Shown here: piece after piece, positions 1 through 64,000 of the stretch | Numbering within the stretch: position 1 is the stretch's first letter | Layout: each line of letters opens with the position of its first letter | From: an uncultured archaeon | GTDB taxonomy: Archaea > Thermoproteota > EX4484-205 > JAAOZP01 | DNA: 64,000 nucleotides | Direction of reading: 5' to 3' | Assembly: GCA_938045545.1 (NCBI GenBank) | Contig: CALIBN010000010.1 | Span: forward strand, 1-64,000 | Made by a program: the position numbers and the translations under genes | Notes under the pieces: generated by a model | Seen by the model: only the letters and a program-made list of their open reading frames with translations | What the model was told of the DNA's origin: nothing | Database searches by the model: none

Positions 1-5
1 TTGTC

Positions 6-353
6 TTAGCGTGCCAGTAGTTGTTCTATAGCTCTCAAGATAACCTGCTTGCTTTCAATAACGTAGTCCTCCGGCAAATGGTCCTCGTAGAAGTTTACGT
101 GCAGGCTCTCAGCGTGGCGGAAAACCTCTCTAAGCTTTAGATCTGGATATTCCTTGTCCAACTCCGTTACGAAAATGGCTATGCTCCTATGCGTGCCCAG
201 GCTAATGCCCCTTTCCGAAGCAATGGCTTTTAAGGCTTCCACGAAAGCCCCCCAAATCTTCTCAGATGCTTGGGGATAATCCTTTTTCTCAATAAGCTCC
301 TCAGCCTCCCTCAAATACTTCGCGTTGAGCCTCAGGTAATCCTGCTTAGACAT
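6..353 (-). CDS. PaREP1 family (HEPN-like) protein
   Basis: Motifs YLREAEELIEKKDYPQASEKIWGA and HAESLHVNFYE; probable start MSKQDY. Confidence 0.8.
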   Translation of the reverse strand: MSKQDYLRLNAKYLREAEELIEKKDYPQASEKIWGAFVEALKAIASERGISLGTHRSIAIFVTELDKEYPDLKLREVFRHAESLHVNFYEDHLPEDYVIESKQVILRAIEQLLAR

Positions 354-991
354 TATTCTACACCATGAATCCAATCCTAATTTTTAAGGTTTTCCACGCT
401 ATAGGCATGGTAGCGCTATGCGCAATACTTAAGCTTGGGTTATTGTATTGTAAAATCGTTTTTAAACGAATATGGAAAACAAAGAGAATCATTTTTAGCT
501 TTATATCAGCGCGCGTGAACCCTCAAGCGGAGTAACCGTCTGCCCAGGAGCCATACAAGGCGGATTCTGCTCTGTAACCGGAAGCCAATAGAACGGCAAA
601 CTCTCCTCACCCAGTATATGCGCGATATGGCAATGAAGCGGTTTCAACCATCCTCCTCAAAGCCTTAAGCCTCCTACTGTAAAAACCTATCGTCCTCACC
701 GCGTCCTTGAAACCAGACTCCCAGCTGAACAACCCACCTCTGTTTTTAGCGCGGATTATAAACTTAATGCATAAAAGCATTATGCCAAGCCTAGTGCTCG
801 CGCTAGAGGCTTGCCAGAAGCAAGCTACATGAGGCAAAAATAGGAATCCCTGTCGAGAAAACTTTTTCCGATAAGTACTCGACAACCACGCTCCCAATAT
901 CCTCGCGAGCCCGACCGGTATTTCTAACTGAGATAACCCAGTATAAGACGTGTGCTGATCCTCCTTTTAAGCTTAATCCCCAGCTTGGAGC

Positions 992-1465
992 GTGCAAGAT
1001 GTCAAATTAACCTTAAGAGGTTGTTGCCGTAAACTAACAATATCGTGGCTATGCAATACATTCATTTGTGGAGAAGAGGCGGCTAAGCCTTGGAAAATTT
1101 TCAGAAAATGGGAGGGATACCAAAACGCGGTAACAATAGATTTATTTGGCTTAACCTTAAAATATCCAGTCATGTCAGATCGTGAAAAAGAATTCCCTCC
1201 GCCGAGCAAAACATCCTTTGAAATTACGAGGTTTCCTAACGTGCATGATACAAGCATGAGTGAGGATGAGCCGGATTCAGAGGAATTTGAAGCAACACCG
1301 TTCGTAGATATAAGGATTAACGGTGTGGAAATGGAGGGTGCCCTCGTCGATGATTTCTTTTGGAAATACGGAAACAGCGATGGAAATAACATCTTGGGTT
1401 TAACCGCAGAGGCCCACTTCGTGAGGAAGTTGAGGAAGCTGGTTATGAAGTATCGTTGGTCGTAA
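992..1465 (+). CDS. hypothetical protein (true start possibly ATG near 1171)
   Basis: Acidic ORF overlapping the next ORF; no recognised motif. Confidence 0.4.
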   Translation: MQDVKLTLRGCCRKLTISWLCNTFICGEEAAKPWKIFRKWEGYQNAVTIDLFGLTLKYPVMSDREKEFPPPSKTSFEITRFPNVHDTSMSEDEPDSEEFEATPFVDIRINGVEMEGALVDDFFWKYGNSDGNNILGLTAEAHFVRKLRKLVMKYRWS

Positions 1466-1989
1466 GCCACAACATCGAGATAAGGGAGATTAAGAAAGGG
1501 AATTTTGTGTACGATTGCTTTCGAGATTACGGCGAGGTCGTAGAGAATATGCCAAGAGAACTAAAAGAAGTGGTAAAAGAGTTCTGCAAAGAAGGAGTTG
1601 ACATACGGATAAGTGATGAGGATGGCATCCCAGTATACTTAGATGGTCGATTCATCTTCAGGGCAAAATTTGAAGAAATAATCCTCCACATGCTTTCAAA
1701 AATTGAAGACGAGTTCATAACGAATGCTGTGCTCTTTGATCCGAGGATGGAGGAATTTGAACCATTCTTAATAGCATTAAGCTATGAATTGATGCTAATG
1801 CTCGAGTACGAGGCAAACATCCCAATCTTCAAGCTATCTTATGACAGAGCTGGGAAAGTACTCGACGATGTTGGGAGAGTGTTTAAAAAGCACGGCATAT
1901 ATTTAGAAAGGGACCCCTTCTCAGGCATTAGGATTTCAAATAGAAAGACCTTGTGCGAAGAACCCAGAAACCTGATCGTAAGCGAATAA
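1456..1989 (+). CDS. hypothetical protein
   Basis: 177-aa ORF with protein-like composition, coupled to the upstream ORF. Confidence 0.55.
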   Translation: MVVSHNIEIREIKKGNFVYDCFRDYGEVVENMPRELKEVVKEFCKEGVDIRISDEDGIPVYLDGRFIFRAKFEEIILHMLSKIEDEFITNAVLFDPRMEEFEPFLIALSYELMLMLEYEANIPIFKLSYDRAGKVLDDVGRVFKKHGIYLERDPFSGIRISNRKTLCEEPRNLIVSE

Positions 1990-2230
1990 TTTTGGATGGG
2001 CTTCATTAAGCTTAGCCTATTCGCAAATCGTTCACGATAGTGCGATTCGCCCATTTAACATGCTAAGGAAGCCAAGATCCCATACCTGTAAACTAGAAAT
2101 AGCAGCTCTATTGTTGCTGAAAGGCTTGTTTTGACAATATTCCCCGTTCGGGTACGCGCGACTGAAAACATCGTCGTTAAAAGGGGGATCGAAAGAAGAC
2201 TTATATTCCTCTGGCCTGTTCTTCTCCTAG

Positions 2231-2434
2231 ATGAGCGAGATAACTCTAGAAACAATATATAGGGAGGTAAGGGATCTTAAAATGCTTATTGATTCCCTCG
2301 CCGAAACCATTGAGATACTTGCTAACCCGAAGGAGCTTGAGGGAATACGAAGGGGATTGATGGATTTTAAAAGGGGCAGGACTAGGAGTTGGGGTGAATT
2401 CGAGCAGGAATTGAGGAAAGAGGGCAAGCTTTAG
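2231..2434 (+). CDS. putative antitoxin of a RelBE-type pair
   Basis: 67 aa; ETIEILANPKELEGIRRGLMDFKRGR; stop overlaps the GTG of a RelE-like gene. Confidence 0.7.
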   Translation: MSEITLETIYREVRDLKMLIDSLAETIEILANPKELEGIRRGLMDFKRGRTRSWGEFEQELRKEGKL

Positions 2435-2692
2435 TGGAGACGCAGTACGAGATTGAAGTAACGAGACATTTTGAAAGATTGTTCAGAAAGCTTAATCCAG
2501 GGACTGCGAGAAAAATAAGGGATAAAATATTAGAATTGAGGATTAATCCGTACACTAACAAGCCTCTGACGGGCCAACTGTCAGGTTTGCGAAGCATGAG
2601 TTGGAGATTATAGAGTACTGTATATTGTAAATGAAGAGGACAAGAAAGTTACTTTAATTCATGTGGAACATAGGCGTGCAGTCTATAAATAA
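2434..2692 (+). pseudogene. RelE/ParE family toxin, frameshifted
   Basis: GTG start gives METQYEIEVTRHFERLFRKL...NPYTNKPLTGQLSGLRSM; after a 2-nt gap at about 2599 it continues VGDYRVLYIVNEEDKKVTLIHVEHRRAVYK*. Confidence 0.8.
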
Positions 2693-3215
2693 ATGATGGC
2701 TTATCAGGATAAGTTTTGCACGTGCGGATGTAGCTCATGGACTCAATTGAGTGCCTGTTCAGCAGTGGCGAAGCCTTTAGTAGGATTGCCTTCATTCTTT
2801 CCAAAAGGCCTGTTTGATAGTCCTTCCTGTTCAGAGTTGCCGATTAAGATGAGCAGTAAGCAGGGTAAACCGTCATATCATTTTGACGCTGGCCTTAGTA
2901 GGCTTGTGTTTAAAGAAAAACTTAAAGTAAATGGTGTAAGGTAAAGCAAGGCTTGAAACATAAACGGATATTTGCTCCGTAAATTAGCTTCTCAAGATTA
3001 GCCCCACTTTTTTTAAAAAAAGCTGCTCAACATCATCAGAACAGGAGCCTCGTATCGACGCTTTTACACAGCCTCCGACGAATTCTCTGAAATAGCAGAG
3101 GTCTCGTCAAGGCGCGCTTTGCATAACCACCAAGGCCGTCCCGAGACCTTGACGCTAAGAGACGGAAGAAATGAAGGTTTTTAAGGCATGCGGTACAATA
3201 CGGGTTAAAGGTGGA

Positions 3216-3614
3216 ATGACCTTAGTTAAGGCAAAAATCAGACTCTCCGGGGAGAGAGAAACGCGTTTTCTAACAGCCCTAGTAGATACCGGTGCCAGAA
3301 TGACTCTCATCGACAGTTCTCTCGCAGAGCGTATAGGCGTCCAATATACTGGAAGGACGATAAGCTTCATCTCGGTCTCCGGACATGCTGTAAAAGGGTT
3401 GGAGGCGTTGGTCTTAGAGCTTGAAGTGGCGGGCGAGGTGTTGAAGTACGAGGCTGTAGCAGTTGCGAGTATCCCGGAGAAGGTTAAGGAAGCCTTAAGG
3501 GGAAGCGGAATGGATGAGAACGTAATAATCGGTCTCTTAACGATTGAGAGAGCGAGCATGATACCGGATACCTTGACAGGTACTCTAAGAAAAGTGGAGA
3601 GCTTCATACTCTAA
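3216..3614 (+). CDS. clan AA (retropepsin-like) aspartic protease
   Basis: ALVDTGA catalytic motif and IIG motif; GGTGG upstream of the ATG at 3216. Confidence 0.8.
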   Translation: MTLVKAKIRLSGERETRFLTALVDTGARMTLIDSSLAERIGVQYTGRTISFISVSGHAVKGLEALVLELEVAGEVLKYEAVAVASIPEKVKEALRGSGMDENVIIGLLTIERASMIPDTLTGTLRKVESFIL

Positions 3615-3648
3615 CATGCTAATACTGACAACTTCCGGAGTCGATGGA

Positions 3649-3831
3649 TTAAGCAGAAGCGTTTCGGAAGCGGTGACGCTTTACAGGTACCATACGTAAA
3701 GGTTCTGGATCTTTCTCAAAAACAACTCCCTCGATACTGGAAAGCCATTTTTCAATCGACTCTTCGGCGCATCGCAGCTTCTCTAAACCCAGCCTCAAAT
3801 CCTTCCTGATTTGAATCCTAAGACCCCGCAT
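3649..3831 (-). pseudogene. internally deleted copy of the antitoxin at 5166-5441
   Basis: Shares GLRIQIR.DL and EE.IEKWLSS.EGVVFE.DP with 5166-5441. Confidence 0.7.
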
Positions 3832-3925
3832 GACAAAAAATCACTACCATATTACTTTTTTATAAGTTCACGTAGCCCTGATGTCCGCTATAGTGTAAGT
3901 CTATCCATTTTTACGAGACTACTTA

Positions 3926-4330
3926 TTAGTCTACCAGCCTCACGTTTAGCCCTTTCTCTAAAGCCGCCTTTGCTTGGACTCTGTCAGCCGTCAATAGCGT
4001 TAAACCCTTATCCCTCGAGAGGACGACGTAGATCGCATCATAGATCGTTATCCCTGTTCCCATGGCTATTCCCAAGGCTTCATCAACGTATCCCGCTTCA
4101 TCCTCAACCTTTAAAGCGCTGCCAAGTAGCCTCTTTAAGGCCAGTAGAGCCGAATCAGCTTCCTCTCTAGAGAGTTCGCCACGCCTATGCCTCTTTAAAA
4201 CTACGTTTGAAACCTCCTTCAAGACGAGGTCCGTAGAGAGCACCCCCTCTTTAAGCTCCTCACATACCTCTTGCCATCCAGCCTCCTTCAACAGGAACTT
4301 CGCTAAGGCTGAGGCGTCAATGACTTTCAC
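3926..4330 (-). CDS. vapC: VapC PIN-domain toxin
   Basis: VIDASAL, ITIYDAIY and LLTAD PIN motifs. Confidence 0.9.
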   Translation of the reverse strand: MKVIDASALAKFLLKEAGWQEVCEELKEGVLSTDLVLKEVSNVVLKRHRRGELSREEADSALLALKRLLGSALKVEDEAGYVDEALGIAMGTGITIYDAIYVVLSRDKGLTLLTADRVQAKAALEKGLNVRLVD

Positions 4331-4544
4331 GATCCTCTCTCACCAGCCTTGCCGCCGTGCCTAAGGGAGCCGGCCTCACGTTTTCCAGAAGCTTGACCGC
4401 CTCTTCAACCGCCTGCTTTCTCTCCAGCTCCTCAAGCCTAGCGAGAATACTCTTCCTGATTTCTTCCGGCCAGTTCACCATGTTCTCGTACTGCTTCATC
4501 TTCTCCTTAACCCAGCGTGGAACCTTAACGCTGATGACCGACAT
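4317..4544 (-). CDS. vapB: VapB-type antitoxin (RHH-like)
   Basis: MSVISVKVP...VNWPEEIRK; overlaps the vapC start. Confidence 0.8.
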   Translation of the reverse strand: MSVISVKVPRWVKEKMKQYENMVNWPEEIRKSILARLEELERKQAVEEAVKLLENVRPAPLGTAARLVREDRESH

Positions 4545-4774
4545 CTAGTATACCAGCAAAGTATACCTTATATAAGGTTTATGGTAAACCACTGCAGCAT
4601 GTATCTTACGCTTATAGGCGTGCGCCATTTTGACCCTCTTAGCCTGTTCAAACAACTTTCGACTTCCACTCTCACAACATGTCCTCCAGTGCTTCTGCTA
4701 GTAAGCTTACCTCATCTCGACTGGCTGCGTCGCACGCTGAGATGAAAGCAAACTGGTGTACGAAACGATTTTCT

Positions 4775-5179
4775 TCAAACCAGCCGGGCTGGTTCCTCCC
4801 TCGGGACCTCCAGGCCGTCGAAATGCTTGTCGAAGGAAACTATGGCTTTCACCCCGAGCGACATGGCTGCCGAGTACTGTATGGCATCGTCCAGATCTAA
4901 GTGCTTCTCCTTCATTGTCTCTACCGCTCTCAACAATTCTTTAAGCCCGTTGCGGTGTATCGTGAGCCCCCTGTACGCTGAAAGGCTTGAGAGAAAAACC
5001 TTCAGCTCATCCAGCTTGGAAAGGCCTGACATTATGATCATGATGGAGTATATTGAGAAATCTGTGATGAAGGCCTTTGAAACACCCTCTTTAACGCTTT
5101 TCAGAAAGACTTCACACTCTTTGCTTCTGGCTTGGGAAAGCATGACTTCTAGAAAAATATTCGTGTCAACGAGGTACAT
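4775..5179 (-). CDS. vapC: VapC PIN-domain toxin
   Basis: YLVDTNIFLE, LDLDDAIQY, IVSFDKHFD. Confidence 0.9.
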   Translation of the reverse strand: MYLVDTNIFLEVMLSQARSKECEVFLKSVKEGVSKAFITDFSIYSIMIIMSGLSKLDELKVFLSSLSAYRGLTIHRNGLKELLRAVETMKEKHLDLDDAIQYSAAMSLGVKAIVSFDKHFDGLEVPREEPARLV

Positions 5180-5441
5180 TTTCAGATGCAGCCTCAAACC
5201 ACGACTTTACAGCTGAGTGCTGCAGTTCGACGGAGCCAACCTTAATGTCTGAAAGGAGCCCTTCTACAGCCTTGACAGGATCTCCTTCAAAAACAACCCC
5301 CTCAACGCTGGAGAGCCATTTTTCAATCGCCTCTTCAGCAGCACGGCTGAGAGCCCCTTTTGAATAGCCGAACCTGCGCATCGCAGCCTCTCTGAACCTA
5401 GCTTCTAAGTCCCTCCTTATTTGAATCCTAAGACCGGGCAT
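5166..5441 (-). CDS. putative RHH antitoxin
   Basis: FREAAMRRFGYSKGALSRAAEEAI; overlaps the vapC start. Confidence 0.75.
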   Translation of the reverse strand: MPGLRIQIRRDLEARFREAAMRRFGYSKGALSRAAEEAIEKWLSSVEGVVFEGDPVKAVEGLLSDIKVGSVELQHSAVKSWFEAASENVPR

Positions 5442-5581
5442 GCTAAAAAAACGACCATATTACTATTTAACCTTTTCTCCACAAGTCCTTATCATCACGC
5501 TTTATTTTACGCACCGACTAAACACTAAATAAGCACCTGCCAAGGGTAAACCCTTGTTTGCGCACGTTAGAAGCCGACTAA

Positions 5582-5865
5582 TTAGTAGCACACGCGTCAG
5601 CCCTTTCTCCAACCCGCCTTCGCTTGGCCTATGTCAGCCGTCAATAGCGTTGAATTCTTAGCCTTCGAGAAGACGATGCGGAGCGTATCATAGATCGTTA
5701 TCCCCGCCTCATGACCATTCTCACGGCTTCATCGACGCAGCCACTTCTTTCTAAATTTTTTTCAAAGTGCTTCAAGAGGCATCTTTAACGCCAATAGAGC
5801 GGAATCGGCTTCCCCTCCGGATAGTTCGCCATGCCCATGCCTCCTTAAAACAACGCTTGAAACAT
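5582..5865 (-). pseudogene. degenerate copy of vapC 3926-4330
   Basis: Nucleotide blocks shared with 3926-4210 (tgtcagccgtcaatagcgtt, atcatagatcgttatccc), with indels. Confidence 0.75.
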
Positions 5866-5931
5866 GATTCGGTTCAAGCTCGCATAAATGCGTTGAAAAG
5901 ACATTTAAACGCTCTCTCGGTAGGCTGAGGC

Positions 5932-6765
5932 ATGCTCATCAAAAGGAGGGATGGGGAGAACCCGCCCCCGCCACCGGTTGAGGAGGAGCCTGGGCTTGAG
6001 GCTGAGGAGGAGCATGCTCCAGAATACTCTTTGAGAACTCCAACCGGCATAGTCGGCTTAGACAAGATTATAGACGGAGGGCTGCTTAGGGGTAAAACAT
6101 ACCTGGTTGCAGGGGAAACAGGCACTGGTAAGACTATTTTCAGCCTAAGGTTTATTCTGAAGGGTATTGAAATAGGCGAGCCCTGTGTCTACGTTCCTTT
6201 CGACGAGACTGTTGAGAGCACTGTTGAAGGAGCTTTAACGCTCGGCTGGGATCTTGAGACGCCGATGAGGAGGAACATGCTTAGGATACTTGACGCCAGG
6301 CCTTTCTTCGCCGAGGTCACTAGGGAGAAGTTCATGGCTGAGGTTGTGAGGGAGATCGTTAAGGAGCTTAAGAGACATGTTTCCGAGATAGGGGCTAAGA
6401 GGCTCGTCATAGATCCCGTTGCGCCGCTCGTCGGCGAGGTTGTCGACGTTTCATGGACCAGGGACTTCATAAGGGGCTTCGTGACTGCTGTTGAAAAGTT
6501 CCTCGGCTGCACCACCATTATAACCAGCGAGGTCCCCACTGGCAGCGGGCTTCTCAGCAGGTTCGGCGTTGAAGAGTTCCTCTCCTCAGGAATCATTAAG
6601 CTCTCAATAACCCCTATTGAGAACAGGAATCTCAGGACGCTTATGGTTAGGAAGCTGAGGTGGACCAGGGTGGACCTGACGCCCTACGTCTACGAGATTA
6701 AGCCCCTGGAGGGGATTGTTATTCTGGAGCCCCTACACGAGTATGTTAAGAAGCTTAAAGAATAG
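5932..6765 (+). CDS. KaiC-like / RAD55 family ATPase
   Basis: TGIVGLD, Walker A GETGTGKT, RLVIDP, VRKLR. Confidence 0.9.
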   Translation: MLIKRRDGENPPPPPVEEEPGLEAEEEHAPEYSLRTPTGIVGLDKIIDGGLLRGKTYLVAGETGTGKTIFSLRFILKGIEIGEPCVYVPFDETVESTVEGALTLGWDLETPMRRNMLRILDARPFFAEVTREKFMAEVVREIVKELKRHVSEIGAKRLVIDPVAPLVGEVVDVSWTRDFIRGFVTAVEKFLGCTTIITSEVPTGSGLLSRFGVEEFLSSGIIKLSITPIENRNLRTLMVRKLRWTRVDLTPYVYEIKPLEGIVILEPLHEYVKKLKE

Positions 6766-6853
6766 CTGTATGCGGCACACAGGCTTGCTACGGTTCTAAT
6801 CACGCGCGGCTTCGAGAAGCCTTTTTCCATCAGCTTCTACATGGGTTAACAGG

Positions 6854-7618
6854 TTAAACCATTAATTGTTGAATGGCCGCCCCAAGGTAGAGCATTATGA
6901 ACGAGGTGAGCATTGCCGCCTGGGGACTAGCCTTGAACCAGAACACTATTGCTGCTGAAAGCAGGAGCGCGCTAAACCCTCCTGAGAGTATTTGAATAAG
7001 CCCGGCGGCTAGGCTGGGCGGGTTTGAAACCACCAGTATCAGGCTGTAGAAGAGCTGGGGAAGGAAGCAGAACGGTAAAGCCGTCAGGAATCCTGTTTCA
7101 ACACTCCTCTTCTGGAAAACAGTTCTGGGAACAAGATAGGCGAGGAGCAGGCTTAGGGCGACACTTCCCAGGGTTGAGGAGAAGCTTACTCTCGCAACCG
7201 GGATCAGCAGGGCGAGGCCCATCTTAGCGTAGAGGCTTGATGCTGAGAGGCTGAGCACTATCAGCGCAGCCATCGGCGTCACCATCCTGCTCGGCAACCC
7301 TGTGAAGAACCATACTGGGACGAGCGTCTCTAAAACCCTGGGTAGTTCTCCTGAAGTCGGAGGGGGCAGTAGGCCTGATTTCAAGGCCAAGTAGACCCTC
7401 CTGCCCTGCTCGCTTAAAGCATACTTCTTGTCGCTGGTCTGTTCGACGAGCTCCCCGAGCGCTAGGAGATTATGGTAGAGGCTGCCCGTGCTCAGGCCCA
7501 GCTCCCTCTTAAGATCCTTGATGCTCATAGACCCGGTTTCCCCTAGCTTCATCAGCAGGGCTCTCCTCTTGCCGTATGAGAGAGCAAGTATAACCTTCTC
7601 CAGGCCCTCCTCCTCCAC
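6854..7618 (-). CDS. membrane-anchored ArsR-like winged-helix protein
   Basis: N-terminal wHTH (LSTGSLYHNL) followed by several hydrophobic segments. Confidence 0.7.
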   Translation of the reverse strand: MEEEGLEKVILALSYGKRRALLMKLGETGSMSIKDLKRELGLSTGSLYHNLLALGELVEQTSDKKYALSEQGRRVYLALKSGLLPPPTSGELPRVLETLVPVWFFTGLPSRMVTPMAALIVLSLSASSLYAKMGLALLIPVARVSFSSTLGSVALSLLLAYLVPRTVFQKRSVETGFLTALPFCFLPQLFYSLILVVSNPPSLAAGLIQILSGGFSALLLSAAIVFWFKASPQAAMLTSFIMLYLGAAIQQLMV

Positions 7619-7743
7619 GGGCTTTAAAAACGCGAGAGGAATATAAAAACATCATGTCTGCAATGCGTCAGCCGGTTTAAAATGGGAAAAACCGGCAGCC
7701 TTTCAGCCAGGATGCTTGTTGAAGCCTCCTGAGGTTGTGAAGC

Positions 7744-8820
7744 CTAGTGTTCAGCAGGCCTGTATGAGCCGAGCAGCCTAATCTCCACAGCCCTACGCTT
7801 AAGATTCTCCAGCGCTCTATGCACACCATGGTCCCAGGAGGCGCCCTCAAACTCCACTAGAAACATGTACTCCCAGGGCTTGCCCCTTACGGGTCTAGAC
7901 TCTATTCTGGTCAGGTTTAAACCATGCTTCGCAAAAACTCCGAGAGCCCTGTACAGGGAGCCGGGCTTATGCTCCAGAATCATTATAAGCATTGTTCTCG
8001 CATCCCCCTTAAACTTCTTCGAGGCTTCTCTAGAGAGGACTAGGAAGCGGGTGTAGTTCTCCCGCTCATCCTGAATATTCCTGGCTAGGATTCTCAAGCC
8101 GTATTCTCTTGCAGCAGCCTCGGAGCACACTGCCGCCCCACCCCTTGTTTTAGCCGCCATCAAGGCAGCCTTAGAGGTGCTTGAAACCTCCCTTATCCTT
8201 GCTTCCGGCATAACCCTGTCTAGAAACATCCTGACCTGTGCTAGGGCGTGAGGGTTGGAGAAAACAATCCTAACGTCTTCAAGCCTCCTCTCCCTGGATG
8301 AAAGGTGGAAAGCTATTTTCAAAACCTCCTCGCCGACGATGCTGAGGCTCGAGGAGGCTAGGCAGTCAAGCGTTTCAGAAACAGAGCCCTCAAGGCTGTT
8401 TTCAACCGGAGCAACCCCGTAGTCAGCCTCAGCCTCCTCAACGCTTTTAAAAACGCTTCTAATCGTGGGGTAGGGCTGAAGAGCGTAGGGCTTACCGGAG
8501 AAGTATTTCTCAGCAGCCTCCATCGTGAACGAGCCTCTTGGCCCCAGGTAGGCTACTTTAAAGCACCCCTGGACCCTCCTGCTGTGGTCTATTATGATGC
8601 TGAAAACCTTTTCAACCAGAACGGGGTCTAAGCCTCTTGCAGAAGCCTTTTCAAGAACATGCTTGTAAACCTCTTTCTCCCTATTCTCATCTACAACGGG
8701 TAGCCCAAGCCTCTTCTTCTCCCCGCCTATCATTCTCGCAACCCTGATCCTCTCAGCGATAGCTTCGACGAGCTTCTCGTCAACCCTGTCCATCATCCTC
8801 CTCATCTCCTTGAGACTCAA
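7744..8820 (-). CDS. pheA: chorismate mutase / prephenate dehydratase
   Basis: AroQ-like N-terminus, YLGPRGSF, ENSLEG, NYTRF, ACT motif NLTRIESRP. Confidence 0.95.
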   Translation of the reverse strand: MSLKEMRRMMDRVDEKLVEAIAERIRVARMIGGEKKRLGLPVVDENREKEVYKHVLEKASARGLDPVLVEKVFSIIIDHSRRVQGCFKVAYLGPRGSFTMEAAEKYFSGKPYALQPYPTIRSVFKSVEEAEADYGVAPVENSLEGSVSETLDCLASSSLSIVGEEVLKIAFHLSSRERRLEDVRIVFSNPHALAQVRMFLDRVMPEARIREVSSTSKAALMAAKTRGGAAVCSEAAAREYGLRILARNIQDERENYTRFLVLSREASKKFKGDARTMLIMILEHKPGSLYRALGVFAKHGLNLTRIESRPVRGKPWEYMFLVEFEGASWDHGVHRALENLKRRAVEIRLLGSYRPAEH

Positions 8821-9911
8821 TCTTTAACCACTCTCCCGACGAGGCCGGCCCTAGCGTAGTGGTCGACGAGGACCATTGCTGAGACGGCCTCAACAACTGG
8901 AACAGCCCTGGGAGCGATGCAGATGTCGAACCTCCCGCCTGAGAGATCCAGGTTAACGCTTCTCATCTCCTCAAGGTTGACCGTGCGTTGAACCCTCGCT
9001 ATCGAGGGGGTCGGCTTAAAGGCCGCTCTGAAAACTATCATGCTTCCCGTTGAAACACCTCCGACTACACCCCCGTCGCTGAATCCAGCGACCTCAACCC
9101 TCGCGTCCCTGACGGTCAGCTCATCGTTGAACACGCTTCCCCTCATGCAGGAGGCTTCGAAACCCTTTCCGAACTCCACCCCTTTTACGCCGGGGATAGA
9201 CATCGCTGCCCTAGCGAGCTCAACGTCAAGCCCCTCTAAAAGCGGGTCTCCAACGCCAGGGGGCACACCGTATATCCTGCACTCCACAACACCACCCACA
9301 CTGTCACCTTCACGCGAAGCCTCGTCTATCTCCCTCATCATCATTCTCGAAGCATCCGGGTCTACGCACCTGACTGGGGACTCATAAACCCTCTTCAAAT
9401 CATCCTCGCTCGGCTCACCCCGGTAACTGGCTCTACCTATCCTAGTGACGTGCGCGTATATTCTAACCCCTTTTCTTTCGAGAACCTGGGCTGCTAGCGA
9501 GCCTGCTGCAACCCAGCCCGCGGTGAACCTTCCCGAGGAGAATCCTCCTCCCCTGTAATCGTTGAAGCCGCCGTACCTAACCCTGTAAGGATAGTCAACA
9601 TGGCTCGGCCTAGGAGTGCTCCTGATCCTCTCGTAGAAGCCCGGATCAATATCAGTGTTCCAAACAACTATGAGCAGGGGAGCCCCCGTGGTGAACCCTT
9701 TGAAAACCCCGGTGAGGATTTCGAAAGAATCCTCTTCAACCCTCGCCGTGGAGCCGTATCCAGCCCTCCTGCGGGAGAGGCTGAGCCTAATCCTGTCACC
9801 GTCGACCCTTAAGCCGGCCGGGAAGCCCTGTATTAGCGAGCCGACCAGCCTGCCGTGGCTCTCCCCGAAGAAGCTGAAGACAATAAGCCTGCCTAGAGTG
9901 TTCAAACCCAT
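8817..9911 (-). CDS. aroC: chorismate synthase
   Basis: GESHG, GDSVGG, KGVEFG, FKPTPS, RAVPVVEA. Confidence 0.95.
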   Translation of the reverse strand: MGLNTLGRLIVFSFFGESHGRLVGSLIQGFPAGLRVDGDRIRLSLSRRRAGYGSTARVEEDSFEILTGVFKGFTTGAPLLIVVWNTDIDPGFYERIRSTPRPSHVDYPYRVRYGGFNDYRGGGFSSGRFTAGWVAAGSLAAQVLERKGVRIYAHVTRIGRASYRGEPSEDDLKRVYESPVRCVDPDASRMMMREIDEASREGDSVGGVVECRIYGVPPGVGDPLLEGLDVELARAAMSIPGVKGVEFGKGFEASCMRGSVFNDELTVRDARVEVAGFSDGGVVGGVSTGSMIVFRAAFKPTPSIARVQRTVNLEEMRSVNLDLSGGRFDICIAPRAVPVVEAVSAMVLVDHYARAGLVGRVVKD

Positions 9912-11179
9912 TGGAGCCCAACCCCAGTCTCTAAAACCCAGCTGTAGAACCCTGGGTTAGACTTTGAAACCGAGCCCGCGTTAAGTATGGTTGTCTCACC
10001 CCCGGCCGCAGCGCCAGCCATTATAAGCATCATCTCAATCCTGTGGTCGCCGCCGGCGTCAACTGTTGAACCCCTCAGCCTGCAAGGCCCCTTGATGAGA
10101 ATCTCGTCGCCGTTGAAAAACGCTTCCACACCCATTTTTGAAAGAGCCCTTGCGATGAGCGTCGCCCTAGCCGACTCCTTCGACTCAAGCCTGCCAACAT
10201 TCCTCAGGATCGTCTCACCCTCCGCTGCCGTAGCGGCGAGTGCCAGAGCTGGAACCAGGTCCGGGTTCTCCGAACAGTCTATTACACATGCTTTCAGGAC
10301 CCCCGTGTTCTCAGCTATAAGCGTATTGCCCGACCACTCTATTTTAAGCCCCATCCGCCTGAGTATTTCAACAATCTCCCTATCCGGCTGAGGCTCGTCG
10401 ACAAGCCCATGCACCTTGACGCTGCCGCCTGAAACCGCCGCCATAGCCAATGGTATTGCTGAAAGAGAATAGTCGCCTGGAACAGTATGGTTGAAAGGCT
10501 TAGGCTCCCCGGGCTCAACCGTTATAGACTCCCCGTCCACACGGGTTTCCACGCCGTGCATGCGGAGCATTCTTAGAGTAAGTTCCACGTAGGGCTTTGA
10601 GACAAGCACCCTGTTTTTCAAAGCAACCCGGAATCCTTCTCCAAGCCTAGCCCCGGCGACCAGGAAGCCTGAAACATGCTGGCTGGACTCTGAAGCATCC
10701 AGCATAACAGTATTAGTCTTGAAGCCGCCGCTTCTAACTTTTAAAGGAGGCTTCCCGTTAGCAGAGCTTGCTTCAACACCAAGCCTGGCGAACGCTTCCT
10801 CAAGCATTCTAACAGGCCTCCTCCTAAGGCTCTCGTCACCCGTGTAAACAGCATAGGAGGGCTTAGCGGCCAAAACCGGGGCTAGCATTCTGAGCGTTGA
10901 GGCTGAGCCGCCGCAGTAAACCTCTCCAGCAGGGCTCTGGAGCACGCCGCCTTCAACAAGAACTTCGTCTCTCCTTGTTAAGACAGGAACGCCCATTAGC
11001 CTTAGCGCCCTCAGGGTTGCCTCCACATCGTCACACCTGGAGAGCCCGCTTATCCTTGAAACACCTTTGGAAACAGCTGAAATGAGGAGGCTCCTGTGGG
11101 AATAGGATTTCGAAGGTGGAGCCACATAGCTGATGCTTCCAGCCCAGCCCCCTTTAACCTTTAACACGCTACTCGACAT
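9902..11179 (-). CDS. aroA: EPSP synthase
   Basis: PPSKSYSHR, SSQ, GDYS, KES.R, DHRI; start estimated. Confidence 0.93.
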   Translation of the reverse strand: MSSSVLKVKGGWAGSISYVAPPSKSYSHRSLLISAVSKGVSRISGLSRCDDVEATLRALRLMGVPVLTRRDEVLVEGGVLQSPAGEVYCGGSASTLRMLAPVLAAKPSYAVYTGDESLRRRPVRMLEEAFARLGVEASSANGKPPLKVRSGGFKTNTVMLDASESSQHVSGFLVAGARLGEGFRVALKNRVLVSKPYVELTLRMLRMHGVETRVDGESITVEPGEPKPFNHTVPGDYSLSAIPLAMAAVSGGSVKVHGLVDEPQPDREIVEILRRMGLKIEWSGNTLIAENTGVLKACVIDCSENPDLVPALALAATAAEGETILRNVGRLESKESARATLIARALSKMGVEAFFNGDEILIKGPCRLRGSTVDAGGDHRIEMMLIMAGAAAGGETTILNAGSVSKSNPGFYSWVLETGVGLQWV

Positions 11180-12017
11180 TCGCATTCTCGTTGCACACAC
11201 CTGTCTCCACAATCCTGCCGAACCCGGATAGGGCCCTTCTAACCTTTTCAACATCCTGCGGCCTTACTACAGCAGCCACAGCAGGCCCCTTTCCGGAAAC
11301 CCCTGAGGCTATGGCGCCATTCTTCAAAGCTTCTAACGCTGGCTCCACGTCTAGGCCGAGGGCTGTTGAAACAGCAAGCCCGTTTAGAGTCATAGCCAGC
11401 CACTCCTCCCCGTTTAAAGCCAGCCTGTGGGCCAGCCTCATCAAGGGTTCAACAGGCTTAAAGAGACTAGTGTCAACCAGCCCGCTGAGCATCCCGCCTG
11501 AAGGCACGAGTATGACGACTTTAAGACTGGGGTCAACCAGCCTTCTCGCCAGGACCTTCCTCTCGAAATTATCCGTCACCACCATCCCGCCCAGGAGGCA
11601 TGCGGAAGCATCGTCGAAAGCCCCTGTCACCGACACTCCTGTCTCGATGCTCGCTTCAACAGAGTATTCAGCTGCCTCCATGAGCCCGGCTTCCCCCGTG
11701 ACTTCTTTAAGGCATGCGAGGGCAACTGCTGAGGAGACGGCGCTGCTCGACTTCAATCCTTTCCTCGCAGGTATTTCAGAGTAAATGCTTACTTCACATC
11801 CCTTCTGCACGCCGAAGTCCCCCAGTATCAGTCTGCAAACCTTTTCAGGCAGGCTGCCGGCTTTGAGAAAACTTTCTCCGGAGCGTATTCTGAACACTGG
11901 CTCTTCCATTAGCCTGCAGCTCGCCTCAACCCTCAGCCCAATCCCTAGGGCTGCGCCCAGGCCGTTTGCCATAGCGTTAACAATGCTTACGGCACCGTGA
12001 ACCATGGCCCTGCTCAA
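11169..12017 (-). CDS. aroK: archaeal shikimate kinase (GHMP)
   Basis: GLKSSSA, SVTGAFDDA, SGKGP. Confidence 0.95.
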   Translation of the reverse strand: MSRAMVHGAVSIVNAMANGLGAALGIGLRVEASCRLMEEPVFRIRSGESFLKAGSLPEKVCRLILGDFGVQKGCEVSIYSEIPARKGLKSSSAVSSAVALACLKEVTGEAGLMEAAEYSVEASIETGVSVTGAFDDASACLLGGMVVTDNFERKVLARRLVDPSLKVVILVPSGGMLSGLVDTSLFKPVEPLMRLAHRLALNGEEWLAMTLNGLAVSTALGLDVEPALEALKNGAIASGVSGKGPAVAAVVRPQDVEKVRRALSGFGRIVETGVCNENANVE

Positions 12018-12862
12018 GACCTGAGCCTCCTTAAGGCTTCATCCCTCATCTCCTCCAGCGGAGGCTTTACGCCGAACCATATTTCGAAGCTTTCAGCAGC
12101 CTGGTGGATAAGCATCTCGACGCCCGGCACGGTGTTCAACCCTTTTTCAGACGCTTCCTTGACGAGCCTGGTAGGATGAGGCGTGTAAACCATGTCTAGG
12201 AGCGTCTGACCCCTCCTCAGGAACTCGGTGGGAAAAGGAGTTTCAACGCTGCTTTCCATGCCTACTGGCGTAGCGTTGACAACAAGGTCAGCATCTTTAA
12301 GCACCTGTTGAGCATGGTCGAGGCCACGCGTCTCAACCCTCAGGCCTCTTTCCGAGAAGTGTTTCTCAAGCTCAAGCGCTCTCCCCCGGCTCCTGTTCAA
12401 CACCACCACTCTGCACCCCATTGAAAGCAACGCTAAGACAGCTGCCCTAGCACCTCCGCCGGCACCTATGACTGCCGCAACACCCCCGCCATTGAAGCCA
12501 GCGTTCCTCAAAGACTTCTCAACCCCGGCTACATCCGTGTTGAAACCCTCTAGAAGACCGCTTGTAACCCTAACGGTGTTTACGCACCCTGTTAGTTCAG
12601 CAGAATCATCAAGCCTGTCAACAAGGCTTGCTACAGCAATCTTATGCGGTATAGTTACGTTGAAGCCCAGTACCCTGTTGAGCCTGCAAAGCGATACGAA
12701 GAACCCGAGCATTTCCCCTTTTACTCTTAAGGCAAGGTAGACAGCATCTATGCCAAGCCTCCTTAAAGCCCTGTTGTGGATCGCCGGGCTCACTGAGTGT
12801 GAAACCGGGTCTCCTATGACGAAGAGCAGTCTTGAATCTGATGTTGGAAGCCACCCTACCAT
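12014..12862 (-). CDS. aroE: shikimate dehydrogenase
   Basis: HSVSP, NVTIPHK, NTD, GAGGGA. Confidence 0.95.
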   Translation of the reverse strand: MVGWLPTSDSRLLFVIGDPVSHSVSPAIHNRALRRLGIDAVYLALRVKGEMLGFFVSLCRLNRVLGFNVTIPHKIAVASLVDRLDDSAELTGCVNTVRVTSGLLEGFNTDVAGVEKSLRNAGFNGGGVAAVIGAGGGARAAVLALLSMGCRVVVLNRSRGRALELEKHFSERGLRVETRGLDHAQQVLKDADLVVNATPVGMESSVETPFPTEFLRRGQTLLDMVYTPHPTRLVKEASEKGLNTVPGVEMLIHQAAESFEIWFGVKPPLEEMRDEALRRLRS

Positions 12863-13536
12863 ACGCCCATTCTCCTGTATATTGAGACCATTCTCCTAAG
12901 GTCCGCCTGGCCTGGTGCAAGAGCCTCTCCGTATGAAGCGTAAGTCATAAAGCTTCCGAGCAGCGGCGCGAGTATTCTAGTGGCTAAACCCTTCTCCCCC
13001 ATCCCGAAGCAGACGACCCTGCTTTCCCGGATGCTGCTCAGGAAGAACAGTAGGCCCGCCTCATCAACAGGGCTCCTGACACTTGTGACAATCTTATAGA
13101 TATCCGCGTTCCTACGTTTCATTGTTGAAAGCATTTTTCCAAGCGTCTTCACGCTCGGGGTTCCGGTCCACTCGTGGCGTGAAAGAATCAGGCCAACACC
13201 CTTCTGAGAGGCCAGCCTTGAAACCTCGTCGACAATCCTGGATTTCTGCTCAACATCCACGTATCTGAAGGGAGCTTCCAATGCTTTTTCGAAAAGCCTC
13301 AGCCTCCTGTCTTCATCCCCAAGGTAAGCACCACCATCCCAGCTGGGCCTTATCGTCGCCACGCAGCCGACGCGTGACGACTCAACCGTCTTCAACAAGG
13401 CTTCATACTGCTTCTCGCCAGCATGGTCAAGCCTGAGCTCAACAAGACTGGCCCCAAGCCTCTTGGAAAGCCCTATAGCTCTCAAGACCCTTGGAACGCT
13501 GTCCGCCTTCACTGAAACGCATATTCTAGGCCTCAA
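12856..13536 (-). CDS. aroD: type I 3-dehydroquinate dehydratase
   Basis: VELRLD, MGEKG..TR, APGQ. Confidence 0.92.
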   Translation of the reverse strand: MRPRICVSVKADSVPRVLRAIGLSKRLGASLVELRLDHAGEKQYEALLKTVESSRVGCVATIRPSWDGGAYLGDEDRRLRLFEKALEAPFRYVDVEQKSRIVDEVSRLASQKGVGLILSRHEWTGTPSVKTLGKMLSTMKRRNADIYKIVTSVRSPVDEAGLLFFLSSIRESRVVCFGMGEKGLATRILAPLLGSFMTYASYGEALAPGQADLRRMVSIYRRMGVW

Positions 13537-14531
13537 AACTCGAGCATCAGCTCCCCTTCCACAGGGGTTCCGAAATGCCTTCCAACCCTTGCCGGAGAAT
13601 AGGCGATAATCCTGTCACCCGGCTTAAGGTCTCTAACGCTTATTGAGCCCTCCTGGGTTACAACCCTTATGGTTTCAGCGTCCTGCAGAAAAACCTTCCC
13701 TGTTGAACCGTTTAAACCGATCTCGATCATTCTGAGAGGCCTCTTCTCAACCTTCATCCTGCATATTGTGAGAGGCCTGGCCTCGCCCGTTCTCGAAACA
13801 GCCAGGACGACGTCTCCAGACCTAAGGTCGCTAATATATGGTGAAAAACCCCTGGTTGAGAGAACATACTGGGATACTGCTCCAGCGTTAACCCGGAAGG
13901 GCCTGGGCTTAGTGAAACCGGATTCAGACACCTCCGCCTCCACCAGAACCAGCATCGACGAGAATGCTCCTATCAGCATGCCTTCCCCAGGACTCATGGT
14001 GTCGCAGGCATCTATGCAAGCCCTGAGCCCAACGCCGGCCTCAGAAACCTTTTCGACAGCGGCCTCACGGAGGCCCAGCACGGCTTCAATACTCTTAAGC
14101 TCAACCGCGGCTCTCGAAGCCTCACTGACAGGCATGTTCAAAGCTACAGCGTCAACTCCGAGCTCAAGAGCTCTGAGGGCGAGCTTAGCCTCCTCGACGC
14201 TGGAAGCCTCAGCGACGATCATAGCCCTGCCCCTAAGCTTCGCGACAAGGTTCTCCCACGGTATAACCTTCCAGTCGGATGTTTTCACAAGTATTTTCCT
14301 AAAGCCTTTCTCCACAGCCTTCAAAGCATTCTCCTCGTCCCCGGAGCTCTTAACCTCGAGCTCGAGCACCGCTGAACCGGGGTCGACGCCCACGTAAGGC
14401 TCCGGGGGAATCCACTTCACCAGTCTAAGGCTCTCACCCCTACCCTCCACCATTCCCCGGCTTCTCGAGACAACCCTGTCCACCCCGTGAGCCTGGTTAA
14501 CATCCTCAGCGATAATCCATATTTCCTTCAA
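13533..14531 (-). CDS. 3-dehydroquinate synthase II (AroB')
   Basis: WKVIPWENL, RPFRVNAG, LQDAET, GRHFG. Confidence 0.93.
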   Translation of the reverse strand: MKEIWIIAEDVNQAHGVDRVVSRSRGMVEGRGESLRLVKWIPPEPYVGVDPGSAVLELEVKSSGDEENALKAVEKGFRKILVKTSDWKVIPWENLVAKLRGRAMIVAEASSVEEAKLALRALELGVDAVALNMPVSEASRAAVELKSIEAVLGLREAAVEKVSEAGVGLRACIDACDTMSPGEGMLIGAFSSMLVLVEAEVSESGFTKPRPFRVNAGAVSQYVLSTRGFSPYISDLRSGDVVLAVSRTGEARPLTICRMKVEKRPLRMIEIGLNGSTGKVFLQDAETIRVVTQEGSISVRDLKPGDRIIAYSPARVGRHFGTPVEGELMLEF

Positions 14532-15331
14532 GACTCAGCGACCTCCAGCGCATACTCGACGGAAGCATTCTCGTGGACAATCGCCTTCAGAGCCTCAGCC
14601 ATCCTCCTCGGATTATCGTGTTGAAAAACATTCCTGCCTATTGAGACGCCTGCGGCACCAGCTGAAACAGCGTCGCTAACCATTTTGAGAAACTCTCTGG
14701 TTGAAGAGGTTTTAGGACCGCCCGCTATAACCACGGGTATGCGCGTAGACTCTACGACGATCCTGAAAGACTCCGGCGACCCGGTGTAGTTCGTCTTGAC
14801 GACGTCGGCACCGAGCTCCACGCCTATCCTCGCGACGTGAGCAACCTCCTTTGGAGAATGCTCGTCAGCGATCTTCTGGCCCCTGGGGTACATCATCGCC
14901 AGCAGAGGCATGCCCAGGATGCTGCAGACCCTTGCGGACTCTGCTAGGAAGGCCAGTTGTTCAAAGTCTGTTTCAGAGCCGACGTTAACATGAATGGAGA
15001 AGCCGTCTGCACCCAGTGAAAGCGCTTCAAGAGGGGTTGCGCAACGAGTCTTCCTAAGCCTGTCTGAGCCGAGGTCCGTCCCGGCTGAGCCGTGTACAAT
15101 GAGCCCGAGCCTGGCTGCGTCAACCATTCTCGCCCAACCCTTGTGGACAACTATCGCGTCGACACCGCCCTTAGACAGCTCGCCCACAAGCCACGCCATG
15201 TTCTGCAAGCCCTTCACCGGCCCTATTGAGACACCGTGGTCCATCGGCACTATTACGCTTCTCCCATCCTCCCTGAAAATCCTTCTAAGCCTCCTTCTTT
15301 TACCCGGTTCCGGAACGTCCAGCATGCTCAA
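14528..15331 (-). CDS. 2-amino-3,7-dideoxy-D-threo-hept-6-ulosonate synthase (AroA')
   Basis: VPMDHG, MMYPRG, ELGADVVKT, GRNVFQ; adjacent to aroB'. Confidence 0.9.
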   Translation of the reverse strand: MSMLDVPEPGKRRRLRRIFREDGRSVIVPMDHGVSIGPVKGLQNMAWLVGELSKGGVDAIVVHKGWARMVDAARLGLIVHGSAGTDLGSDRLRKTRCATPLEALSLGADGFSIHVNVGSETDFEQLAFLAESARVCSILGMPLLAMMYPRGQKIADEHSPKEVAHVARIGVELGADVVKTNYTGSPESFRIVVESTRIPVVIAGGPKTSSTREFLKMVSDAVSAGAAGVSIGRNVFQHDNPRRMAEALKAIVHENASVEYALEVAES

Positions 15332-16368
15332 ACAAGCCTCATCTCCCTAAGCAGCTCCGCCACGAGTATCGAGCCTCCTGCAGCACCCCTCACAGTATTA
15401 TGCGAGAGAACAGCATACTTAACCGTTAAAGAGTTGCACTTGCCAACCCTCCCCACGACGACTCCCATCCCACCCTTGTAATCCCTGTCCAGCCTAGGCT
15501 GGGGCCTGTCCTCCTCATCCCTAACCTGTATAACGGGGTCTGGCGCCGAGTATAGGCCCATCCTCTGCGGCAGAGGTTTAAACTCTCTTAAAACCCTCTT
15601 AACCTCCTCAGGCTCAAAATCCTTCTCGAGCTCGGCAAAGACATGAAGCAGATGCCCGTCTAGAGTCGGAACCCTGTTCACGCTCGCTAAAACCGGTATG
15701 TTAAGCGGCCTAAATGGTTCACCGAGTATCTTAACCGTCTCAGCCTGAAGCTTCTCCTCCTCACCCTTTATGAAGGGTATTACGTTGTCAACGATGTCGA
15801 GCGACTGGACACCCGGGTAGCCTGCTCCGCTCAAGGCTTGAAGCGAGACTGTTACAACTCTTCTCAAGCCGAACGCGTCTAAAAGGGGTTTCAGCGATAT
15901 TACTAGAGGCATCGTTGTGCAGTTCGACTTCGCGACGAGAAAGCCTTTCCAATGCTTCTCCTCACGCTGCCTCTCTATCATGCTTACGTGGCTAGGGTTA
16001 ACCTCCGGGATTATCATGGGTACGAGCGGATCCATTCGGAAGGCGCTTGCGGTTGAGACGATTTTAAAACCCTGCTCCGCAAGCATGGGTTCAACTTTCA
16101 AAGCAGCTTCGCTAGGCAGGCTTGAAAAGACAAGCTCGACATCGCTTAAGGCTTCAACCCTGGTTTCCTGAACAATCATTTCTGAAGCGGGCTCAGGCGG
16201 GTCGCCTCCTAGAAGCCAGTGCGCAGCCTCCTTATACTTCTTCCCGGCAGACCTCTCTGAAGCTGTTAAAACCTTTATTTCGAAGAACGGGTGGCTGGAG
16301 AGCAGTTTCACGAACCTCTGGCCTACTAGGCCCGTGGCTCCGAGGATGGCTACGCTAATCCTCCTCAA
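15328..16368 (-). CDS. asd: aspartate-semialdehyde dehydrogenase
   Basis: GATGLVG, NCTT, QALSGAG, HNTVRGAAG; probable TTG start. Confidence 0.95.
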   Translation of the reverse strand: MRRISVAILGATGLVGQRFVKLLSSHPFFEIKVLTASERSAGKKYKEAAHWLLGGDPPEPASEMIVQETRVEALSDVELVFSSLPSEAALKVEPMLAEQGFKIVSTASAFRMDPLVPMIIPEVNPSHVSMIERQREEKHWKGFLVAKSNCTTMPLVISLKPLLDAFGLRRVVTVSLQALSGAGYPGVQSLDIVDNVIPFIKGEEEKLQAETVKILGEPFRPLNIPVLASVNRVPTLDGHLLHVFAELEKDFEPEEVKRVLREFKPLPQRMGLYSAPDPVIQVRDEEDRPQPRLDRDYKGGMGVVVGRVGKCNSLTVKYAVLSHNTVRGAAGGSILVAELLREMRLV

Positions 16369-17575
16369 CCCTGAAAGCCTCCTCAAGAAGCCTAAAAGCC
16401 TTTTCAACATGCTCCTCTGGAATAAGCACTATGAAGTAGGAGCCCAGCGTCAAGATGCCGTGTATGTTAATACCCTCCTTAGCCATGGGTGCGGAGATCC
16501 TGTATAGGACGCCAGGGGTCTCATGCAGGTCTGTCCCCCTTATGATTATTCCCCGCAGGCCCTGCCTCACCGCGAGGCCGACCGCGTCCTCGCCGAGCAG
16601 AAACTCGTCATGCATCCTTTGAACAGCCTCCTCCCCCAGCCTCCCTGAGAAGTATGCTAGGACCTCCCTGTTGTTTGAAACAACTCCGAGGAGCCTAGGC
16701 TCATCCGTTTCAACGCTTCTGAGAACATCCATGGCTCTGCCGACAGCCCTGAGGCTCCTCCCGACGAACATGACTGCTGAGACACTGCTGTTAATAATCT
16801 CCATGCTTAACGGCGGGGTTGAGGCGAGTATGAGCGTGCCACCGCCTCTTAGACTCTTAGAATCATAGCTTATCACCCTGACCTTCAGCGAGGGCGGAAT
16901 ATACTTCAGGGACGATTTATGTATGAACTTAACCCCGACGTCAGCCAGGGCTGCGAGCTCCTCGGTTGTAAGCTCCTCCAGCCTCCTGGCTGACTTCACT
17001 AGGCGTGGATCAGCCGACATTATTCCGGAGACGCTTGTAACCAGAATAGTGTCCCTAGGGTTTAGGGCTGAGGCCAGTATGAAGGCGGTTGAGTCGCTCC
17101 CACCTCTGCCGAGCGTTGTAACATTACCCTTAGGATCCTTGCCTACGAAACCAGGCACCACGACCACGTCGAACTCTTCCAGCAGGCCTCCTACAACCTG
17201 TCTGATTCTCCTGCATGACTCTTGAACGGTTATCCTAGCGTTACCATAGTTGCTGTCTGTAAGGATGGGCCAGTCGTCTTGAGAGGGGTCTAGGAAAGTA
17301 GCCTTAACACCCTTTGCCAAGAGCATGGTTGAGAAAACTCTGGCGCTAGTCCTCTCACCCATCGATAGAACCTCATCCATGAACCTGGGGTCGCCGGCAT
17401 CCTTGAAAAGCTGGAGAAGAGTATCTGTGGTCGAGCCCATGGCCGAGACGACGGCCACAACCTTGCTGCCCCTCCTAACCTCTTGGGCGACCAGTTCAGC
17501 AGCATGCTCAACCCGCTCCCTAGTTGATAGAGCCGCGCCCCCGAACTTGACAACGAGAACCTCGTTGGAACCCAT
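16355..17575 (-). CDS. lysC: aspartate kinase
   Basis: KFGG, VVSAMG, TLGRGGSD, ADPR, C-terminal ACT. Confidence 0.93.
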   Translation of the reverse strand: MGSNEVLVVKFGGAALSTRERVEHAAELVAQEVRRGSKVVAVVSAMGSTTDTLLQLFKDAGDPRFMDEVLSMGERTSARVFSTMLLAKGVKATFLDPSQDDWPILTDSNYGNARITVQESCRRIRQVVGGLLEEFDVVVVPGFVGKDPKGNVTTLGRGGSDSTAFILASALNPRDTILVTSVSGIMSADPRLVKSARRLEELTTEELAALADVGVKFIHKSSLKYIPPSLKVRVISYDSKSLRGGGTLILASTPPLSMEIINSSVSAVMFVGRSLRAVGRAMDVLRSVETDEPRLLGVVSNNREVLAYFSGRLGEEAVQRMHDEFLLGEDAVGLAVRQGLRGIIIRGTDLHETPGVLYRISAPMAKEGINIHGILTLGSYFIVLIPEEHVEKAFRLLEEAFRVEED

Positions 17576-17830
17576 TTCTCCAAAACCCCCTAAGCTTTTA
17601 ACAATAGTGGAACATTTGGTAAAAGCCTTCTCCCGAAGCCCGTGAGGCTTCAGGAGGCTCTTCGACTGGCCTCAAAGACTTGAGCATAGGGCCCCACAGC
17701 CCACTGTATTTAAAAATTTTACTTGAGAAGCCTGCTGACTATTACTGCCGTTTATAATTCCACTTTAATCACTTTAATCCAGGCGTAAGAATTTTAGAGA
17801 GTTAAACGTTGAACACGCGGTGAACACGCG

Positions 17831-19396
17831 TCACTGTTTATTATGCTTCAAGAGGAAATACTTGTAGCCTGCTACGAGAGCCTCCTCAGCAGCCTTCAAA
17901 ATGTTTGTTGAAACACCTATCGTCGTCCACCTGTTGCCGTTTGATTCGAACTCGGCTAGTATCCTTACTGACGCCGCAGTACCGGAGGGGGCGTCTATCT
18001 CCCTCACTCTGAAACCCGTTAGGGAAACGTATGCGATCCCAGGGTAGACTGGGCTTAGGGCTTTCTTCAAAGCATTGTCGAAAGCGTTAACCGGCCCGTT
18101 TCCCTCCGATGAAGCAGACATGCTGACCCCGCCGACCCTCACTTTAACTACACACTCAACGATCTGCCTGTCTCCAAGCCACGTTACTATCGAGGTCCAG
18201 TGTTCAAGCTCGAAAAGCTGCGGGGAACCGTGAAGAGCCTCGTGGAGAAGCAGGAAAAGACTTCCATCGGCATCCTCGAAGACATAGCCCTTCGACTCCA
18301 GATCCTTAATCTTTCTCAGAGCCTCCAGGATCCTCGGATCCCTCTTGTCGGCTTCAAGACCCATTTCTTTAGCTTTGGCTGCAAGGTTCGCTGTTCCAGA
18401 CTGCGAGGAAACAATTATCGCGCTTGTGCTGCCGAAGATAGCTGGATCCGTGAACTCGTAGGCCTCCCTATTCTTTAGAACAGCGTCGCCGTGGACACCA
18501 CCCTTATGGGAGAAAGCATACTTGCCTACAAAAGGCTGCCTAGGATTCTCCTCCAGTGAAGCGATGTCTCGCAGATAGCGGGAGACCGTGGATAGCATTC
18601 TCAGGTTAACATCCATCCTGTAGTTAAACCGAGCAGCCAGTACTCCTATGACCTGAACCAGGTCTGCGTTACCACACCTCTCCCCTATTCCGTTTATCGT
18701 ACCCTGCACCATCACCGCTCCGGCTTTAACAGCGGCAACAGTGTTAGCGACAGCCATACCTGTATCGTTATGAGCATGAATCCCCAGCGGGGTTTCAAAA
18801 ACCCCTTTGATATTCTTAACGACTTCGTAGACCTCCAGAGGCTCTGAAGCACCCCTTGTATCAGCTAAAACTAGGAAGGATGCGCCGGCCTTCTCAGCAG
18901 TCTTCAAGACCTCTAGGGCGTAGTCCGGGTCATCCCTATAGCCGTCGAAGAAATGCTCAGCGTCGAAAACTACTTCCCTGCCAGATTCCTTCAAATACTT
19001 AACACTATCGTAAATCATGCTAAGGTTCTCTTCGAGCGTCGTGTTTAAAACATCCTTAACGTGTAGAACCCAGGATTTCCCGAATATCGTTGCAGTCGGA
19101 ATATTGGGTTGAACAAGGTATTTTAAATCAGGATCCTCCTCAACACTGACCCCTGGCTTACGGGTCCTCCCGAATGTTGAAACCCTCGCCCTCAGCCTGT
19201 ATTTCAAAATTCTCTGGAAGAAGGAGACGTCGACCTGGTTAGTCTCGTTAGGCCATCCTCCCTCAATATAGTTTACCCCAAGGTCGTCAAGCTTGAGAGC
19301 AATCTTAATCTTATCCTCAAGAGAGAAGTTTATGCCTACAGCCTGGTTACCGTCCCTCAGGGTGGTGTCGAAAATAAGGATCTTACTCTCCTCCAA
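17831..19396 (-). CDS. cimA: citramalate synthase (LeuA/CimA family)
   Basis: DTTLRDG, FDAEHFFDG, HAHND, GERCGNA, HKGGVH. Confidence 0.88.
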   Translation of the reverse strand: MEESKILIFDTTLRDGNQAVGINFSLEDKIKIALKLDDLGVNYIEGGWPNETNQVDVSFFQRILKYRLRARVSTFGRTRKPGVSVEEDPDLKYLVQPNIPTATIFGKSWVLHVKDVLNTTLEENLSMIYDSVKYLKESGREVVFDAEHFFDGYRDDPDYALEVLKTAEKAGASFLVLADTRGASEPLEVYEVVKNIKGVFETPLGIHAHNDTGMAVANTVAAVKAGAVMVQGTINGIGERCGNADLVQVIGVLAARFNYRMDVNLRMLSTVSRYLRDIASLEENPRQPFVGKYAFSHKGGVHGDAVLKNREAYEFTDPAIFGSTSAIIVSSQSGTANLAAKAKEMGLEADKRDPRILEALRKIKDLESKGYVFEDADGSLFLLLHEALHGSPQLFELEHWTSIVTWLGDRQIVECVVKVRVGGVSMSASSEGNGPVNAFDNALKKALSPVYPGIAYVSLTGFRVREIDAPSGTAASVRILAEFESNGNRWTTIGVSTNILKAAEEALVAGYKYFLLKHNKQ

Positions 19397-19398
19397 GG

Positions 19399-19854
19399 CT
19401 AATCTTCCCTAAGCCATTTCAACCTAGGATCGCTGGCGACAGCAGGGTGATTAGGATCAACCATAACGACTTCAAACCACTTGTACACCCCGTCCTCCCC
19501 AACCCAGTATGATCCGAGAATCCTCATGTTGGGATATTTCCGGGCAGCCCTCTCCTCAGCCATCCTCTGCCTGCTCTTACCCGGTTTAAACAGGACGACG
19601 CCAAGATGCTTAGGCCTCCTTCCAGATCTTGGCCTAGGCTTCCTCCTACCGCCCTTCCTAACCCTAGACCGGACTATTATGAAACCGGGCTTAGCCCTGT
19701 AGCCGAGCCTCCTAGCAGCGTTAACGTCAGTAGGCTTCTCAACCCTGGTTACAGCCGGCTCGCGCCTCCACTCCATCAGCCTCCTCCTGCGGACTTCTTC
19801 AACGGAAGCCAGTAGAAGTTTTTCAGAATCCTTTAAAAGCCTAATCCTCTTCAT
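19399..19854 (-). CDS. rpl15e: ribosomal protein eL15 (short C-terminus)
   Basis: [38 protein letters not shown]. Confidence 0.95.
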
Positions 19855-20433
19855 GCTGCGACACCCGCCTTATTAAAACCCCTTCTAGAGGGGGATGTGC
19901 ATAGCCTGACGCCTGGGCTCGACCAGCCTTAACCACCGCTACCCTGTGCTTCGAAAGCATAGCGTAGGTATCTGACCCATCCCACCTGTATTTAAGCTAT
20001 TCAGTCAGTATGCTAATCTAAATACTTCCTAGTCGTAATCCTGATGAAAAGCCTGAAATCCGCTAGCTATCAACGCTTCTACCCCTGCAGGAGGATTCCT
20101 GCACGCTTATTCTCAGCCGGCTATTCAGGGGAAGGCGGTAAGGAGGTGGAAGCTCTTCTGCACGTTTAGGCTGTCCAACCAGCTTTACACTATCCCGCTC
20201 ATCAAGCCTCCGATAAACCCCGGAAGCCCCATCAAGACCGGGGGGGACAAGGAGTATGAGCGTGGCGACGAGAGAGAAGAGAGTGAGAATTAGGCGTCCA
20301 CATGCAGTCGCCCAAGGTTTTTCAAGATTATTGTACAGTTAAAGTGAACGTCATTCGCTGGAAAGCTTGGAATAGTAAGACTTTGTAAACAGAGCACGCT
20401 TATAACTCAGACGCGACGCGATAAGGTAGAGAC

Positions 20434-20772
20434 ATGTCTGAATCTGAATACCTTAGACTAAGTTTGAAACATCTTAAGGAGGCTGAGAAACCTCTAGAGA
20501 AGAAAGATTATTCTCAAGCACATGAAAAACTCTGAGGGACCTTTGTAGAAGCAGTGAAGGCAGTAGCCGTTGAACGGGACATAAGTCTCTGAACTCATAG
20601 AGCATAGCTGAATTCATATCTAAGCTTCACAGAGAAAAACCCAGACAGCGAAGCGCACGCTATGCTGCTGGTTACGGCATATTCGACCTTCTGTATAAGA
20701 GCATGCTACTGGAACAAACTCATGCTTGCAGTCAGCGAACGTAAAGGGCTCGTCGAAATCAAGAGCCATTAA
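20434..20772 (+). pseudogene. PaREP1 family pseudogene
   Basis: MSESEYLRLSLKHLKEAEKPLEKKDYSQAHEKL*GTFVEAVKA aligns with 6-353; in-frame stops and indels. Confidence 0.8.
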
Positions 20773-20842
20773 GACACATGTTACAAGTTAAGAGTGAAGA
20801 TATGTCTAAAATCTTAAATTATAGTAGCGCACAGACTACTCA

Positions 20843-22054
20843 ATGGTTACAAGGCTGGTTGGTCTCTCGGGTAAGCCCAATGTTGGTAAGTCAACATTGT
20901 ACTCAGCCTTGACGCTGAACATTGTTAAGATTGCTGATTATCCTTTCACCACGTTGACTCCGAACAAGGGTGTTGGCTATTTGAGGAAGAAGTGCGTCTG
21001 CAAGAGTCTCGGTGTCGTCGATAATCCTGTGAATTCCAGGTGTGTAAACGGCTTCAGGTTTATTCCGGTTGAGCTGGTCGACCTTCCTGGTATTGTTCCT
21101 GGGGCGCACGAGGGCAGGGGTCTCGGAAACCAGTTTCTATCCGAGATAAGTATGGCGGATGCTTTGATTCATGTTGTTGACGCTTCAGGCAGCTTGGATG
21201 CTGAAGGTAGGCCGGCTGATCCCGATCCTGAGAACACTTTGAGGGACATAAGGTTTCTGGAGGACGAGTATGATCGTTGGCTCGCCGGAATTATTGAGAG
21301 GGGTGTTCAGAAGGCTCCTAGGGCTAGGCCTAGCAGGAGAAGTGTTGAGGATGTTCTAAGCCAGGTTTTAAGCGGCCTAGCGATAGGAAGGGGGGATGTT
21401 GAGAAGGCTGTTGAAAGGGTTAACCCGCCTGACGAGTTCTCAAAGTGGAGCAGGGAGACGATGATCGAGCTGGCTAGGACGATTAGGATGATTGCTAAGC
21501 CGATGGTTATAGCAGCGAACAAGATTGACAAGAAGGGGGCTGAGGAAGGGGTTAGGCGGATGAGGGAGGCGGGCTATGATCCCATCCCGATCAGCGCTGA
21601 GGCGGAGCTTGTCCTCAGGAGGGCTGCTGAAGCAGGGCTTGTAGAATATTTCCCTGGGGATAATGACTTTAAGATTGTTAGGCCTGAGACGCTTAGGGAG
21701 AAGCAGAGGGAGGCTCTTGAAATGGTTAGGGAGAAGGTTTTGAAGCATTGGGGTTCGACCGGTGTTCAGGAGCTTTTAAACATGGTGTACTTCAGGGTTC
21801 TTAAAATGATAACTGTTTACCCCGTTGAGGATCCGAATAAGCTTACCGACAAGAAGGGGAATGTTCTGCCCGATGTCTACCTTGTCCCGATGGGGATGAA
21901 TGTTAAGGAGTTCGCCGGGCTCATACACAGCGACCTTATGAACAATTTTCTCTACGCTATTGACGCTAGGCGTAAGATTAGGCTTGGCGAGGACTATGTT
22001 TTAAAGGATGATGATGTGGTTAGCATTGTAGCCGTCGGCAGGCAGAAGAGCTGA
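20843..22054 (+). CDS. ychF: Obg-family YchF-like NTPase with TGS domain
   Basis: GKPNVGKST, YPFTT, DLPG, NKID, TGS domain. Confidence 0.9.
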   Translation: MVTRLVGLSGKPNVGKSTLYSALTLNIVKIADYPFTTLTPNKGVGYLRKKCVCKSLGVVDNPVNSRCVNGFRFIPVELVDLPGIVPGAHEGRGLGNQFLSEISMADALIHVVDASGSLDAEGRPADPDPENTLRDIRFLEDEYDRWLAGIIERGVQKAPRARPSRRSVEDVLSQVLSGLAIGRGDVEKAVERVNPPDEFSKWSRETMIELARTIRMIAKPMVIAANKIDKKGAEEGVRRMREAGYDPIPISAEAELVLRRAAEAGLVEYFPGDNDFKIVRPETLREKQREALEMVREKVLKHWGSTGVQELLNMVYFRVLKMITVYPVEDPNKLTDKKGNVLPDVYLVPMGMNVKEFAGLIHSDLMNNFLYAIDARRKIRLGEDYVLKDDDVVSIVAVGRQKS

Positions 22055-22079
22055 CTTAGGCTAAAAACAATTGTTAAAT

Positions 22080-22364
22080 CTATCTGTATTTTTCAACGTA
22101 GTAACCAGCCTGCTTCTTAGGGCCGTAGAACCTGACTCCCTTCTCCACTATCCTCTTTTTTATGACGCGGGCAACCCTCTCCGGAAGCTCGTTCCGGGAG
22201 ACGAGGAAGTCCACTATCTGAAAAGCCTCCTCCTCACTGTCGCACCTCCTAATATAGTCGAAAACGTTTGGAACATATCCTTTAAGAGTCTTAGGCTCAA
22301 GGCTCTCAGAGTATCCTTCATCCGCGATCTTCATCAGCTCCTCCTCACTGAGGCTCGTAGACAT
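22080..22364 (-). CDS. DUF2095-like conserved archaeal protein
   Basis: GYVPNVFDYIRRC, GVRFYGPKKQAGYY. Confidence 0.75.
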   Translation of the reverse strand: MSTSLSEEELMKIADEGYSESLEPKTLKGYVPNVFDYIRRCDSEEEAFQIVDFLVSRNELPERVARVIKKRIVEKGVRFYGPKKQAGYYVEKYR

Positions 22365-22365
22365 C

Positions 22366-22968
22366 TTAAACAGCCTCGGCTAGGCTCACCCTAACCTCCT
22401 CAAACCTAATCGGGGATTCGAGAACATTCATCTTCTTAATTCCTGCGAGCTTTATCCTGTGAAACTTCTTAGCCTCATTATAAAGGTCTGACTCGATCTT
22501 CCCGAAGACGAGCTCTTGAACCAGCTGGGAATAGTTCAGCTTGCTACACTTGCCTAAAACTATGTTCATCATCGCCTTCCTCATCTTCTTCTTCTGGGAT
22601 TGCGAAGCACGGTAACGGGTCACGGCGATTGCTGAAACACGCATCCGGTAGCCATCCTTCGTAGTGGCGTTGAAAATAATGTCAACCCTCGAGGATCCTT
22701 TTCTAAGAAGGCTTCTCACGAAATCCCTGTCAAGCTCGTAGCCCCATAGTTCTGTGAGGGCAGTCTCCCCCTTTACGCCGGTGATTTTGAACTTTATTTT
22801 AACGGTTGTGTGAGAAGGATCGTCCGTCAGCTCGCTTAAAAGAACGCTTATAGTCCTGCCTATTAGGCCGCTTGGCTCTGAGGCTAGGACGCTGCCTACT
22901 GGCTTGCCCCCGAGGTAGTCCGGGGCAACTACTGGAAACCATTTTTTAGCCTTTTTCTGCTTCACCAA
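22366..22968 (-). CDS. rps3ae: ribosomal protein eS1 (S3Ae)
   Basis: KKWFPVVAP, DFVRSLLRKGSSRVD, TKDGY. Confidence 0.95.
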   Translation of the reverse strand: MVKQKKAKKWFPVVAPDYLGGKPVGSVLASEPSGLIGRTISVLLSELTDDPSHTTVKIKFKITGVKGETALTELWGYELDRDFVRSLLRKGSSRVDIIFNATTKDGYRMRVSAIAVTRYRASQSQKKKMRKAMMNIVLGKCSKLNYSQLVQELVFGKIESDLYNEAKKFHRIKLAGIKKMNVLESPIRFEEVRVSLAEAV

Positions 22969-23090
22969 TCCGGAAGAGGCTTGCGGGCAGCGTATTTAAA
23001 CTATGCTCTTCAGAAGCCCCGCGTATATGCAGCTTTTGCCAGCATCATAACCTATAAAAGCCTATTTTAAGCAGGATTGTCACCGCAACG

Positions 23091-24656
23091 TTGGAGGAGA
23101 AGCAGATAGTGGTTAAGGATTTAAGGCTGATGGTCTCTGCAGACCTTTACTTAAGCCGAGAGCTGCGGGGGGATGAGGTTGAAAGGGTTGCGGAGTATGC
23201 CGTTTCAAGCTTCCCAAGAGTATTCGCTCGGGGGGCGGTTAAGGGCGAGGAGCCCAAGATAGTTGAGCTGACCGTCACCAGGGAGAGGGTGAGCGTCACG
23301 GTGGAGTCTGGAAGAAGGGTTAGGGCACATGAAGCTGTTAAAAGGGCTAGGAAGGTCTTGGGCGATGAGCTTGGGCCTAAAATGGGGCTGGGCGTCAGGG
23401 GGATCAACGTCAAGTCTTTCCAAGTAGCTTTCATAGGGGAAAACCTAAGGGAGGTGAGGCTCCCGTTTGTTAGGAAGGTCGAGAAGACGGGGGAAGGCTT
23501 GAAATACTGGCTTGAGGTCGACGAGTCTGGCCTCTACGCTCAGGTTCCCGACAGGATCATAAGCCTTTTCCTGGAGAAGCAGGAGGCCCGTGCAATAGGC
23601 AGAGAGGTTCACAGAGTTGTCTGGCGTAGCTCGGAGAAGCCTGTTAAGTATGCTTCGGACCCTGGGCTGCTGCTGGAGGAGGAGGGGTGGGTTAAAAGAT
23701 TCCACCCCGGCATATGGTACTACCTCCAGCCCTACACTAGTCTTCTGAGAATACTTGAGGAAATGATTATTGAGAAGGTTGCGAAGCCGCTGGGCTTTCA
23801 GGAGGTTGTTCTACCTAAGCTTATACCGCTTGAAGTCGCGAGGAAGAAGGGCCACCTCTCCGGGATCCCTAGCGAGATGCTTTACGTCTGCGAACCCGGT
23901 TCAAGGGAGCCTTCCTACTTCGAGGATTACACTGACCTGGTTAAGGTTTTCAACGAGCCTAAGCCCGAAATCTTGAAAACGTTTCTGAAGGAGCCTGCTT
24001 ACACTCTTCCATACGCGCAGTGCGAGCCCTTCTACGAGCTTTTCGCCGGGGAGACCGTGAACCTTGACAACCCTCCTGTCAGGCTTTACGACAGATCCGG
24101 GTTCAGCTTCAGGCATGAGGCAGGAGGCTTAAGAAGCCTCGAGAGGCTTACAGCATTCACAAGGATAGAGATAGTCTATCTTGGCAGGCCTGAGGAAGTT
24201 GTTGAGATTAGAGATAGGCTGGTGGAGAACTATCTGAGACTGCTCGACAAGACGCTTGACATAGAGGTCAGGTCTGCCGAGGTAACCCCGGTCTGGATGG
24301 CTCACGCAGGCGTCATAAAGGATGTTTCCAGAAACATCGCCGCAACCTTCGACATTGAAGCCTACCTCCCGTTTAGAGGAGACAGGGAAAGCGAGTGGCT
24401 TGAAATAGCCAACGCGTCTGTCCACTACGACAAGTATGTTGATTGGTTCAACATTAAGGAGAGAAAGGGGAGGGAGGTTTGGACCGGTTGCTCAGGCAAT
24501 GGTCTTGAAAGATGGGTCTATGCTTTCCTAGCTAGACATGGCTTCAACGCTGAAGACTGGCCTGTAGAAGTGAAGAGGCGGTGGCCAGACTTTAAGCCTG
24601 TGATCATGGACACTTGGCCTCCTCGAGCGTTGAAGAAGCCTCCTGAATCATCTTAA
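23091..24656 (+). CDS. serS: seryl-tRNA synthetase, methanogen type (type 2)
   Basis: N-domain ESGRRVRAHEA, YAQCEPFY, DRSGFSFRHEAGG, F.RIE, TGCSG.GLERW. Confidence 0.9.
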   Translation: MEEKQIVVKDLRLMVSADLYLSRELRGDEVERVAEYAVSSFPRVFARGAVKGEEPKIVELTVTRERVSVTVESGRRVRAHEAVKRARKVLGDELGPKMGLGVRGINVKSFQVAFIGENLREVRLPFVRKVEKTGEGLKYWLEVDESGLYAQVPDRIISLFLEKQEARAIGREVHRVVWRSSEKPVKYASDPGLLLEEEGWVKRFHPGIWYYLQPYTSLLRILEEMIIEKVAKPLGFQEVVLPKLIPLEVARKKGHLSGIPSEMLYVCEPGSREPSYFEDYTDLVKVFNEPKPEILKTFLKEPAYTLPYAQCEPFYELFAGETVNLDNPPVRLYDRSGFSFRHEAGGLRSLERLTAFTRIEIVYLGRPEEVVEIRDRLVENYLRLLDKTLDIEVRSAEVTPVWMAHAGVIKDVSRNIAATFDIEAYLPFRGDRESEWLEIANASVHYDKYVDWFNIKERKGREVWTGCSGNGLERWVYAFLARHGFNAEDWPVEVKRRWPDFKPVIMDTWPPRALKKPPESS

Positions 24657-24879
24657 GATGGGTCAAGTAATCGGTCAGCGTGTAGGCCAGGGACATTAAT
24701 CCTCTTTTACAGGCTACTTTAAAAAGTATTCTTCGGCCTTTTAAACTGGACGACACCTTAAGCCCCTCAACCTTCAAAGCCTCATCCGGCTTCAACGCTA
24801 AGTACGCAAGCCTTGCTTCAAGCTTGCTCCTGAAAACAGCTTCAAGAACCGCGAAGCATGCTGAATCGTTCTGCCACAT
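24604..24879 (-). CDS. KEOPS subunit Pcc1-like
   Basis: About 90 aa with ALKPD motif; follows rps15 and the DHH gene as in other archaea. Confidence 0.7.
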   Translation of the reverse strand: MWQNDSACFAVLEAVFRSKLEARLAYLALKPDEALKVEGLKVSSSLKGRRILFKVACKRGLMSLAYTLTDYLTHLKMIQEASSTLEEAKCP

Positions 24880-26278
24880 TCCTTTCGAAAGCCTCCATGA
24901 AGGAGTGAAATCTTCTCCTGGGCACGGTTGCACCGGCTGCAACATCATGCCCTCCTCCGAGCCCTCCGGATTCTCTGGCAGCGTTCGAAGCCAGCATGCT
25001 ACCTTTAATACCCTTCTCAACAAGGCTCCTCGGAACCCTTATTGAAACCTTGAGCGAATCATCCTCAGCGGCGGTTACGACCAGGATCTTGCCAAGATCC
25101 TTGGGAAGGCTGGAGAATATTATTGAGGCAACCGGGCTCAACACTCTTTGGTCTATGATTCCCTCGCCGTTGTAAAGCAGTATTTTTTCAGACTCGATCT
25201 TGGCCCCCGGCATGCTTAGAAGGTTTGAGAGAGATTTTGAGATGGCTGTCCTGTATTCCCGACTCACTCGTTGAGCCTCCTCAAACATTCTGCCTCTTTC
25301 ACCCATCGCAACCGCCAAGCCTACGGCTGAACGCCCCATTCTCGCGCAAGAGTTCAACAGGGCTGAGAACTCCCTGCCGTCTCTTAAAACAGTGCCTCTG
25401 GGCTCTTTTTCAAAGACATAAATTGTGCCAAAAAGGTTTTGAGCACTCTCGGGTGAGAAGCCAAGGTCAGCGATATACTGCATTAAACCTGCGAGAAGCC
25501 TTGACCTCTCAGCCTGTGAGAGGTCGCTGAAAGTCCTCCATTTGTCATCAGTCTTAACCTCTATGCCGAGGCTTCTTAAAAGGTTTAGAGCAACATTCTC
25601 ATCACCACTCAGCCCAGGTATTATGAAGTTCGACGAGGAAGATATTGAGACATGTATCGGCAGGGTTTCCCTGCCGAAGAACACGAAGTCCTCCTCGACC
25701 CTAACTATGTTCATCTCCTCTCCTTCAAGAACTATCGTAGAGTTTAACCCTGTGAGCGACCTGTTAACACCCGTGTCCTGCATGTCGGCCAGCGCGCCGA
25801 CTATGGCTAGCTCATTCATCCTTGAGAAGTCTTCAACCAGGTTCTTGAAAACCAGGTATGAAACCCCTGAGCCGGAGATTTCTGAGCCACCGTTTAAACC
25901 ATGCTCATTAGGGTTCAGCATGAGAACACTGTTCGAATCGCCCTCAACCTCATGATGGTCAAGTACGACGACCCTGGAAGGATCCAGAACACTCGTTATC
26001 TCGCTCAAGTATCCTGCCCCAATATCCAGGAAAAGCACGGGCCTGGGGGGGAATGCAATGCTTTCCAGAAACACCCTGTCTATCTGAGTCACGGACCTTG
26101 CTGAGAAGGATACACCCATGCTTTTCAAAGCGAGACAAGCTATAGCTGCGGCAGCAGTGCCGTCTGCATCTGCATGGAAAACTATTAACGCATCACTCCA
26201 GTCGAAGGAACCCAGCCTGCTCGCAAAATCCCTTGCTTCAAAAATGAACCTCCTCTGAGTCTCCGACGCATGGCTCAT
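24842..26278 (-). CDS. DHH/DHHA1 RecJ-Cdc45 (GAN-like) protein
   Basis: HADADG, LDHH, GGGH..AAG. Confidence 0.9.
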   Translation of the reverse strand: MSHASETQRRFIFEARDFASRLGSFDWSDALIVFHADADGTAAAAIACLALKSMGVSFSARSVTQIDRVFLESIAFPPRPVLFLDIGAGYLSEITSVLDPSRVVVLDHHEVEGDSNSVLMLNPNEHGLNGGSEISGSGVSYLVFKNLVEDFSRMNELAIVGALADMQDTGVNRSLTGLNSTIVLEGEEMNIVRVEEDFVFFGRETLPIHVSISSSSNFIIPGLSGDENVALNLLRSLGIEVKTDDKWRTFSDLSQAERSRLLAGLMQYIADLGFSPESAQNLFGTIYVFEKEPRGTVLRDGREFSALLNSCARMGRSAVGLAVAMGERGRMFEEAQRVSREYRTAISKSLSNLLSMPGAKIESEKILLYNGEGIIDQRVLSPVASIIFSSLPKDLGKILVVTAAEDDSLKVSIRVPRSLVEKGIKGSMLASNAARESGGLGGGHDVAAGATVPRRRFHSFMEAFERNVAERFSMLRGS

Positions 26279-26715
26279 ATTTTTGCTTCAAGAACCTTCA
26301 GGTCGGGTAGGGGCACCTTCCTCCTAGAGTAGTAACGAGCAAGCCTCCTAATCTTAGACTCCACCAGTTGAAGATTGTGAACGTTGAAACGGTCAGACCT
26401 GTTCCTAGTTAAATGAGTAACCATCCTCTCAGCCTTAGCCACAAGTCTATCAAGATCCTCAGTCCTGGAGAACCTGACCCCCTTTTCGAGAAGTATTCTC
26501 GAAATCTTTTTACCAGTTATATTCCTGACGGATGGAACCCCGTACGAGTCCCTCAGGATCAACCCTATTTGAGAAGGACCATGCCCCTCTGACGCAAGCT
26601 TGACCACAAGCCCCTCAACCTCCTCAGGCTTCAACGACAACCATGGCGGAGCCCCACTGTAGACTACTCTACGTGAACCCGACTTACCCTTCTTATGGCT
26701 ATGCATCCTAGCCAA
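26275..26715 (-). CDS. rps15: ribosomal protein uS15
   Basis: ARMHS.KKGKSGS, LRDSYGVP, ESKIRRLARYY. Confidence 0.95.
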   Translation of the reverse strand: MARMHSHKKGKSGSRRVVYSGAPPWLSLKPEEVEGLVVKLASEGHGPSQIGLILRDSYGVPSVRNITGKKISRILLEKGVRFSRTEDLDRLVAKAERMVTHLTRNRSDRFNVHNLQLVESKIRRLARYYSRRKVPLPDLKVLEAKI

Positions 26716-26919
26716 TCTTTAAGCCAACTTTCTCTTGCAACCCCCCTATTTAAGCGTTCCCTGAAAACACTCCCTGACCCAATAGCACGAAACGTTCGTT
26801 CTTCACACGAAGCTTCAACAGCCGGCAGTAGAATCGACACCGCTTCAGAGGTTGCGTGCGACGAGCATAACGTGCGTGGTAAAAACAAAGAAGTAATGGT
26901 TTTCAAGGACAGACACCGC

Positions 26920-27134
26920 TAGACCTACCGAACCTTCCTCACATTCCCCTTTAGTCGAGAGATTCCGGGTTTGTCAGCCAAGCTTCATCCTAAGTGGTTG
27001 GGACTCGTAAAAAAGCCTCTGTCGTACGCGTATAAAACATGACCCGTTTCATAATGCCCATCGCACCATTAAGTCCATGTTGTAAGAATACCATAACCTA
27101 AGCATAACTGTTTATAATCATAATAATGACAATC
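26920..27134 (-). pseudogene. remnant of a Cys-rich gene that shares its 5' part with the cassette gene
   Basis: Reads DCHYYDYKQLCLGYGILTTWT*WCDGHYETGHVLY; begins at the left repeat copy. Confidence 0.5.
27102..27134. repeat. 33-bp direct repeat, left copy
   Basis: gcataactgtttataatcataataatgacaatc, identical to 29755-29787. Confidence 0.95.
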
Positions 27135-27137
27135 AAA

Positions 27138-27821
27138 CTAATAATTTTCGGATCTCAGATTTTTAGATTCAGATGCTACAAGGTCAACCAAAACTTCATC
27201 CTCAGTGACATCAACATCAGAAACCTCAAGCCTATCTATGTCTAATGAGAGTCCATAACCTAGAATACGTTTAGCCAGTTTATTTTTAATTAAATTCTCT
27301 GACAGGAATCGGATGAATTCGAGCATCTCATTAAAATTGAAGTGGAAGGCTCCCACCGTCATCCTTAATCCGTATTCGGGTTCAAGCTCGACGAACAAGT
27401 TCATATCCGGAAAGACTAATATTTCCCTTCCGTCCGTTAATGGTTTCACCCGTGGATCGTTTTTAACTTTCTCGATACACATACCTGTGAGGATTTCGTA
27501 CTCTTTCTCTATCTCCTCAAGCGTCTTCAAGTGTTCCTTATACGAGGCTTCCTCCATAAGAAACTCCATCGTAATTTCATAAACTTTATTTTTCCCAGTA
27601 AGGGCTAGGCTTAGTAGTCTTTCCACTAAAAATCCGACGCTCCTCGGATCATCTGTATAAACATCGATTCCAAAAATTATACCCTCACGTCGATCTTTAC
27701 CAACTAAAGCTATATGACACTCTTTAGTTGCTTCTCTCCAAAACTTCTCAATACATGATTCACTGTTGGCTCTGGCAGCTTCGTATTTATCACCCCATCC
27801 CCAAACAGTAATCCTACTCAT
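27138..27821 (-). CDS. hypothetical acidic protein
   Basis: 227-aa ORF 6 nt after the LAGLIDADG stop, ending next to the left repeat. Confidence 0.75.
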   Translation of the reverse strand: MSRITVWGWGDKYEAARANSESCIEKFWREATKECHIALVGKDRREGIIFGIDVYTDDPRSVGFLVERLLSLALTGKNKVYEITMEFLMEEASYKEHLKTLEEIEKEYEILTGMCIEKVKNDPRVKPLTDGREILVFPDMNLFVELEPEYGLRMTVGAFHFNFNEMLEFIRFLSENLIKNKLAKRILGYGLSLDIDRLEVSDVDVTEDEVLVDLVASESKNLRSENY

Positions 27822-27827
27822 TTCTCA

Positions 27828-28730
27828 TCATCCCTTTTTGGGCCTCCCTCCCTTTAATTTACCCTCCTCGTACGCTTTTAAGAATTCTTCGAATTTCTCT
27901 ACATGTGCAGGACTATAGCTTCCTATTTCTTTAATGAACCTTATCCGATCTTGAGCATATATCTCTAAATAATGCGTCCCATAAGTCTTATCAAGACGAA
28001 CCTCAGAAGGCTGAAAACCTATCTTTACTAAGGCTTCTCTTACCTCTTCCAAGCAATCCCCGTACTTTGAAGATATTCGAAGTTTAATTGAATACCTTCC
28101 ATGTCTTGCAACACTTCCATCTCCAGAGAAGAATCCTCTTAAATACGCTTTAATACCATCTTCGTCCAAATGTTCTAAGGGTACATGATACCTGTAAGGT
28201 CCGGTTTTAGCCCCAATCTCCCTCAGATCATAATATGCCCTTTTATCTTTTATCCCCGCTATAAATTCGCCCTTACCACAGTAAATATGCGGAGATCTAT
28301 TATAAACCTTCTCGAACAACTCAATATACCTTTCGATGAGTTCCATATCAGCAGAGTGAAAGAAGATTTGGCGAGACTCTCCCTCATAGGGAGATAAGCT
28401 GCCTTCTGCAGCTATAAGGCCGCATAATTCCGCTTTCTCAGGAGTAAGAATTTCTCTAATCCCACTACTATATACTTCTAACAATGTCCCATGGCTCAGA
28501 GGAAACAAAATTCTATCTTCTTTTATTCTTGCTTCTGCAAAAGTTGAGATAACATCATTTCCTCTAAATAGCTCATATTCTCCACTTTCTGTTACACCCA
28601 CTTTATATTCGCCAAAATCCATTATCTCCCTATAAGCCTTTTTATAACATTCTTTCTCTCGTTCTGTTAGAAACAGCTTTCCCTCCCGAAACCTTGACGC
28701 ATATTGATCTATTAATGAGCCCCCGCCCAA
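27828..28730 (-). CDS. free-standing double-motif LAGLIDADG endonuclease-like protein
   Basis: AELCGLIAAEGS and AYLRGFFSGDGS; no intein splice-junction motifs. Confidence 0.85.
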   Translation of the reverse strand: MGGGSLIDQYASRFREGKLFLTEREKECYKKAYREIMDFGEYKVGVTESGEYELFRGNDVISTFAEARIKEDRILFPLSHGTLLEVYSSGIREILTPEKAELCGLIAAEGSLSPYEGESRQIFFHSADMELIERYIELFEKVYNRSPHIYCGKGEFIAGIKDKRAYYDLREIGAKTGPYRYHVPLEHLDEDGIKAYLRGFFSGDGSVARHGRYSIKLRISSKYGDCLEEVREALVKIGFQPSEVRLDKTYGTHYLEIYAQDRIRFIKEIGSYSPAHVEKFEEFLKAYEEGKLKGGRPKKG

Positions 28731-29820
28731 CTCTTACTTCTCCTCAGCCAATCCAGCAAATTATGAAGAGCCAGTATTCTTTTACAGGATTCTGGACTTT
28801 CCACCCATAAATTGATAAGATCCTGTGGCATCTTACCTCTACAAGCATCACAATAACATTCCTTAAATCTTATCTTCTCGTCCCGCATATCGTATAATTT
28901 GGCGTCTCGAAAATAAAGGCCATGTTTAGCTTCAAGAAACCATGAAAAATTGCTATAACTTATCTCTTTGTATCCAAGTTTTCGTCCAACTCCGTAAATA
29001 AGTATTTCAAGTTTTTTATTATTAACTCTACCAAGCCTCTTCAACATGAGTAACACATGAGGAAGAAGATCGTTTAACAAGCCCTGCTCAAAAAGTTCCC
29101 TTGCAGGCATAACAAATGAAACATAATTCATTTCAACTTCCCTTCTAAGAGACATATAGATCTGACGCAGATTTGCGCCCTTGATTAAGCCAATTAACGG
29201 AATATCGAGATCTAAAAAATCATTTGCAAGCGATATTAATCGCATAGTTTGAGACCAAGATTGGTATAATGGGGCGTCAACATAAGTATAGTTATCGGGA
29301 ATCATTGTAGCATCTGGCCTTAACTCTTTAATCAGTTTCAAGTAATCATCCTTCGTAAGCTTATCAATAAGCTCATCAGGCATAACCGTGGACAACAATA
29401 TCTTTCCATTAAATTTAGAAAATCGTGAAGACCTTTGCTTGAAGCCCCCGACAATAAATCGCCATTAAGAAACAGTTGCCAGAGAGGGACAAAAATAGCA
29501 GGTGCATCTATTTCTTCTCTCCAAAACCATGATTCACGATTCCCTATATCAATTTGAGGAACAAACGTTGAAAAGTTAATCTTAGGCATATCCTTTTTCC
29601 TTAAATGATGAAGAAGGATGAGAGGTGGCCTCGTTAGCCCTCCAATAGGGCAGTATGCCCTCAACTTGCAGAAAGATTTGGGGTATGTAATACCTGAGAA
29701 AGAAATACCCCTGGGACATGAATCTACGAGGCAACGTTCAATTGCACAGCCTGGGCATAACTGTTTATAATCATAATAATGACAATCTATACACGAGATT
29801 CCGCACTTACTTTTCCTCAT
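28712..29820 (-). CDS. divergent TGT-fold (DUF4417-like) protein with Cys-rich N-terminus, split by a -1 frameshift near 29410
   Basis: Joins ORFs 29338-29820 and 28712-29398 as LHDFLN(F/L)NGKILLST; PDNYTYVD.P; C-terminal CYCDAC...LALHNL zinc motif. Confidence 0.7.
29755..29787. repeat. 33-bp direct repeat, right copy (inside the TGT-like coding start)
   Basis: Identical to 27102-27134; encodes DCHYYDYKQLC on the minus strand. Confidence 0.95.
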
Positions 29821-30373
29821 GCCTGCTCAGGAACCATGATGCAAATTTTCTTAACGCCCGAGCCCTGTGAGAAAACTTATTCTTCTCCTCAGTGCTCATC
29901 TCCGCGAAAGTCAGGTTAGAGCCGAAAGGTATGAAGAGGGGGTCATAACCGAACCCGCTTTTCCCGCGTGGCTCTGTTGCGATTGTCCCGTCGACTCTTC
30001 CTGTGAAGATTTTAACATCTTTGCCCGGCTCGCCGTATGCTAGGGCTGTCATGAAGTATGCTGATCTGTCTGCTGAGCCTGTTAGAAGCTTCAGTATTCC
30101 CTCGCAGCCTATCTTCCTGTAAACGTATGAGGAGTATACTCCCGGGAAGCCGTTCAGAGAGTTTACGAATAGCCCGGAGTCCTCGATTATGAAGCGTTCC
30201 CCTATTTTTTTCAAAGCCTCCTGGGCGCATTTCTCAGCAACCTCCTCCAGGGTTTCCGATTGGGGCTCGGTTATTTCAAGGTCAGCCTGTTCAAGCGTTA
30301 TCCCGAATTCCCTGAGCAGTTTCTGCGCCTCGAGGAATTTCCCAAGGTTTCCCGTTATGAAGACTAGCTTCAT
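29807..30373 (-). CDS. rdgB: XTP/dITP diphosphatase (Ham1)
   Basis: TGNLGK, EDSGL, GFPGVYS, GFGYDP, SHR. Confidence 0.95.
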   Translation of the reverse strand: MKLVFITGNLGKFLEAQKLLREFGITLEQADLEITEPQSETLEEVAEKCAQEALKKIGERFIIEDSGLFVNSLNGFPGVYSSYVYRKIGCEGILKLLTGSADRSAYFMTALAYGEPGKDVKIFTGRVDGTIATEPRGKSGFGYDPLFIPFGSNLTFAEMSTEEKNKFSHRARALRKFASWFLSRHEEK

Positions 30374-30436
30374 CAGCCATTTTCCCCTTTGAGACCTATT
30401 AAAGCTTAAAACTTCTCAGGAGGCGAGTATGCGGGT

Positions 30437-31645
30437 ATGGAGTATCAGGATGGTGAGGCTCTGGTGTGCATGGATTGCGGTGCAACCCATGAGCCTGAGG
30501 GAGGTTTACTCGTCTGCGGGAAATGCGGGGGGCTCTTGGAGGTTGCTTACCCTAGGAGTGTTTTCAGAAGCGTCTCGTTCAACGGCAGGGGTGTTTGGAG
30601 GTATAGGAGCATCCTCCCTAGGGTTGAGAGAACCGTCACTCTGGGCGAGGGGGATACTCCGCTGGTTAAGGTTGAAAGGCTTGGAGAATCCCTTGGTTTG
30701 AGAAACCTCTACGTAAAGTTTGAAGGGGCGAATCCAACTGGTTCTTTTAAAGACAGGGGTATGACTGTAGCCGTCAGCATTGCCCTCAAGTTCCATGCTA
30801 GGAGTGTGGCGTGTGCTTCAACAGGAAATACTTCAGCATCAATGTCGGCCTACGCTGCAAGGGCTGGCTTAAGGAGCATCGTCTTCCTTCCAGACGGATA
30901 TGTTGCCCCGGGGAAGCTTCTCCAGGCTGTTGCCCATGGGTCCACGATAGTCAGGGTCAGGGGGAACTTTGACGAAGCCTTGAAAACGCTTCTCTCGCAC
31001 CGGGAGGAGCTCGGTGTTTACGTTTTAAACTCCGTGAACCCGTATAGGGTTGAAGGTCAGAAGACAGTTGCCTTCGAAATATGGGAGGGCCTTAACCGTA
31101 CTCCTGATTTCGTCGTGTACCCTGTTGGAAACGCGGCCAACATATCCTCAGGCTGGAAGGGTTTTAAAGAGCTGGTTGAAGCTGGGCTGGCTGATTCCAA
31201 GCCGAGGATGATAGGGGTTCAGGCTGAGGGAGCCGCCCCAATAGCAAAGGCCTTCCTCCGGGGAGAGGAAGCCATAGAGACTGTTGAGAAGCCCGAGACT
31301 GTTGCGACAGCAATAAGGATCGGTAGGCCGTTTTCCTGGAAGAGAGCGCTCAAAGCGTTAAGAGATTCGCGGGGGACAGCGGTTACGGTTAGCGACGGGG
31401 AAATATTGAGGGCTCAGGTAGACCTCGCTAGGATGGAGGGCTTGTTCGCTGAGCCGGCTGGAGCAGCCCCGGTGGCGGGCCTAGCTAGGCTTTCTAAACA
31501 AGGGTTCTTCAAAGGTGATGAAACGATCGTCGCCGTGGTTACGGGACACGGCTTGAAGGATCCTAGTGTAAACATAGAGCCCTATGCTGAGCTCATAATC
31601 CACCCTGGTGAAAACCCTGCGGAGGCTTTGAGGAAACTGCTATGA
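30437..31645 (+). CDS. thrC: threonine synthase
   Basis: NPTGSFKDRG, ASTGNTSAS, TGHGLKD. Confidence 0.95.
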   Translation: MEYQDGEALVCMDCGATHEPEGGLLVCGKCGGLLEVAYPRSVFRSVSFNGRGVWRYRSILPRVERTVTLGEGDTPLVKVERLGESLGLRNLYVKFEGANPTGSFKDRGMTVAVSIALKFHARSVACASTGNTSASMSAYAARAGLRSIVFLPDGYVAPGKLLQAVAHGSTIVRVRGNFDEALKTLLSHREELGVYVLNSVNPYRVEGQKTVAFEIWEGLNRTPDFVVYPVGNAANISSGWKGFKELVEAGLADSKPRMIGVQAEGAAPIAKAFLRGEEAIETVEKPETVATAIRIGRPFSWKRALKALRDSRGTAVTVSDGEILRAQVDLARMEGLFAEPAGAAPVAGLARLSKQGFFKGDETIVAVVTGHGLKDPSVNIEPYAELIIHPGENPAEALRKLL

Positions 31646-32652
31646 GGATCCTTCTGATAGGCTTTGGTAACGTTGGAAGAGCCTTCCTCCAGCTGATGGA
31701 GGAGGAGAGGAGGAGGTTCAGGAGGCTTGGAACGGACCCGAGGGTCGTTGGAATAGTGGACAGGGGTGGGGCGACGCTCTCTGAAAACGGTGTTAAGGCT
31801 AGCAGCCTCTTAACGGTCAAGATGAAGAGGGGCTCAGTAGCCTATTCTGAGCAGGGGGGTTTCCCAAGCATGGATGCGGTGGAGGCGATAAGTGTTGCCC
31901 AGCCCCATGTGACTGTTGAAGCAACCCCAACTAGCAGGGGGGGCTCAGGACCTGCTTTAAGACACATTCTTAAGGCTCTCGAACACGGTTCCCACGTTGT
32001 CTCGGCCAACAAGGCTCCTTTCGCATACGATTACGACACCGTTATGAAGACAGCGTTGTCCCGAGGAAGGATAGTGAAGTATAGTGCAACAGTCGGGGGT
32101 GGGCTGCCTGTTTTGAAAACGCTTAAAACGCTCACCGTCGGGGATTTTGTTGAAAGCTTCAGGGGGATTCTAAACGCGACCTCAAATTATATTCTCACAT
32201 TAATGGAGGAGGGGAGGAGCTACGAGGAGGCTTTGAGGCTAGCGCGTGAAATAGGTATTGCTGAGGCCGACCCGACTATGGATGTATCCGGGATGGATAC
32301 CGCCTACAAGATAACCATAATAGCTAACACTATTGAGGGGGGTCACAGGGTTGACGAGGTCGAGTTGAAAGGCATAGAAGACGTTGGACCAAAAGACTTG
32401 CGTGAAGCTGCTTTAAACGGGTATTCAATAAGGCTCGTCGGAGAGTTCACTGAGAAAGGAGGGCTTAGGGTAGGTCCTTCAAAGCTTAAGAGGGGGAGTG
32501 TGCTTGATGTGAGCGGGACGCTGAACGCGGTGGAGTTCAGAATGAAGAAGGCTGGACCGGTTTACCTGCTTGGGAGAGGCGCTGGACCGTTTGAAACAGC
32601 CGCCGCAATAATTAGAGATATTTTCGAAATACTGGAGGAGGAGAAGCGTTGA
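31642..32652 (+). CDS. hom: homoserine dehydrogenase
   Basis: GFGNVG, ANK, ATVGGGLP, GILNAT, EADP..D. Confidence 0.95.
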   Translation: MRILLIGFGNVGRAFLQLMEEERRRFRRLGTDPRVVGIVDRGGATLSENGVKASSLLTVKMKRGSVAYSEQGGFPSMDAVEAISVAQPHVTVEATPTSRGGSGPALRHILKALEHGSHVVSANKAPFAYDYDTVMKTALSRGRIVKYSATVGGGLPVLKTLKTLTVGDFVESFRGILNATSNYILTLMEEGRSYEEALRLAREIGIAEADPTMDVSGMDTAYKITIIANTIEGGHRVDEVELKGIEDVGPKDLREAALNGYSIRLVGEFTEKGGLRVGPSKLKRGSVLDVSGTLNAVEFRMKKAGPVYLLGRGAGPFETAAAIIRDIFEILEEEKR

Positions 32653-34001
32653 TAATTGTAAACCTTAACCTTGAGAACACGGGGCTCGAATTGAAATGGC
32701 TCTGCGAGAAGCTTGCTGAAAAAGCTTCGCAGGAATTATTGATCATAGTTGAGCCACGCGAGGAGATCCTTAGGGTTTTAACCGAGGCTGCTGCTTCACG
32801 CATGAGCGAGGAGGAGGCTTTAGCAAAGCTAGCCGGCGAGCTTAACGACCTGGTGAAAGGGATTCCCGGAGACCTTAGGATAAGCGTTGAAGCCGAGCTT
32901 GTTGAAAGCTTGAACAGGATCGTTGAATACCTGCATGCTGAGAAGAAGGCTGGCGGTGCAACGCCTAGGGGGCTACCCGTAATGCTAAACCTGCTCGGAA
33001 ACACTGTTGCCAAAGTCGTTTCAAGCCATTTTAACGCGCTTGGCGTCGACGCTAAATGGGTTACAGCCGGACAGGCTGGATTCACGCTCGTAGAGGACTA
33101 TGAACCGCCTTGGAGCCATTACGTGAGCCTTGTTAACCCGGATAAGTTGAAAAGCGTTTCAAAAGGGGTTCTCATAGTTTCCGGAAGGTCTTGCGTCGAC
33201 CCTGAAGGCGGCGAAGCCTCGCTTAAAAAAGGGATGGGTAGCGTAGTGTCAATACTTGCTGCCAGCGAGCTGAGAATTGGAGAGGTTTATGTCCCTAAGG
33301 CTAACGGCGGCGTCTACACAGCCGACCCCTGGACTACGGACAAGGCAAGAATCGTCCCCAGCCTATCCTACTCTGAGGCACTGGAGCTTTCAAGGCTTGG
33401 AGAATGGGTTGTAAGCCCCCAGGCTGTTGAGCTTGCTGAGGAGCTGGGAGTAAGAATAATAGTTTCAAGCATACAGGATCCTTTCAAAGAATGCACGACG
33501 ATAGGCTTTGAGAAGGCTGTTGAGAAACAGATAGTTAAGGCTGTAGCGATGATACCGGGCATGAGTATTTTAACTGTGGAGGGGGCGGCTATGGCTGGGA
33601 CCCCGGGCGTGGCTTCAGCCATACTTGGAGAGGTTGCGAAAAGAGGAGTAAGCGTATCCATGATAAGCCAGGATGCTTCAGAAATCGGCATAACCATGCT
33701 CGTCAAAGACAAGGATTTAGATATGGCTTTGAAAGGCTTGAGGGAGGGATTCAGCAGACAGAGGCTTATTAAAAGGATTAGGATGCAGAGGGGTGTTGCA
33801 GTAATATCCGCCGTCGGGGAGGGCATGAGGGGAACGAGGGGTGTTGCAGCCAGAATATTCTCTGCTGTCGCCGAAGCAGGGGTTAATGTTCTAGCCATTG
33901 CTCAAGGCTCGTCTGAGACAAGCATATCTTTCGCAGTGTCTATGGAGGACGCTGAGAAAGCTGTTAAAGCGGTTCACGACAAGGTTATAGTTGGAGTTTA
34001 G
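32649..34001 (+). CDS. aspartate-kinase-like protein with degenerate kinase domain and intact ACT domains
   Basis: GVYTADP, SYSEALEL, two ACT repeats; KFGG and RGGSD absent. Confidence 0.8.
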   Translation: MIIVNLNLENTGLELKWLCEKLAEKASQELLIIVEPREEILRVLTEAAASRMSEEEALAKLAGELNDLVKGIPGDLRISVEAELVESLNRIVEYLHAEKKAGGATPRGLPVMLNLLGNTVAKVVSSHFNALGVDAKWVTAGQAGFTLVEDYEPPWSHYVSLVNPDKLKSVSKGVLIVSGRSCVDPEGGEASLKKGMGSVVSILAASELRIGEVYVPKANGGVYTADPWTTDKARIVPSLSYSEALELSRLGEWVVSPQAVELAEELGVRIIVSSIQDPFKECTTIGFEKAVEKQIVKAVAMIPGMSILTVEGAAMAGTPGVASAILGEVAKRGVSVSMISQDASEIGITMLVKDKDLDMALKGLREGFSRQRLIKRIRMQRGVAVISAVGEGMRGTRGVAARIFSAVAEAGVNVLAIAQGSSETSISFAVSMEDAEKAVKAVHDKVIVGV

Positions 34002-34044
34002 CCTTCTCCGCGGACAACATCAGGTTTAAGCATCTACGTTCTCC

Positions 34045-34722
34045 CTATTTTTTTCCGCTTGAGGCGCGGCGTCTAAGCTCTTTCTCAACATACCTGCCCC
34101 TGCTTCCTATCTCTCTAAGCCTCTCCTCAACCCTTGCGGCGGATTCTCCAGCCGAAGCCCTGTAGCCTTCGAGGAAAAGCTTCATCAGTTTTTCAGAATC
34201 CTGAAGAGGGGTCAGACTTGAGAAAAGCGTGTAAACATCCTCAGCCTTCTTCTCAACCTCGTTTGAAAACTCTCCGAGGCCGAAATCTATCAGTGTCAGC
34301 CTGGTCTCTGAGACTAGCACGTTTGAAAACGTTAAGTCGCCATGAACAATCCCTGCGGAGTGAAGCCTTCCAACCGCATCCCCAAGCATATGGATTAGGG
34401 TTGCAAAAATGCTTGAGCTCTGCATGCTCCTTAGACTCTGGCTTCCAGCATAGCTCATTATTATCCAACCCTCGACAGGGTTCACATGGTAGACGAAAGG
34501 AGTGTTCACTCCAGCCTTCTTAGCCGAGCTCAGGAGCGATGCTTCTCTAACTGTTCTCGAACGCCTTATAAAATCGTCGAGCTCCCTAACCCTGTAGCCC
34601 TTAGAAAGCCTGGTTTTCACAACAACCTCTCTGCCGAGCCATTTGCAGAGGTCTACAATTGCCTCTGCACCTTGGTAGAGGGTTTTAATTCGAGTACAAC
34701 CCTGGGGGAGGAGACTTAACAT
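34045..34722 (-). CDS. bud32: KEOPS kinase Bud32
   Basis: QGAEA, HGDLT.SN, IDFGL, RGRY. Confidence 0.93.
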   Translation of the reverse strand: MLSLLPQGCTRIKTLYQGAEAIVDLCKWLGREVVVKTRLSKGYRVRELDDFIRRSRTVREASLLSSAKKAGVNTPFVYHVNPVEGWIIMSYAGSQSLRSMQSSSIFATLIHMLGDAVGRLHSAGIVHGDLTFSNVLVSETRLTLIDFGLGEFSNEVEKKAEDVYTLFSSLTPLQDSEKLMKLFLEGYRASAGESAARVEERLREIGSRGRYVEKELRRRASSGKK

Positions 34723-35686
34723 CACTAAGCCTCCATCTCGGTTTAACAAAAGACTCTTCAACCCTGAGGGACTCTCCCAGCCTGTACTGCACGATTCCTT
34801 CCCAAGCAATCATGACGCCGTTGTCAGCGTAATATTCAACAGGATAATCTAGGAATACAGCTTTTCTCTCCCTACACATTTGCCCAGCCATCTCCCTAAG
34901 CCTCCGGTTGGCGCCCACGCCACCGGCTATTATGAACTCGTTGAGTCCAAGCATCGCCATAGCCCTCTCCGAAACCTCTATCAGCATTGAGAAAGCGGTT
35001 TCCTGAAGCGAGAAGCAGAGATCTTCAACCGGCTCCTTTCCAACGAGGCTTTCAAGCATGGTGAGCATTCCAGAGAACGACACGTTCATGCCTTTAACAC
35101 TGTAAGGCAGCTTTATCAGCCTGCTCGACTTTGAAGCCAGCTCCATAACTCTCGGACCACCTGGGAACCCGAGGCCGGCTTTCCTAGCAAAAGCGTCGAT
35201 AAGGTTTCCAACAGCAATGTCCTCAGTCTCCCCGAGAACCACATATCTTCCCTCAGAAGTATGAATAACCTGCGTGTTCCCTCCGGAAACATAGAGTGCA
35301 ACCGGGTTAGCAGCCTTTGTTAAAACCCTCGCGATCTCTACGTGTGCAGCAGCATGGTTAACCCCCACTAGAGGTTTTCCAAGCTTCATAGCAATCATTC
35401 TTGCTAGGGCGGCTCCAACCCTTAAACACGGCCCCAAGCCTGGGCCGCGTGAAAAGGAAACCAGGTCTATGTCTTCAACACTGATTTTAGACAAAGCCTC
35501 CTGAAGAGCACTAGATGCGTTCTGAAGATGATGCTTCGCAGCTTCGCTCGGATGTATTCCGCCTGACGAAGGCCGGTAAACCCTGCGAACGTCGCAAAGA
35601 GCCTCGAAAGGAGGATGCTTCACGACACCTATGCCGAAAGTGTGGGCAGTGGATTCAACGCCGATGCACGTGAGACGCTCCTCCAC
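34685..35686 (-). CDS. kae1: t6A synthase Kae1/TsaD
   Basis: ESTAHTFG, NHAAAHVE, VSGGNTQ, DNGVMIA. Confidence 0.95.
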   Translation of the reverse strand: MEERLTCIGVESTAHTFGIGVVKHPPFEALCDVRRVYRPSSGGIHPSEAAKHHLQNASSALQEALSKISVEDIDLVSFSRGPGLGPCLRVGAALARMIAMKLGKPLVGVNHAAAHVEIARVLTKAANPVALYVSGGNTQVIHTSEGRYVVLGETEDIAVGNLIDAFARKAGLGFPGGPRVMELASKSSRLIKLPYSVKGMNVSFSGMLTMLESLVGKEPVEDLCFSLQETAFSMLIEVSERAMAMLGLNEFIIAGGVGANRRLREMAGQMCRERKAVFLDYPVEYYADNGVMIAWEGIVQYRLGESLRVEESFVKPRWRLSDVKSPPPGLYSN

Positions 35687-35703
35687 AGGCTAGACGCTCC
35701 CCC

Positions 35704-35865
35704 TCATCTTTGGAACTCGGTGTAGTTGCACGCGCCGCAGTGCCACCTGGGCTTTCCCTCCTTGTGGAACGCCATAACCCTGCCACACCTGGGGCACTTC
35801 CTATTCCTAAGCCTCACTGATGCCTTGCTCGCGTCAACCTCGTAGTATTTCACAGTGTCCTTCAT
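35704..35865 (-). CDS. rps27ae: ribosomal protein eS31 (S27ae)
   Basis: Not in the ORF track; translates [10 protein letters not shown]...[12 protein letters not shown]...[11 protein letters not shown]. Confidence 0.92.
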
Positions 35866-36221
35866 CTCTTACCACCGGCTGCCTTAGCCTTCATCTCCAT
35901 CCTCATCTTCTTAATCTCCTCTTTCCTGCGCCTCTTCTCCTCCGGAGGCAGGTTTGCAACCCTGACGTGCATCGGTTCGATCCTAGCGTACTCCGGTGAA
36001 AAATAGATATGTGCCTCGCCGATCGATGATTGTCTCCCTGAAACGCTTTTAAGACTCCTAACGTAGACTGCTTCAAGGGATGCCCTTTTTAAGGCTGAAA
36101 CAGCCTCCCTGGCTTCAGCCATTGTGGGAGTCTTACCCCCGGGGTGCGGGATCTCGAACACTATCTCCACCCTCTTTAAAAGAGGATTGTCAACCTCTTT
36201 AAGTATCCTGATCTCCGTCAT
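35862..36221 (-). CDS. rps24e: ribosomal protein eS24
   Basis: [13 protein letters not shown]; conserved gene order. Confidence 0.9.
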
Positions 36222-36410
36222 TTGACTGTGCTTCACTAGGGTGGTCAGGCTTTAAACATTACTGTAGACTGCACGAGCAGTGTTAGGAGTGGAAACCCTA
36301 TGGAAGCCGGGAAAATGCAAGCCCCCGCATGCGTTAACAAGGCTTGGAGCACAGTGTCTTAACGGCAGCCGGCTATACGCAGGATTAGCTACAACACTGT
36401 TAGAGCAAGG

Positions 36411-36908
36411 CTAGCCACATGTTTTCATCGTTCCAACGATTTCCAAGACCGTTTTTTTAGAAGACTCGTTGACCTCTATCGCTACCACGCCCTCTCCCGG
36501 CTGCCCGTATACTACGATGGAGCCGTGGGGTGCTGTTTCTACAGCTACGAGCGTAAGAAGATCCTCCTCGCCTTCAACAAGTATAGTCGATGGCTGTGAG
36601 TCGAGAGCCTGTTTAAAGACCTTCCAAGATTCCTTAGATATTGTCCCCGGTGGATTGACCAGTCTTAAAACCATCCTCCCCTGCTGGAAGCGCTCAACAC
36701 TATGGGTGTATGCCCGCAGGGTTTTCCCGTCAACCACGCAGACACCCGGTTTGAAACCCATGTCTAAGAGGCGTTGTGAAACAACGTCACCGACAGAGAT
36801 TACAATTCCGCTGAACCCTTTTAACATCTTTCTCAACCCTTCTGTATCGAGCAGAGCACCCAGCGGCCTTTTAACGATCCTTCTAGTTTCCTCCGAAGCT
36901 TTTAACAC
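36411..36908 (-). CDS. GTP-dependent dephospho-CoA kinase (DUF359)
   Basis: VGDVV, VDGKT.R, NPPG, GEEDLL, YGQP.EG. Confidence 0.9.
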   Translation of the reverse strand: MLKASEETRRIVKRPLGALLDTEGLRKMLKGFSGIVISVGDVVSQRLLDMGFKPGVCVVDGKTLRAYTHSVERFQQGRMVLRLVNPPGTISKESWKVFKQALDSQPSTILVEGEEDLLTLVAVETAPHGSIVVYGQPGEGVVAIEVNESSKKTVLEIVGTMKTCG

Positions 36909-36910
36909 GC

Positions 36911-37096
36911 TTATCTCAGCCTCACCGCGTACCTTCCAGGAACCCTTGCCCCAATGAGTTTAGCTATTGAAGAAGCCTCAGGGTTGAAAACCAGGACTTC
37001 GCCGCTCCACTCCTGCGTGAACTCCTCACCGCCACAGTTTGGACACTTAGGCGAATCACTTATCATTTTACAGTTTAAACACGCTTTGAGGGGCAT
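36911..37096 (-). CDS. spt4: transcription elongation factor Spt4 (RpoE'')
   Basis: ACLNC...CPNCG, W.G, PGRYA. Confidence 0.93.
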   Translation of the reverse strand: MPLKACLNCKMISDSPKCPNCGGEEFTQEWSGEVLVFNPEASSIAKLIGARVPGRYAVRLR

Positions 37097-37677
37097 TAAG
37101 CCTTAGCCTCCTGCTTAGGCTTCTCCCCAGCCAGCTTCCTAATGTCCTCCTCAATCCACTCGCTCTTCCCTAGGAATGGCTGTCTGGCGGTTAGCCCAAT
37201 CTTGTCAGTCATGGCTCCCCTGCCTATTGACACTGCGGCTACCCTAGCCCTAACCCAATCGTTTTTCTGAATTATCCTCTTGGTCTGTCTACCCACCAAG
37301 ATCCCCTGGGAACTGTTGTAATCCATGTAGTCATCGGTTATCTGGCTCACATGCATCAAAGCGTCGGTCGTAACAAGCCTCACGAAGACTCCGAACTCCT
37401 CTACCTCAACAACCCTTCCTTCAACAACCTCGTTAACCTCAGGATAGTAGGAGAGCACCTTCACCTTAACCTTGTGGTAACTATGGCCGTCTCCGGGGGA
37501 TATCTGGCCCACTGGGTTGAACTCATAGTCAACGAGGAGAATTATGTAGCCGATTCCCTCTATAACCATACCTTCATATCTGTCTTTAAGAACGTTCTTG
37601 AAAATCTCGGCCACGGGATCCCCGAGCCTGGAGGGGGGAACCTTAACCACGTCTTCAAGCTCGATTATCTTGAATAA
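37096..37677 (-). CDS. rpo7: RNA polymerase subunit Rpo7 (RpoE'), apparent TTA start
   Basis: (L)FKIIELEDVVKVPP, S1 domain, KIGLT.RQP.LGK. Confidence 0.93.
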   Translation of the reverse strand, partial: LFKIIELEDVVKVPPSRLGDPVAEIFKNVLKDRYEGMVIEGIGYIILLVDYEFNPVGQISPGDGHSYHKVKVKVLSYYPEVNEVVEGRVVEVEEFGVFVRLVTTDALMHVSQITDDYMDYNSSQGILVGRQTKRIIQKNDWVRARVAAVSIGRGAMTDKIGLTARQPFLGKSEWIEEDIRKLAGEKPKQEAKA

Positions 37678-37683
37678 CCCTCA

Positions 37684-38070
37684 TCACCTCTTTTCGAACC
37701 ATCCTTTCCCCACTATCCTTCTTCCCCCGGAAGGATAGAAAACAGGTATACCCAAGGTCCTAAGCCTCCTGCTTAAAGTTCTGTCGCCTGTTGCCACAGC
37801 CGCTTTATAAGTTTTTGCAAGGTAGACGAGTGCATCGTCGCAACCCATCCCAGTTGGAAGCAGGATTCTGAAACCGCTTGCAACAGATAGGGCTAGCCTA
37901 GCCATACCTGAAACCTTAGGTCCATCCGTGCTTAGTCTTCTAAGCTCCACAAGCGTTTCGAAAGGCACTAGAAACAGCACCCTACCTTGGGTTAAACCAG
38001 TTATCCCGTTTACGAAATCGATCCCTGTTTCGAAGGGAGCCAGCAGGGCGCTGGAGTCCAGGAGCACCAT
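37684..38070 (-). CDS. PIN-domain protein (Fcf1/Utp24-like)
   Basis: LLDSS, EL..L, DD, VATGD..L; conserved position after aIF2-gamma. Confidence 0.8.
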   Translation of the reverse strand: MVLLDSSALLAPFETGIDFVNGITGLTQGRVLFLVPFETLVELRRLSTDGPKVSGMARLALSVASGFRILLPTGMGCDDALVYLAKTYKAAVATGDRTLSRRLRTLGIPVFYPSGGRRIVGKGWFEKR

Positions 38071-39365
38071 CAACCAACAAGCACACCGTGGCCAATAAGC
38101 CTCCAACGCCTCTCTACAAGCCTGCTTACAGCAACCCTCTGACCCTTCTCGGCGCAAACAGGCATCTTAAGGCTCAGGGTGATCCTGTTATCCTTCACGT
38201 CCTTCACTACGGCCTGTGTTAAAGCTGAACCAACATTAATGTTTAAAACTTCCCCAACCCGGATGGGCTCCGCCTTCACAAGGCCCCTAACGCCCACAAC
38301 TCTTTCAAACATGCTGTACTCTAGAGTAATGCTTCGTGTAACGGGCGGTAACGTGCCAGGCTTGCCGGCAAGGTTTCCAACCAGCATGTCGTTCTTAGTT
38401 AGAGAAGGATCGAGGGTTGTTCCGATCCCTACGAGGCCACCGCTTCTAACACTTTCGACAAAAACGTTGTCGAAGCCCACTGAAACCACCTCGGCAATAA
38501 GCGGTATGGTTTCAACAGTATCATCCTTCTTAACCCTGAGGCCGGGCAGTATTTCAATCTCGTCGCCAACCCTTATCTCCCCCCTGATAATCGAGCCGCC
38601 CAGTATTCCGCCGCGCATATCCCTGACTGGAGTGCCAGGCCTGTTAACGTCGAAAGACCTTATAACGATCATCCTCGGCGGAGAGCCGAGGTCGAAAACC
38701 GGTGTCGGAACCTCTTTCTGAATAACGTAGAGCAGCACGTCTACGTTAACCTTGTGCTGCGCGGACATAGGTATTATGGTAGCGTTGGCAAACGTTGTTT
38801 CAGAAAGAAAACTCTTAATCTCCTCTAGGTTTTTCAACGCCCTCTCCCTTGAAACTATGTCGATCTTATTCTGGACGACGATCAGCCTCTTAATGCCCAT
38901 TATCTCAGCAGCCAGGAGATGCTCATAGGTCTGGGGTTGCGGGCAAACCTCATCCGCGCCGATCACCAGTATCGCGGCATCCATTACGGCTGCGCCGCTC
39001 AGCATGGTTGTCATAAGTATCTCGTGACCAGGCGAGTCCACGAAGCTTATCTTCCTCTGGAAGACAGCCTCGGAGCCACATGAGCATCTTGGGGTTGTCA
39101 CAAAGTTGTATGGCGGTGGACACTTCGGACATTGGAAAACGCTGAAGTTAGCGTAGCCAAGCTTTATTGTTATACCTCTTTTCAGCTCATCACTGTGTTT
39201 AGCGGTCCAGACACCGGTAATGGCTTGGACGAGAGTGGTCTTCCCATGATCCACATGACCCAGAGTTCCTAAATTCAGACATGGTTGAATACGTTTATAA
39301 TTATCTATTTCTATACCAGAACCGTGAACGACCGTCATTCTCGCGGACTCGGCTGGCTGCGACAT
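38070..39365 (-). CDS. eif2g: translation initiation factor aIF2 gamma
   Basis: GHVDHGKTT, RGITIKLGY, DSPGH, NKID, WRLIG. Confidence 0.97.
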   Translation of the reverse strand: MSQPAESARMTVVHGSGIEIDNYKRIQPCLNLGTLGHVDHGKTTLVQAITGVWTAKHSDELKRGITIKLGYANFSVFQCPKCPPPYNFVTTPRCSCGSEAVFQRKISFVDSPGHEILMTTMLSGAAVMDAAILVIGADEVCPQPQTYEHLLAAEIMGIKRLIVVQNKIDIVSRERALKNLEEIKSFLSETTFANATIIPMSAQHKVNVDVLLYVIQKEVPTPVFDLGSPPRMIVIRSFDVNRPGTPVRDMRGGILGGSIIRGEIRVGDEIEILPGLRVKKDDTVETIPLIAEVVSVGFDNVFVESVRSGGLVGIGTTLDPSLTKNDMLVGNLAGKPGTLPPVTRSITLEYSMFERVVGVRGLVKAEPIRVGEVLNINVGSALTQAVVKDVKDNRITLSLKMPVCAEKGQRVAVSRLVERRWRLIGHGVLVG

Positions 39366-39457
39366 ATTTCTAACTCACTGTAGACGGTGCAGGCCTATTT
39401 ATAATCTTTAAAGACGAATTTCCACACGGGTCTTGGTACGCTTATAATCCTCGCTTT

Positions 39458-39802
39458 TCAAGCGTCCCCTGTGATTATCTTCATGTTAATCTGGTAGATC
39501 TCTTCGGAAATCTGGTTTCCCCTAACCAGCATTTTCCTCCTTGTTTCGCCGACGACCGTCTTCCTCTTAACCCAGATCTCCTTTTTAACACCGCCTTGGA
39601 CAGAGGGGACCATCGGTATGCCGGACCTATCCGACCCCCCTGTTATCATCAGCTTAACCCCAGGCTTACCGGCGAGAGAACCGTCTACAATACTCCCTAT
39701 CTTTAAGCCGAGCAGGGGGACAGCGTTGCTCCCCTCCAGCTTAACAGACTCTGTTTTACCGCTCTTAGGGTCGGAGATGCATAGCTTGAATTCAGGCGGC
39801 AT
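39458..39802 (-). CDS. rps6e: ribosomal protein eS6
   Basis: ISDP..G, ITGGSD.SG.PM, VRG..I...I.QIN. Confidence 0.95.
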   Translation of the reverse strand: MPPEFKLCISDPKSGKTESVKLEGSNAVPLLGLKIGSIVDGSLAGKPGVKLMITGGSDRSGIPMVPSVQGGVKKEIWVKRKTVVGETRRKMLVRGNQISEEIYQINMKIITGDA

Positions 39803-39904
39803 GTAGCAGTATGTTTGTTAAACCAGTATTAAAACATTACCTAAGGCTGGAGGCCTATAAGGTTTAAAAACACGTTTAAGTATAAACTTGTCAGGGTTTT
39901 GAAG

Positions 39905-41674
39905 CTATAAACCGTAGAACGGGTTCTCCTTCTTCTTAAGCCTGGCCACTTCCTCCAAAGCCTGAAGATAATGGAGCTCCAACTGATCCTTGAAAACCCT
40001 GTTTATCAGGGAAGCATCGTTACTCGGCACGTCGACGAGAAGAACATCATCCTCCCTTAGGTTCCTGCCCACTATTCCCTCGGGTATGGAGATTGCAACC
40101 TCCTCCCCAGCCTCAGCCTTGGGAATACTTTTACCCTCTTTCTGAATCTGCTCAATCACCCCTATTTTCTCACCTTCACTGTTGATCAAAGGGTAACCCG
40201 GCTTTATGCAACCCGCCTCAACCTTAACACCGACTATAGCTGGCTTACTCCTTCTAAAAACATATGCCGGCAGGATTCTAATCCTGCCCGGGAGAATAAG
40301 TTGCTCAAGCTGCATGCTTGCTTCTCTCTGCTTCTCCCGCCTACGCCACTCTGAAAACTCTTCGATCAGCCTGTAGATGATTCTGCCCTGGAAAACCGGG
40401 ACGTTCCTCCTCCTAGCCTCCTCAACAGCTTCAGGCATTAGTCTAACGTTGAATGCTAGCAGAACCCTGAGCGTCGGGTCCTTTGAGGAAATAGATGCTT
40501 CAATAACGTCCCTCTCTGAAACAGGCCCCAGGTCTCCAAGCCTGACTGGAATACTTCTTTTCTCAAGCTCCCCCACTATGGCCTCTAGAGAGCCGAGCGT
40601 ATCTGCTTTAACAACAACACCCTCCTCGCCGCTTTTAATCCTTATCGACTCCACTTCAGACTTGATTTTTTCAACAGCCTCCTCGATATTCCCGGAGGCA
40701 ACTGTAAGCGGGGAGCCTGGGAGAGCATCCTCCAGGTTTGGCGCAACAATTTTAACCCCCGCGGAGGGCCTGACCTCATCAACCTGGTTAAACCTGTCCC
40801 TCGGATCCCTCATCTCGTCGAGAGGCTTAGGCATGAGCAGGGCCCTAACCCTGGTGACAATCGGCTTGTTCAGCCCCATCAGCACAATAGTGTCATTACT
40901 TCTCAGCACACCGTCGAAGATAACGGCGTTGACAGTAGTACCCATCCCCGTCTCCTCAACAACCTCGAGCACAACGCCCCTAGCAGGACCCTCTGTGTAT
41001 TCGAGGCCGCTTATCAGAAACTGTTGGACGAGGCCTATTAAGACAGCTATAAGCTCCGAGACTCCTTCTCCTGTTAACGCGCTAACAGGCACTATGGCAA
41101 CATTCCTCCTGAAGTCCGTCAGCCTGTCGAACCTGTCTGACCTGAAGCCCATTGTTGAAAGATCCCCGATTATCCTGTAGAGATGCTCGTCTAGGCTACG
41201 CTTAACCCTGTCATCCTGCTTGGAGAGTGATTGAAGCACGCTTAAAACCCCTTGAGGTCTCCACCCCGGAAGAAGGTCAACCTTATTGGCCGCGATTAAA
41301 AATGGGGTTCTCCTAGCTCTAAGGATGTCTAGGGACTCTACAGTCTGGGGCTCAACTCCCTTAACCAGGTCTATCACGAGAATTGCGAAGTCAGCGATGG
41401 ACCCTCCTCTCCTCCTAAGGTTTACGAAAGCCTCGTGCCCAGGCGTATCGATGAAAAGTATGCCTGGAACCCTGAGCTTTTCCTCAAGCCTTATGTTAAG
41501 CGTTTTCGCAACCCTAACTATTACTTCAGCTGGAATCAGGCTTGCCCCGACGTGTTGAGTGATGCCACCGGCCTCCCTCATCGCGACGAAGGTGCCTCGT
41601 ATCTTATCTAGTAGAGATGTCTTTCCACTGTCAACGTGTCCTAGCACAACCACGATAGGCTCCCTAACACTCAT
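39905..41674 (-). CDS. infB: translation initiation factor aIF5B
   Basis: GHVDSGKT, EAGGITQH, DTPGH, KADTLGSLEA. Confidence 0.97.
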   Translation of the reverse strand: MSVREPIVVVLGHVDSGKTSLLDKIRGTFVAMREAGGITQHVGASLIPAEVIVRVAKTLNIRLEEKLRVPGILFIDTPGHEAFVNLRRRGGSIADFAILVIDLVKGVEPQTVESLDILRARRTPFLIAANKVDLLPGWRPQGVLSVLQSLSKQDDRVKRSLDEHLYRIIGDLSTMGFRSDRFDRLTDFRRNVAIVPVSALTGEGVSELIAVLIGLVQQFLISGLEYTEGPARGVVLEVVEETGMGTTVNAVIFDGVLRSNDTIVLMGLNKPIVTRVRALLMPKPLDEMRDPRDRFNQVDEVRPSAGVKIVAPNLEDALPGSPLTVASGNIEEAVEKIKSEVESIRIKSGEEGVVVKADTLGSLEAIVGELEKRSIPVRLGDLGPVSERDVIEASISSKDPTLRVLLAFNVRLMPEAVEEARRRNVPVFQGRIIYRLIEEFSEWRRREKQREASMQLEQLILPGRIRILPAYVFRRSKPAIVGVKVEAGCIKPGYPLINSEGEKIGVIEQIQKEGKSIPKAEAGEEVAISIPEGIVGRNLREDDVLLVDVPSNDASLINRVFKDQLELHYLQALEEVARLKKKENPFYGL

Positions 41675-41838
41675 TTGCTTACCGCACCCTCGAGACATTG
41701 TCGGCGCAGGAGTATTAATCTCTATCTACCGTTTCAGCGTAATAGAAAACCGGTTTTGAAAAACACGGGTAGGCCGGCAAAACCGCAGTATTAGTCTTAA
41801 ATGTCCGATATGGTTGTTCGAAGCGTTGACAAAGCCTG

Positions 41839-42507
41839 TTAAAAACAGCACGAGGAGCCCTTAAGAGCCTTAATGATCCTGTCTACAACAGTATCGGGTG
41901 AAACATCTCCACCAGCCTCATCAGGCTCGTAGAAGAAATCTATTACGGTCACCTCAGCCTTCCGGTAGTGTTCAAGCAGTGGAGCAGCCTCATTCTTATA
42001 GACCCTTATCCTCTCCCTTACGACCTCAGGCTTATCGTCATCCCTCTGGTAGAGCTCGCCTCCACACTTGTCGCAAACACCATCAACCTTCGGCGGCAGC
42101 GTGATCTTGTTGTATATTGCGCCGCATTTCCTGCAGACAAGCCTCGAAGACAAGCGTCTAACTATCACTTCATCCGGAACGTTCAGGTTTATCACGAAGT
42201 CTATTTTTGAAACGCCTTCTAGGAAATAGGCCTGCTGAAGTGTCCTTGGATAACCGTCAAGAATAAAACCCTTCCTACAGTCCTCCTGCGAAAGCCTTTT
42301 CTCCATAACCCTGTTAACAACCTCGTCCGGAACAAGTTTCCCGCTTGAAACATAGCTCGATATGCTTTTCCCCAGCTCAGATCCGCTCTTCACCTCATCC
42401 CTCAAAATGTCCCCGGTTGAAATATGCGGCACACCTAGCCTCGGCGCAAGCCTTGAAGCATACGTGCCCTTGCCTGAGCCGGGTGGGCCGAAGATTACAA
42501 TCCTCAT
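41839..42507 (-). CDS. adk: adenylate kinase, bacterial type with Zn lid
   Basis: GPPGSGKGT, STGD, LDGYPR, CxxC...CxxC lid, QRDDD. Confidence 0.95.
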   Translation of the reverse strand: MRIVIFGPPGSGKGTYASRLAPRLGVPHISTGDILRDEVKSGSELGKSISSYVSSGKLVPDEVVNRVMEKRLSQEDCRKGFILDGYPRTLQQAYFLEGVSKIDFVINLNVPDEVIVRRLSSRLVCRKCGAIYNKITLPPKVDGVCDKCGGELYQRDDDKPEVVRERIRVYKNEAAPLLEHYRKAEVTVIDFFYEPDEAGGDVSPDTVVDRIIKALKGSSCCF

Positions 42508-42701
42508 GGAGACGAGCCTCCGTGCCGCGTCTTCCTAACGACCCACTTTACCTTCCTAGGATTTCTGCCCAGCTTCACAGAGTTTCTGAGACACTTGGAG
42601 CTGCAGAACCTCAGTATGCTCCCGTCCCTCTTAACGTAAAGAACGCCCTCTCCGATCAGGAACGTCCTGCTGCAGAAGCTACACTTGAAGGCTGTAGGCG
42701 T
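42504..42701 (-). CDS. rpl24e: ribosomal protein eL24, apparent ACG start
   Basis: Not in the ORF track; (T)PTAFKCSFC...G.G..YVKRDG....FCSSKC...RNPRKVKW. Confidence 0.92.
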   Translation of the reverse strand, partial: TPTAFKCSFCSRTFLIGEGVLYVKRDGSILRFCSSKCLRNSVKLGRNPRKVKWVVRKTRHGGSSP

Positions 42702-42707
42702 GACTCA

Positions 42708-42914
42708 TCACCCCGAGAATCTCCTAGCTTCTCTCTCAGTCTCCCTAAGCATAAGTATGTCTCCAACCCTAACTGGGCCCCGCACATTCCTAAGGATAAC
42801 CCTACCCCTGTCTCTGCCCGCGAGAATCCTAACCCTAACCTGAGTAACCTCGCCCGAAGCACCTGACCTAGCTACCAGCTCGACAACCTCTGCCGGAGTA
42901 GCTTCCTCGCTCAA
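42708..42914 (-). CDS. rps28e: ribosomal protein eS28
   Basis: [23 protein letters not shown]. Confidence 0.97.
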
Positions 42915-43303
42915 CCGCTTCCCCCAGCCTTCGCCCTTTCAGACTCTATCTTCTTAACCACGCTTTCAAGCATTGGAGCGGCCTCACCCGGGTCTATTAT
43001 CGCCACGGCCGCGGCTGAAACATTAGAGAGGCCAGCGGCCTCGCCGAGCTGCTTCTTATCCGGGACAACTATGTACGGGATTTTCCTATCCCTGCTCAGC
43101 AAAGGTATGTGGAGGACGACCTCGACAGGGTCAGTGTTGTCAGCCACGTACGCGATTTTAGCCACTCCTCTTTCAAGGGCTTTCGTGGTTTCATTGGTGC
43201 CTCTTTTAACCTTACCAGTTTTAGAGGCGATCCTAAGCAGTTCTAAAGCTTCCTCAATAAGCTCCTTACTCGGCTCGTAGTCCGCCGTCTTAACCTTAAC
43301 CAT
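42911..43303 (-). CDS. rpl7ae: ribosomal protein L7Ae
   Basis: [18 protein letters not shown]. Confidence 0.97.
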
Positions 43304-43373
43304 TTCCGTTAAGCACCTCTACCCTTCCACAGCGGGGACAGAGGGGTATAAAAACTTAAACTTGAAGCTCTTT

Positions 43374-45098
43374 CTAAGGATGGGAGAAAACCAGGTTGAC
43401 AGTGCTTTTCGAAACCGCCTCCACCCTGCAGAATCCGAATCGAACAAGCTGAATAACCCTGCCTGGGTCAAGCTGTGTTAAAGGAGACTCGCCCAGGCCC
43501 TTGGTAAGGCTGGCATCAGGCATGATGACTCTTGTTTCAACAGCGTCACCGGGCAGAACCCACTGGATGAGTTTCACCCCAGAGGATTTCTCAGGGACCT
43601 CCAGACCCTTGAAAAAGGCTTTAACCTTCTTATTACGCAGGTCAATATCTTCAACCTCAACGTTGAAAAGAGACATTAGCCTAAGCCTTGAACCCGGAGC
43701 CAGGTTCTCAACGTCTTCCGATGAAACAATCAGCCTAGCCTCCCCGTTGGAAGGTTTTAAAACAATGAGTCTGGATCCAAGCTCAGGCCTGCTCGGATGT
43801 CTTAGAAGCCTCGCCTCAACCTGCTGGGGAATGTTTCTGACAGCCATCGTGAACGGGTTTTTCACGAAGTAGTATCGCTCTGCCTCCCAGTCTACAGCCT
43901 CCCTGTTGTACGCGTAAAGATTCTCCCATTTAACGGTTGACTCAGCTATGTTCAAGCCCATTTCAAGCATAATCCTCCTCACCACCTCAGGCTTGAATCC
44001 TCTTCTCCTTAAAGCCTTAAGCGTGCCGAGTCTAGGATCGTCCAGCCCGGTGTAAGCACCCTCCGCCAGACCCTTCATTATCCTGGATTTGCTCAACACA
44101 CTGCCCTCAAGCCTAACTCTGCCTATGTGGACTGAAAGCGGGGGTGGAGAGCCCAAGTATTTGAAGACGTATGATTGACGGACCTCGTTCGTCAAATGCT
44201 CCTTACCCCTTATCACGTGGGAAACCTTCATCTCATGATCGTCAATGGCGCAGGACCAGTTGTAGAGCGGCCAGACCCTGAAGCCCGTGACCCTGGGATG
44301 TTTCGCAACATCTATCCTTAACGCGGGCCAGTCTCTCACCGCAGGATTAGGATGCTTCATATCGGTCTTGACCCTCACAACAGCCTCACCCGGGTTGAGG
44401 CTCCCGTTCAGCATCTTCTCCCAGAGGCTTAAGCCTAAATTCGGATCCTGATCCCTATGCGGGCATGGCTCACCCTTCTTTTCGAAAACCCTGAATTCCT
44501 CGGGTTTGCAGAGGCAGACGTACGCGAGGCCTCTTTCAATAAACTTTTCAGCATATTCGTAGTATGTTTGAAGCCTGTCTGACTGGTAATGTATCTCATC
44601 GGGATGGATGCCGAGCCACTCCAGGTCTTCAATAATCCAGTCGTAAGCCTCCTTCAACGGAGGCTTGACTGAGGGAGACGTGTCTTCAAACCTTAGAATA
44701 AGCTTGCCGTTCATCATCTTGGCGTAATAGTTGCAGAGCACAGCCGGCCTTGCGTTGCCAAGCGTAAGAGGCCCATCTGGATTCGGAGCGAACCTTAAAA
44801 CAACTTTAGAGAAGCCCTCTGCCCTAGGCAGTGGAGAAACCTCCTGTTTCAACACCTTCCCCGTTCTCTCAACAACCCCTAGCCTCTTAATTAGCTCAGC
44901 CTGCTCTTCAAGCGTAAGCCTGTTAACCCTCTCAGTCACCTCCCGGATTAGTGGAATAAGCTCCTTAACGCTGCTTCTTAAACCGGGGTTCATGCCGAGC
45001 AGTTTCCCAAGCACCGCCTCAGCCCTAGCCACACCCTTGAAAGCCAAAGCGTTCTCAAGCGCAAGCCTCTCTATCAGGCTGACGAGCTCCTCGCTCAT
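43374..45098 (-). CDS. gltX: glutamyl-tRNA synthetase
   Basis: RFAPNPDG, RFEDT, HPNPAVRDW, RGKEH, DDPRLGT. Confidence 0.95.
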   Translation of the reverse strand: MSEELVSLIERLALENALAFKGVARAEAVLGKLLGMNPGLRSSVKELIPLIREVTERVNRLTLEEQAELIKRLGVVERTGKVLKQEVSPLPRAEGFSKVVLRFAPNPDGPLTLGNARPAVLCNYYAKMMNGKLILRFEDTSPSVKPPLKEAYDWIIEDLEWLGIHPDEIHYQSDRLQTYYEYAEKFIERGLAYVCLCKPEEFRVFEKKGEPCPHRDQDPNLGLSLWEKMLNGSLNPGEAVVRVKTDMKHPNPAVRDWPALRIDVAKHPRVTGFRVWPLYNWSCAIDDHEMKVSHVIRGKEHLTNEVRQSYVFKYLGSPPPLSVHIGRVRLEGSVLSKSRIMKGLAEGAYTGLDDPRLGTLKALRRRGFKPEVVRRIMLEMGLNIAESTVKWENLYAYNREAVDWEAERYYFVKNPFTMAVRNIPQQVEARLLRHPSRPELGSRLIVLKPSNGEARLIVSSEDVENLAPGSRLRLMSLFNVEVEDIDLRNKKVKAFFKGLEVPEKSSGVKLIQWVLPGDAVETRVIMPDASLTKGLGESPLTQLDPGRVIQLVRFGFCRVEAVSKSTVNLVFSHP

Positions 45099-46189
45099 AC
45101 GATTCTCCTCCCGTTTAGAAGCCTCGCCAGCAGTCCTCTCTGTTCAAGCCATTCAGCCGTCCTACCCCTTACAACAAGCGGTGCTGAGCTGAGCTCCTCA
45201 ATACTCCTAGCGCCGGCAAGGAACATCGTGAACTTTAAGGCAAGCTCGAATGATTTAACCAGTCTCCTAGCCTCCTCAACACCGCCCTTCGAGAAGGAAA
45301 CCAGGAACGGCATAGCCATACCCGTGCAGCTAGCCCCGAGGGCGATGGCTTTCGCAGCGTCAACACCAGTCCTAACGCCTCCGCTCGCTATAACTCTCAG
45401 GCTGCGCGTGGACATTTTTGATTCAACGATGCTGACGGCTGTTGGAACACCCCAGTCCCAAAGAGCCTTGCCCAGCAGAGAAGCCTTGCTCCCACTTCTC
45501 CTTGAACGATAATATTCTACGGCATACCAGCTTGTCCCACCGACACCGGCTACGTCAACCCATTTAACGCCCCAGGACTCTGCGAGCCTAGCAGCCTCCC
45601 CGCTGAAGCCGGCGCCAGTCTCCTTGAGGCAAAGCCTCTCCCCCAGCCTCCAGGATAGTTCAGCCACATGGTTGCCAACTCCTTTGAAACAAGTTTCCCC
45701 CTCAGGCATAACAAGCTCCTGAAGCTTGTTGAAATGTATGGCCAGCGCGTCAGCCCCAACGATCTCCATTGTTTTCAAAGCATACTCTGAGCCGTGTTTA
45801 GCAACCTGGGCGGCGCCTATGTTCGAAATCACCAGCGTCCCCGGAGCCCTTTCCCTGACTACTGAATAAGTGTCTACAAGACTAGGATCCTCCATCGCAG
45901 CCCTGACGCTTCCAACACCGATCCCTATCCCTTCGGCTTCAGCAACCTCAGCCAGACCCATGTTTATTCTTTTAGCCTCCTTTGTCCCCCCGGTTAAAGC
46001 CTCTATTATGAGCGGCAGCCTAAGCCTCTTACCCATGACTGTAACACTGGTTTCTACATCGCTCAGATCAATCTCGCAGACAGCGTTGTGAATAAGCTCA
46101 ACATCCTCGAAACCCGCGGAAACCCTGGAGGAAACATCCTTCTCCAAGGCTATTCGAATATGCTCAGCCTTCCTGCTCTCGGTTGCCAC
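45095..46189 (-). CDS. fni: type 2 isopentenyl-diphosphate isomerase
   Basis: RKAEHI, TGG, QE..MPEG, KETG.G, GGTSW, SGG.R. Confidence 0.95.
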   Translation of the reverse strand: MATESRKAEHIRIALEKDVSSRVSAGFEDVELIHNAVCEIDLSDVETSVTVMGKRLRLPLIIEALTGGTKEAKRINMGLAEVAEAEGIGIGVGSVRAAMEDPSLVDTYSVVRERAPGTLVISNIGAAQVAKHGSEYALKTMEIVGADALAIHFNKLQELVMPEGETCFKGVGNHVAELSWRLGERLCLKETGAGFSGEAARLAESWGVKWVDVAGVGGTSWYAVEYYRSRRSGSKASLLGKALWDWGVPTAVSIVESKMSTRSLRVIASGGVRTGVDAAKAIALGASCTGMAMPFLVSFSKGGVEEARRLVKSFELALKFTMFLAGARSIEELSSAPLVVRGRTAEWLEQRGLLARLLNGRRIV

Positions 46190-46419
46190 GGTTTAAGGAT
46201 TCTTCGAGAGTTTTTAACTCTGTTGCCAGCATGGTTTAACCAACCGCTGAAGTTGGCCAAATATACGTGGAATAATGGGTTTATATGAATGCTGTTAGCC
46301 CCGACTCCAAGAGTAAACTGTTTCTCGACCATGGGTGGCGAGTAGAGATTCTGCGACTTTTTTTATCACCTGGATTCACTGTCTCCACAAGAGATTCTAT
46401 ACGGATGTGAAACGGTTTT

Positions 46420-47376
46420 CTACTCTAATTCCTCCGTGTAAACTCCTTTTTCAACCGTTCTAAGGATCATCGTATGAGCATTCAGATTGCGCAACGCTTC
46501 CTCAACGGTGTTCAACGAGCCCTCATCAACCAGTGTAATGACGCATCCTCCACCGCCTCCGCCAGTAAGCTTAGCACCATACGCGCCGGCTGAAATGCTT
46601 GTCCACACCAGGGAGTCAAGCCTACTGTTTGAGACGCCCATTAGGGAGAGGAGAAGATGGTTTAACGTAATTAGCCTGCCTGCTTCAACCATGTCAGTCT
46701 GAAGGAGGCGGCTTATCTTGATTGTGACATCACTTATGGAAGACATAATTATGTTGAAGAGATCCGGTTCCCTCTCCTTGAGGGACGCTACTTTGAGAAT
46801 CATGTCCTTCGTACTCCGCTCCAAGCCTGAGTCAGCCAGCAGGAATATGCCTTGGCCTGCCTCAAGCTTCTCAATCCCCTTGTCTTTAACGAACAGGATT
46901 AAGCCACCCCAGAGTGCTGCCGCCACGTCTACGCCGCTCGGATTAACGTGCGCAACCTTTTCACCCTCCATCGCGAGGCTAAAAACTTTTTCGTCAAAAG
47001 GCTTCTCGTAAACCAGTTTGAGCAGAGCGTTGGCCAATGCGACGGATAATGAGGCTGAAGAACCCATTCCAGAAGCGGGGGGAATATCTGAGCTTATGCG
47101 GATCCTGAGCCTACCTTTAAAACCTTCTGAATCCCGGAATACGTCTATGATTCTCGCGAAAGGCTTTAGCTGGCTTGGGCCTGAGAAAGCCCTGCCTATC
47201 ATCTTCGCAACCCCATACTTGTCTGAGAATATTTCGTGGGCACCGATCTCGTCGAAAGCTTCAACAGAAACCTTCGAGTAAACGTTTACAGCAGCCACTA
47301 GGGCGGGGTGGCCATATACTACGGAGTGCTCGCCGGAAATGATTACTTTCCCAGGAGCCTTGCAGACTATTTTCAA
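46420..47376 (-). CDS. mvk: mevalonate kinase
   Basis: PGKVI..GEHSVVYG, GMGSSA, PSGVD, KLTGGGGGGC. Confidence 0.93.
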   Translation of the reverse strand: MKIVCKAPGKVIISGEHSVVYGHPALVAAVNVYSKVSVEAFDEIGAHEIFSDKYGVAKMIGRAFSGPSQLKPFARIIDVFRDSEGFKGRLRIRISSDIPPASGMGSSASLSVALANALLKLVYEKPFDEKVFSLAMEGEKVAHVNPSGVDVAAALWGGLILFVKDKGIEKLEAGQGIFLLADSGLERSTKDMILKVASLKEREPDLFNIIMSSISDVTIKISRLLQTDMVEAGRLITLNHLLLSLMGVSNSRLDSLVWTSISAGAYGAKLTGGGGGGCVITLVDEGSLNTVEEALRNLNAHTMILRTVEKGVYTEELE

Positions 47377-47382
47377 CAGTGT

Positions 47383-48228
47383 TCACTTGTAGAAGGCTAT
47401 TGAAGCGTAACCCACCACACCACCGTAATCGCCTGAAATCTCTCCGCTGTTATAGTATTTCAACAGGGCGGATTTAGAGCACCCCATCTCCTTCACGCAT
47501 GAGACTAGCGCTATAACTGGACCTAGGCCGCAGAGCGACTCATAATTGACGGCGACGGAGTGAATCAGCTTCTCGTCCAGCGACTCTATTGCTCTGATGG
47601 TCTTCATATCGTTCTCCTCAGCCTCCCCTGCTGGAACATAATGGCTCATGTCCGAGCTGGCGATAACGATGGCCTTTTTCCCTTCAAGAGCCCTGGATAA
47701 AGCTTTTCCAAGCCTAATATTCCTTTCAAGGTTGAAATCATGTATAATTATTGGGATGAGCTTGAACGAGCCTCCGTAGACAAGCTGGAGGAATGGGAGC
47801 TGTATTTCAACAGAGTGTTCGAAAGCATGCGCGTGAAAATTATCCTCGATGAAGGGCGCTGAGCTGAGCAGCAGGCTCACCGTCTGCCTGTCGACCTCCA
47901 CGTCACCGAGCGGAGTACGCCAAACACCTTCGCTCATAGTGGCGAAGCCCGTGGAAGCCATATGGTGGTCGGGCCCCATCACCACCAGCGTTTCCCTAGG
48001 ACCATGGTTAGCAGCCTCGCTGTATGCCCATGTGGCAGCCATACCTGAGTAAACGTATCCGGCATGTGGAACCATGAGGCCAAGCAAGCGGGGATCGTAC
48101 TCTCCGAGAACCGGGATGCTTCCGTATCCCAGTCTCCCCTTGAAAAGACTTTGAAGCTGCTCTAGGAGTCTCTCCCTAGTACCCTCGTACCAGCTTCCAG
48201 CGTACGCTGGCTTTCTAACCCTAGCCAT
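47383..48228 (-). CDS. MEMO1/AmmeMemoRadiSAM B family protein
   Basis: AGSWY, PHAGYVYSG, EHSVEIQLPF, SSD.SHY. Confidence 0.92.
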   Translation of the reverse strand: MARVRKPAYAGSWYEGTRERLLEQLQSLFKGRLGYGSIPVLGEYDPRLLGLMVPHAGYVYSGMAATWAYSEAANHGPRETLVVMGPDHHMASTGFATMSEGVWRTPLGDVEVDRQTVSLLLSSAPFIEDNFHAHAFEHSVEIQLPFLQLVYGGSFKLIPIIIHDFNLERNIRLGKALSRALEGKKAIVIASSDMSHYVPAGEAEENDMKTIRAIESLDEKLIHSVAVNYESLCGLGPVIALVSCVKEMGCSKSALLKYYNSGEISGDYGGVVGYASIAFYK

Positions 48229-48229
48229 G

Positions 48230-48868
48230 CTAGACTGTCCTCGCAGCCTCCTCAATCTGGGTCTCGAAAGCGTGGAAGTTTTCACTCATGCTTTCAGTCG
48301 GAGAGAGCACTCCCTTGTTCCTGAGAACCTCCCTTGTCAGCAGCCAGAATACTAGGGCTAGGGAGCTGCGCCCCTTGTTGTTGGCGGGAATTATAAGGTC
48401 TATGTAGGAGCAGGAGTCATCGGTGTCACATATGCCTATCACGGGTATTCCGATGAGCGTTGCTTCTCGAATAGCCTTCTCGTCAACCTTAGGGTCTGAA
48501 ACAAGAATTATCTTCGGAGAAATATAGCCTTCATACTTCGGGTTAGAGAAGATGCCCGGTGGAAACCTTTCTACAATAGGCTTGAAACCAGTGTACTCGC
48601 ACATTTTAAGGACCGGTGTTCTCCCATACTCTTTCCCGGATACTATTATCACGTCACTTGGCTCATACCTGGAAAGCCCCTTTCCGGCAACCCTAATCTT
48701 CTCATCGGTTTGAGCAATCTCAATCAGGTTCAGCCCGTCAGGCCTAGTAAACCTTACGAAGCGCCTCATGCAGACAGTGCAAACCTTTGTTCCTATGTGG
48801 ACGCCTGCAGCAATGTACTCCGTCCTCAGAATCAACAGACCTTCTCCGCTCCTCTCACTCGTGCTCAT
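48230..48868 (-). CDS. rps2: ribosomal protein uS2
   Basis: AGVHIGT, IPANNKG. Confidence 0.95.
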   Translation of the reverse strand: MSTSERSGEGLLILRTEYIAAGVHIGTKVCTVCMRRFVRFTRPDGLNLIEIAQTDEKIRVAGKGLSRYEPSDVIIVSGKEYGRTPVLKMCEYTGFKPIVERFPPGIFSNPKYEGYISPKIILVSDPKVDEKAIREATLIGIPVIGICDTDDSCSYIDLIIPANNKGRSSLALVFWLLTREVLRNKGVLSPTESMSENFHAFETQIEEAARTV

Positions 48869-49089
48869 TGCCTGTAATCCTCCCCCAGCGATAATCCTCG
48901 GGAGTATGAAAGCAGCTCGTCGATATAATCAACATGAGAAATAAACATTCGCCTGCAACAGATCCTTGTAACGTTGAGAGAGTCTAGCACCTGCTTTGGA
49001 TCCTCGCCTGAAGCAACCCTACTCTGGTATTCCTCCCACAAGTGGCCTATTACCTTGCCGCACGTGAAACATCTAACTGGAAACATCAA
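48865..49089 (-). CDS. rpoN: RNA polymerase subunit Rpo10 (RpoN)
   Basis: PVRCFTCG, CCRRM. Confidence 0.97.
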   Translation of the reverse strand: MMFPVRCFTCGKVIGHLWEEYQSRVASGEDPKQVLDSLNVTRICCRRMFISHVDYIDELLSYSRGLSLGEDYRQ

Positions 49090-49100
49090 GCCATAGTCAC

Positions 49101-49514
49101 CTACCTGTAGGACTTCTGGAACCTCCTTCTAGCACCTGGTCCTCCAAATTTCTTGGGCTCCTTTCTCCGGGGATCTCCAGAGAGGAGATGCCTGTCGAAG
49201 CTTCTGAAAATGTTTCTAACAGTGGAGCTCCTCGTCCACTGAGTAATACCTCTGGCTAAAGCCTGCATAACCGCCCTGGCCTGCGAAGCATGACCCCCGC
49301 CTTCAACCTTAACCTCGACGTCAACATCCTTAAACTGTTCAGGAAGGAGTTTCAAAGGCGTTAAGGCGAGCATCCTGTAGGGATCGTAAAGCCAGTTTTC
49401 AGCGGGGTAACCGTTTATCGTAACGCGCCCGGAACCCTGCTTAACAACAGCCCTAGCCACTGAGCTCTTAACGGAACCAGTTACAACAAGGGGCAGTTTC
49501 CTAGGGGTCGGCAA
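49101..49514 (-). CDS. rps9: ribosomal protein uS9
   Basis: GGG..SQA, EPKKFGGPGAR..QKSYR. Confidence 0.97.
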   Translation of the reverse strand: MPTPRKLPLVVTGSVKSSVARAVVKQGSGRVTINGYPAENWLYDPYRMLALTPLKLLPEQFKDVDVEVKVEGGGHASQARAVMQALARGITQWTRSSTVRNIFRSFDRHLLSGDPRRKEPKKFGGPGARRRFQKSYR

Positions 49515-49516
49515 AT

Positions 49517-49957
49517 CTAGTCAGCCTCCGGGACGCTGAAAAACCCTTTCAAGTCTGAAAGGGTGAAAGAGCTTCTCCCAAGCCTAGAGGCGTCAGCATC
49601 CTTAAACCTAACAGCCTCACCCTTAACACTACTCGGCCAGCCGCAGTAGACTCTGAGCCTTCTAAAGGCCTCCATCCCCTTAGGCTTATCCATTGGAAGC
49701 ATGCTTTTTACAACGCTCCTAACATAGGTCACTGGGTTCCTAGGATGCCTCGGCGTATGCTTAGGGTTCCTAACGCTCTTCACCTCCAGGAAGCCCACGT
49801 ACTCCCTGATGAAGCTGTCCTTTCTCCCAGATACTCTTGTCTTCTCAGCGTTAACCACGTAAACCCTGTATCCTTCAAGAAGCCTTTTAGCTATGATTGA
49901 ACACATTCTTCCTAGAACCTGGTCGGTTGCGTCAACCACGAGAATCCTTTCAGACAA
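49517..49957 (-). CDS. rpl13: ribosomal protein uL13
   Basis: VDA....LGR, VNAEK, MLP. Confidence 0.93.
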   Translation of the reverse strand: MSERILVVDATDQVLGRMCSIIAKRLLEGYRVYVVNAEKTRVSGRKDSFIREYVGFLEVKSVRNPKHTPRHPRNPVTYVRSVVKSMLPMDKPKGMEAFRRLRVYCGWPSSVKGEAVRFKDADASRLGRSSFTLSDLKGFFSVPEAD

Positions 49958-50294
49958 TTATTTTCACCCCCGAGCCCTTCTGTTCAACCTCTGCAAACTC
50001 GTCCAACCGCATAACCTTGCATCCGGCTGACCTAAGCTTATCTAGCGCGGCCGAGGAGAAGGAGAGGGCGGCAACCGTGACACTATGGTTGATCTCCCCC
50101 TTGCCTAGGACTTTCCCAGGGACCACTACACGGTCACCCTGCTTGGTTAAACGCGAAATCTTACCCACGTTTACCTCGGCCATCCTGCTCCTAGGCCTGG
50201 ACAAAAGGCTCTCAACCCTCCTCCAGAACCTGGAGTCACCTGCCGCCTTCCTCACCGAAATCAACACCCTCCTCGCCGCCACGCTTCTCTTCAA
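49950..50294 (-). CDS. rpl18e: ribosomal protein eL18
   Basis: EVNVGKI, VVPGKVLG.G. Confidence 0.93.
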   Translation of the reverse strand: MKRSVAARRVLISVRKAAGDSRFWRRVESLLSRPRSRMAEVNVGKISRLTKQGDRVVVPGKVLGKGEINHSVTVAALSFSSAALDKLRSAGCKVMRLDEFAEVEQKGSGVKIIV

Positions 50295-50919
50295 CCTCAG
50301 GAAGCGTGAGAGAATCCAGAAGCGTTTTAAACTTATCTCTCAAAATATCAAGAGCCTGCCTGAAAACCTCTATTGAGGGTAGAGAACCTGTTGATTCAAG
50401 CCTGAAAACGAAAGCATCCGGGGAATCCGTGAAGCTGTACGTGGCCAGGGAGGCGGGCTGCCATTTAGCATGCATCTTACCCCTTCCAAGCCTAGCTAAT
50501 GCCTCCAGCCTGAGCTTCCCACCTGGGGGTAGCTTAGTTATAGGAATATTGCCGTAGACAGGGTAAACATCCTCATCCCTGCAGACAAGATGCTTGGAGT
50601 AAACCGTCAAAGGCGAGTCGCCGGCTGAAACATCTATGCTCAGCGTGGTGAAACACTTCTCGCTAGAGCCAAGGCACTCCGGGGAATCCATCGGAAGATA
50701 TTTTCCAGGCGGGGTTCTCAAGGGTATCAGGCCAAGCCTGTTTGAAAGGACCTCGTCGAACATCGGGCTCGAGTTTTCAAAGATGAAGACCTCGTGAACC
50801 GCCAGCGTAGGAACCTCTTCAAGAATAGCCCTTCTTATAGCGTTTACAAGCGCCTCTGAGCATCCTTCTAGCCTAGCCTCTAGATAATCGTCGCTCAGCT
50901 TAAGTATCTTTACATCCAT
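50236..50919 (-). CDS. rpoD: RNA polymerase subunit Rpo3 (RpoD)
   Basis: NAIRR....VP, RLGLIP, HAKW, ESTG. Confidence 0.95.
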   Translation of the reverse strand: MDVKILKLSDDYLEARLEGCSEALVNAIRRAILEEVPTLAVHEVFIFENSSPMFDEVLSNRLGLIPLRTPPGKYLPMDSPECLGSSEKCFTTLSIDVSAGDSPLTVYSKHLVCRDEDVYPVYGNIPITKLPPGGKLRLEALARLGRGKMHAKWQPASLATYSFTDSPDAFVFRLESTGSLPSIEVFRQALDILRDKFKTLLDSLTLPEVEEKRGGEEGVDFGEEGGR

Positions 50920-51036
50920 ATTAACGTGCTATTTTCCCCGAGAAGGTATTTAAGGGTTAGCTTCAACGGCCATGGGCCGCTAGGCGCTGAAGCCGCTTGA
51001 AGAACGCTTATTAACCCCCTTTAGCAGGATGGCCGC
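50920..51036. promoter_or_regulatory. divergent TATA-box promoters for rpoD and rps11
   Basis: CTTAAATA on the minus strand near 50950 and TTATTAA on the plus strand near 51010, each about 25 nt from a start codon. Confidence 0.5.
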
Positions 51037-51432
51037 GTGAGCACTGAACAGGGGAAGTATGCAGTCGTACGAATATACTCCTCCAGCAACAACACTATAG
51101 TGCATGCTACGGATCCAAGCGGCGCCTCAACACTCGCAGTATCCGCAGCAGGCCAGCATGTTAAAGCTGATAGGCTTGGAGGCAGCCCTTATGGTGCGAT
51201 GATGGCTGCAAACGCTGTGGCTGGAGCCTTGAAGAAGCTTGGAATAACAAGCATTAAGGTAAGGGTCAGGGCTCCGGGGGGCATAAAGTCTAGAACCCCT
51301 GGACAGGGGGCTCAGGCAGCTATAAGAGCATTAACAAGGGCTGGCCTAAGGATAATAGCGATAGAGGATGTAACACCAATTCCAACCGACGGGACTAGGA
51401 AACCCGGAGGCAGAAGGGGGAGAAGATTCTAG
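51037..51432 (+). CDS. rps11: ribosomal protein uS11
   Basis: [29 protein letters not shown]. Confidence 0.97.
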
Positions 51433-51706
51433 CCTTTTAAGACAGGGTTTAACCTACACGGGCAAATCCATTCTCCACCTGCTTTACCCAGTTTTCGAAA
51501 CCATTCTTCCTGCAAACCTTTAACAGCAAGACAAACGATGCTCGATTGCTTAACCCAGAGTCATAATGCACGCTCAGCCTTACCTATCCTACTACGGTCT
51601 ATTCAAAACCATCTGTTTAGACCGCTTGGTTAAGCGAGCTTCGTGAGGAACTTTTACCAACCTTGCCCTCATATCACAGACGGCCTCTTCAATCCCCGAG
51701 AGAAAA

Positions 51707-52198
51707 CTAAGCTGCCTTGGCCTCTTCGACTGTCTTAACCCTTACGAGTGGTTCTTCCTCTCTAGTGACGAAGTATCCTGGGGATCTTACAATCTGGTCG
51801 CCTATCATGATCTTGCCGTGAACTATAGCCTGCCTAGCGCTGTGAATAGTCTTTGCAAAACCTTTCCTGTAGACGATTGTTTGAAGCCTCCTTTCAAGAA
51901 TGTTTGAAACAGTCAGTGAGAGAACATCGTCAAGCTTCGCGTCTTTGCCGACCAAGCCAAGCCTGTAGAGCCTTGAAATAAGCTCAGACTCCCTCTTAAC
52001 CCTTTCCTCGCCCGTCAGGCTCAGATAAGAGCGGGCTGAAGCCCTAACACCCCTGAGGAAGGATGCGGCCCTCCAAAGTTCCCTCTTGTTCCTTAAACCA
52101 TACTCCCCCACGAGTATAAGCTCCTCCGTCAGACGCTCTTTAACCCATGGGTGTTTCGGATGCAGGATTTTGCTTCTAATCTTACGCGGGTCACCCAT
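51707..52198 (-). CDS. rps4: ribosomal protein uS4
   Basis: MGDP, YGLRNKRE, LERRLQT, ARQ. Confidence 0.97.
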   Translation of the reverse strand: MGDPRKIRSKILHPKHPWVKERLTEELILVGEYGLRNKRELWRAASFLRGVRASARSYLSLTGEERVKRESELISRLYRLGLVGKDAKLDDVLSLTVSNILERRLQTIVYRKGFAKTIHSARQAIVHGKIMIGDQIVRSPGYFVTREEEPLVRVKTVEEAKAA

Positions 52199-52204
52199 TC
52201 CTCA

Positions 52205-52681
52205 TCACTTTTTCTCGCTTCCAGAGGACTTCAAAGCAGCCTTTGAAAAACCAACAGGCCCACCGGTCCTGCCGGTTGTCCTAGTCCTCTGACCCCTTAC
52301 CTTTAAGCCGAGCGAGTGTCTAACACCCTTCCAAGACTTAATCCTCATCATCCTCTCAATATCCATCTTCTGAGCCAATTCTAAGTCGGACGTTATCAGA
52401 TGCTTATCCTCACCAGTTATAGGATCCTTCCTCCTGTTAAGCATCCAAGCCGGGAGGTTTAGCGACTTAGGGTTGTTCAGGGTTGCCTCTATCCTTGAAA
52501 CCTCATCATCAGTCAAGTAGCCGAGACGAGTATCCATAGGTATGTTTAGCGCGATGCATACGGCTCTCGCCGTAGCCCAACCTAAGCCTTTCACCTGTGA
52601 AAGACCATCCAGTACTCTCCTCTTACCGTCGCAATCCACACCGGCGATCCTCACTATCTCCTTAAACTCCCTGTTGCTCAT
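52205..52681 (-). CDS. rps13: ribosomal protein uS13
   Basis: NRRKD..TG, GLKVRGQRTRTTGR. Confidence 0.97.
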   Translation of the reverse strand: MSNREFKEIVRIAGVDCDGKRRVLDGLSQVKGLGWATARAVCIALNIPMDTRLGYLTDDEVSRIEATLNNPKSLNLPAWMLNRRKDPITGEDKHLITSDLELAQKMDIERMMRIKSWKGVRHSLGLKVRGQRTRTTGRTGGPVGFSKAALKSSGSEKK

Positions 52682-53438
52682 AAAGGCTTAATGACGCTTA
52701 CCGGAGCCTGGTTATAAACATTATTTCTGGACAACATAGAAAAAGGAGGGTTAAACCCGGTAACGAGGGTTTCACTTTAGGGGGTTGGAACCAGTATTCC
52801 CTCAGTGATTAGCCGCGTGGAAACTGGTTGCTGAACAGCTTTACATACTTTATCCTTTAAAGGAGTGGCCTCCTATTCCTTCTCACCTTTACAAACTCTT
52901 TGCAGAATCTTTGTTTCTCTTTAGAGTCAAATCACACATTAAGTGCGCAGCGTGAACCACGTCAGCCCTCCTCACTATCTCGTTGAAGACTTGCTCTTCA
53001 GACATATCCTTAGGGTTAAAGACTAAGGTGAAAAACGTGCTACGCCTGGATTCAGCTCAAACTCGACATCTACCCAGTATTTTTTCCTTTATTCTTCTGG
53101 CCACTTCTTTTCCCCAGTACAATGGTAGGATGAAGCCACCATAGGGTCTTCCAAATACTTCTCCCACTTCCCGTTAACTAGGTCATTAAGTATTTCATCC
53201 CTTTCTTTATGCACCTTCTTCTAAATCCTATTCCTTTCCTCCTCGCTCTTCGCCTTCTTCAGCTTGGAGCAATATACACCCAGATCTAAAACTGTCTCCA
53301 CGATATAGCGCGTGCCAGCAGTTCGTATATATCTGGGCCAAAAGGTCCTATTTCTGGAAATAGAACCTTTTTACAAGAATAAAAAAGGTTTATTACTCGG
53401 CTTTTCTTTTTCGGTAAAAGGAGAAGAGAAGAGAGAAA

Positions 53439-54013
53439 ATGGGCATAAAACTTGATAAAAAAATAATTATTATTGTGTTTAGGCTGCTGGTCTCTAGTTC
53501 AGTAATATCCTTCGTAATTACGAGTGTTTTGTGTTACTCGCTCTGGGGTTACTACTGGAGTAAACCTCCATATCATAACCTTGAATATGGAAATGTTTCA
53601 TCTTCAAGTTATTGGGCAGTGGAAGACGCTATCTCCGACTGGAATAATATACCGATAACGAACCATCCTTCCTTTTATCCTGTAATCTCTGGGCCCCCTC
53701 AACACGTTGAAATCCATGACACTTATAACTCCACTGCCTTATGGGATGGAAAATGTTGGCTATCTCAAACTTCGGAAATATAATTGAGCATGCAATAATC
53801 TACCTTAACACCTATTATGTCGATAGTTACTCTTACAATAAAAAGAAGTCTTTAGCCTGTCACGAGCTTGGCCATGTTCTTGGATTATACGACGTGGGGC
53901 CCTATAATCCAGTAATAATGAATGGATATACTTATTACAGATACGATGTTTACGGAATTTCCACTCCACAACAAGACGACATAAATGGAGTAGCAGCAAT
54001 CTATGGGGGATGA
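53439..54013 (+). pseudogene. secreted matrixin-like zinc metalloprotease, split by a frameshift near 53760-53780
   Basis: N-terminal hydrophobic segment and AISDWN in ORF1; HELGHVLGLYD, Met-turn VIMN and DDINGV..IYG in ORF2. Confidence 0.75.
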
Positions 54014-54019
54014 AGGGGG

Positions 54020-54661
54020 ATGAAGAGGAATAGCTTGATAAAATTAAAGTCCGCATCTATTTTGATAGGAATTATCGTCGGATTGCTCAGCAGCCTGGTC
54101 ACAATCAACCATATCCTAAATCCACAGCATATGATGAATAATGCTGAAAACGATGAAACTGAAGATGCGGTTGAGGTAAGTTGGGTAATATATTTCAGCA
54201 ACTTAAGAGAGCTTGTAACAAACTCCGATGTAATAATTCTAGGAAAAGTCATCGATGCTAGAACGATTATTAGGACTATTTATGAACCATGGGGTACAAA
54301 GGATATAGGGACTGCATATAAATTTGAAGTCGAGCAAGTGATAAAAGGTGATCTTAGAGTCGGCGAGGTCATAGGATTCGCTCTGAGTGGAGGCATAATT
54401 AATGGGAAGCCGAGAATGGTCATAAGAGAGGATCCTTTGGCGAACGTTGGTGAACGGCTTATACTATTTCTAAAACGCACCGAAGGAGGCTTTGCGATTC
54501 AGGGTCCATGGGGAAGATTTATCGTAATTTCAAATAAAGTGTATTCGTTGGGCGCCATTTATCTGGCTTCGAAAAACTATTCATTGGACGTCAATGGAAC
54601 CAACCTAGAAGAATTCATAAAAGAAATACAGGTTATCATGACAACATTTTACATAGGCTAG
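54020..54661 (+). CDS. membrane-anchored extracellular protein, possibly TIMP/NTR-like
   Basis: N-terminal TM; SDVIILGKV...YKFEVEQVIKG...GERLILFL. Confidence 0.65.
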   Translation: MKRNSLIKLKSASILIGIIVGLLSSLVTINHILNPQHMMNNAENDETEDAVEVSWVIYFSNLRELVTNSDVIILGKVIDARTIIRTIYEPWGTKDIGTAYKFEVEQVIKGDLRVGEVIGFALSGGIINGKPRMVIREDPLANVGERLILFLKRTEGGFAIQGPWGRFIVISNKVYSLGAIYLASKNYSLDVNGTNLEEFIKEIQVIMTTFYIG

Positions 54662-54977
54662 TAGCGCGCTAGCAGACTGAGCTCGTAAAAGGCTTCTATA
54701 ATAGTTTTTCTTCTTCCATGCTTGCCCCTTGGCCAGATTCGGGCTTTTTGAGCCGCCAAGCGGGTATTCTACCAATGAACTACAGACCCTAGCGTTAACC
54801 TTTTTCCTAATGATATTTAAGCTTTCCCTATAATCTTAATAGATCTGAATACGAAATATGGTCTAATATCCAAGTTACCCATCATTATATTACTAACTCT
54901 ATTACAAATAGGGCTAGTTAAAAACCCAGCTGTTCCTGTTACATCTTGGAAAAATAGTCTTCCGAAGAATATCTGGG

Positions 54978-55202
54978 CTAGCGTACACTATAATATAAAA
55001 TATAAAATGAGAATTTGAGTGCGATATAAAATGAGAATTTGAGTGCGCGCTCCCACCAATACTTGTACTCCATCCACCCTCGGAGTATTCTATCCAGTAT
55101 CTCCTCTGAGGAGAGACGGGAATATTTTTGGAAGGAATCCATCTTCCTGAAGTATTCTATGGAATCTACGAATCGCTTCTTAAGCTCTGGGTTTATCATC
55201 AC
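54978..55202 (-). pseudogene. truncated hypothetical, paralog of 56328-56546
   Basis: ELKKRFVDSIEYFRKMD..F; runs into a tandem repeat. Confidence 0.6.
55000..55047. repeat. 24-bp tandem duplication (2 copies)
   Basis: atataaaatgagaatttgagtgcg twice. Confidence 0.9.
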
Positions 55203-56111
55203 CGTTACTAATCATGAATTCAACTTTTAAGCATAACTTTTTTAATTTCATGTAAAAGCTTGGTTCCCCCCAATATGTTGTGCAGAAAAGATTGTGTGAA
55301 GCTGAGGTTTGGAATACGTGAGATTCAATATCCTCCTTTATCTGGTGCACGGGGATTAAACAAACAATGAAACTATGAAGAATGAAGATTAGAGGTGATT
55401 GGGAAGAAAAGACAGATAAAAGCAGAAAAGGGTCAGAAGAAATAAGGTCGTGCTATTCTCCAAGGTGAAGAGTCCGGAAATGGTATCGTGAAATCGGTTG
55501 ATCTCTTCTTCCGTTGATGGTATTTTTCTTCTAAGCATTTCCCCGATCTCGGCTAAGGAATAAATTTATTTGGTTCCATTTTCTCAAGAATGTTATGTTA
55601 TAGATTTATACCACGAAAGAGAACGTTTTTGAAACAAAGCTTATGATGCTTAAAGAAACAAACAACTCCTAATCTTTAAAAGATTTCAGTAAAATTATAG
55701 ATTGCCAGATGAACCGCTTAAACTATGGTGAAAACTCTCCCAAGGATGGATTCATACAAAAGGAATCGTGTAAAAAATTATTGAACATATCAAGGGAAAA
55801 ATCGGATTTACCTTCATAAGCATTCTATAAGTGACCCATAAAAGCCCAATCTGGTCACCGATGTCTCCGAAAGTCATTGAATTAAAAGCTGGGAGACTTA
55901 AAGGGGAGCCCTAACCCCAGGGCCTTAGTCGAGAAATGCCTAGCCTTATGAGACTCTATGGCCTACGAGGATGGACATCGCAATAGACTATGGTGGAAGA
56001 TCGAGAAGGATAAGGATTTAAGATGGTGTTGACAGAATAATGAAAATGTTGCCTACTGAGTGTCACCTCATGATCCCGAGATCCTTCATAACCTTAAGTT
56101 AGTTAAAGCAT

Positions 56112-56212
56112 CGCTGGGGACGGGATTCGAACCCGCACGGCCCAGAAGGGCCACAAGCTTGCTTGAAGAGCTTTTCTCCAGGCTTGCGCCTTGCCAGTTC
56201 GGCCACCCCAGC
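56112..56212 (-). tRNA. tRNA-Ser(GGA) with a 16-nt intron at 37/38 (56160-56175)
   Basis: GCTGGGG/CCCCAGC acceptor stem, G discriminator, long variable arm, GGTTCGAATCC, anticodon stem CAAGC/GCTTG. Confidence 0.9.
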
Positions 56213-56327
56213 GCGATATATTGAGGCACGCCCATCTTAAAAGTTTTTACAACATGCTTACAAAAGGCGTTTTTAAGTTTTAGGAGCGAGTTACGCTTAA
56301 ATGCAACTTCATGAACATTAGTGATGG

Positions 56328-56546
56328 ATGGTGAACCTGGAGCTCAGGAAGCGCTTCGTCGATTCGATAGAGCACATTAGGAAGATGGATTTCTTCAAGG
56401 ACCACTCTAACTTGTCCTCCGTGAAGATCCTCGAAAAGATATTCGGGGGGAAATAGACTACGAGTATTGGTGGAAGGAAAAGAGTCCGCGTAAACGAAGG
56501 GAGCCAGATTTCTACAAATCCCTACGAGAAAATGATCTGTATGGAC
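56328..56546 (+). pseudogene. frameshifted fragment, paralog of 54978-55202
   Basis: MVNLELRKRFVDSIEHIRKMDFF...; frameshift at a G run before DYEYWWKE. Confidence 0.6.
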
Positions 56547-58013
56547 TCATCTTGAGAAAAAGAGTGTATATTCCGAAAGGGGTCTTTGCACGCGCGCTCC
56601 CCCCTCTTCGGGCCTGTAGAGAGACCTGTGGCAGTGCCCTATTACGCGGATCTCGCTCAGGTCCTTATTCTCTAAAAGTTTCTTCATCATCTCCTTGGGA
56701 TTCGCATCCATAGGAAGGCCGAGCTCATGGCCGTGGCTAAACCTTACTACCTTCCAATTCGCTAACTTGACCTTTATCCTTTTCTTCGAGAACCTCCGGA
56801 GCATCGTCAGAATCCTTATGGCTTCCACCAATATCGGATGCGGGCTATACAGTTGAGGTTCCCACGGTCCCCTCGCAAACGTAAACCTTCTCAGGGTCTT
56901 TAAAAACTCGGGAGCGTTTGAATCCGAGCATCCAGACACGTACCTCATGCGGGCGCCGAGGTCCTTCAGAAAGTCGAGGAAACTAATGATGTGCGATGCC
57001 TTTGGCTTCCCCTCCACGAAGTCGAATACGTCGCCCAAGAGGACCAGGTGGGTCGGGTGGATCTCCATGAGCCTCCTCAAGCACGGCAGCCAGAGTGATT
57101 GGGGGACACCTATGTGTAAATCCCCTACGACCGCTAAGCAATCATCCTTCTCCAATATCATGTCGTAAACAGGTATCTCATCCAGCTTTCCCTTCTCCGC
57201 ATACTCTTTGAGCATGACCCAATCGTGCCACGCTATGTCATCCGGGTTTTCAGCGATCTGGTTTGGGAACTTAGCTGAGCATGCCTTACAGTTACACTCA
57301 ATGAGGTCTCTTTCCAGGTCTATGATGCCCACGCCGGATGACGTGCCCGCATAAGCATGCCAATTCTTGGCCTCTATTAGCCAAGACATGCCCGCCAGGG
57401 AGATTTCAGGGTCTGATTTGTAGAGATCATGCAGGCCTTTGAGGCCTAAGGCCCCTATCATCAGGGGCTTCGCCCCGATTTCGTATATCTTCACCAGCCC
57501 CAGCGAGTAGAGGTCGTCGGCGATTTTAGCCATATCCTCATGGACCTCGGCGCCGCGGCTTCTAGCCAGAACGTACTCGGTGGCGTGAAGCCCAACCCTC
57601 CTGAAGCCCATTTTCTCCAGCCACTCCGCGTGGAGCGCCATCTCTGAAGGGTCTACTCCCTTCAGCAGCGTATCGTTGGTATCCCCTCCTCAACATACTT
57701 CATCGTTAGGAGCGTGGCCTCGATCAGATTGGATAAATTCAAAGCCTTGGAGTACTCGGCGTAAACGGGCATATCCCACCCAATCACCCCATTGAAGTCT
57801 CCTTTCTTTGTAAAAGCCCACGGTGAAGTTGAACGTCTCTTCGGTTAGGAGCCTATCCGGCATTATTGTTGAGAGCAGGATTTGACCATCGAATTCTAGG
57901 AAGTTGTGCACTCCTTCCTCTTTAACCCTTTTTATGTTCTCGCCGTCGCCATACTCCAAACGAATATACCGAAATACCAAAACAACATTTTGAAAAACCC
58001 TTTTTATACGCAT
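56547..58013 (-). pseudogene. TGT-fold (DUF4417-like) domain fused to a metallophosphoesterase, with two frameshifts
   Basis: GVHNFLEFDGQILLSTIMPD / GWDMPVYAE...GIPTI / LLKGVDP...SWLIEAK...CNCKAC...IAWHDW, then DLH, GD, HGH, GHCH; shifts near 57810 and 57670. Confidence 0.7.
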
Positions 58014-58802
58014 ATATTTTTTACTAATGGCCTCATATCACTACCCTCTACGATCTAATATTGGAATTGGATTTCTCGGTCTTTATAGAATGCATGCTCA
58101 AATCGTTAAAAAAAATAATAATCTTCAAAAAGCATTAAAATGTTATCGTTCGCGTTTCTCGGCCCTCCAGTATAGGTATGGAATCCCCTTCTCATAGCAG
58201 GGCCAATTCTCGTGCCTCAATTCATAACCCAAACTCACTACATCCTTAAGACCCAACTTCCTTCTCAGTAACCTTTTCAATAACCTTCTTGAAAATGAGG
58301 ATCACAAGGCTCTATTCAAGCGGAGGCGAGCCTTAGATAAATCATGTACGACTCTAGCATCATGTTCGCCACCAGTTCAACAGCCCTCATGGGGCTCGGA
58401 ATACCTGCGGAGCTTCTCGGAGCTGTTTTAGCGTGCACGCTATAAAGCCGTTAGACTTAAAAACTTCGGGTTCAGAATAAAAAAAGAGAAGAGTTGGATA
58501 AATGTCCCGTTTGCCATGAGAAGGTAGGAGGTTAGGAACAGAAGCTCGAGGATCTCTCCATAATGCTCATCGGCCGTAGTCTGCTAGAGCCATGCATTAA
58601 TGTCTTACTCTCCTCTCCGGTTTTCTCCTCAGCAATATGTAGATGGTGTCAAGTATTGCTGGGGATATTAGCCTCTCAACGAGTGTTAGAGGCTTCTCGT
58701 CCTAGTATAGCTGGAAGAAGGTATAATGGTCTTTGATAAAAAAAGGTCGAGAAAACCATGAAACGATGGCCAAATGAAAACTCGCGTAGCAACTAAAGGG
58801 AT

Positions 58803-59805
58803 TTAGTGGCTCTTCCACATTTTAGGATATAAGTCTCTGCTTATCACGACCCTCTCCACGGACACGACTATACCACTTTTAGCCTGCAGAACTTCGTCGG
58901 AACTCATCATAAGGGTGCCAAAGCCGACGCACTCACCCTTCAAAGTTTTTATGCACACAACATCCCCCTTGGAAAGAGGGTGATCTATCTTTGAAACTCC
59001 TTTGGAGGCGAGGGGAGCGCCGTGTGCAACAGCCGCCACCGCGCTGTCTTTAATATACACTGAGGGAAAGCCTTTGAAAGCGTCTTCAACAGGTTTAACG
59101 AGTCTTCTTAGAAGAGTCTCATCACCCTTCTTAGAGTAGAGCTGCCAGCCAGCGTAGAGCTCTAAAAGAGTTGCCGAAGAATCCTCGTCTAGAAAACCGT
59201 CCCTAACCCTTCTGAGTTCAACCATGTGTGCACCCGTGCCCAGCAGCAGGCCAAGATCATGCAGAAGCTTCCTGATGTACGTGCCCGGCTCGGTGACAAC
59301 CCTGAAGACGAACCTCCTGTCTGAAACATCCTCCACCGTAAACCTTACAATAATTCTCCGCCTCAGCGACCTTTTAACGGATGATTTAACCGGTGGACGT
59401 TGGTATATTGGGCCAGTCATCTTCTCAACCCATTTCCTTAAAGCCTTCTCCTCGAATTCCCCGTGTATCTCGCAGACCCCGACATACTCTTTACTCATCA
59501 TATGCAAGTACTCTATGGTTTTAGTAGCGTCGTTAAGACAAACCGGCAGGACACCGGATACGCCGGGATCTCCCCATTGCTTCAAGGGTCCCGGCGTGCC
59601 CAGCCTTCTCGGCGTTGAGGATCCTCTTAACGGTTGAAGACACGTCGTGGCTCGAGGGCCCCGGAGGCTTATCAAGGTTCACAACCCCCAGCTGCAGAAG
59701 CCTGGAGATGCTTCTTTTATCGGGGTGCTCACCGTACTTCTCGTCGGTTTCACACTCCTCCTTGACAAGCGTCCGGAACCTTACGAAGTCAACAAGCGTC
59801 CTCAA
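58803..59805 (-). CDS. cbf5: H/ACA pseudouridine synthase Cbf5 (exons 59583-59805 and 58803-59569)
   Basis: [10 protein letters not shown]; [15 protein letters not shown] restored by removing 13 nt; GTYIR; PUA domain; 990 nt spliced. Confidence 0.95.
59570..59582 (-). other. 13-nt bulge-helix-bulge mRNA intron in cbf5
   Basis: Exon helix GCCGGGA/UCCCGGC, central helix CCCU/GGGG, bulges UGA and AGA, A-GCAA-U loop. Confidence 0.9.
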
Positions 59806-60082
59806 ACCTCACGATCTCCCTCATGAATTCTTTCAAGCCGCTTTTCTCTATGGCCGTCATAACAGTCTCATCCTTAGAGTTCACCCTTATTCTGACGGTT
59901 TCAGCAAGGGGCATGAGGTGGAGGATGTTCTTCCTACCCCTCTTAACACCGTTCAACTCCTTTGGACCAGTTACGATAACACTCGTATCGTCAACGCTGC
60001 CTACTATAACGCATTTCTTACCCCTGTCCCTTCCACGGGTTATCACGCATATTCTTCCTGGCCGCAACACTTCCCTAGGCAT
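59789..60082 (-). CDS. rpl14e: ribosomal protein eL14
   Basis: GRICV...GRD.GKKCVI, TGPK. Confidence 0.93.
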
Positions 60083-60089
60083 CTTCCCA

Positions 60090-60653
60090 TCACCATTTCT
60101 CCTCCAAATAGGCTGAGACGGCTAACTTAAGTATTCTACCGACTGACTCCTGGGAAAGGCTTCCAGTGTCGATAATGATGTCGTAGATGCTTAAATCATC
60201 GATGTTAAACCCATAGTACTCGACGAACCTTTTCCTCTCCGAGTCCTCTCTAGTAAGTGTTTCAGAAACTACTTCTTCAAAGGGTTTTTTCTCTCTGGCA
60301 GCAATCCTTCTGCACCTTTCTTCGAAGGGCGCCTTCAAATATATTTTGAAGGATTCGACGCCCCTGGCGAACCATCCTGCGAGAAGACTGTCTAGAACGA
60401 CCCCTCCGGAGTCGAGCAGTGATAAAGTAACGTTGTCTATCTCCCTGTCGAAATCAGGGGATTTCTTGCAGAGCTCTGAGAGCTGGGCAAGAGTCAACCC
60501 CTTATTCTCAGCTATCGAACGGAAAACCGAGCCCGTTGAAACATATCTGAGGTTGAACTGCCTCGCAAGCGGAGCTGCGAAAGTCGATTTCCCAACTCCG
60601 TGTAGACCCGTTATTATTATTATCGGGTTTCTCGGCCGCTTCAACCCCGCCAT
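60090..60653 (-). CDS. cmk: archaeal cytidylate kinase
   Basis: G..G.GKST, STGSVFR, L.GW, Y......DLSIYD. Confidence 0.9.
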   Translation of the reverse strand: MAGLKRPRNPIIIITGLHGVGKSTFAAPLARQFNLRYVSTGSVFRSIAENKGLTLAQLSELCKKSPDFDREIDNVTLSLLDSGGVVLDSLLAGWFARGVESFKIYLKAPFEERCRRIAAREKKPFEEVVSETLTREDSERKRFVEYYGFNIDDLSIYDIIIDTGSLSQESVGRILKLAVSAYLEEKW

Positions 60654-60654
60654 C

Positions 60655-61113
60655 TCAGCCACCCACCCCAAATGCTTTCCTGAAGACCTGCAGGAAGAAG
60701 GAGAGGGATATGAAGTACCAGAGGCCGTAGTTCAACTGTACCTGCTCGTTTCCACCGTATAGCGATGCTGAGAAGCGTCCGGCTACATCCCCCATGGGTA
60801 GTGTGAACCATAGAAGGTAGAATGCTGAAAGCATGATGCCCATGTTCACGAGCATTGTTTTAAGCTGGAATGAGGAGACCTCCTGCTCAACCTGGGACAT
60901 GTAGACCTTCTGCTTGTCGAGCTTTTTAAGAAGCTTCTGATCCTTAAGCCTGGCTGCGGCGGCACGCTCCAACCTGTATGCTTTCAACTCCTCAGTCTTC
61001 AACCTCATCCTTTCAGGGTGTAGGATGAATTTCAAAACCAAGTGGCCTAGGAGCGAGGCGGTTGCTGAGACAAGCGTCACCGTGACAATTCCACTAACAG
61101 GCAATCGCATCAT
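60655..61113 (-). CDS. DUF106 / EMC3-TMCO1 (Oxa1 superfamily) membrane protein
   Basis: TM-coiled coil-TM layout, WYF motif, position after secY. Confidence 0.8.
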   Translation of the reverse strand: MMRLPVSGIVTVTLVSATASLLGHLVLKFILHPERMRLKTEELKAYRLERAAAARLKDQKLLKKLDKQKVYMSQVEQEVSSFQLKTMLVNMGIMLSAFYLLWFTLPMGDVAGRFSASLYGGNEQVQLNYGLWYFISLSFFLQVFRKAFGVGG

Positions 61114-61213
61114 CCTCCGTGGTAAACGAGTTTAAACCATTCTTAGCGGGGTGCTCAACACTACGCGTCATGCTAACTCGTCGGAAAACCGGATGTTAAA
61201 TAAATGTTTCTGG

Positions 61214-62620
61214 CTACTTGCCAAGCACCTTAAGCAGGCCGGGATGGGTTTCAATAGTCTCCTCCATTATTAACTGGTAGTACTGCTGAATAATGTCCAC
61301 CGCCAGCAGGACGCCCATGCCCCCGCCTATGACGGCGAGCACGTCCCCCACGCCGGCGATAAGCCCGATCGTTAAGCCGCCTAGGAGCGCAACCGTGTTT
61401 ATGTAGGGAGCTATTTTACTCTCGATTACTCCAGGAGTAGACCTGAATCCTCTTAGGAAAACGTCTGAGTCAACCAGCTGAGATGAAACCGACTTAGCGT
61501 CCATGCCTGAAACCGAAAGCCAAACCATCGACAGGCCTAGGCTTAGAAGGGCGAGCAGAAGCACGTAGCCTACTGCGCGGAGGGGCTCCGCAGCAACATG
61601 CGTGATGCCTCTCGGAGGGTTCACCAGCCAGGCTAAGCCTGAAACAGGAACATACGTGTTGTTAACAACTTCAACCCTGCCTATGAAGTCAGCCACCGGG
61701 GTGTTAGCCAGCCAGGTTCCACTCGCAACATTAGCCATCAGCTGTATGTTTGAGAAGATTGCCGCCGCGAGAATGACTGGAATGTTTGAAACGTAGAGCA
61801 GCCTGATGGGGAAGCCTCTGGAGAAGCCTCTGAAACGGCCGTGGGAAATCGGAACGTTAATCCTAACGTTTTCAAGGTAGACGAGTAGGAGTATGAACAT
61901 TACGGTTATGATCAGCTGGAAAAGCGTGGGAACCGCGGGAGCACCCCTGTAGAAAAAGTCGGCGAGAGGGCTTTGAAGAGAGAAAGCCTTTTGAAAGAAG
62001 AAGAGCAGGACTCCCCACATGTAGCCGTCGGGCGCTGGAAGAGGGTTTAAGCAGCCCAGCCATATTTCCTTAGCGACGCCGGCGAGGATGAACAGGCTTA
62101 TTCCGCTGCCTAGGCCCCAGCCCTTTTGAAGAGTCTCATCCAGAAAGAGGAGGAGAATCGAGGCTATTGAAAGCTGCATTACAGCTATGATTTCAGCCTT
62201 CAGGCTCAATTTCCCTAGGGACCCGCTGAAAACAGTTGAGCCCGCTGAGAAAAGGATGATCAACAAGGTAGCCAGCTTCGTCGCTACCTGCAGCATCCTC
62301 CTGTCATACTCGGAGCCGGGGTCGAACCTGATCAAGCCGGAGCCGGCTAAAAGCTGAACTACGAGGCTGCCTGTTACGAGGGGCCCGATGCCAAGGTGGA
62401 GGAGCGAGCCCTGCTGCCCTCCTATTATGATCCTGTATGATGCCCATGGGTCAGCCCCTTGGGAGACAATCCCGTAGAGAGGAATATAGCCCATAACCAG
62501 GTAGAACGCTAGGATAAGCCCTGTCCACATAAGCCGGGTGGTGAAGCCAACCTTTCTAGTAGGCGCCTCTATCTGGGGGACGTATGGCTCAATACTCTCC
62601 ATGGCTTCCAGGAAACCCAT
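61214..62620 (-). CDS. secY: preprotein translocase SecY
   Basis: LGIGP.VT, KGWGLGSGISLFI, LLYVSNIP. Confidence 0.97.
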   Translation of the reverse strand: MGFLEAMESIEPYVPQIEAPTRKVGFTTRLMWTGLILAFYLVMGYIPLYGIVSQGADPWASYRIIIGGQQGSLLHLGIGPLVTGSLVVQLLAGSGLIRFDPGSEYDRRMLQVATKLATLLIILFSAGSTVFSGSLGKLSLKAEIIAVMQLSIASILLLFLDETLQKGWGLGSGISLFILAGVAKEIWLGCLNPLPAPDGYMWGVLLFFFQKAFSLQSPLADFFYRGAPAVPTLFQLIITVMFILLLVYLENVRINVPISHGRFRGFSRGFPIRLLYVSNIPVILAAAIFSNIQLMANVASGTWLANTPVADFIGRVEVVNNTYVPVSGLAWLVNPPRGITHVAAEPLRAVGYVLLLALLSLGLSMVWLSVSGMDAKSVSSQLVDSDVFLRGFRSTPGVIESKIAPYINTVALLGGLTIGLIAGVGDVLAVIGGGMGVLLAVDIIQQYYQLIMEETIETHPGLLKVLGK

Positions 62621-63039
62621 TAGGGTTCACCAGGCTTAACAATCCTGCCGCCCTTAGCCTCCACCTTCATCCTTGCCTTCTCGCTAAAGGATGCAACCTT
62701 AACAACGTAGGCAGTGGAAACACTCCCTGAACCCAGAAGCTTAGAATAGCCGAGCGCAGCGAGATCAAGCGTTTTCTCACCTTCTGAAGCCTGGCCACGT
62801 GTCCTCCTATAGAGTTCATCAAGCTCCCCGACGTTTATCTTTTCCCCTTCAACCCTTGGAACCCTCCTTATGAAACCCTTCTCCTTCTCCTCCTTGTAGA
62901 ACATTAGAAACTTGTGCCCCATGCTGCCAGCCCTGCCAACGCCGCCTCGCGATCCTGATTTACGATGCTGGCCTATCTGACCCCAGCCGTGGGTCCTGCT
63001 TCCCCGCATCTTCCTCACTTTTCTCAACCTGGTCGGCAA
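62620..63039 (-). CDS. rpl15: ribosomal protein uL15
   Basis: RGSRTHGWG...HR.SG.RGG.G. Confidence 0.95.
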   Translation of the reverse strand: MPTRLRKVRKMRGSRTHGWGQIGQHRKSGSRGGVGRAGSMGHKFLMFYKEEKEKGFIRRVPRVEGEKINVGELDELYRRTRGQASEGEKTLDLAALGYSKLLGSGSVSTAYVVKVASFSEKARMKVEAKGGRIVKPGEP

Positions 63040-63172
63040 CTTCTCGGCGAGAAGAGCATTCTGGACTTTTTAACCCTTACCGTTGAGCCCAGTGTAAGTT
63101 TTAAACCGGTTTTACACCCTTAGTCCAAGTTAATCAACGGTCTTAAAAGTCTTCCAGCCTGATCAGGCTCAG

Positions 63173-63664
63173 CTATATCATTCTCCGCAGAATCAAGCCT
63201 ACTCTGTCTCCCCAGTCGCCCAGTATACCGCCCTTCTTAACAGGCTTCTTAACACTTCTCTTAAACCCGCCTTTGGGAGGGGTTAGCCTGAAAACAGGCT
63301 TAACAGGCTTAATGGCTTCAGTCGGGGAACTGCTCATCCAGACTGCTTCAATCAGCTCGTCCAGCGTCCCGTATCCGGTGTATTTTGAAACATTCTCGTC
63401 GCTTAAACGCCTGTTTCCCGGAAGCCTGCCTCTTTTCAAGAGCAGTAAGCGAAGCATGTTTTTATCTACCCTTCCCCAGAAAACATAGTCCTTCACCTTT
63501 CTCAGCATGCCTTCAACAGGAGGAGTTAGCCTGACCAACGTAGACGAGTTCACCCTTAGAAGCCTAAGCTTTCTCAGCGTGGCGGAAACATCCCTAGTAA
63601 CGTTAACGGACCCCCTTATCCTAACGACTACTGCGAGCGGCGGAAGCTTTTCCTCAGCCTTCAA
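63173..63664 (-). CDS. rpl30: ribosomal protein uL30
   Basis: VVRIRG, GML.KV, FRL.PP.GG. Confidence 0.93.
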   Translation of the reverse strand: MKAEEKLPPLAVVVRIRGSVNVTRDVSATLRKLRLLRVNSSTLVRLTPPVEGMLRKVKDYVFWGRVDKNMLRLLLLKRGRLPGNRRLSDENVSKYTGYGTLDELIEAVWMSSSPTEAIKPVKPVFRLTPPKGGFKRSVKKPVKKGGILGDWGDRVGLILRRMI

Positions 63665-64000
63665 CGCGAGCAGCCTCCGAAGCCAGAAAGCTAGTCGTGT
63701 AAAGCCTTTTCAGAGCAAGGTAAGCAGCGGTTACGAACGAGTGACTGGTGGAGGTTGAGCCCTTAGTCTTAGACCAGACATCCCTTATTCCGGCAAGCCT
63801 GAAAAGAGGCTTCGCAGCATCGCCAACAACCAGACCGAGACCCTTGGGCCCGGGGAAGAGGGCAATATAGACGCTCCCCGTCTTTCCGAATGTTTTAGAA
63901 GGTATTGAATGCAGCTCCCCGCATTTACACTCCCATGAACCGCATCCCCTCGGCACAGGTATTATGTTAAGCCTAGCCTTTCTAGCAGCCTTCTCAATCG
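63654..64000 (-). CDS. rps5: ribosomal protein uS5 (5' end outside the window)
   Basis: RGCGSWEC.C...HSIP, P.P.GLGL, AGI.DVW. Confidence 0.95.
   Translation of the reverse strand, partial: IEKAARKARLNIIPVPRGCGSWECKCGELHSIPSKTFGKTGSVYIALFPGPKGLGLVVGDAAKPLFRLAGIRDVWSKTKGSTSTSHSFVTAAYLALKRLYTTSFLASEAARVEG

Follow-up and report, generated by a model that had tools for sequence, protein, structure and literature searches.

A repeat-flanked three-gene cassette at the ham1–rps15 site of a hot-spring archaeon

Introduction

Why should one short coding sequence stand at both ends of a 2.65-kb block of archaeal DNA, once within the 5′ end of a gene and once beyond the last gene of the block? The question is raised by a stretch of 64,000 nucleotides (the window) from the genome of a Brockarchaeota-type hot-spring archaeon (G000), in which the block lies between ham1 (rdgB) and rps15. 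A preliminary description of this DNA read the arrangement as a gene-body swap. A circular cassette was said to have recombined into a resident paralogue through the shared 5′ segment, to have taken over its start and its coupling to rdgB, and to have orphaned the old gene body. We have examined the repeat, the proteins encoded between its two copies, the wider family to which these proteins belong and the same chromosomal site in relatives.

Results

The repeat and its surroundings

A repeat search of the window returned a 48-nt pair (27087–27134 and 29740–29787; 88% identity), within which 33 nt are perfectly conserved (Table 1). The perfect 33-bp repeat of the preliminary description was thereby confirmed at both positions, while the whole repeated stretch proved to be longer, at 48 nt or 16 codons. 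The repeat is beyond chance: with up to three mismatches allowed, the 33-bp sequence gave two matches, compared with 0.00 expected in 100 shuffles. The suggestion to search the genome for more copies was followed by a scan of all 2.03 Mb with up to six substitutions allowed, which returned these two copies and no third.

Table 1. Features of the ham1–rps15 interval and its borders (window positions)
Feature	Positions	Strand	Remarks
Ribosomal protein S15 gene (rps15; archaeal S13/S15 type)	26275–26715	−	Other border of the variable interval; Pfam Ribosomal_S13_N, E 3.9e-25
Non-coding flank, stub to rps15	26716–27086		Full length common only to G006
Left copy of the 33-bp repeat	27102–27134		First base 3 nt past the ORF227 stop; degraded continuation to 27087, 9/15 nt identical
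ORF227, orphan third cassette gene	27138–27821	−	No Pfam, NCBIfam or PADLOC match
Single-chain LAGLIDADG nuclease gene, 300 aa	27828–28730	−	Pfam LAGLIDADG_3, E 8e-15
TGT-fold gene with Cys-rich N-terminus (TGT-like gene)	28712–29820	−	Split into ORFs 29338–29820 and 28712–29398
Right copy of the perfect 33-bp repeat	29755–29787		Codons 12–22 of the TGT-like gene; degraded similarity to the left copy as far as 29740
ham1/rdgB, non-canonical purine NTP pyrophosphatase	29807–30373	−	Pfam Ham1p_like, E 6.1e-56

Both 33-bp copies encode DCHYYDYKQLC on the minus strand. As had been described, the right copy runs on into the TGT-like gene, and the coupling of this gene to rdgB also stands, since its start at 29820 overlaps the ham1 stop. 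After DCHYYDYKQLC, the left-copy reading frame continues as CLGYGILTTWT, a stop codon and WCDGHYETG; this sequence had been given correctly, but past the 48 nt it has no similarity to the TGT-like gene. The guess that the Tyr codon of CLGYG lies one change from Cys was a good one, as G006, a close relative, has CLGC there. When ten cassette proteins were compared with this DNA by tblastn, the left copy matched residues 12–27 of the G016 protein (E 1.4e-5), and on the strength of this match 27087–27134 is a 16-codon stub of a TGT-like 5′ end. Similarity to the cassettes of G002 and G016 stops at 27102 and 27103, respectively, that is, at the outer edge of the left repeat.

There is no orphaned gene body. 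Past the 48 nt, the flank aligned no better than shuffled sequence to the TGT-like gene body (score 18, shuffles 20.9 ± 2.1) or to the ham1 3′ end (16, shuffles 17.4 ± 2.4), and only the 16-codon stub remains. Two candidates for the nature of this flank were considered and rejected. One was 26716–27101 as a decayed paralogue body, for which local alignment scores were at or below those of shuffles and tblastn with the ten cassette proteins gave the 16-codon match only. The other was a hidden tRNA or RNA target, for which ARAGORN found no tRNA in the whole 64-kb window and Rfam gave no match at E ≤ 1 across 20000–36000. Positions 27014–27089 resemble a repeat seen at contig ends elsewhere in the same genome.

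The three cassette proteins

The DNA between the repeats is 2,653 bp long and carries three genes on the minus strand in the order TGT-like, LAGLIDADG, ORF227 (29820–27138), with a GC content of 0.389 compared with 0.49–0.52 in the flanks. The TGT-like gene is broken in the window by a 1-nt deletion near 29414. Its ortholog in G016 is intact (369 aa). Sequencing runs X2 and X4 show an additional base behind 29414 and run X1 matches the window; the frameshift is strain-specific. A profile of the TGT-like family matched the archaeosine TGT 1iq8 over residues 58–318 (E 4.7e-8), and the family keeps the CxCxxC...H zinc signature. Scores against Pfam TGT (PF01702) were about 17–24 bits (17.2–24.1), below the cut-off of 26.3, and TIGR00432 gave 11.2 on the TGT-like protein against a cut-off of 350. 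The family also has an extra N-terminal module with nine invariant Cys. In the profile alignment, which at such a distance may be off by a few residues, D95 and D249 of 1iq8, which we take to be its catalytic Asp residues, face Ser columns (S144, invariant, and S290, nearly invariant). For purposes of annotation, the 'TGT-like' gene of the cassette is not a tRNA-modification gene.

The preliminary statement that no recombinase is present overlooked the LAGLIDADG nuclease gene within the unit. Pfam LAGLIDADG_3 covers two stretches of this protein, and in each of its two motifs the acidic residue and the Gly (E/D109-G110 and D204-G205) are conserved across all 22 aligned family members. For ORF227, a profile built from 21 members retrieved 81 cluster representatives among 1.84 billion, consisting only of family members and fragments. 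Its AF2 model (pLDDT 91.4) has two beta-alpha-beta-beta-alpha-beta halves. Foldseek gave this model no match in the PDB at E ≤ 0.001, and a VIA search reached at best a Z of 6.6, for generic folds of the ferredoxin-like or little-finger-like kind.

Conservation is strong in each of the three proteins (50–59% mean column identity, many invariant residues). Pfam, NCBIfam and PADLOC detected in them no integrase, transposase, Rep or tyrosine/serine recombinase domain, and no methyltransferase or restriction-enzyme family. A defence-system identity was considered and rejected, as PADLOC returned weak 'TGT' and 'HEase' matches only.

Copies, repeats and targets of the cassette family

A complete trio was found by tblastn at six further loci of the same genome, together with fragments, giving at least seven cassette copies in total; the trio lies on one strand and occupies about 2.6–2.9 kb. 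Across the 21 genomes examined, a perfect direct repeat of 25–135 bp surrounds the cassette at 13 of 37 loci, and at five of these 13 ARAGORN placed a tRNA 3′ end under the repeat; copies elsewhere use the 3′ ends of tRNA-Ala and tRNA-Leu. The G021 cassette is flanked on both sides by a perfect duplication of the last 135 bp of ham1, stop codon included. G016 has, beyond its stub, a 46-nt stretch that matches the ham1 3′ end at 83%; the DNA between the two was considered as the remains of a second cassette and rejected, having no cassette homology and weak matches to other genome repeats. This cassette lineage usually targets the 3′ end of ham1. The family as a whole is a small, selfish, multi-copy cassette without a known integrase, and a literature search found no publication on a TGT-like/LAGLIDADG/orphan cassette.

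The window locus resembles the rest of the family in two ways: insertion is at a tRNA or ham1 3′ end, here with the TGT-like start overlapping the ham1 stop, and the repeat lies at the end of the third gene, 3 nt past the ORF227 stop. It departs from the family at the TGT side. In the other 11 repeat-flanked copies the TGT-side repeat is 92–866 bp upstream of the gene start, and only here and in G002 is it inside the TGT-like gene, in the window by 34 nt. Because this repeat is within the gene and not upstream of it, the window locus is an atypical, secondarily rearranged member of the family.

The same site in relatives

Variable content between rdgB and rps15, on which the preliminary description depended, was indeed found across relatives, the interval ranging from 81 to 3,812 bp in 16 genomes. 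G006, whose flanks are 96.7–98.2% identical to the window, has one repeat copy and no cassette, and joins window position 27134 to 29746 via a single 42-nt overlap. This exact junction bears out the earlier view of the 2.65-kb stretch as a discrete unit. The best matches to the cassette in G006 are paralogues at 66–67%, and no contig has a high-identity cassette. G006 is a draft of 160 contigs. The empty site is known from this one assembly, and when metagenome contigs were scanned for exact matches to its solo junction, none was returned. The direction of change between G000 and G006 is inferred, the pair having no outgroup within it.

Eight other relatives have the cassette or its deletion remnants at the same site. 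Only ORF227 and a piece of the nuclease gene are left in G012 and G008, 27873–28381 is missing from G018, and G007 and G009 have internal deletions with different end points. Between ham1 and rps15, these genomes are littered with the remains of cassettes. The junction of the ORF227 stop with the stub is present in G002, G016 and G007 and, by eye, also in degraded form in G008 and G009. A stub in the cassette-free G013 and G010, likewise suggested by eye, was considered and rejected (G013, score 24, shuffles 16.1 ± 2.2 with a maximum of 27; G010, 17, shuffles 17.1).

Divergence of the cassette and exchange between the repeat copies

The window cassette is 86–90% identical to those of G016 and G002, and the flanking genes (DHH, rps15, ham1 and thrC) are 87–90% identical. 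Distances in the ORF227 tree were 0.14 to G009, 0.17 to G012 and 0.18 to G016, compared with 0.11, 0.15 and 0.16 in the flank tree. This parallel divergence of cassette and flanks shows that the junction is old and not recent. A recent swap-in is not supported, in view of this equal identity and of the presence of the ORF227-stop/repeat junction in G002, G016 and G007. The cassette trees have a star-like shape in which no fork around G000 is supported; they reveal no incongruence, and neither do they prove vertical descent. Incongruence between cassette and flank trees was accordingly rejected as proof of a swap, the cassette trees being without resolution. It is most likely that G006 lost its cassette via recombination between the repeats.

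Within genomes, the left and right repeat copies vary together. In G000 they are identical at 33/33 positions, and both copies in G002 share four substitutions relative to G000. This co-variation points to gene conversion between the copies. The left-flank contig of run X1 stops at 27121 and has six differences, of which two are listed and the other four fit exactly the four positions that differ between left and right; the pattern may represent a conversion patch. The X1 node common to both repeat copies is 43 bp, not 33. The 5′ ends of the TGT-like genes are of two types, DC[HY]YYDY in G000, G002 and G016 and SCYYYDF in G007 and G018, with the similar SCHYYD in G009; their distribution is at odds with the flank tree. 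At least one local replacement or conversion has therefore taken place at this site in the genus.

None of the Logan contigs of four runs connects the two sides across the cassette; a circle junction is hidden by any repeat that exceeds the assembly word, which we take to be 31. Left flank, cassette and right repeat all lie on one contig of run X2.

Discussion

The explanation that we favour, and to which we give somewhat better than even chances, is that the window contains a three-gene cassette copy flanked by a repeat, with vertical inheritance, conversion between the repeat copies and a precise deletion in G006. The right copy is part of the live TGT-like gene and the left copy a 16-codon stub of a cassette 5′ end, which would have been laid down once in the ancestor of the clade. 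The simplest origins of the stub would be cassette-on-cassette recombination or a partial tandem duplication in which the second copy was truncated, and of these the tandem duplication is conjecture. The cassette would then have been passed down vertically in the genus, as the equal divergence of cassette and flanks suggests. Gene conversion is the presumed mechanism by which the repeat copies, which are seen to co-vary, have been kept alike. The repeat could also have been the substrate for the G006 deletion, whose precise structure with one remaining copy is observed and whose direction we infer. In other relatives the cassette is decaying through unrelated internal deletions, and in the window strain the TGT-like gene has its 1-nt frameshift. 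Other copies of the family look like insertions with long target duplication at tRNA or ham1 3′ ends, made without an integrase.

A broader proposal, which we regard as tentative and probably wrong, is that the cassettes form a family of autonomous mobile elements that belong to an undescribed mechanistic class. Such an element would insert itself, 2.7 kb in length, at the 3′ ends of tRNA genes and ham1 and create long target duplications, using in place of an integrase its LAGLIDADG nuclease, a catalytically remodelled TGT-fold protein and a two-domain orphan, and at the present locus would leave and re-enter via the repeat in its own first gene. The TGT-fold protein possibly recognises tRNA-gene-like targets. 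If true, this would account both for the exact empty site and for the homogenised cores of the repeat.

Another, unlikely explanation is that an active integrative element has the repeat as its attachment-site core, and that some unrecognised recombination activity encoded by the cassette, from a combination of nuclease, TGT-fold protein and ORF227, excises a 2.65-kb circle and re-inserts it. G006 would then be the precise excision product, and the two copies would be identical as each cycle regenerates them. The discrete borders and exact empty site fit this, as do the conservation of all three proteins and core identity that is held within genomes though species differ. So do the flanking repeats of the family, which include the perfect 135-bp repeat in G021 and often contain tRNA 3′ ends, a classic target of integrative elements. 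However, Pfam, NCBIfam and PADLOC show no integrase, transposase or Rep domain in the three proteins, and the Foldseek and VIA searches with the ORF227 model gave no recombinase match. A circle from this locus would carry a TGT-like gene minus its first 11 codons and start, the position of the repeat inside the gene is peculiar to this locus and G002, repeat lengths are widely spread, and no circle was seen.

Recent gain, which takes the model of the preliminary description literally, is a still weaker candidate, and we think it quite improbable. Here the solo site of G006 would be ancestral, and a relative's cassette, circular or linear, would have recombined into the resident stub via 33–48 nt, with ham1 as the second arm and the resident start codon taken over. 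The outer edge of the left repeat is exactly where similarity to the cassettes of G002 and G016 breaks off, as would be expected for a crossover in the core, and the 33 perfect nt adjoin six mismatches in 15 nt, a pattern that also fits a recent crossover in the core. The sequence upstream of the right copy (33 nt) resembles that of G006 (one mismatch in 66), compared with 83–86% identity to G016 and G002. The block does move between lineages: in G018, which belongs to another family, the cassette is 85–88% and ham1 82% identical at the nucleotide level, while rps15 has only 52% protein identity. Against this, the cassettes of other genomes are no nearer to that of G000 (best 86–90%) than the corresponding flanks are, so that a donor would have to be unsampled; the terminal branch of G000 in the cassette trees is long (0.10–0.11); and the stub junction is older than the split from G002, G016 and G007.

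An assembly artefact is unlikely as the source of the repeat, because an identical layout is present in the independent assemblies of G002 and G016 and the X2 contig spans both copies, and for repeat or empty site alike we consider it very improbable: the X1 Logan unitigs do break at the repeat, with a depth of 24.8 in the cassette and 35.5–35.7 in the flanks, and G006 is a draft, but the depth of the 43-bp node (45.1, about twice that of the cassette) fits two copies per genome plus lower cover of AT-rich DNA, and G006 has only paralogues in place of a high-identity cassette contig.

The locus provides a natural filled/empty pair with base-exact borders and signs of sequence exchange between the flanking repeats. 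The ham1–rps15 site, the 33-nt core and the 3′ ends of the tRNA genes are substrates with which to ask whether the nuclease, the TGT-fold protein or host recombination acts.

Comparison with known systems

With the archaeosine TGT (1iq8) and DpdA-type DNA transglycosylases, the first cassette protein shares a TGT-fold profile match and the zinc signature. It differs from them in scoring below the Pfam and NCBIfam cut-offs, in the Ser residues that align to both catalytic Asp positions and in its extra Cys-rich N-terminal module.

Polymorphic toxin loci carry displaced C-terminal orphan modules, and the locus resembles them in having a common 5′ segment followed by differing downstream sequence. 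The analogy drawn in the preliminary description goes no further, as the locus has no toxin domain, immunity gene or orphan-module array, and the sequence past the left copy is not a gene body.

Archaeal elements with tyrosine recombinases (SSV-type and pNOB8-type) target tRNA genes. Like them, other copies of the cassette have repeats of tRNA 3′ ends, and the empty site is exact. Unlike them, the cassette is without an integrase, comprises three genes in 2.65–2.9 kb, has ham1 as its target here and has its working repeat inside a cassette gene.

Homing endonuclease genes of the free-standing LAGLIDADG type are selfish, patchy, often decaying and spread between lineages. The cassette nuclease gene is like them in these respects, and its product is a single-chain protein that retains both catalytic acidic residues. 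Homing leaves no flanking direct repeats, whereas the cassette has them, and two more conserved genes always accompany its nuclease gene. Any segment of the empty site that does not exceed the repeat in length survives in the filled allele, and therefore insertion alone cannot protect the site.

A further parallel is with bacterial restriction-modification (R-M) units inserted with long target duplication, which are described as small, lower in GC than the host, flanked by direct repeats of more than 30 bp and represented by a single copy of the repeat in the empty genome (Furuta, Abe, Kobayashi 2010, Nucleic Acids Res 38:2428, PMC2853133). The examples given there have repeats of 46–47 bp, some at gene 3′ ends or tRNA genes, and no integrase or transposase; the mechanism of insertion is presented as unsolved, and the screen kept no archaeal case (PMC2853133). 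Set beside the features given by Furuta et al. (2010), the present insert is shorter than 20 kb (2,653 bp), the repeat is longer than 30 bp (33 perfect, 48 degraded) and is single in G006, and the cassette is without restriction and modification homologues. The present repeat also differs from those of R-M units in being cassette sequence (codons 12–27 of its gene) and not host target. The cassettes described here make up a family in archaea whose three genes are fixed and differ from those of R-M units; it has many copies in each genome and has moved between host families.

The repeat pair and the genes between its copies

A repeat search of the window gave a two-copy direct repeat, the final 33 nt of which are identical and encode DCHYYDYKQLC on the minus strand in both copies, in agreement with the preliminary description. 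With up to three mismatches allowed, the repeat matched only at its two known places (0.00 matches expected from 100 shuffles), and the proposed search for more copies found the same two and no third in the whole 2.03-Mb assembly (51 contigs, up to six substitutions allowed). The 2.65 kb between the copies, which hold the three-gene cassette, have a GC content of 0.36–0.42, compared with about 0.50 on either side.

Features of the cassette and its surroundings (window coordinates)
Feature	Position	Strand	Remarks
ham1/rdgB	30373-29807	minus	upstream of cassette; E 6e-56; stop overlaps TGT-like start
TGT-like gene	29820-28712	minus	divided between two frames
LAGLIDADG gene	28730-27828	minus	300 aa; Pfam LAGLIDADG_3, E 8e-15
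ORF227	27821-27138	minus	no family match
rps15	26715-26275	minus	downstream of cassette
Repeat, both copies	27087-27134; 29740-29787		48 nt, 88% identity
Identical part of repeat	27102-27134; 29755-29787		33 nt

A 1-nt deletion splits the TGT-like gene. The ortholog in the relative G016 is intact, with 369 aa in a single frame, and assembled contigs (Logan) of two sequencing runs, X2 and X4, from strains 97–98% identical, carry one extra base behind 29414; a third run, X1, which is probably the source, agrees with the window. The gene is thus a pseudogene in the window's strain only. At another place, X2 has 79 other letters instead of window 27000-27077.

The TGT-like family profile (20 members) matches archaeosine TGT (1iq8, E 4.7e-8). 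The family keeps the CxCxxC...H zinc signature and has an extra N-terminal module with nine invariant cysteines, while the two positions that we take to be the catalytic aspartates of archaeosine TGT carry Ser. In both LAGLIDADG motifs, the acidic residue and the glycine are kept in all nuclease family members (22/22). ORF227 is predicted to fold into two beta-alpha-beta-beta-alpha-beta halves (pLDDT 91.4). Foldseek gave it no structural neighbours at E<=0.001, the best VIA Z, 6.6, was uninformative, and, of 1.84 billion cluster representatives, its profile picked out only 81, many of which are fragments. Domain and family searches detected no integrase, transposase or Rep domain in any of the three cassette proteins.

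A multi-copy cassette and its targets

The cassette is multi-copy, and the window holds one of its copies. Using tblastn, six further loci with all three genes side by side were found in the same genome (contigs C11, twice, C40, C42, C18 and C12), with products 33–67% identical to those of the window, as well as fragments on C16, C47 and elsewhere. All seven copies have a GC content of 0.389–0.460, below the genome's 0.480. The closest database proteins (130 matches at E<=0.001) are all 'hypothetical' and come from Brockarchaeota or Thermoproteota MAGs, and TGT-like matches at E<=1e-20 were obtained in 19 of 30 relatives, with up to 14 per genome, many broken. Individual copies vary: the TGT-like gene on C40 (L025) lies in two ORFs, the C12 copy (L027) has in-frame stops, and in a C18-type copy (L024) the third gene is inverted and upstream of the TGT-like gene. 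No paper on the cassette was found in the available portions of the literature on Brockarchaeota mobile elements, LAGLIDADG/transglycosylase integrative elements and long target duplication.

A perfect direct repeat of 25–135 bp brackets 13 of the 37 cassette loci, some of which are truncated by contig ends. At five of the 13 (L023, L025, L034, L042 and L046), a tRNA 3' end lies under the repeat (ARAGORN). Leaving aside the window's copy and its G002 ortholog, the remaining 11 repeat-flanked copies have their upstream repeat 92–866 bp before the TGT-like start and their downstream repeat at or just past the end of the last gene.

The usual target of the window's cassette lineage is the 3' end of ham1. 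In G021 (L005), which belongs to another family, the cassette lies between perfect 135-bp copies (1358-1492 and 4161-4295) of the last 44 ham1 codons and stop, and the third gene's stop falls within the downstream copy. In G016, a 46-nt ham1 3' copy (83%) is found about 180 bp past ORF227, outside the left-hand repeat and its degraded continuation (the stub). An interval of roughly 900 bp with several overlapping, possibly coding open frames follows this fragment (L019, about 4790-5820); in G003 (L012) it stands directly after ham1. After the G016 stub, L019 4775-4860 belongs to another small repeated sequence and matches G000 contig C8 (9434-9518) along 85 nt with 78% identity. Alignment of the window flank with the ham1 3' end, compared with shuffles, found no ham1 copy left. 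The outer ham1 copies of G021 and G016, and their lack in the window flank, thus place the stub inside the element's original borders. The stub fits, short of proof, a second, truncated cassette 5' end arising by cassette-on-cassette recombination or partial tandem duplication.

The left copy is a stub

The left copy begins 3 nt past the ORF227 stop, the normal seat of the family's downstream repeat, and the cassettes of G002 and G016 cease to be homologous to the window at 27102 and 27103, respectively. The only protein-level match in 26716-27134 is to TGT-like aa 12–27, on the first 48 nt (E 1.4e-5). The left copy is therefore a TGT-like 5' relic, as had been proposed, and the suggested origin of Tyr from Cys is borne out at one codon, where G006 has CLGC and the window CLGYG. 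The orphaned, decayed gene body of the same proposal reduces to a stub of 16 codons; tried as a TGT body or a ham1 3' end, the flank past 48 nt gave similarity no better than shuffled sequence.

A 77-nt piece of the flank (27014-27089) is 75% identical to both ends of C4 (inverted; a 3.5-kb contig), to an end of C24 and to C17, and probably belongs to a further repeated or mobile sequence where the assembly breaks. Because of this likeness to the C4/C24 repeat, the stub seems to have been shortened by other repeated DNA.

Age and movement of the cassette

The ham1-rps15 interval was compared in 16 genomes of the group and G021, and ranged from 81 bp (G004) to 3,812 bp (G016). The complete cassette is present in G000 (the window's genome), G002, G016 and G021 (71–74% identical). 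G018 lacks 27873-28381, G012 and G008 keep only ORF227 and a piece of the nuclease gene, and G007 and G009 have remnants with other deletion end points. Unrelated content is found in G003 and G010, and only 81–181 bp in G004, G011, G013, G014 and G015. G006 has a single repeat copy and no cassette; its flanks are 96.7–98.2% identical to the window, and the window segments 26000-27134 and 29746-30600 overlap by 42 nt when mapped to it. Relatives thus differ in content at this site, so this proposed check of the preliminary interpretation came out in its favour.

G002, G016 and G007 share the ORF227/stub junction, which can also be seen by eye, degraded, in G008 and G009. The flank tree joins (G000, G006) with G007, G009 and G012 (support 99/99), with G016, G008 and G010 outside. 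Compared with G016 and G002, the cassette segments of G000 show 86–90% identity, the same level as DHH, rps15, ham1 and thrC (87–90%), and ORF227 tree distances track flank distances. The simplest reading of these sequence comparisons is that the cassette and stub were already in the clade ancestor, and that G006 recently lost the cassette by recombination between the repeat copies, which would remove it and leave one copy. Cassette trees did not resolve. Cassette 5' ends are of two types whose distribution conflicts with the flank tree; local replacement or conversion to some extent therefore did take place in the genus.

The preliminary interpretation thus stands in part. The unit is a discrete cassette and its site is variable, and the TGT-like relic and the coupling of the TGT-like start to ham1 are retained as well. 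Its absence of a recombinase overlooked the LAGLIDADG nuclease gene inside the unit, no old gene body remains, and the recent swap is unsupported, given the shared junction and a cassette identity equal to that of the flanks.

In G018 (L018, another family), DNA identity to the window is 85–88% for the cassette and 82% for ham1, and rps15 is 52% identical in protein. Judged from sequence, this points clearly to horizontal movement of the block, which, ham1 included, seems to have crossed family borders.

Probable sequence exchange between the repeat copies

In G000 the two copies do not differ at any of the 33 nt. The G002 pair departs from G000 by four substitutions, which both of its copies have, and the copies in G016 and G007 are not homogenised. 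The left-flank unitig of X1 ends at 27121 and has six differences to the window. Two are at 26967 and 27090, and the other four fit exactly the four sites where 27092-27101 differs from 29745-29754. The X1 node common to both copies is 43 bp (29745-29787), with a depth of 45.1, about twice the 24.8 of the cassette unitig. Taking the assembly word length of these contigs to be 31, the contig coordinates and counts suggest that, in the X1 variant, conversion of the left copy by the right one extended ten bases further. With such exchange, perfect repeat identity is therefore no proof of recent insertion.

Comparison with known systems

Free-standing homing endonuclease genes have a nuclease in common with the cassette but, unlike the cassette family, leave no repeats. 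Integrase-type archaeal elements have tRNA targets in common with the family, but not the gene set. The closest described pattern to the cassette is that of restriction-modification units that show 'insertion with long target duplication' with no other mobility gene. Their repeats measure 46–47 bp or more and lie in some cases at tRNA genes or the 3' ends of genes; the mechanism is given there as unknown, and no archaeal case survived the screen (PMC2853133). The gene content of these units differs from that of the cassette.

What the first reader, a model, noticed from the sequence alone, without database searches (positions are those of the whole stretch)
27138..29820. Candidate new system: Cys-rich TGT-like protein + double LAGLIDADG nuclease + orphan
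Seen: three tightly coupled AT-rich genes directly behind rdgB. Gene 1 has about 9 N-terminal Cys, a barrel with PDNYTYVD.P and the TGT zinc motif CxCxxC...H, but SNFSW where TGTs have the catalytic D-S/C motif. Gene 2 is a LAGLIDADG protein outside any intron or intein. Gene 3 is an acidic unknown. Known: TGT paralogs (DpdA) exchange bases in DNA in restriction-modification-like systems. Inference: a base-modification or base-recognition protein paired with a homing-type nuclease and a possible immunity protein, forming a defence or selfish module I do not recognise as described.
Basis: partly seen in the sequence, partly recalled or inferred. Interest (0 to 1): 0.85.

Follow-up and report, generated by a model that had tools for sequence, protein, structure and literature searches.

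The report
Small tRNA-targeting mobile element without integrase
The three genes are one decaying copy of a 2.7-kb selfish DNA element that has spread to many tRNA genes in a group of hot-spring archaea, and it carries no known integrase, only a disabled-looking base-exchange enzyme, a homing-type nuclease and a protein of unknown fold.

Summary
The three low-GC genes behind rdgB are bounded by a 33-nt exact direct repeat 2653 nt apart. A 96-97% identical relative lacks exactly that unit.

The same cassette occurs at 7 or more places in this 2.03-Mb genome and in most genomes of its order. The order matches Candidatus Brockarchaeota-type MAGs by record titles. Typical copies are 2.65-2.9 kb, flanked by 25-135-nt repeats and placed at the 3' end of a tRNA gene.

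- **Gene 1** has a clear TGT fold (ArcTGT Z 26.9). It keeps the zinc site and the base-binding Asp, but both catalytic Asp positions are lost. In the window it is broken by a 1-nt deletion.
- **Gene 2** is a double LAGLIDADG nuclease with both acidic residues kept. Its N-terminus is conserved as MG[GSA]G[STK].
- **Gene 3** matches no family or fold.

All three genes are under purifying selection (dN/dS 0.08-0.22). No integrase or transposase lies inside the unit.

My best reading is a new, self-contained, nuclease-driven integrative element (confidence 0.5). The mechanism is inferred, not shown. Rival readings are mobilisation in trans and a mobile defence or addiction module.

The parts
29740..29787 (.). 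Left copy of the flanking direct repeat (33-nt exact core 29755-29787). It lies inside codons about 12-27 of gene 1.
   Evidence: family D1: 48 nt, 88%, spacing 2653; the core occurs only twice in the whole genome
27087..27134 (.). Right copy of the direct repeat (exact core 27102-27134). It starts 4 nt after the gene 3 stop.
   Evidence: The relative G006 has a single copy with both flanks joined.
29338..29820 (-). Gene 1, first piece: Cys-rich N-terminal region. Nine Cys are invariant in the family, including a CxxxCxxC spacing. The start overlaps the rdgB stop by 14 nt.
28712..29464 (-). Gene 1, second piece (open frame 29464 to stop 28712): TGT-fold barrel with the zinc motif. The two frames are joined by a 1-nt deletion near 29416.
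   Evidence: 1109 against 1110 nt, one gap; X2 and X4 contigs have a C put in behind 29414; for the fold
27828..28730 (-). Gene 2: free-standing double LAGLIDADG nuclease with an MGGGS N-terminus. An acidic residue is kept in both motifs.
   Evidence: PF14528, 55.3 bits against cut-off 22.5; D/E109-G110 and D204-G205 conserved in 20 sequences
27138..27821 (-). Gene 3: acidic 227-aa protein of unknown family and fold. It is the fastest-diverging of the three genes.
   Evidence: pLDDT 91; best Z 6.6; dN/dS 0.14-0.22
26764..27086 (.). About 320 nt between the right repeat and the region upstream of S15. It is present in G000 and G006 but absent from more distant species, where rdgB and the S15 region lie 37-150 nt apart. 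It is probably older element-derived residue.
   Evidence: No rdgB-like remnant was detected in it (score 27 against shuffle mean 28.6).
29807..30373 (-). rdgB/Ham1 gene. Its 3' end is the insertion site of this element lineage.
   Evidence: A related element in another family of the order duplicates 135 nt of the rdgB 3' end (L056/L095).

Best explanation
The region is one decaying copy of a previously undescribed family of small (2.65-2.9 kb) integrative selfish elements of Brockarchaeota-type archaea.

Each element is one operon of three genes:
1. A Cys-rich protein of the TGT/DpdA superfamily. It keeps the zinc site and the guanine-binding Asp but lacks both catalytic Asp residues. I read it as a base-binding or partner-binding subunit, not a transglycosylase.
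2. A site-specific nuclease. It has a conserved Gly-rich N-terminal tail (MG[GSA]G[STK]...Q..RRF) followed by a double LAGLIDADG domain. In some relatives the domain is swapped for a PD-(D/E)XK-like one.
3. A fast-evolving protein of unknown fold.

Different lineages sit at different sites. Most are at the 3' end of a particular tRNA gene. The window's lineage is at the 3' end of rdgB.

Shown:
- Repeat-bounded units.
- Precise presence/absence between close relatives.
- Many diverged copies per genome.
- Purifying selection on all three genes.
- No known recombinase inside the unit.

Inferred:
- The nuclease makes a double-strand break at the target or at the element's copy of it. Host recombination across the short shared stretch then inserts the unit, leaving the 25-135-nt duplication.
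- Recombination between the repeats removes the unit again, as in G006.
- Gene 1 docks on or controls the nuclease through its N-terminal tail.
- Gene 2 and/or gene 3 set the site specificity.

The window's copy has a frameshifted gene 1 and is probably no longer autonomous.
For: Boundaries and mobility:
- A 33-nt exact repeat flanks the unit at a spacing of 2653 nt.
- G006, 96-97% identical in the flanks, lacks exactly that unit and keeps one repeat copy.
- More distant species have rdgB next to the S15 region.
- The tRNA-Ala(CGC) site of another copy is occupied in G000 and G016 but empty in G006, G002 and G008. G006 carries the 90%-identical element elsewhere.

Copy number:
- Gene 1 matches 8 places, gene 2 10 places and gene 3 13 places in the 2.03-Mb genome.
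- Relatives have up to 21 gene 1 matches per genome. Matches occur in 13 of 16 genomes of the genus.

Surveys:
- Genome loci: 53 examined; 37 have all three genes; 19 are complete and internal to their contig. Of those 19, 13 have a tRNA gene within 350 nt, 10 have an exact flanking repeat of 20 nt or more (span 2663-2906), and 16 have either.
- Metagenome loci: 80 examined; 23 complete and internal. Of those 23, 8 have a tRNA gene, 5 a repeat, and 12 either.
- Control: 123 of 20000 random 2.7-kb segments of the genome have a tRNA gene that close.
- Five of the 25 tRNA genes that ARAGORN finds in G000 adjoin a cassette.

No recombinase inside:
- Pfam finds only TGT (weak) and LAGLIDADG in the cassette.
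- The four tyrosine recombinase genes of G000 lie elsewhere. None is within 9 kb of a tRNA gene.

Proteins are functional:
- dN/dS is 0.08-0.22 in the 14 of 16 pairs that could be computed.
- The LAGLIDADG acidic residues are conserved.

Specificity module:
- Two elements with 95% identical gene 1 have 73% identical gene 2 and 49% identical gene 3. They sit at tRNA-Val and tRNA-Ala respectively.

Gene 1 and gene 2 as partners:
- The linkage also holds in a 25-30% identical long family, where gene 1 is fused to a metallophosphoesterase.
- It also holds where the LAGLIDADG domain is replaced, with the same N-terminal tail kept.
- MG opens 91 of 110 downstream ORFs.
Against: - No circular or excised form was seen. 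None of 18 small contigs has a terminal overlap. The only runs available are assembled contigs, which cannot show rare junctions.
- Nuclease activity, its site, and any gene 1-gene 2 contact are untested.
- Repeats at tRNA 3' ends are the classic footprint of tyrosine integrases, and four such genes exist in the genome. Mobilisation in trans is therefore not excluded.
- Long repeats mean that a nuclease site lying inside the repeat survives insertion. Simple homing logic does not explain how the occupied site stays stable.
- In two lineages, including the window's, the repeat is a piece of the element's own gene: the gene 1 5' end here, and the LAGLIDADG gene 3' end in the tRNA-Gly lineage. 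My model does not explain this cleanly.
- Of the complete internal cassettes, 3 of 19 and 11 of 23 show neither a tRNA gene nor a repeat with my exact-match criteria.
- The loci in the two surveys overlap in organisms and are not independent.
Confidence: 0.5

Rival explanations
1. Non-autonomous mini-elements. The repeats are att sites used by tyrosine integrases encoded elsewhere, on larger elements or in the host. The three genes are cargo, for example an addiction or defence module that helps the cassette persist.
For: tRNA 3'-end targets with 23-76-nt identity blocks look like integrase att sites. Four Phage_integrase-family genes over the cut-off are in G000.
Against: At least nine different tRNA targets, plus rdgB, would need matching integrases. 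None of the four integrase genes lies beside a tRNA gene or a cassette. Element lineage and target co-vary with genes 2 and 3, which suggests that specificity is encoded in the cassette. The repeats often include site-specific flank beyond the tRNA.
Confidence: 0.2
2. A mobile defence or restriction-like module. Gene 1 reads a guanine-type or modified base in DNA, or holds the nuclease inactive. Gene 2 cuts, and gene 3 regulates or neutralises. The units spread as restriction-modification genes do, by insertion with long target duplication.
For: Gene 1 belongs to the TGT/DpdA superfamily: DpdA 7ui4 Z 21.7 and Cap10 9ntn_B Z 16.3, and the PADLOC TGT model at E 6e-9 for the long form. Repeat-flanked, low-GC nuclease units without mobility genes, placed at gene 3' ends, are described for restriction-modification systems (PMC2853133, passages read). 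The Gly-rich N-terminus of the partner recalls the M(G/S)G(G/S)GG motif of type IV CBASS CD-NTases that Cap10 binds (bioRxiv 10.1101/2025.04.06.647259, abstract and passages read).
Against: Seven or more diverged copies per 2-Mb genome, many of them broken, each at its own tRNA gene, is not how defence systems are usually distributed. No known defence family matched genes 2-3 beyond 'homing endonuclease'. No modification enzyme is evident, because the catalytic Asp residues are lost. No canonical TGT and only weak QueC matches are present in the host.
Confidence: 0.2
3. Ordinary free-standing homing endonuclease genes with two passenger genes, copied into empty alleles by break repair.
For: Gene 2 is a LAGLIDADG enzyme with catalytic residues. 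Insertion is site-specific per lineage.
Against: Homing leaves no long direct repeats. All three genes are conserved together and under selection. The nuclease domain can be swapped while gene 1 and the N-terminal tail stay.
Confidence: 0.07

Closest known systems
tRNA-guanine transglycosylases and DpdA (TGT superfamily: ArcTGT 1iq8, bacterial TGT, QTRT2, DpdA 7ui4)
   Same: (beta/alpha)8 TGT fold with Z 21.7-26.9 over about 280 residues. The CxCxxC...H zinc site and the base-recognition Asp are kept.
   Different: The general acid/base Asp and the nucleophile Asp are replaced by Ser and by Ser/Ala/Val. Both are invariant in TGT and DpdA according to PMC10164549 (passages read). There is an extra N-terminal domain with nine invariant Cys. 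No DpdB-like ATPase is present. Pfam TGT scores 17.2 bits, below the 26.3 cut-off.
Type IV CBASS Cap10 with its CD-NTase (N-terminal deazaguanylation)
   Same: A TGT-family protein is encoded beside a partner enzyme whose N-terminus is a conserved Met-Gly, Gly/Ser-rich tail: MG[GSA]G[STK] here, M(G/S)G(G/S)GG there. Cap10 is among the structural matches (Z 16.3).
   Different: No QueC-like Cap9 and no CD-NTase are present. Cap10 keeps its nucleophile Asp, and this family does not. Cap10 is not the nearest structure. No adduct or complex has been shown here.
Restriction-modification units inserted with long target duplication (PMC2853133)
   Same: A nuclease-bearing, low-GC unit of a few kb, with no transposase or integrase. 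It is flanked by direct repeats longer than 30 bp, sits at the 3' end of a gene, and a related genome has the empty site.
   Different: There is no methyltransferase or recognisable modification enzyme. The host is archaeal; that survey reports that no archaeal case survived its selection. Targets are mostly tRNA genes. Many paralogous copies occur per genome.
Integrative elements of archaea that use tyrosine recombinases at tRNA genes
   Same: They target the 3' part of tRNA genes, have direct repeats at both ends, and the tRNA gene is kept intact.
   Different: No recombinase gene lies within the 2.65-2.9-kb unit.
Free-standing LAGLIDADG homing endonuclease genes
   Same: Double-motif LAGLIDADG enzyme outside any intron or intein.
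   Different: It is always with two other conserved genes, is flanked by long repeats, and has a conserved extra N-terminal region of about 90 residues.

Membership tests
TGT/DpdA superfamily (fold level) | TGT-type (beta/alpha)8 barrel | tested here: met
   Model pLDDT 82.9. Foldseek 1iq8_A at E 8.3e-11, TMq 0.64. VIA-align Z 26.9, rmsd 2.5, 284 residues aligned; unrelated TIM barrels score 13.2 or less.
TGT/DpdA superfamily | Zinc site CxCxxC...H | tested here: met
   C322, C324, C327 and H353 are invariant in 21 sequences and align to the ArcTGT site.
TGT/DpdA (as an enzyme) | Nucleophile Asp (ArcTGT D249, DpdA D256) | tested here: not met
   The aligned position is Ser/Ala/Val within the SYSNFSW segment. 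This rests on a sequence-profile alignment; the spacing to the other landmarks agrees.
TGT/DpdA (as an enzyme) | General acid/base Asp (D95) | tested here: not met
   It aligns to the invariant Ser144 (LLS). An invariant Asp149 lies 5 residues later, and its role could not be checked in 3D.
TGT/DpdA | Base-recognition Asp (D130) | tested here: met
   The invariant D176 of PDNYTY aligns to FLDIP of ArcTGT.
TGT (Pfam PF01702) | Score over the gathering threshold | tested here: not met
   17.2 bits against 26.3. 18 of 21 family members match only weakly, best E 2.3e-5.
LAGLIDADG endonucleases | Two LAGLIDADG motifs, each ending in an acidic residue followed by Gly | tested here: met
   PF14528 at 55.3 bits, over the 22.5 cut-off. 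D/E109-G110 and D204-G205 are conserved in 20 sequences.
LAGLIDADG endonucleases | Site-specific DNA cleavage | not testable with these tools
   Needs purified protein and the att or empty-site DNA.
Tyrosine-recombinase integrative elements | Integrase gene within the repeat-bounded unit | tested here: not met
   No PF00589 match lies in any cassette. The four genomic matches are elsewhere.
Tyrosine-recombinase integrative elements | Direct repeats that include the 3' part of a tRNA gene | tested here: met
   Not met for the window's own copy, whose repeat is a piece of gene 1.
Restriction-modification units inserted with long target duplication | Repeat over 30 bp, insert under 20 kb, no other mobility genes, empty site in a relative | tested here: met
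   33-nt exact (48 nt at 88%) repeat, 2653-nt unit, G006 empty site.
Restriction-modification units inserted with long target duplication | [quoted passage not shown] | tested here: not met
   No methyltransferase is present, and gene 1 lacks the catalytic Asp residues.
Type IV CBASS (Cap9, Cap10, CD-NTase) | QueC-like Cap9 and a CD-NTase in the operon | tested here: not met
   Neither was found in the cassette. The genome has only weak QueC-family matches.
Type IV CBASS (Cap9, Cap10, CD-NTase) | Partner with a Met-Gly, Gly/Ser-rich N-terminal tail beside a TGT-like protein | tested here: met
   M1 and G2 are invariant in 20 partners. MG opens 91 of 110 downstream ORFs, and most of the rest have the motif a few codons in. 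The motif comparison is with passages of the preprint.

The most novel reading that the evidence does not exclude
Gene 1 is a TGT-fold 'reader' that takes the Gly-rich N-terminus of its partner nuclease into the old base pocket, as Cap10 does with the deazaguanylated N-terminus of its CD-NTase. The tail may carry a nucleobase adduct. In this way gene 1 would control or tether the nuclease, so that the pair acts as a new kind of integrase-free DNA insertion machine aimed at tRNA genes.
Probability: 0.12. Interest if true: 0.92.

Novelty: categorically new. Interest (0 to 1): 0.8.

Why it matters
If the unit moves by its own three genes, it is a class of mobile element with no transposase, integrase, Cas1 or retro-enzyme. 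It would be built from a homing-type nuclease and a repurposed tRNA-modification fold.

It would give a concrete mechanism for 'insertion with long target duplication'. That phenomenon is known for restriction-modification genes but has no known enzymology.

It would be a second case, after type IV CBASS, of a TGT-family protein paired with a partner that has a Gly-rich N-terminus. This one would be in archaea and linked to DNA cleavage.

The elements occupy a sizeable share of the tRNA genes in these genomes, so they also matter for annotation and genome evolution in this uncultured lineage. Site-specific nucleases with swappable specificity modules are of practical interest as well.

Tried and rejected
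- **rdgB remnant.** I looked for a decayed copy of the rdgB 3' end in the 437 nt right of gene 3. The local alignment score was 27, against a shuffle mean of 28.6, so nothing was found.
- **Circular forms.** None of 18 contigs under 3.3 kb has a terminal overlap. The 2950-nt contig L097 is an integrated copy in tRNA-Ser with a 27-nt repeat.
- **Sequencing runs.** Nine runs were listed, all held as assembled contigs, with no RNA holder listed. Laying X1-X4 gave no joint across the unit and no back-joint. In X1, which may be the source sample, the unit is its own 2670-nt contig at depth 24.8, against 35.5-35.7 for the flanks. I do not use this as evidence, because contig depth is no share of cells.
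- **Complex prediction, gene 1 with gene 2.** No verdict: scores 0.01 and 0.07 against a mark of 0.32.
- **Gene 3.** No PHROGs, NCBIfam, Pfam or PADLOC family. The Atlas gave no usable hit. Foldseek best was E 3e-3 at TM 0.26. VIA-align best was Z 6.6. hhalign to the third gene of the long family gave probability 0.2.
- **Gene 1 in the Atlas.** Only leads under 0.9: DUF4417, DpdA, TGT.
- **Rfam.** No match on 26000-31000 at E up to 0.1.
- **tRNAs.** No tRNA gene in the window.
- **Viral contigs.** 22 pattern matches, none confirmed.
- **Literature.** Searches on LAGLIDADG with transglycosylase and integrative element, Brockarchaeota with mobile genetic element, LAGLIDADG with tRNA gene, direct repeats and integrase (0 papers), free-standing LAGLIDADG in archaea and DUF4417 found no description of this cassette. 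Subscription journals and supplements were not searchable.
- **Classical homing.** Considered and rejected because of the long repeats.
- **Radical SAM.** The CxxxCxxC spacing at the N-terminus of gene 1 raised this idea. No Radical_SAM match appeared and the barrel is TGT-type, so I did not pursue it.
Full report
**What is in the window**

Four genes lie in a row on the minus strand:
- rdgB/Ham1, 29807-30373 (PF01725, E 6e-56).
- A Cys-rich gene split over two frames, 29338-29820 and 28712-29398.
- A LAGLIDADG gene, 27828-28730 (PF14528, 55.3 bits, cut-off 22.5).
- A 227-aa acidic protein, 27138-27821 (pI 4.81), with no family.

The genes overlap or nearly touch: 14-nt overlap, 19-nt overlap, then a 6-nt gap. 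GC is 0.389, against 0.513 in the flanks.

The split of gene 1 is one missing base near 29416, relative to the intact 369-aa ortholog of a relative (L060; 87.7% nt identity, one gap). Contigs from two other runs carry an extra C behind 29414. An independent assembly of the likely source run agrees with the window. The window's gene 1 is therefore genuinely frameshifted in this assembly.

**Boundaries**

A 33-nt exact direct repeat (48 nt at 88%) lies at 29755-29787, inside codons about 12-22 of gene 1. The second copy is at 27102-27134, 4 nt after the gene 3 stop. The spacing is 2653 nt. The core occurs nowhere else in the genome.

In G006 the flanks are 96-97% identical, but the two flank matches overlap by about 42 nt and the unit is missing. 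Its sequence shows one repeat copy joining the two sides. More distant species of the genus have rdgB and the S15 upstream region 37-150 nt apart. So about 320 nt right of the repeat (26764-27086) is also not ancestral.

G016 and G002 (87% identity) have the full arrangement. G006 therefore most likely lost the unit by recombination between the repeats.

**A multi-copy element**

Within the 2.03-Mb genome (51 contigs, 92% complete), gene 1 matches 8 places, gene 2 10 places and gene 3 13 places. They occur in the same order at 7 loci plus fragments. Identities to the window's copy are 61-67% for gene 1, 44-48% for gene 2 and 33-37% for gene 3.

In 41 genomes (G000 and 40 relatives), 25 have a match at E up to 1e-3:
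- 13 of 16 in the genus.
- 2 of 2 and 5 of 6 in two other families of the order.
- The few 'same phylum' matches are 25-27% identical 513-521-aa frames, probably ordinary ArcTGT.

A pattern scan of one genome per species gave 52 confirmed loci. All are on MAG contigs titled Candidatus Brockarchaeota, Thermoproteota, Nitrososphaerota or the like. One more is a 2950-nt contig binned as Fervidobacterium, which is an integrated copy in tRNA-Ser.

The whole protein family is rare: 192 clusters at E up to 1e-3 among 1.84 billion representatives.

**Targets and repeats**

Genome loci, 53 examined:
- 44 have genes 1 and 2 together.
- 37 have all three genes.
- 22 have all three genes covered at 85% or more.
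- 19 of these are internal to their contig. Of the 19, 13 have a tRNA gene within 350 nt, 10 have an exact flanking repeat of 20 nt or more (25-135 nt, span 2663-2906), and 16 have one or the other.

Metagenome loci, 80 examined:
- 51 of the 56 with at least 1200 nt downstream have the LAGLIDADG gene.
- Of 23 complete internal cassettes, 8 have a tRNA gene, 5 a repeat, and 12 either.

Control: random 2.7-kb segments of G000 have a tRNA gene that close in 123 of 20000 trials.

Targets seen are tRNA-Ala, Leu, Val, Ser, Met, Gly, Thr, Arg, Glu and Trp. The rdgB 3' end is also a target, with a 135-nt exact repeat in a genome of another family. The repeats cover the tRNA from about the T-arm to the 3' end, plus some downstream flank. 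One intact tRNA gene remains.

The tRNA-Ala(CGC) site is occupied in G000 and G016 and empty in G006, G002 and G008. G006 has the 90%-identical element at another tRNA-Ala gene.

The two survey sets overlap in organisms and are not independent samples.

**Gene 1**

The family alignment has nine invariant N-terminal Cys, including a CxxxCxxC spacing. It also has invariant D149, D170, D176, Y180, D182, K214, E242 and W294, and the zinc ligands C322, C324, C327 and H353.

The AlphaFold model (pLDDT 82.9; the N-terminal 70 residues are poor) gives these matches:

| Structure | Score |
|---|---|
| ArcTGT 1iq8 | Foldseek E 8e-11; VIA-align Z 26.9, rmsd 2.5, 284 residues |
| Bacterial TGT | Z 22.6 |
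| QTRT2 | Z 21.8 |
| DpdA 7ui4 | Z 21.7 |
| Cap10 9ntn_B | Z 16.3 |
| Other TIM barrels | Z 13.2 or less |

The family profile finds ArcTGT by sequence at E 2e-10. In that alignment the base-recognition Asp is kept. The general acid/base Asp aligns to an invariant Ser, and the nucleophile Asp aligns to Ser/Ala/Val. The DpdA paper states that all three Asp residues are invariant in both TGT and DpdA, and that either catalytic mutant kills guanine exchange (PMC10164549, passages read).

Gene 1 is therefore a member of the fold superfamily. It is unlikely to exchange bases by the known mechanism.

**Gene 2**

Both LAGLIDADG motifs keep the acidic residue followed by Gly in all 20 aligned sequences. 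An extra conserved region of about 90 residues precedes them, and M1 and G2 are invariant.

Of 110 ORFs that start next to the gene 1 stop, 91 open with MG (MGGGS 31, MGSGS 17, MGAGS 15 and others). Most of the rest have the motif a few codons after an alternative start.

**Gene 3**

The model is confident (pLDDT 91): two alpha/beta units. It has no meaningful structural match.

**Selection and mosaicism**

dN/dS is 0.09-0.13 for gene 1, 0.08-0.18 for gene 2 and 0.14-0.22 for gene 3, in the 14 of 16 pairs that could be computed. Two pairs were saturated.

Many copies are nevertheless broken, including the window's gene 1 and the G016 ortholog's gene 2. Post-insertion decay is expected of a selfish element.

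Two elements share 95% identical gene 1, but only 73% identical gene 2 and 49% identical gene 3. They sit at tRNA-Val and tRNA-Ala. This points to genes 2 and 3 as the specificity module.

**Relatives with other architectures**

A 25-30% identical long family fuses the Cys-rich TGT-like protein to a metallophosphoesterase (PF12850). It is followed by a LAGLIDADG-like protein that starts MGQ(Y/F/L)S, and often by a roughly 200-aa protein with a RecX-type helix domain (PF21982, 32.5 bits).

In five metagenome loci gene 1 is followed by a 526-aa protein instead. It has the same N-terminal tail but a different body, with weak, sub-threshold TnsA-like and PD-(D/E)XK-type matches.

The constant pair is therefore 'TGT-like protein plus nuclease with this tail'.

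That recalls type IV CBASS. There the TGT-family protein Cap10 binds the N-terminus of its CD-NTase, which begins M(G/S)G(G/S)GG and carries a 7-amido-7-deazaguanine on Gly2, installed by the QueC-like Cap9 (bioRxiv 10.1101/2025.04.06.647259, abstract and passages read).

Points against a simple transfer of that model:
- No Cap9-like gene is present.
- Cap10 keeps its nucleophile, and this family does not.
- G000 has no canonical TGT over the Pfam cut-off.
- G000 has only weak QueC-family matches.

**How it most likely works**

Shown: a repeat-bounded unit, precise presence/absence, many site-specific lineages, three conserved genes, and no known recombinase inside.

Inferred: the nuclease breaks the target, or the element's own copy of it. 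Host recombination across the 25-135-nt shared stretch then inserts the unit and creates the duplication. Recombination between the repeats removes it.

This resembles the 'insertion with long target duplication' reported for restriction-modification genes. Those are low-GC units without mobility genes, placed at gene 3' ends, and no archaeal case was found in that survey (PMC2853133, abstract and passages read).

Gene 1 probably binds or gates the nuclease. The role of gene 3 is open.

Unexplained:
- The repeat in the window's lineage is a piece of gene 1 itself, and in the tRNA-Gly lineage a piece of the LAGLIDADG gene's 3' end.
- It is not clear how an occupied site escapes re-cutting.

**Rivals**

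- Mobilisation in trans by the four tyrosine recombinases elsewhere in the genome. None is beside a tRNA gene or a cassette.
- A mobile defence or addiction module.
- Plain homing, which does not fit the repeats.

**Novelty**

Five literature searches found no description of this cassette. Subscription journals and supplements could not be searched.

As a gene set and as a way of moving, it lies outside the known kinds. I call it categorically new, with the caveat that autonomy and mechanism rest on comparative evidence only.

Noticed in passing
whole genome G000 (not in the window): No canonical TGT/ArcTGT was found. PF01702 gives no match over the cut-off, and all four weak matches are cassette gene 1 copies, while all 14 control genomes have one. 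QueC-family matches are weak, best 29.4 bits. The assembly is 92% complete, so absence is not shown. The lineage may lack the archaeosine pathway.
   Followed up: partly
L047 and L048; L138-L143 (relatives): A second three-gene module is 25-30% identical in gene 1. It consists of a Cys-rich TGT-like protein fused to a metallophosphoesterase (600-650 aa), a 385-824-aa LAGLIDADG-like protein starting MGQ(Y/F/L)S, and a roughly 200-aa protein with a RecX-type helix domain. No flanking tRNA gene or repeat was looked for systematically.
   Followed up: partly
L231:6042-7622 and 7615-8760 (metagenome locus): Here gene 1 is followed by a 526-aa protein with the same MGSGT...Q..RF tail but no LAGLIDADG domain. 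It has weak TnsA-like/PD-(D/E)XK matches (E 0.02-0.04, below cut-off). A 381-aa unknown protein follows it.
   Followed up: partly
window 57843-57938 (minus strand): Short weak match to residues 120-151 of gene 1 (E 7.5e-5, 47% identity, 115-aa open frame). It is possibly a remnant of another cassette. More fragments lie on the same contig beyond the window (C10:88522-89192 and 92567-92722).
   Followed up: no
window 29806-29820 and gene 1 residues 6-13: The first three invariant Cys of gene 1 have the CxxxCxxC spacing typical of radical SAM clusters, and six more invariant Cys follow. No Radical_SAM family match was found, and the AlphaFold model is poor there (pLDDT under 60 for residues 1-60).
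   Followed up: no
G000 contigs C11 and C42 ends: Two contigs end inside gene 1 of near-identical cassettes. The cassettes act as assembly-breaking repeats, so the copy number in these MAGs is probably undercounted.
   Followed up: no
window 23091-24656: A 521-aa seryl-tRNA synthetase-like ORF. I recall this form as the unusual one known from methanogens. That is my recollection, not a tool result.
   Followed up: no
whole genome G000: ARAGORN finds only 25 tRNA genes in 2.03 Mb. Several calls near cassettes have odd anticodon loops, suggesting introns. Intron-containing tRNA genes are probably missed, so tRNA adjacency of cassettes is an underestimate.
   Followed up: no
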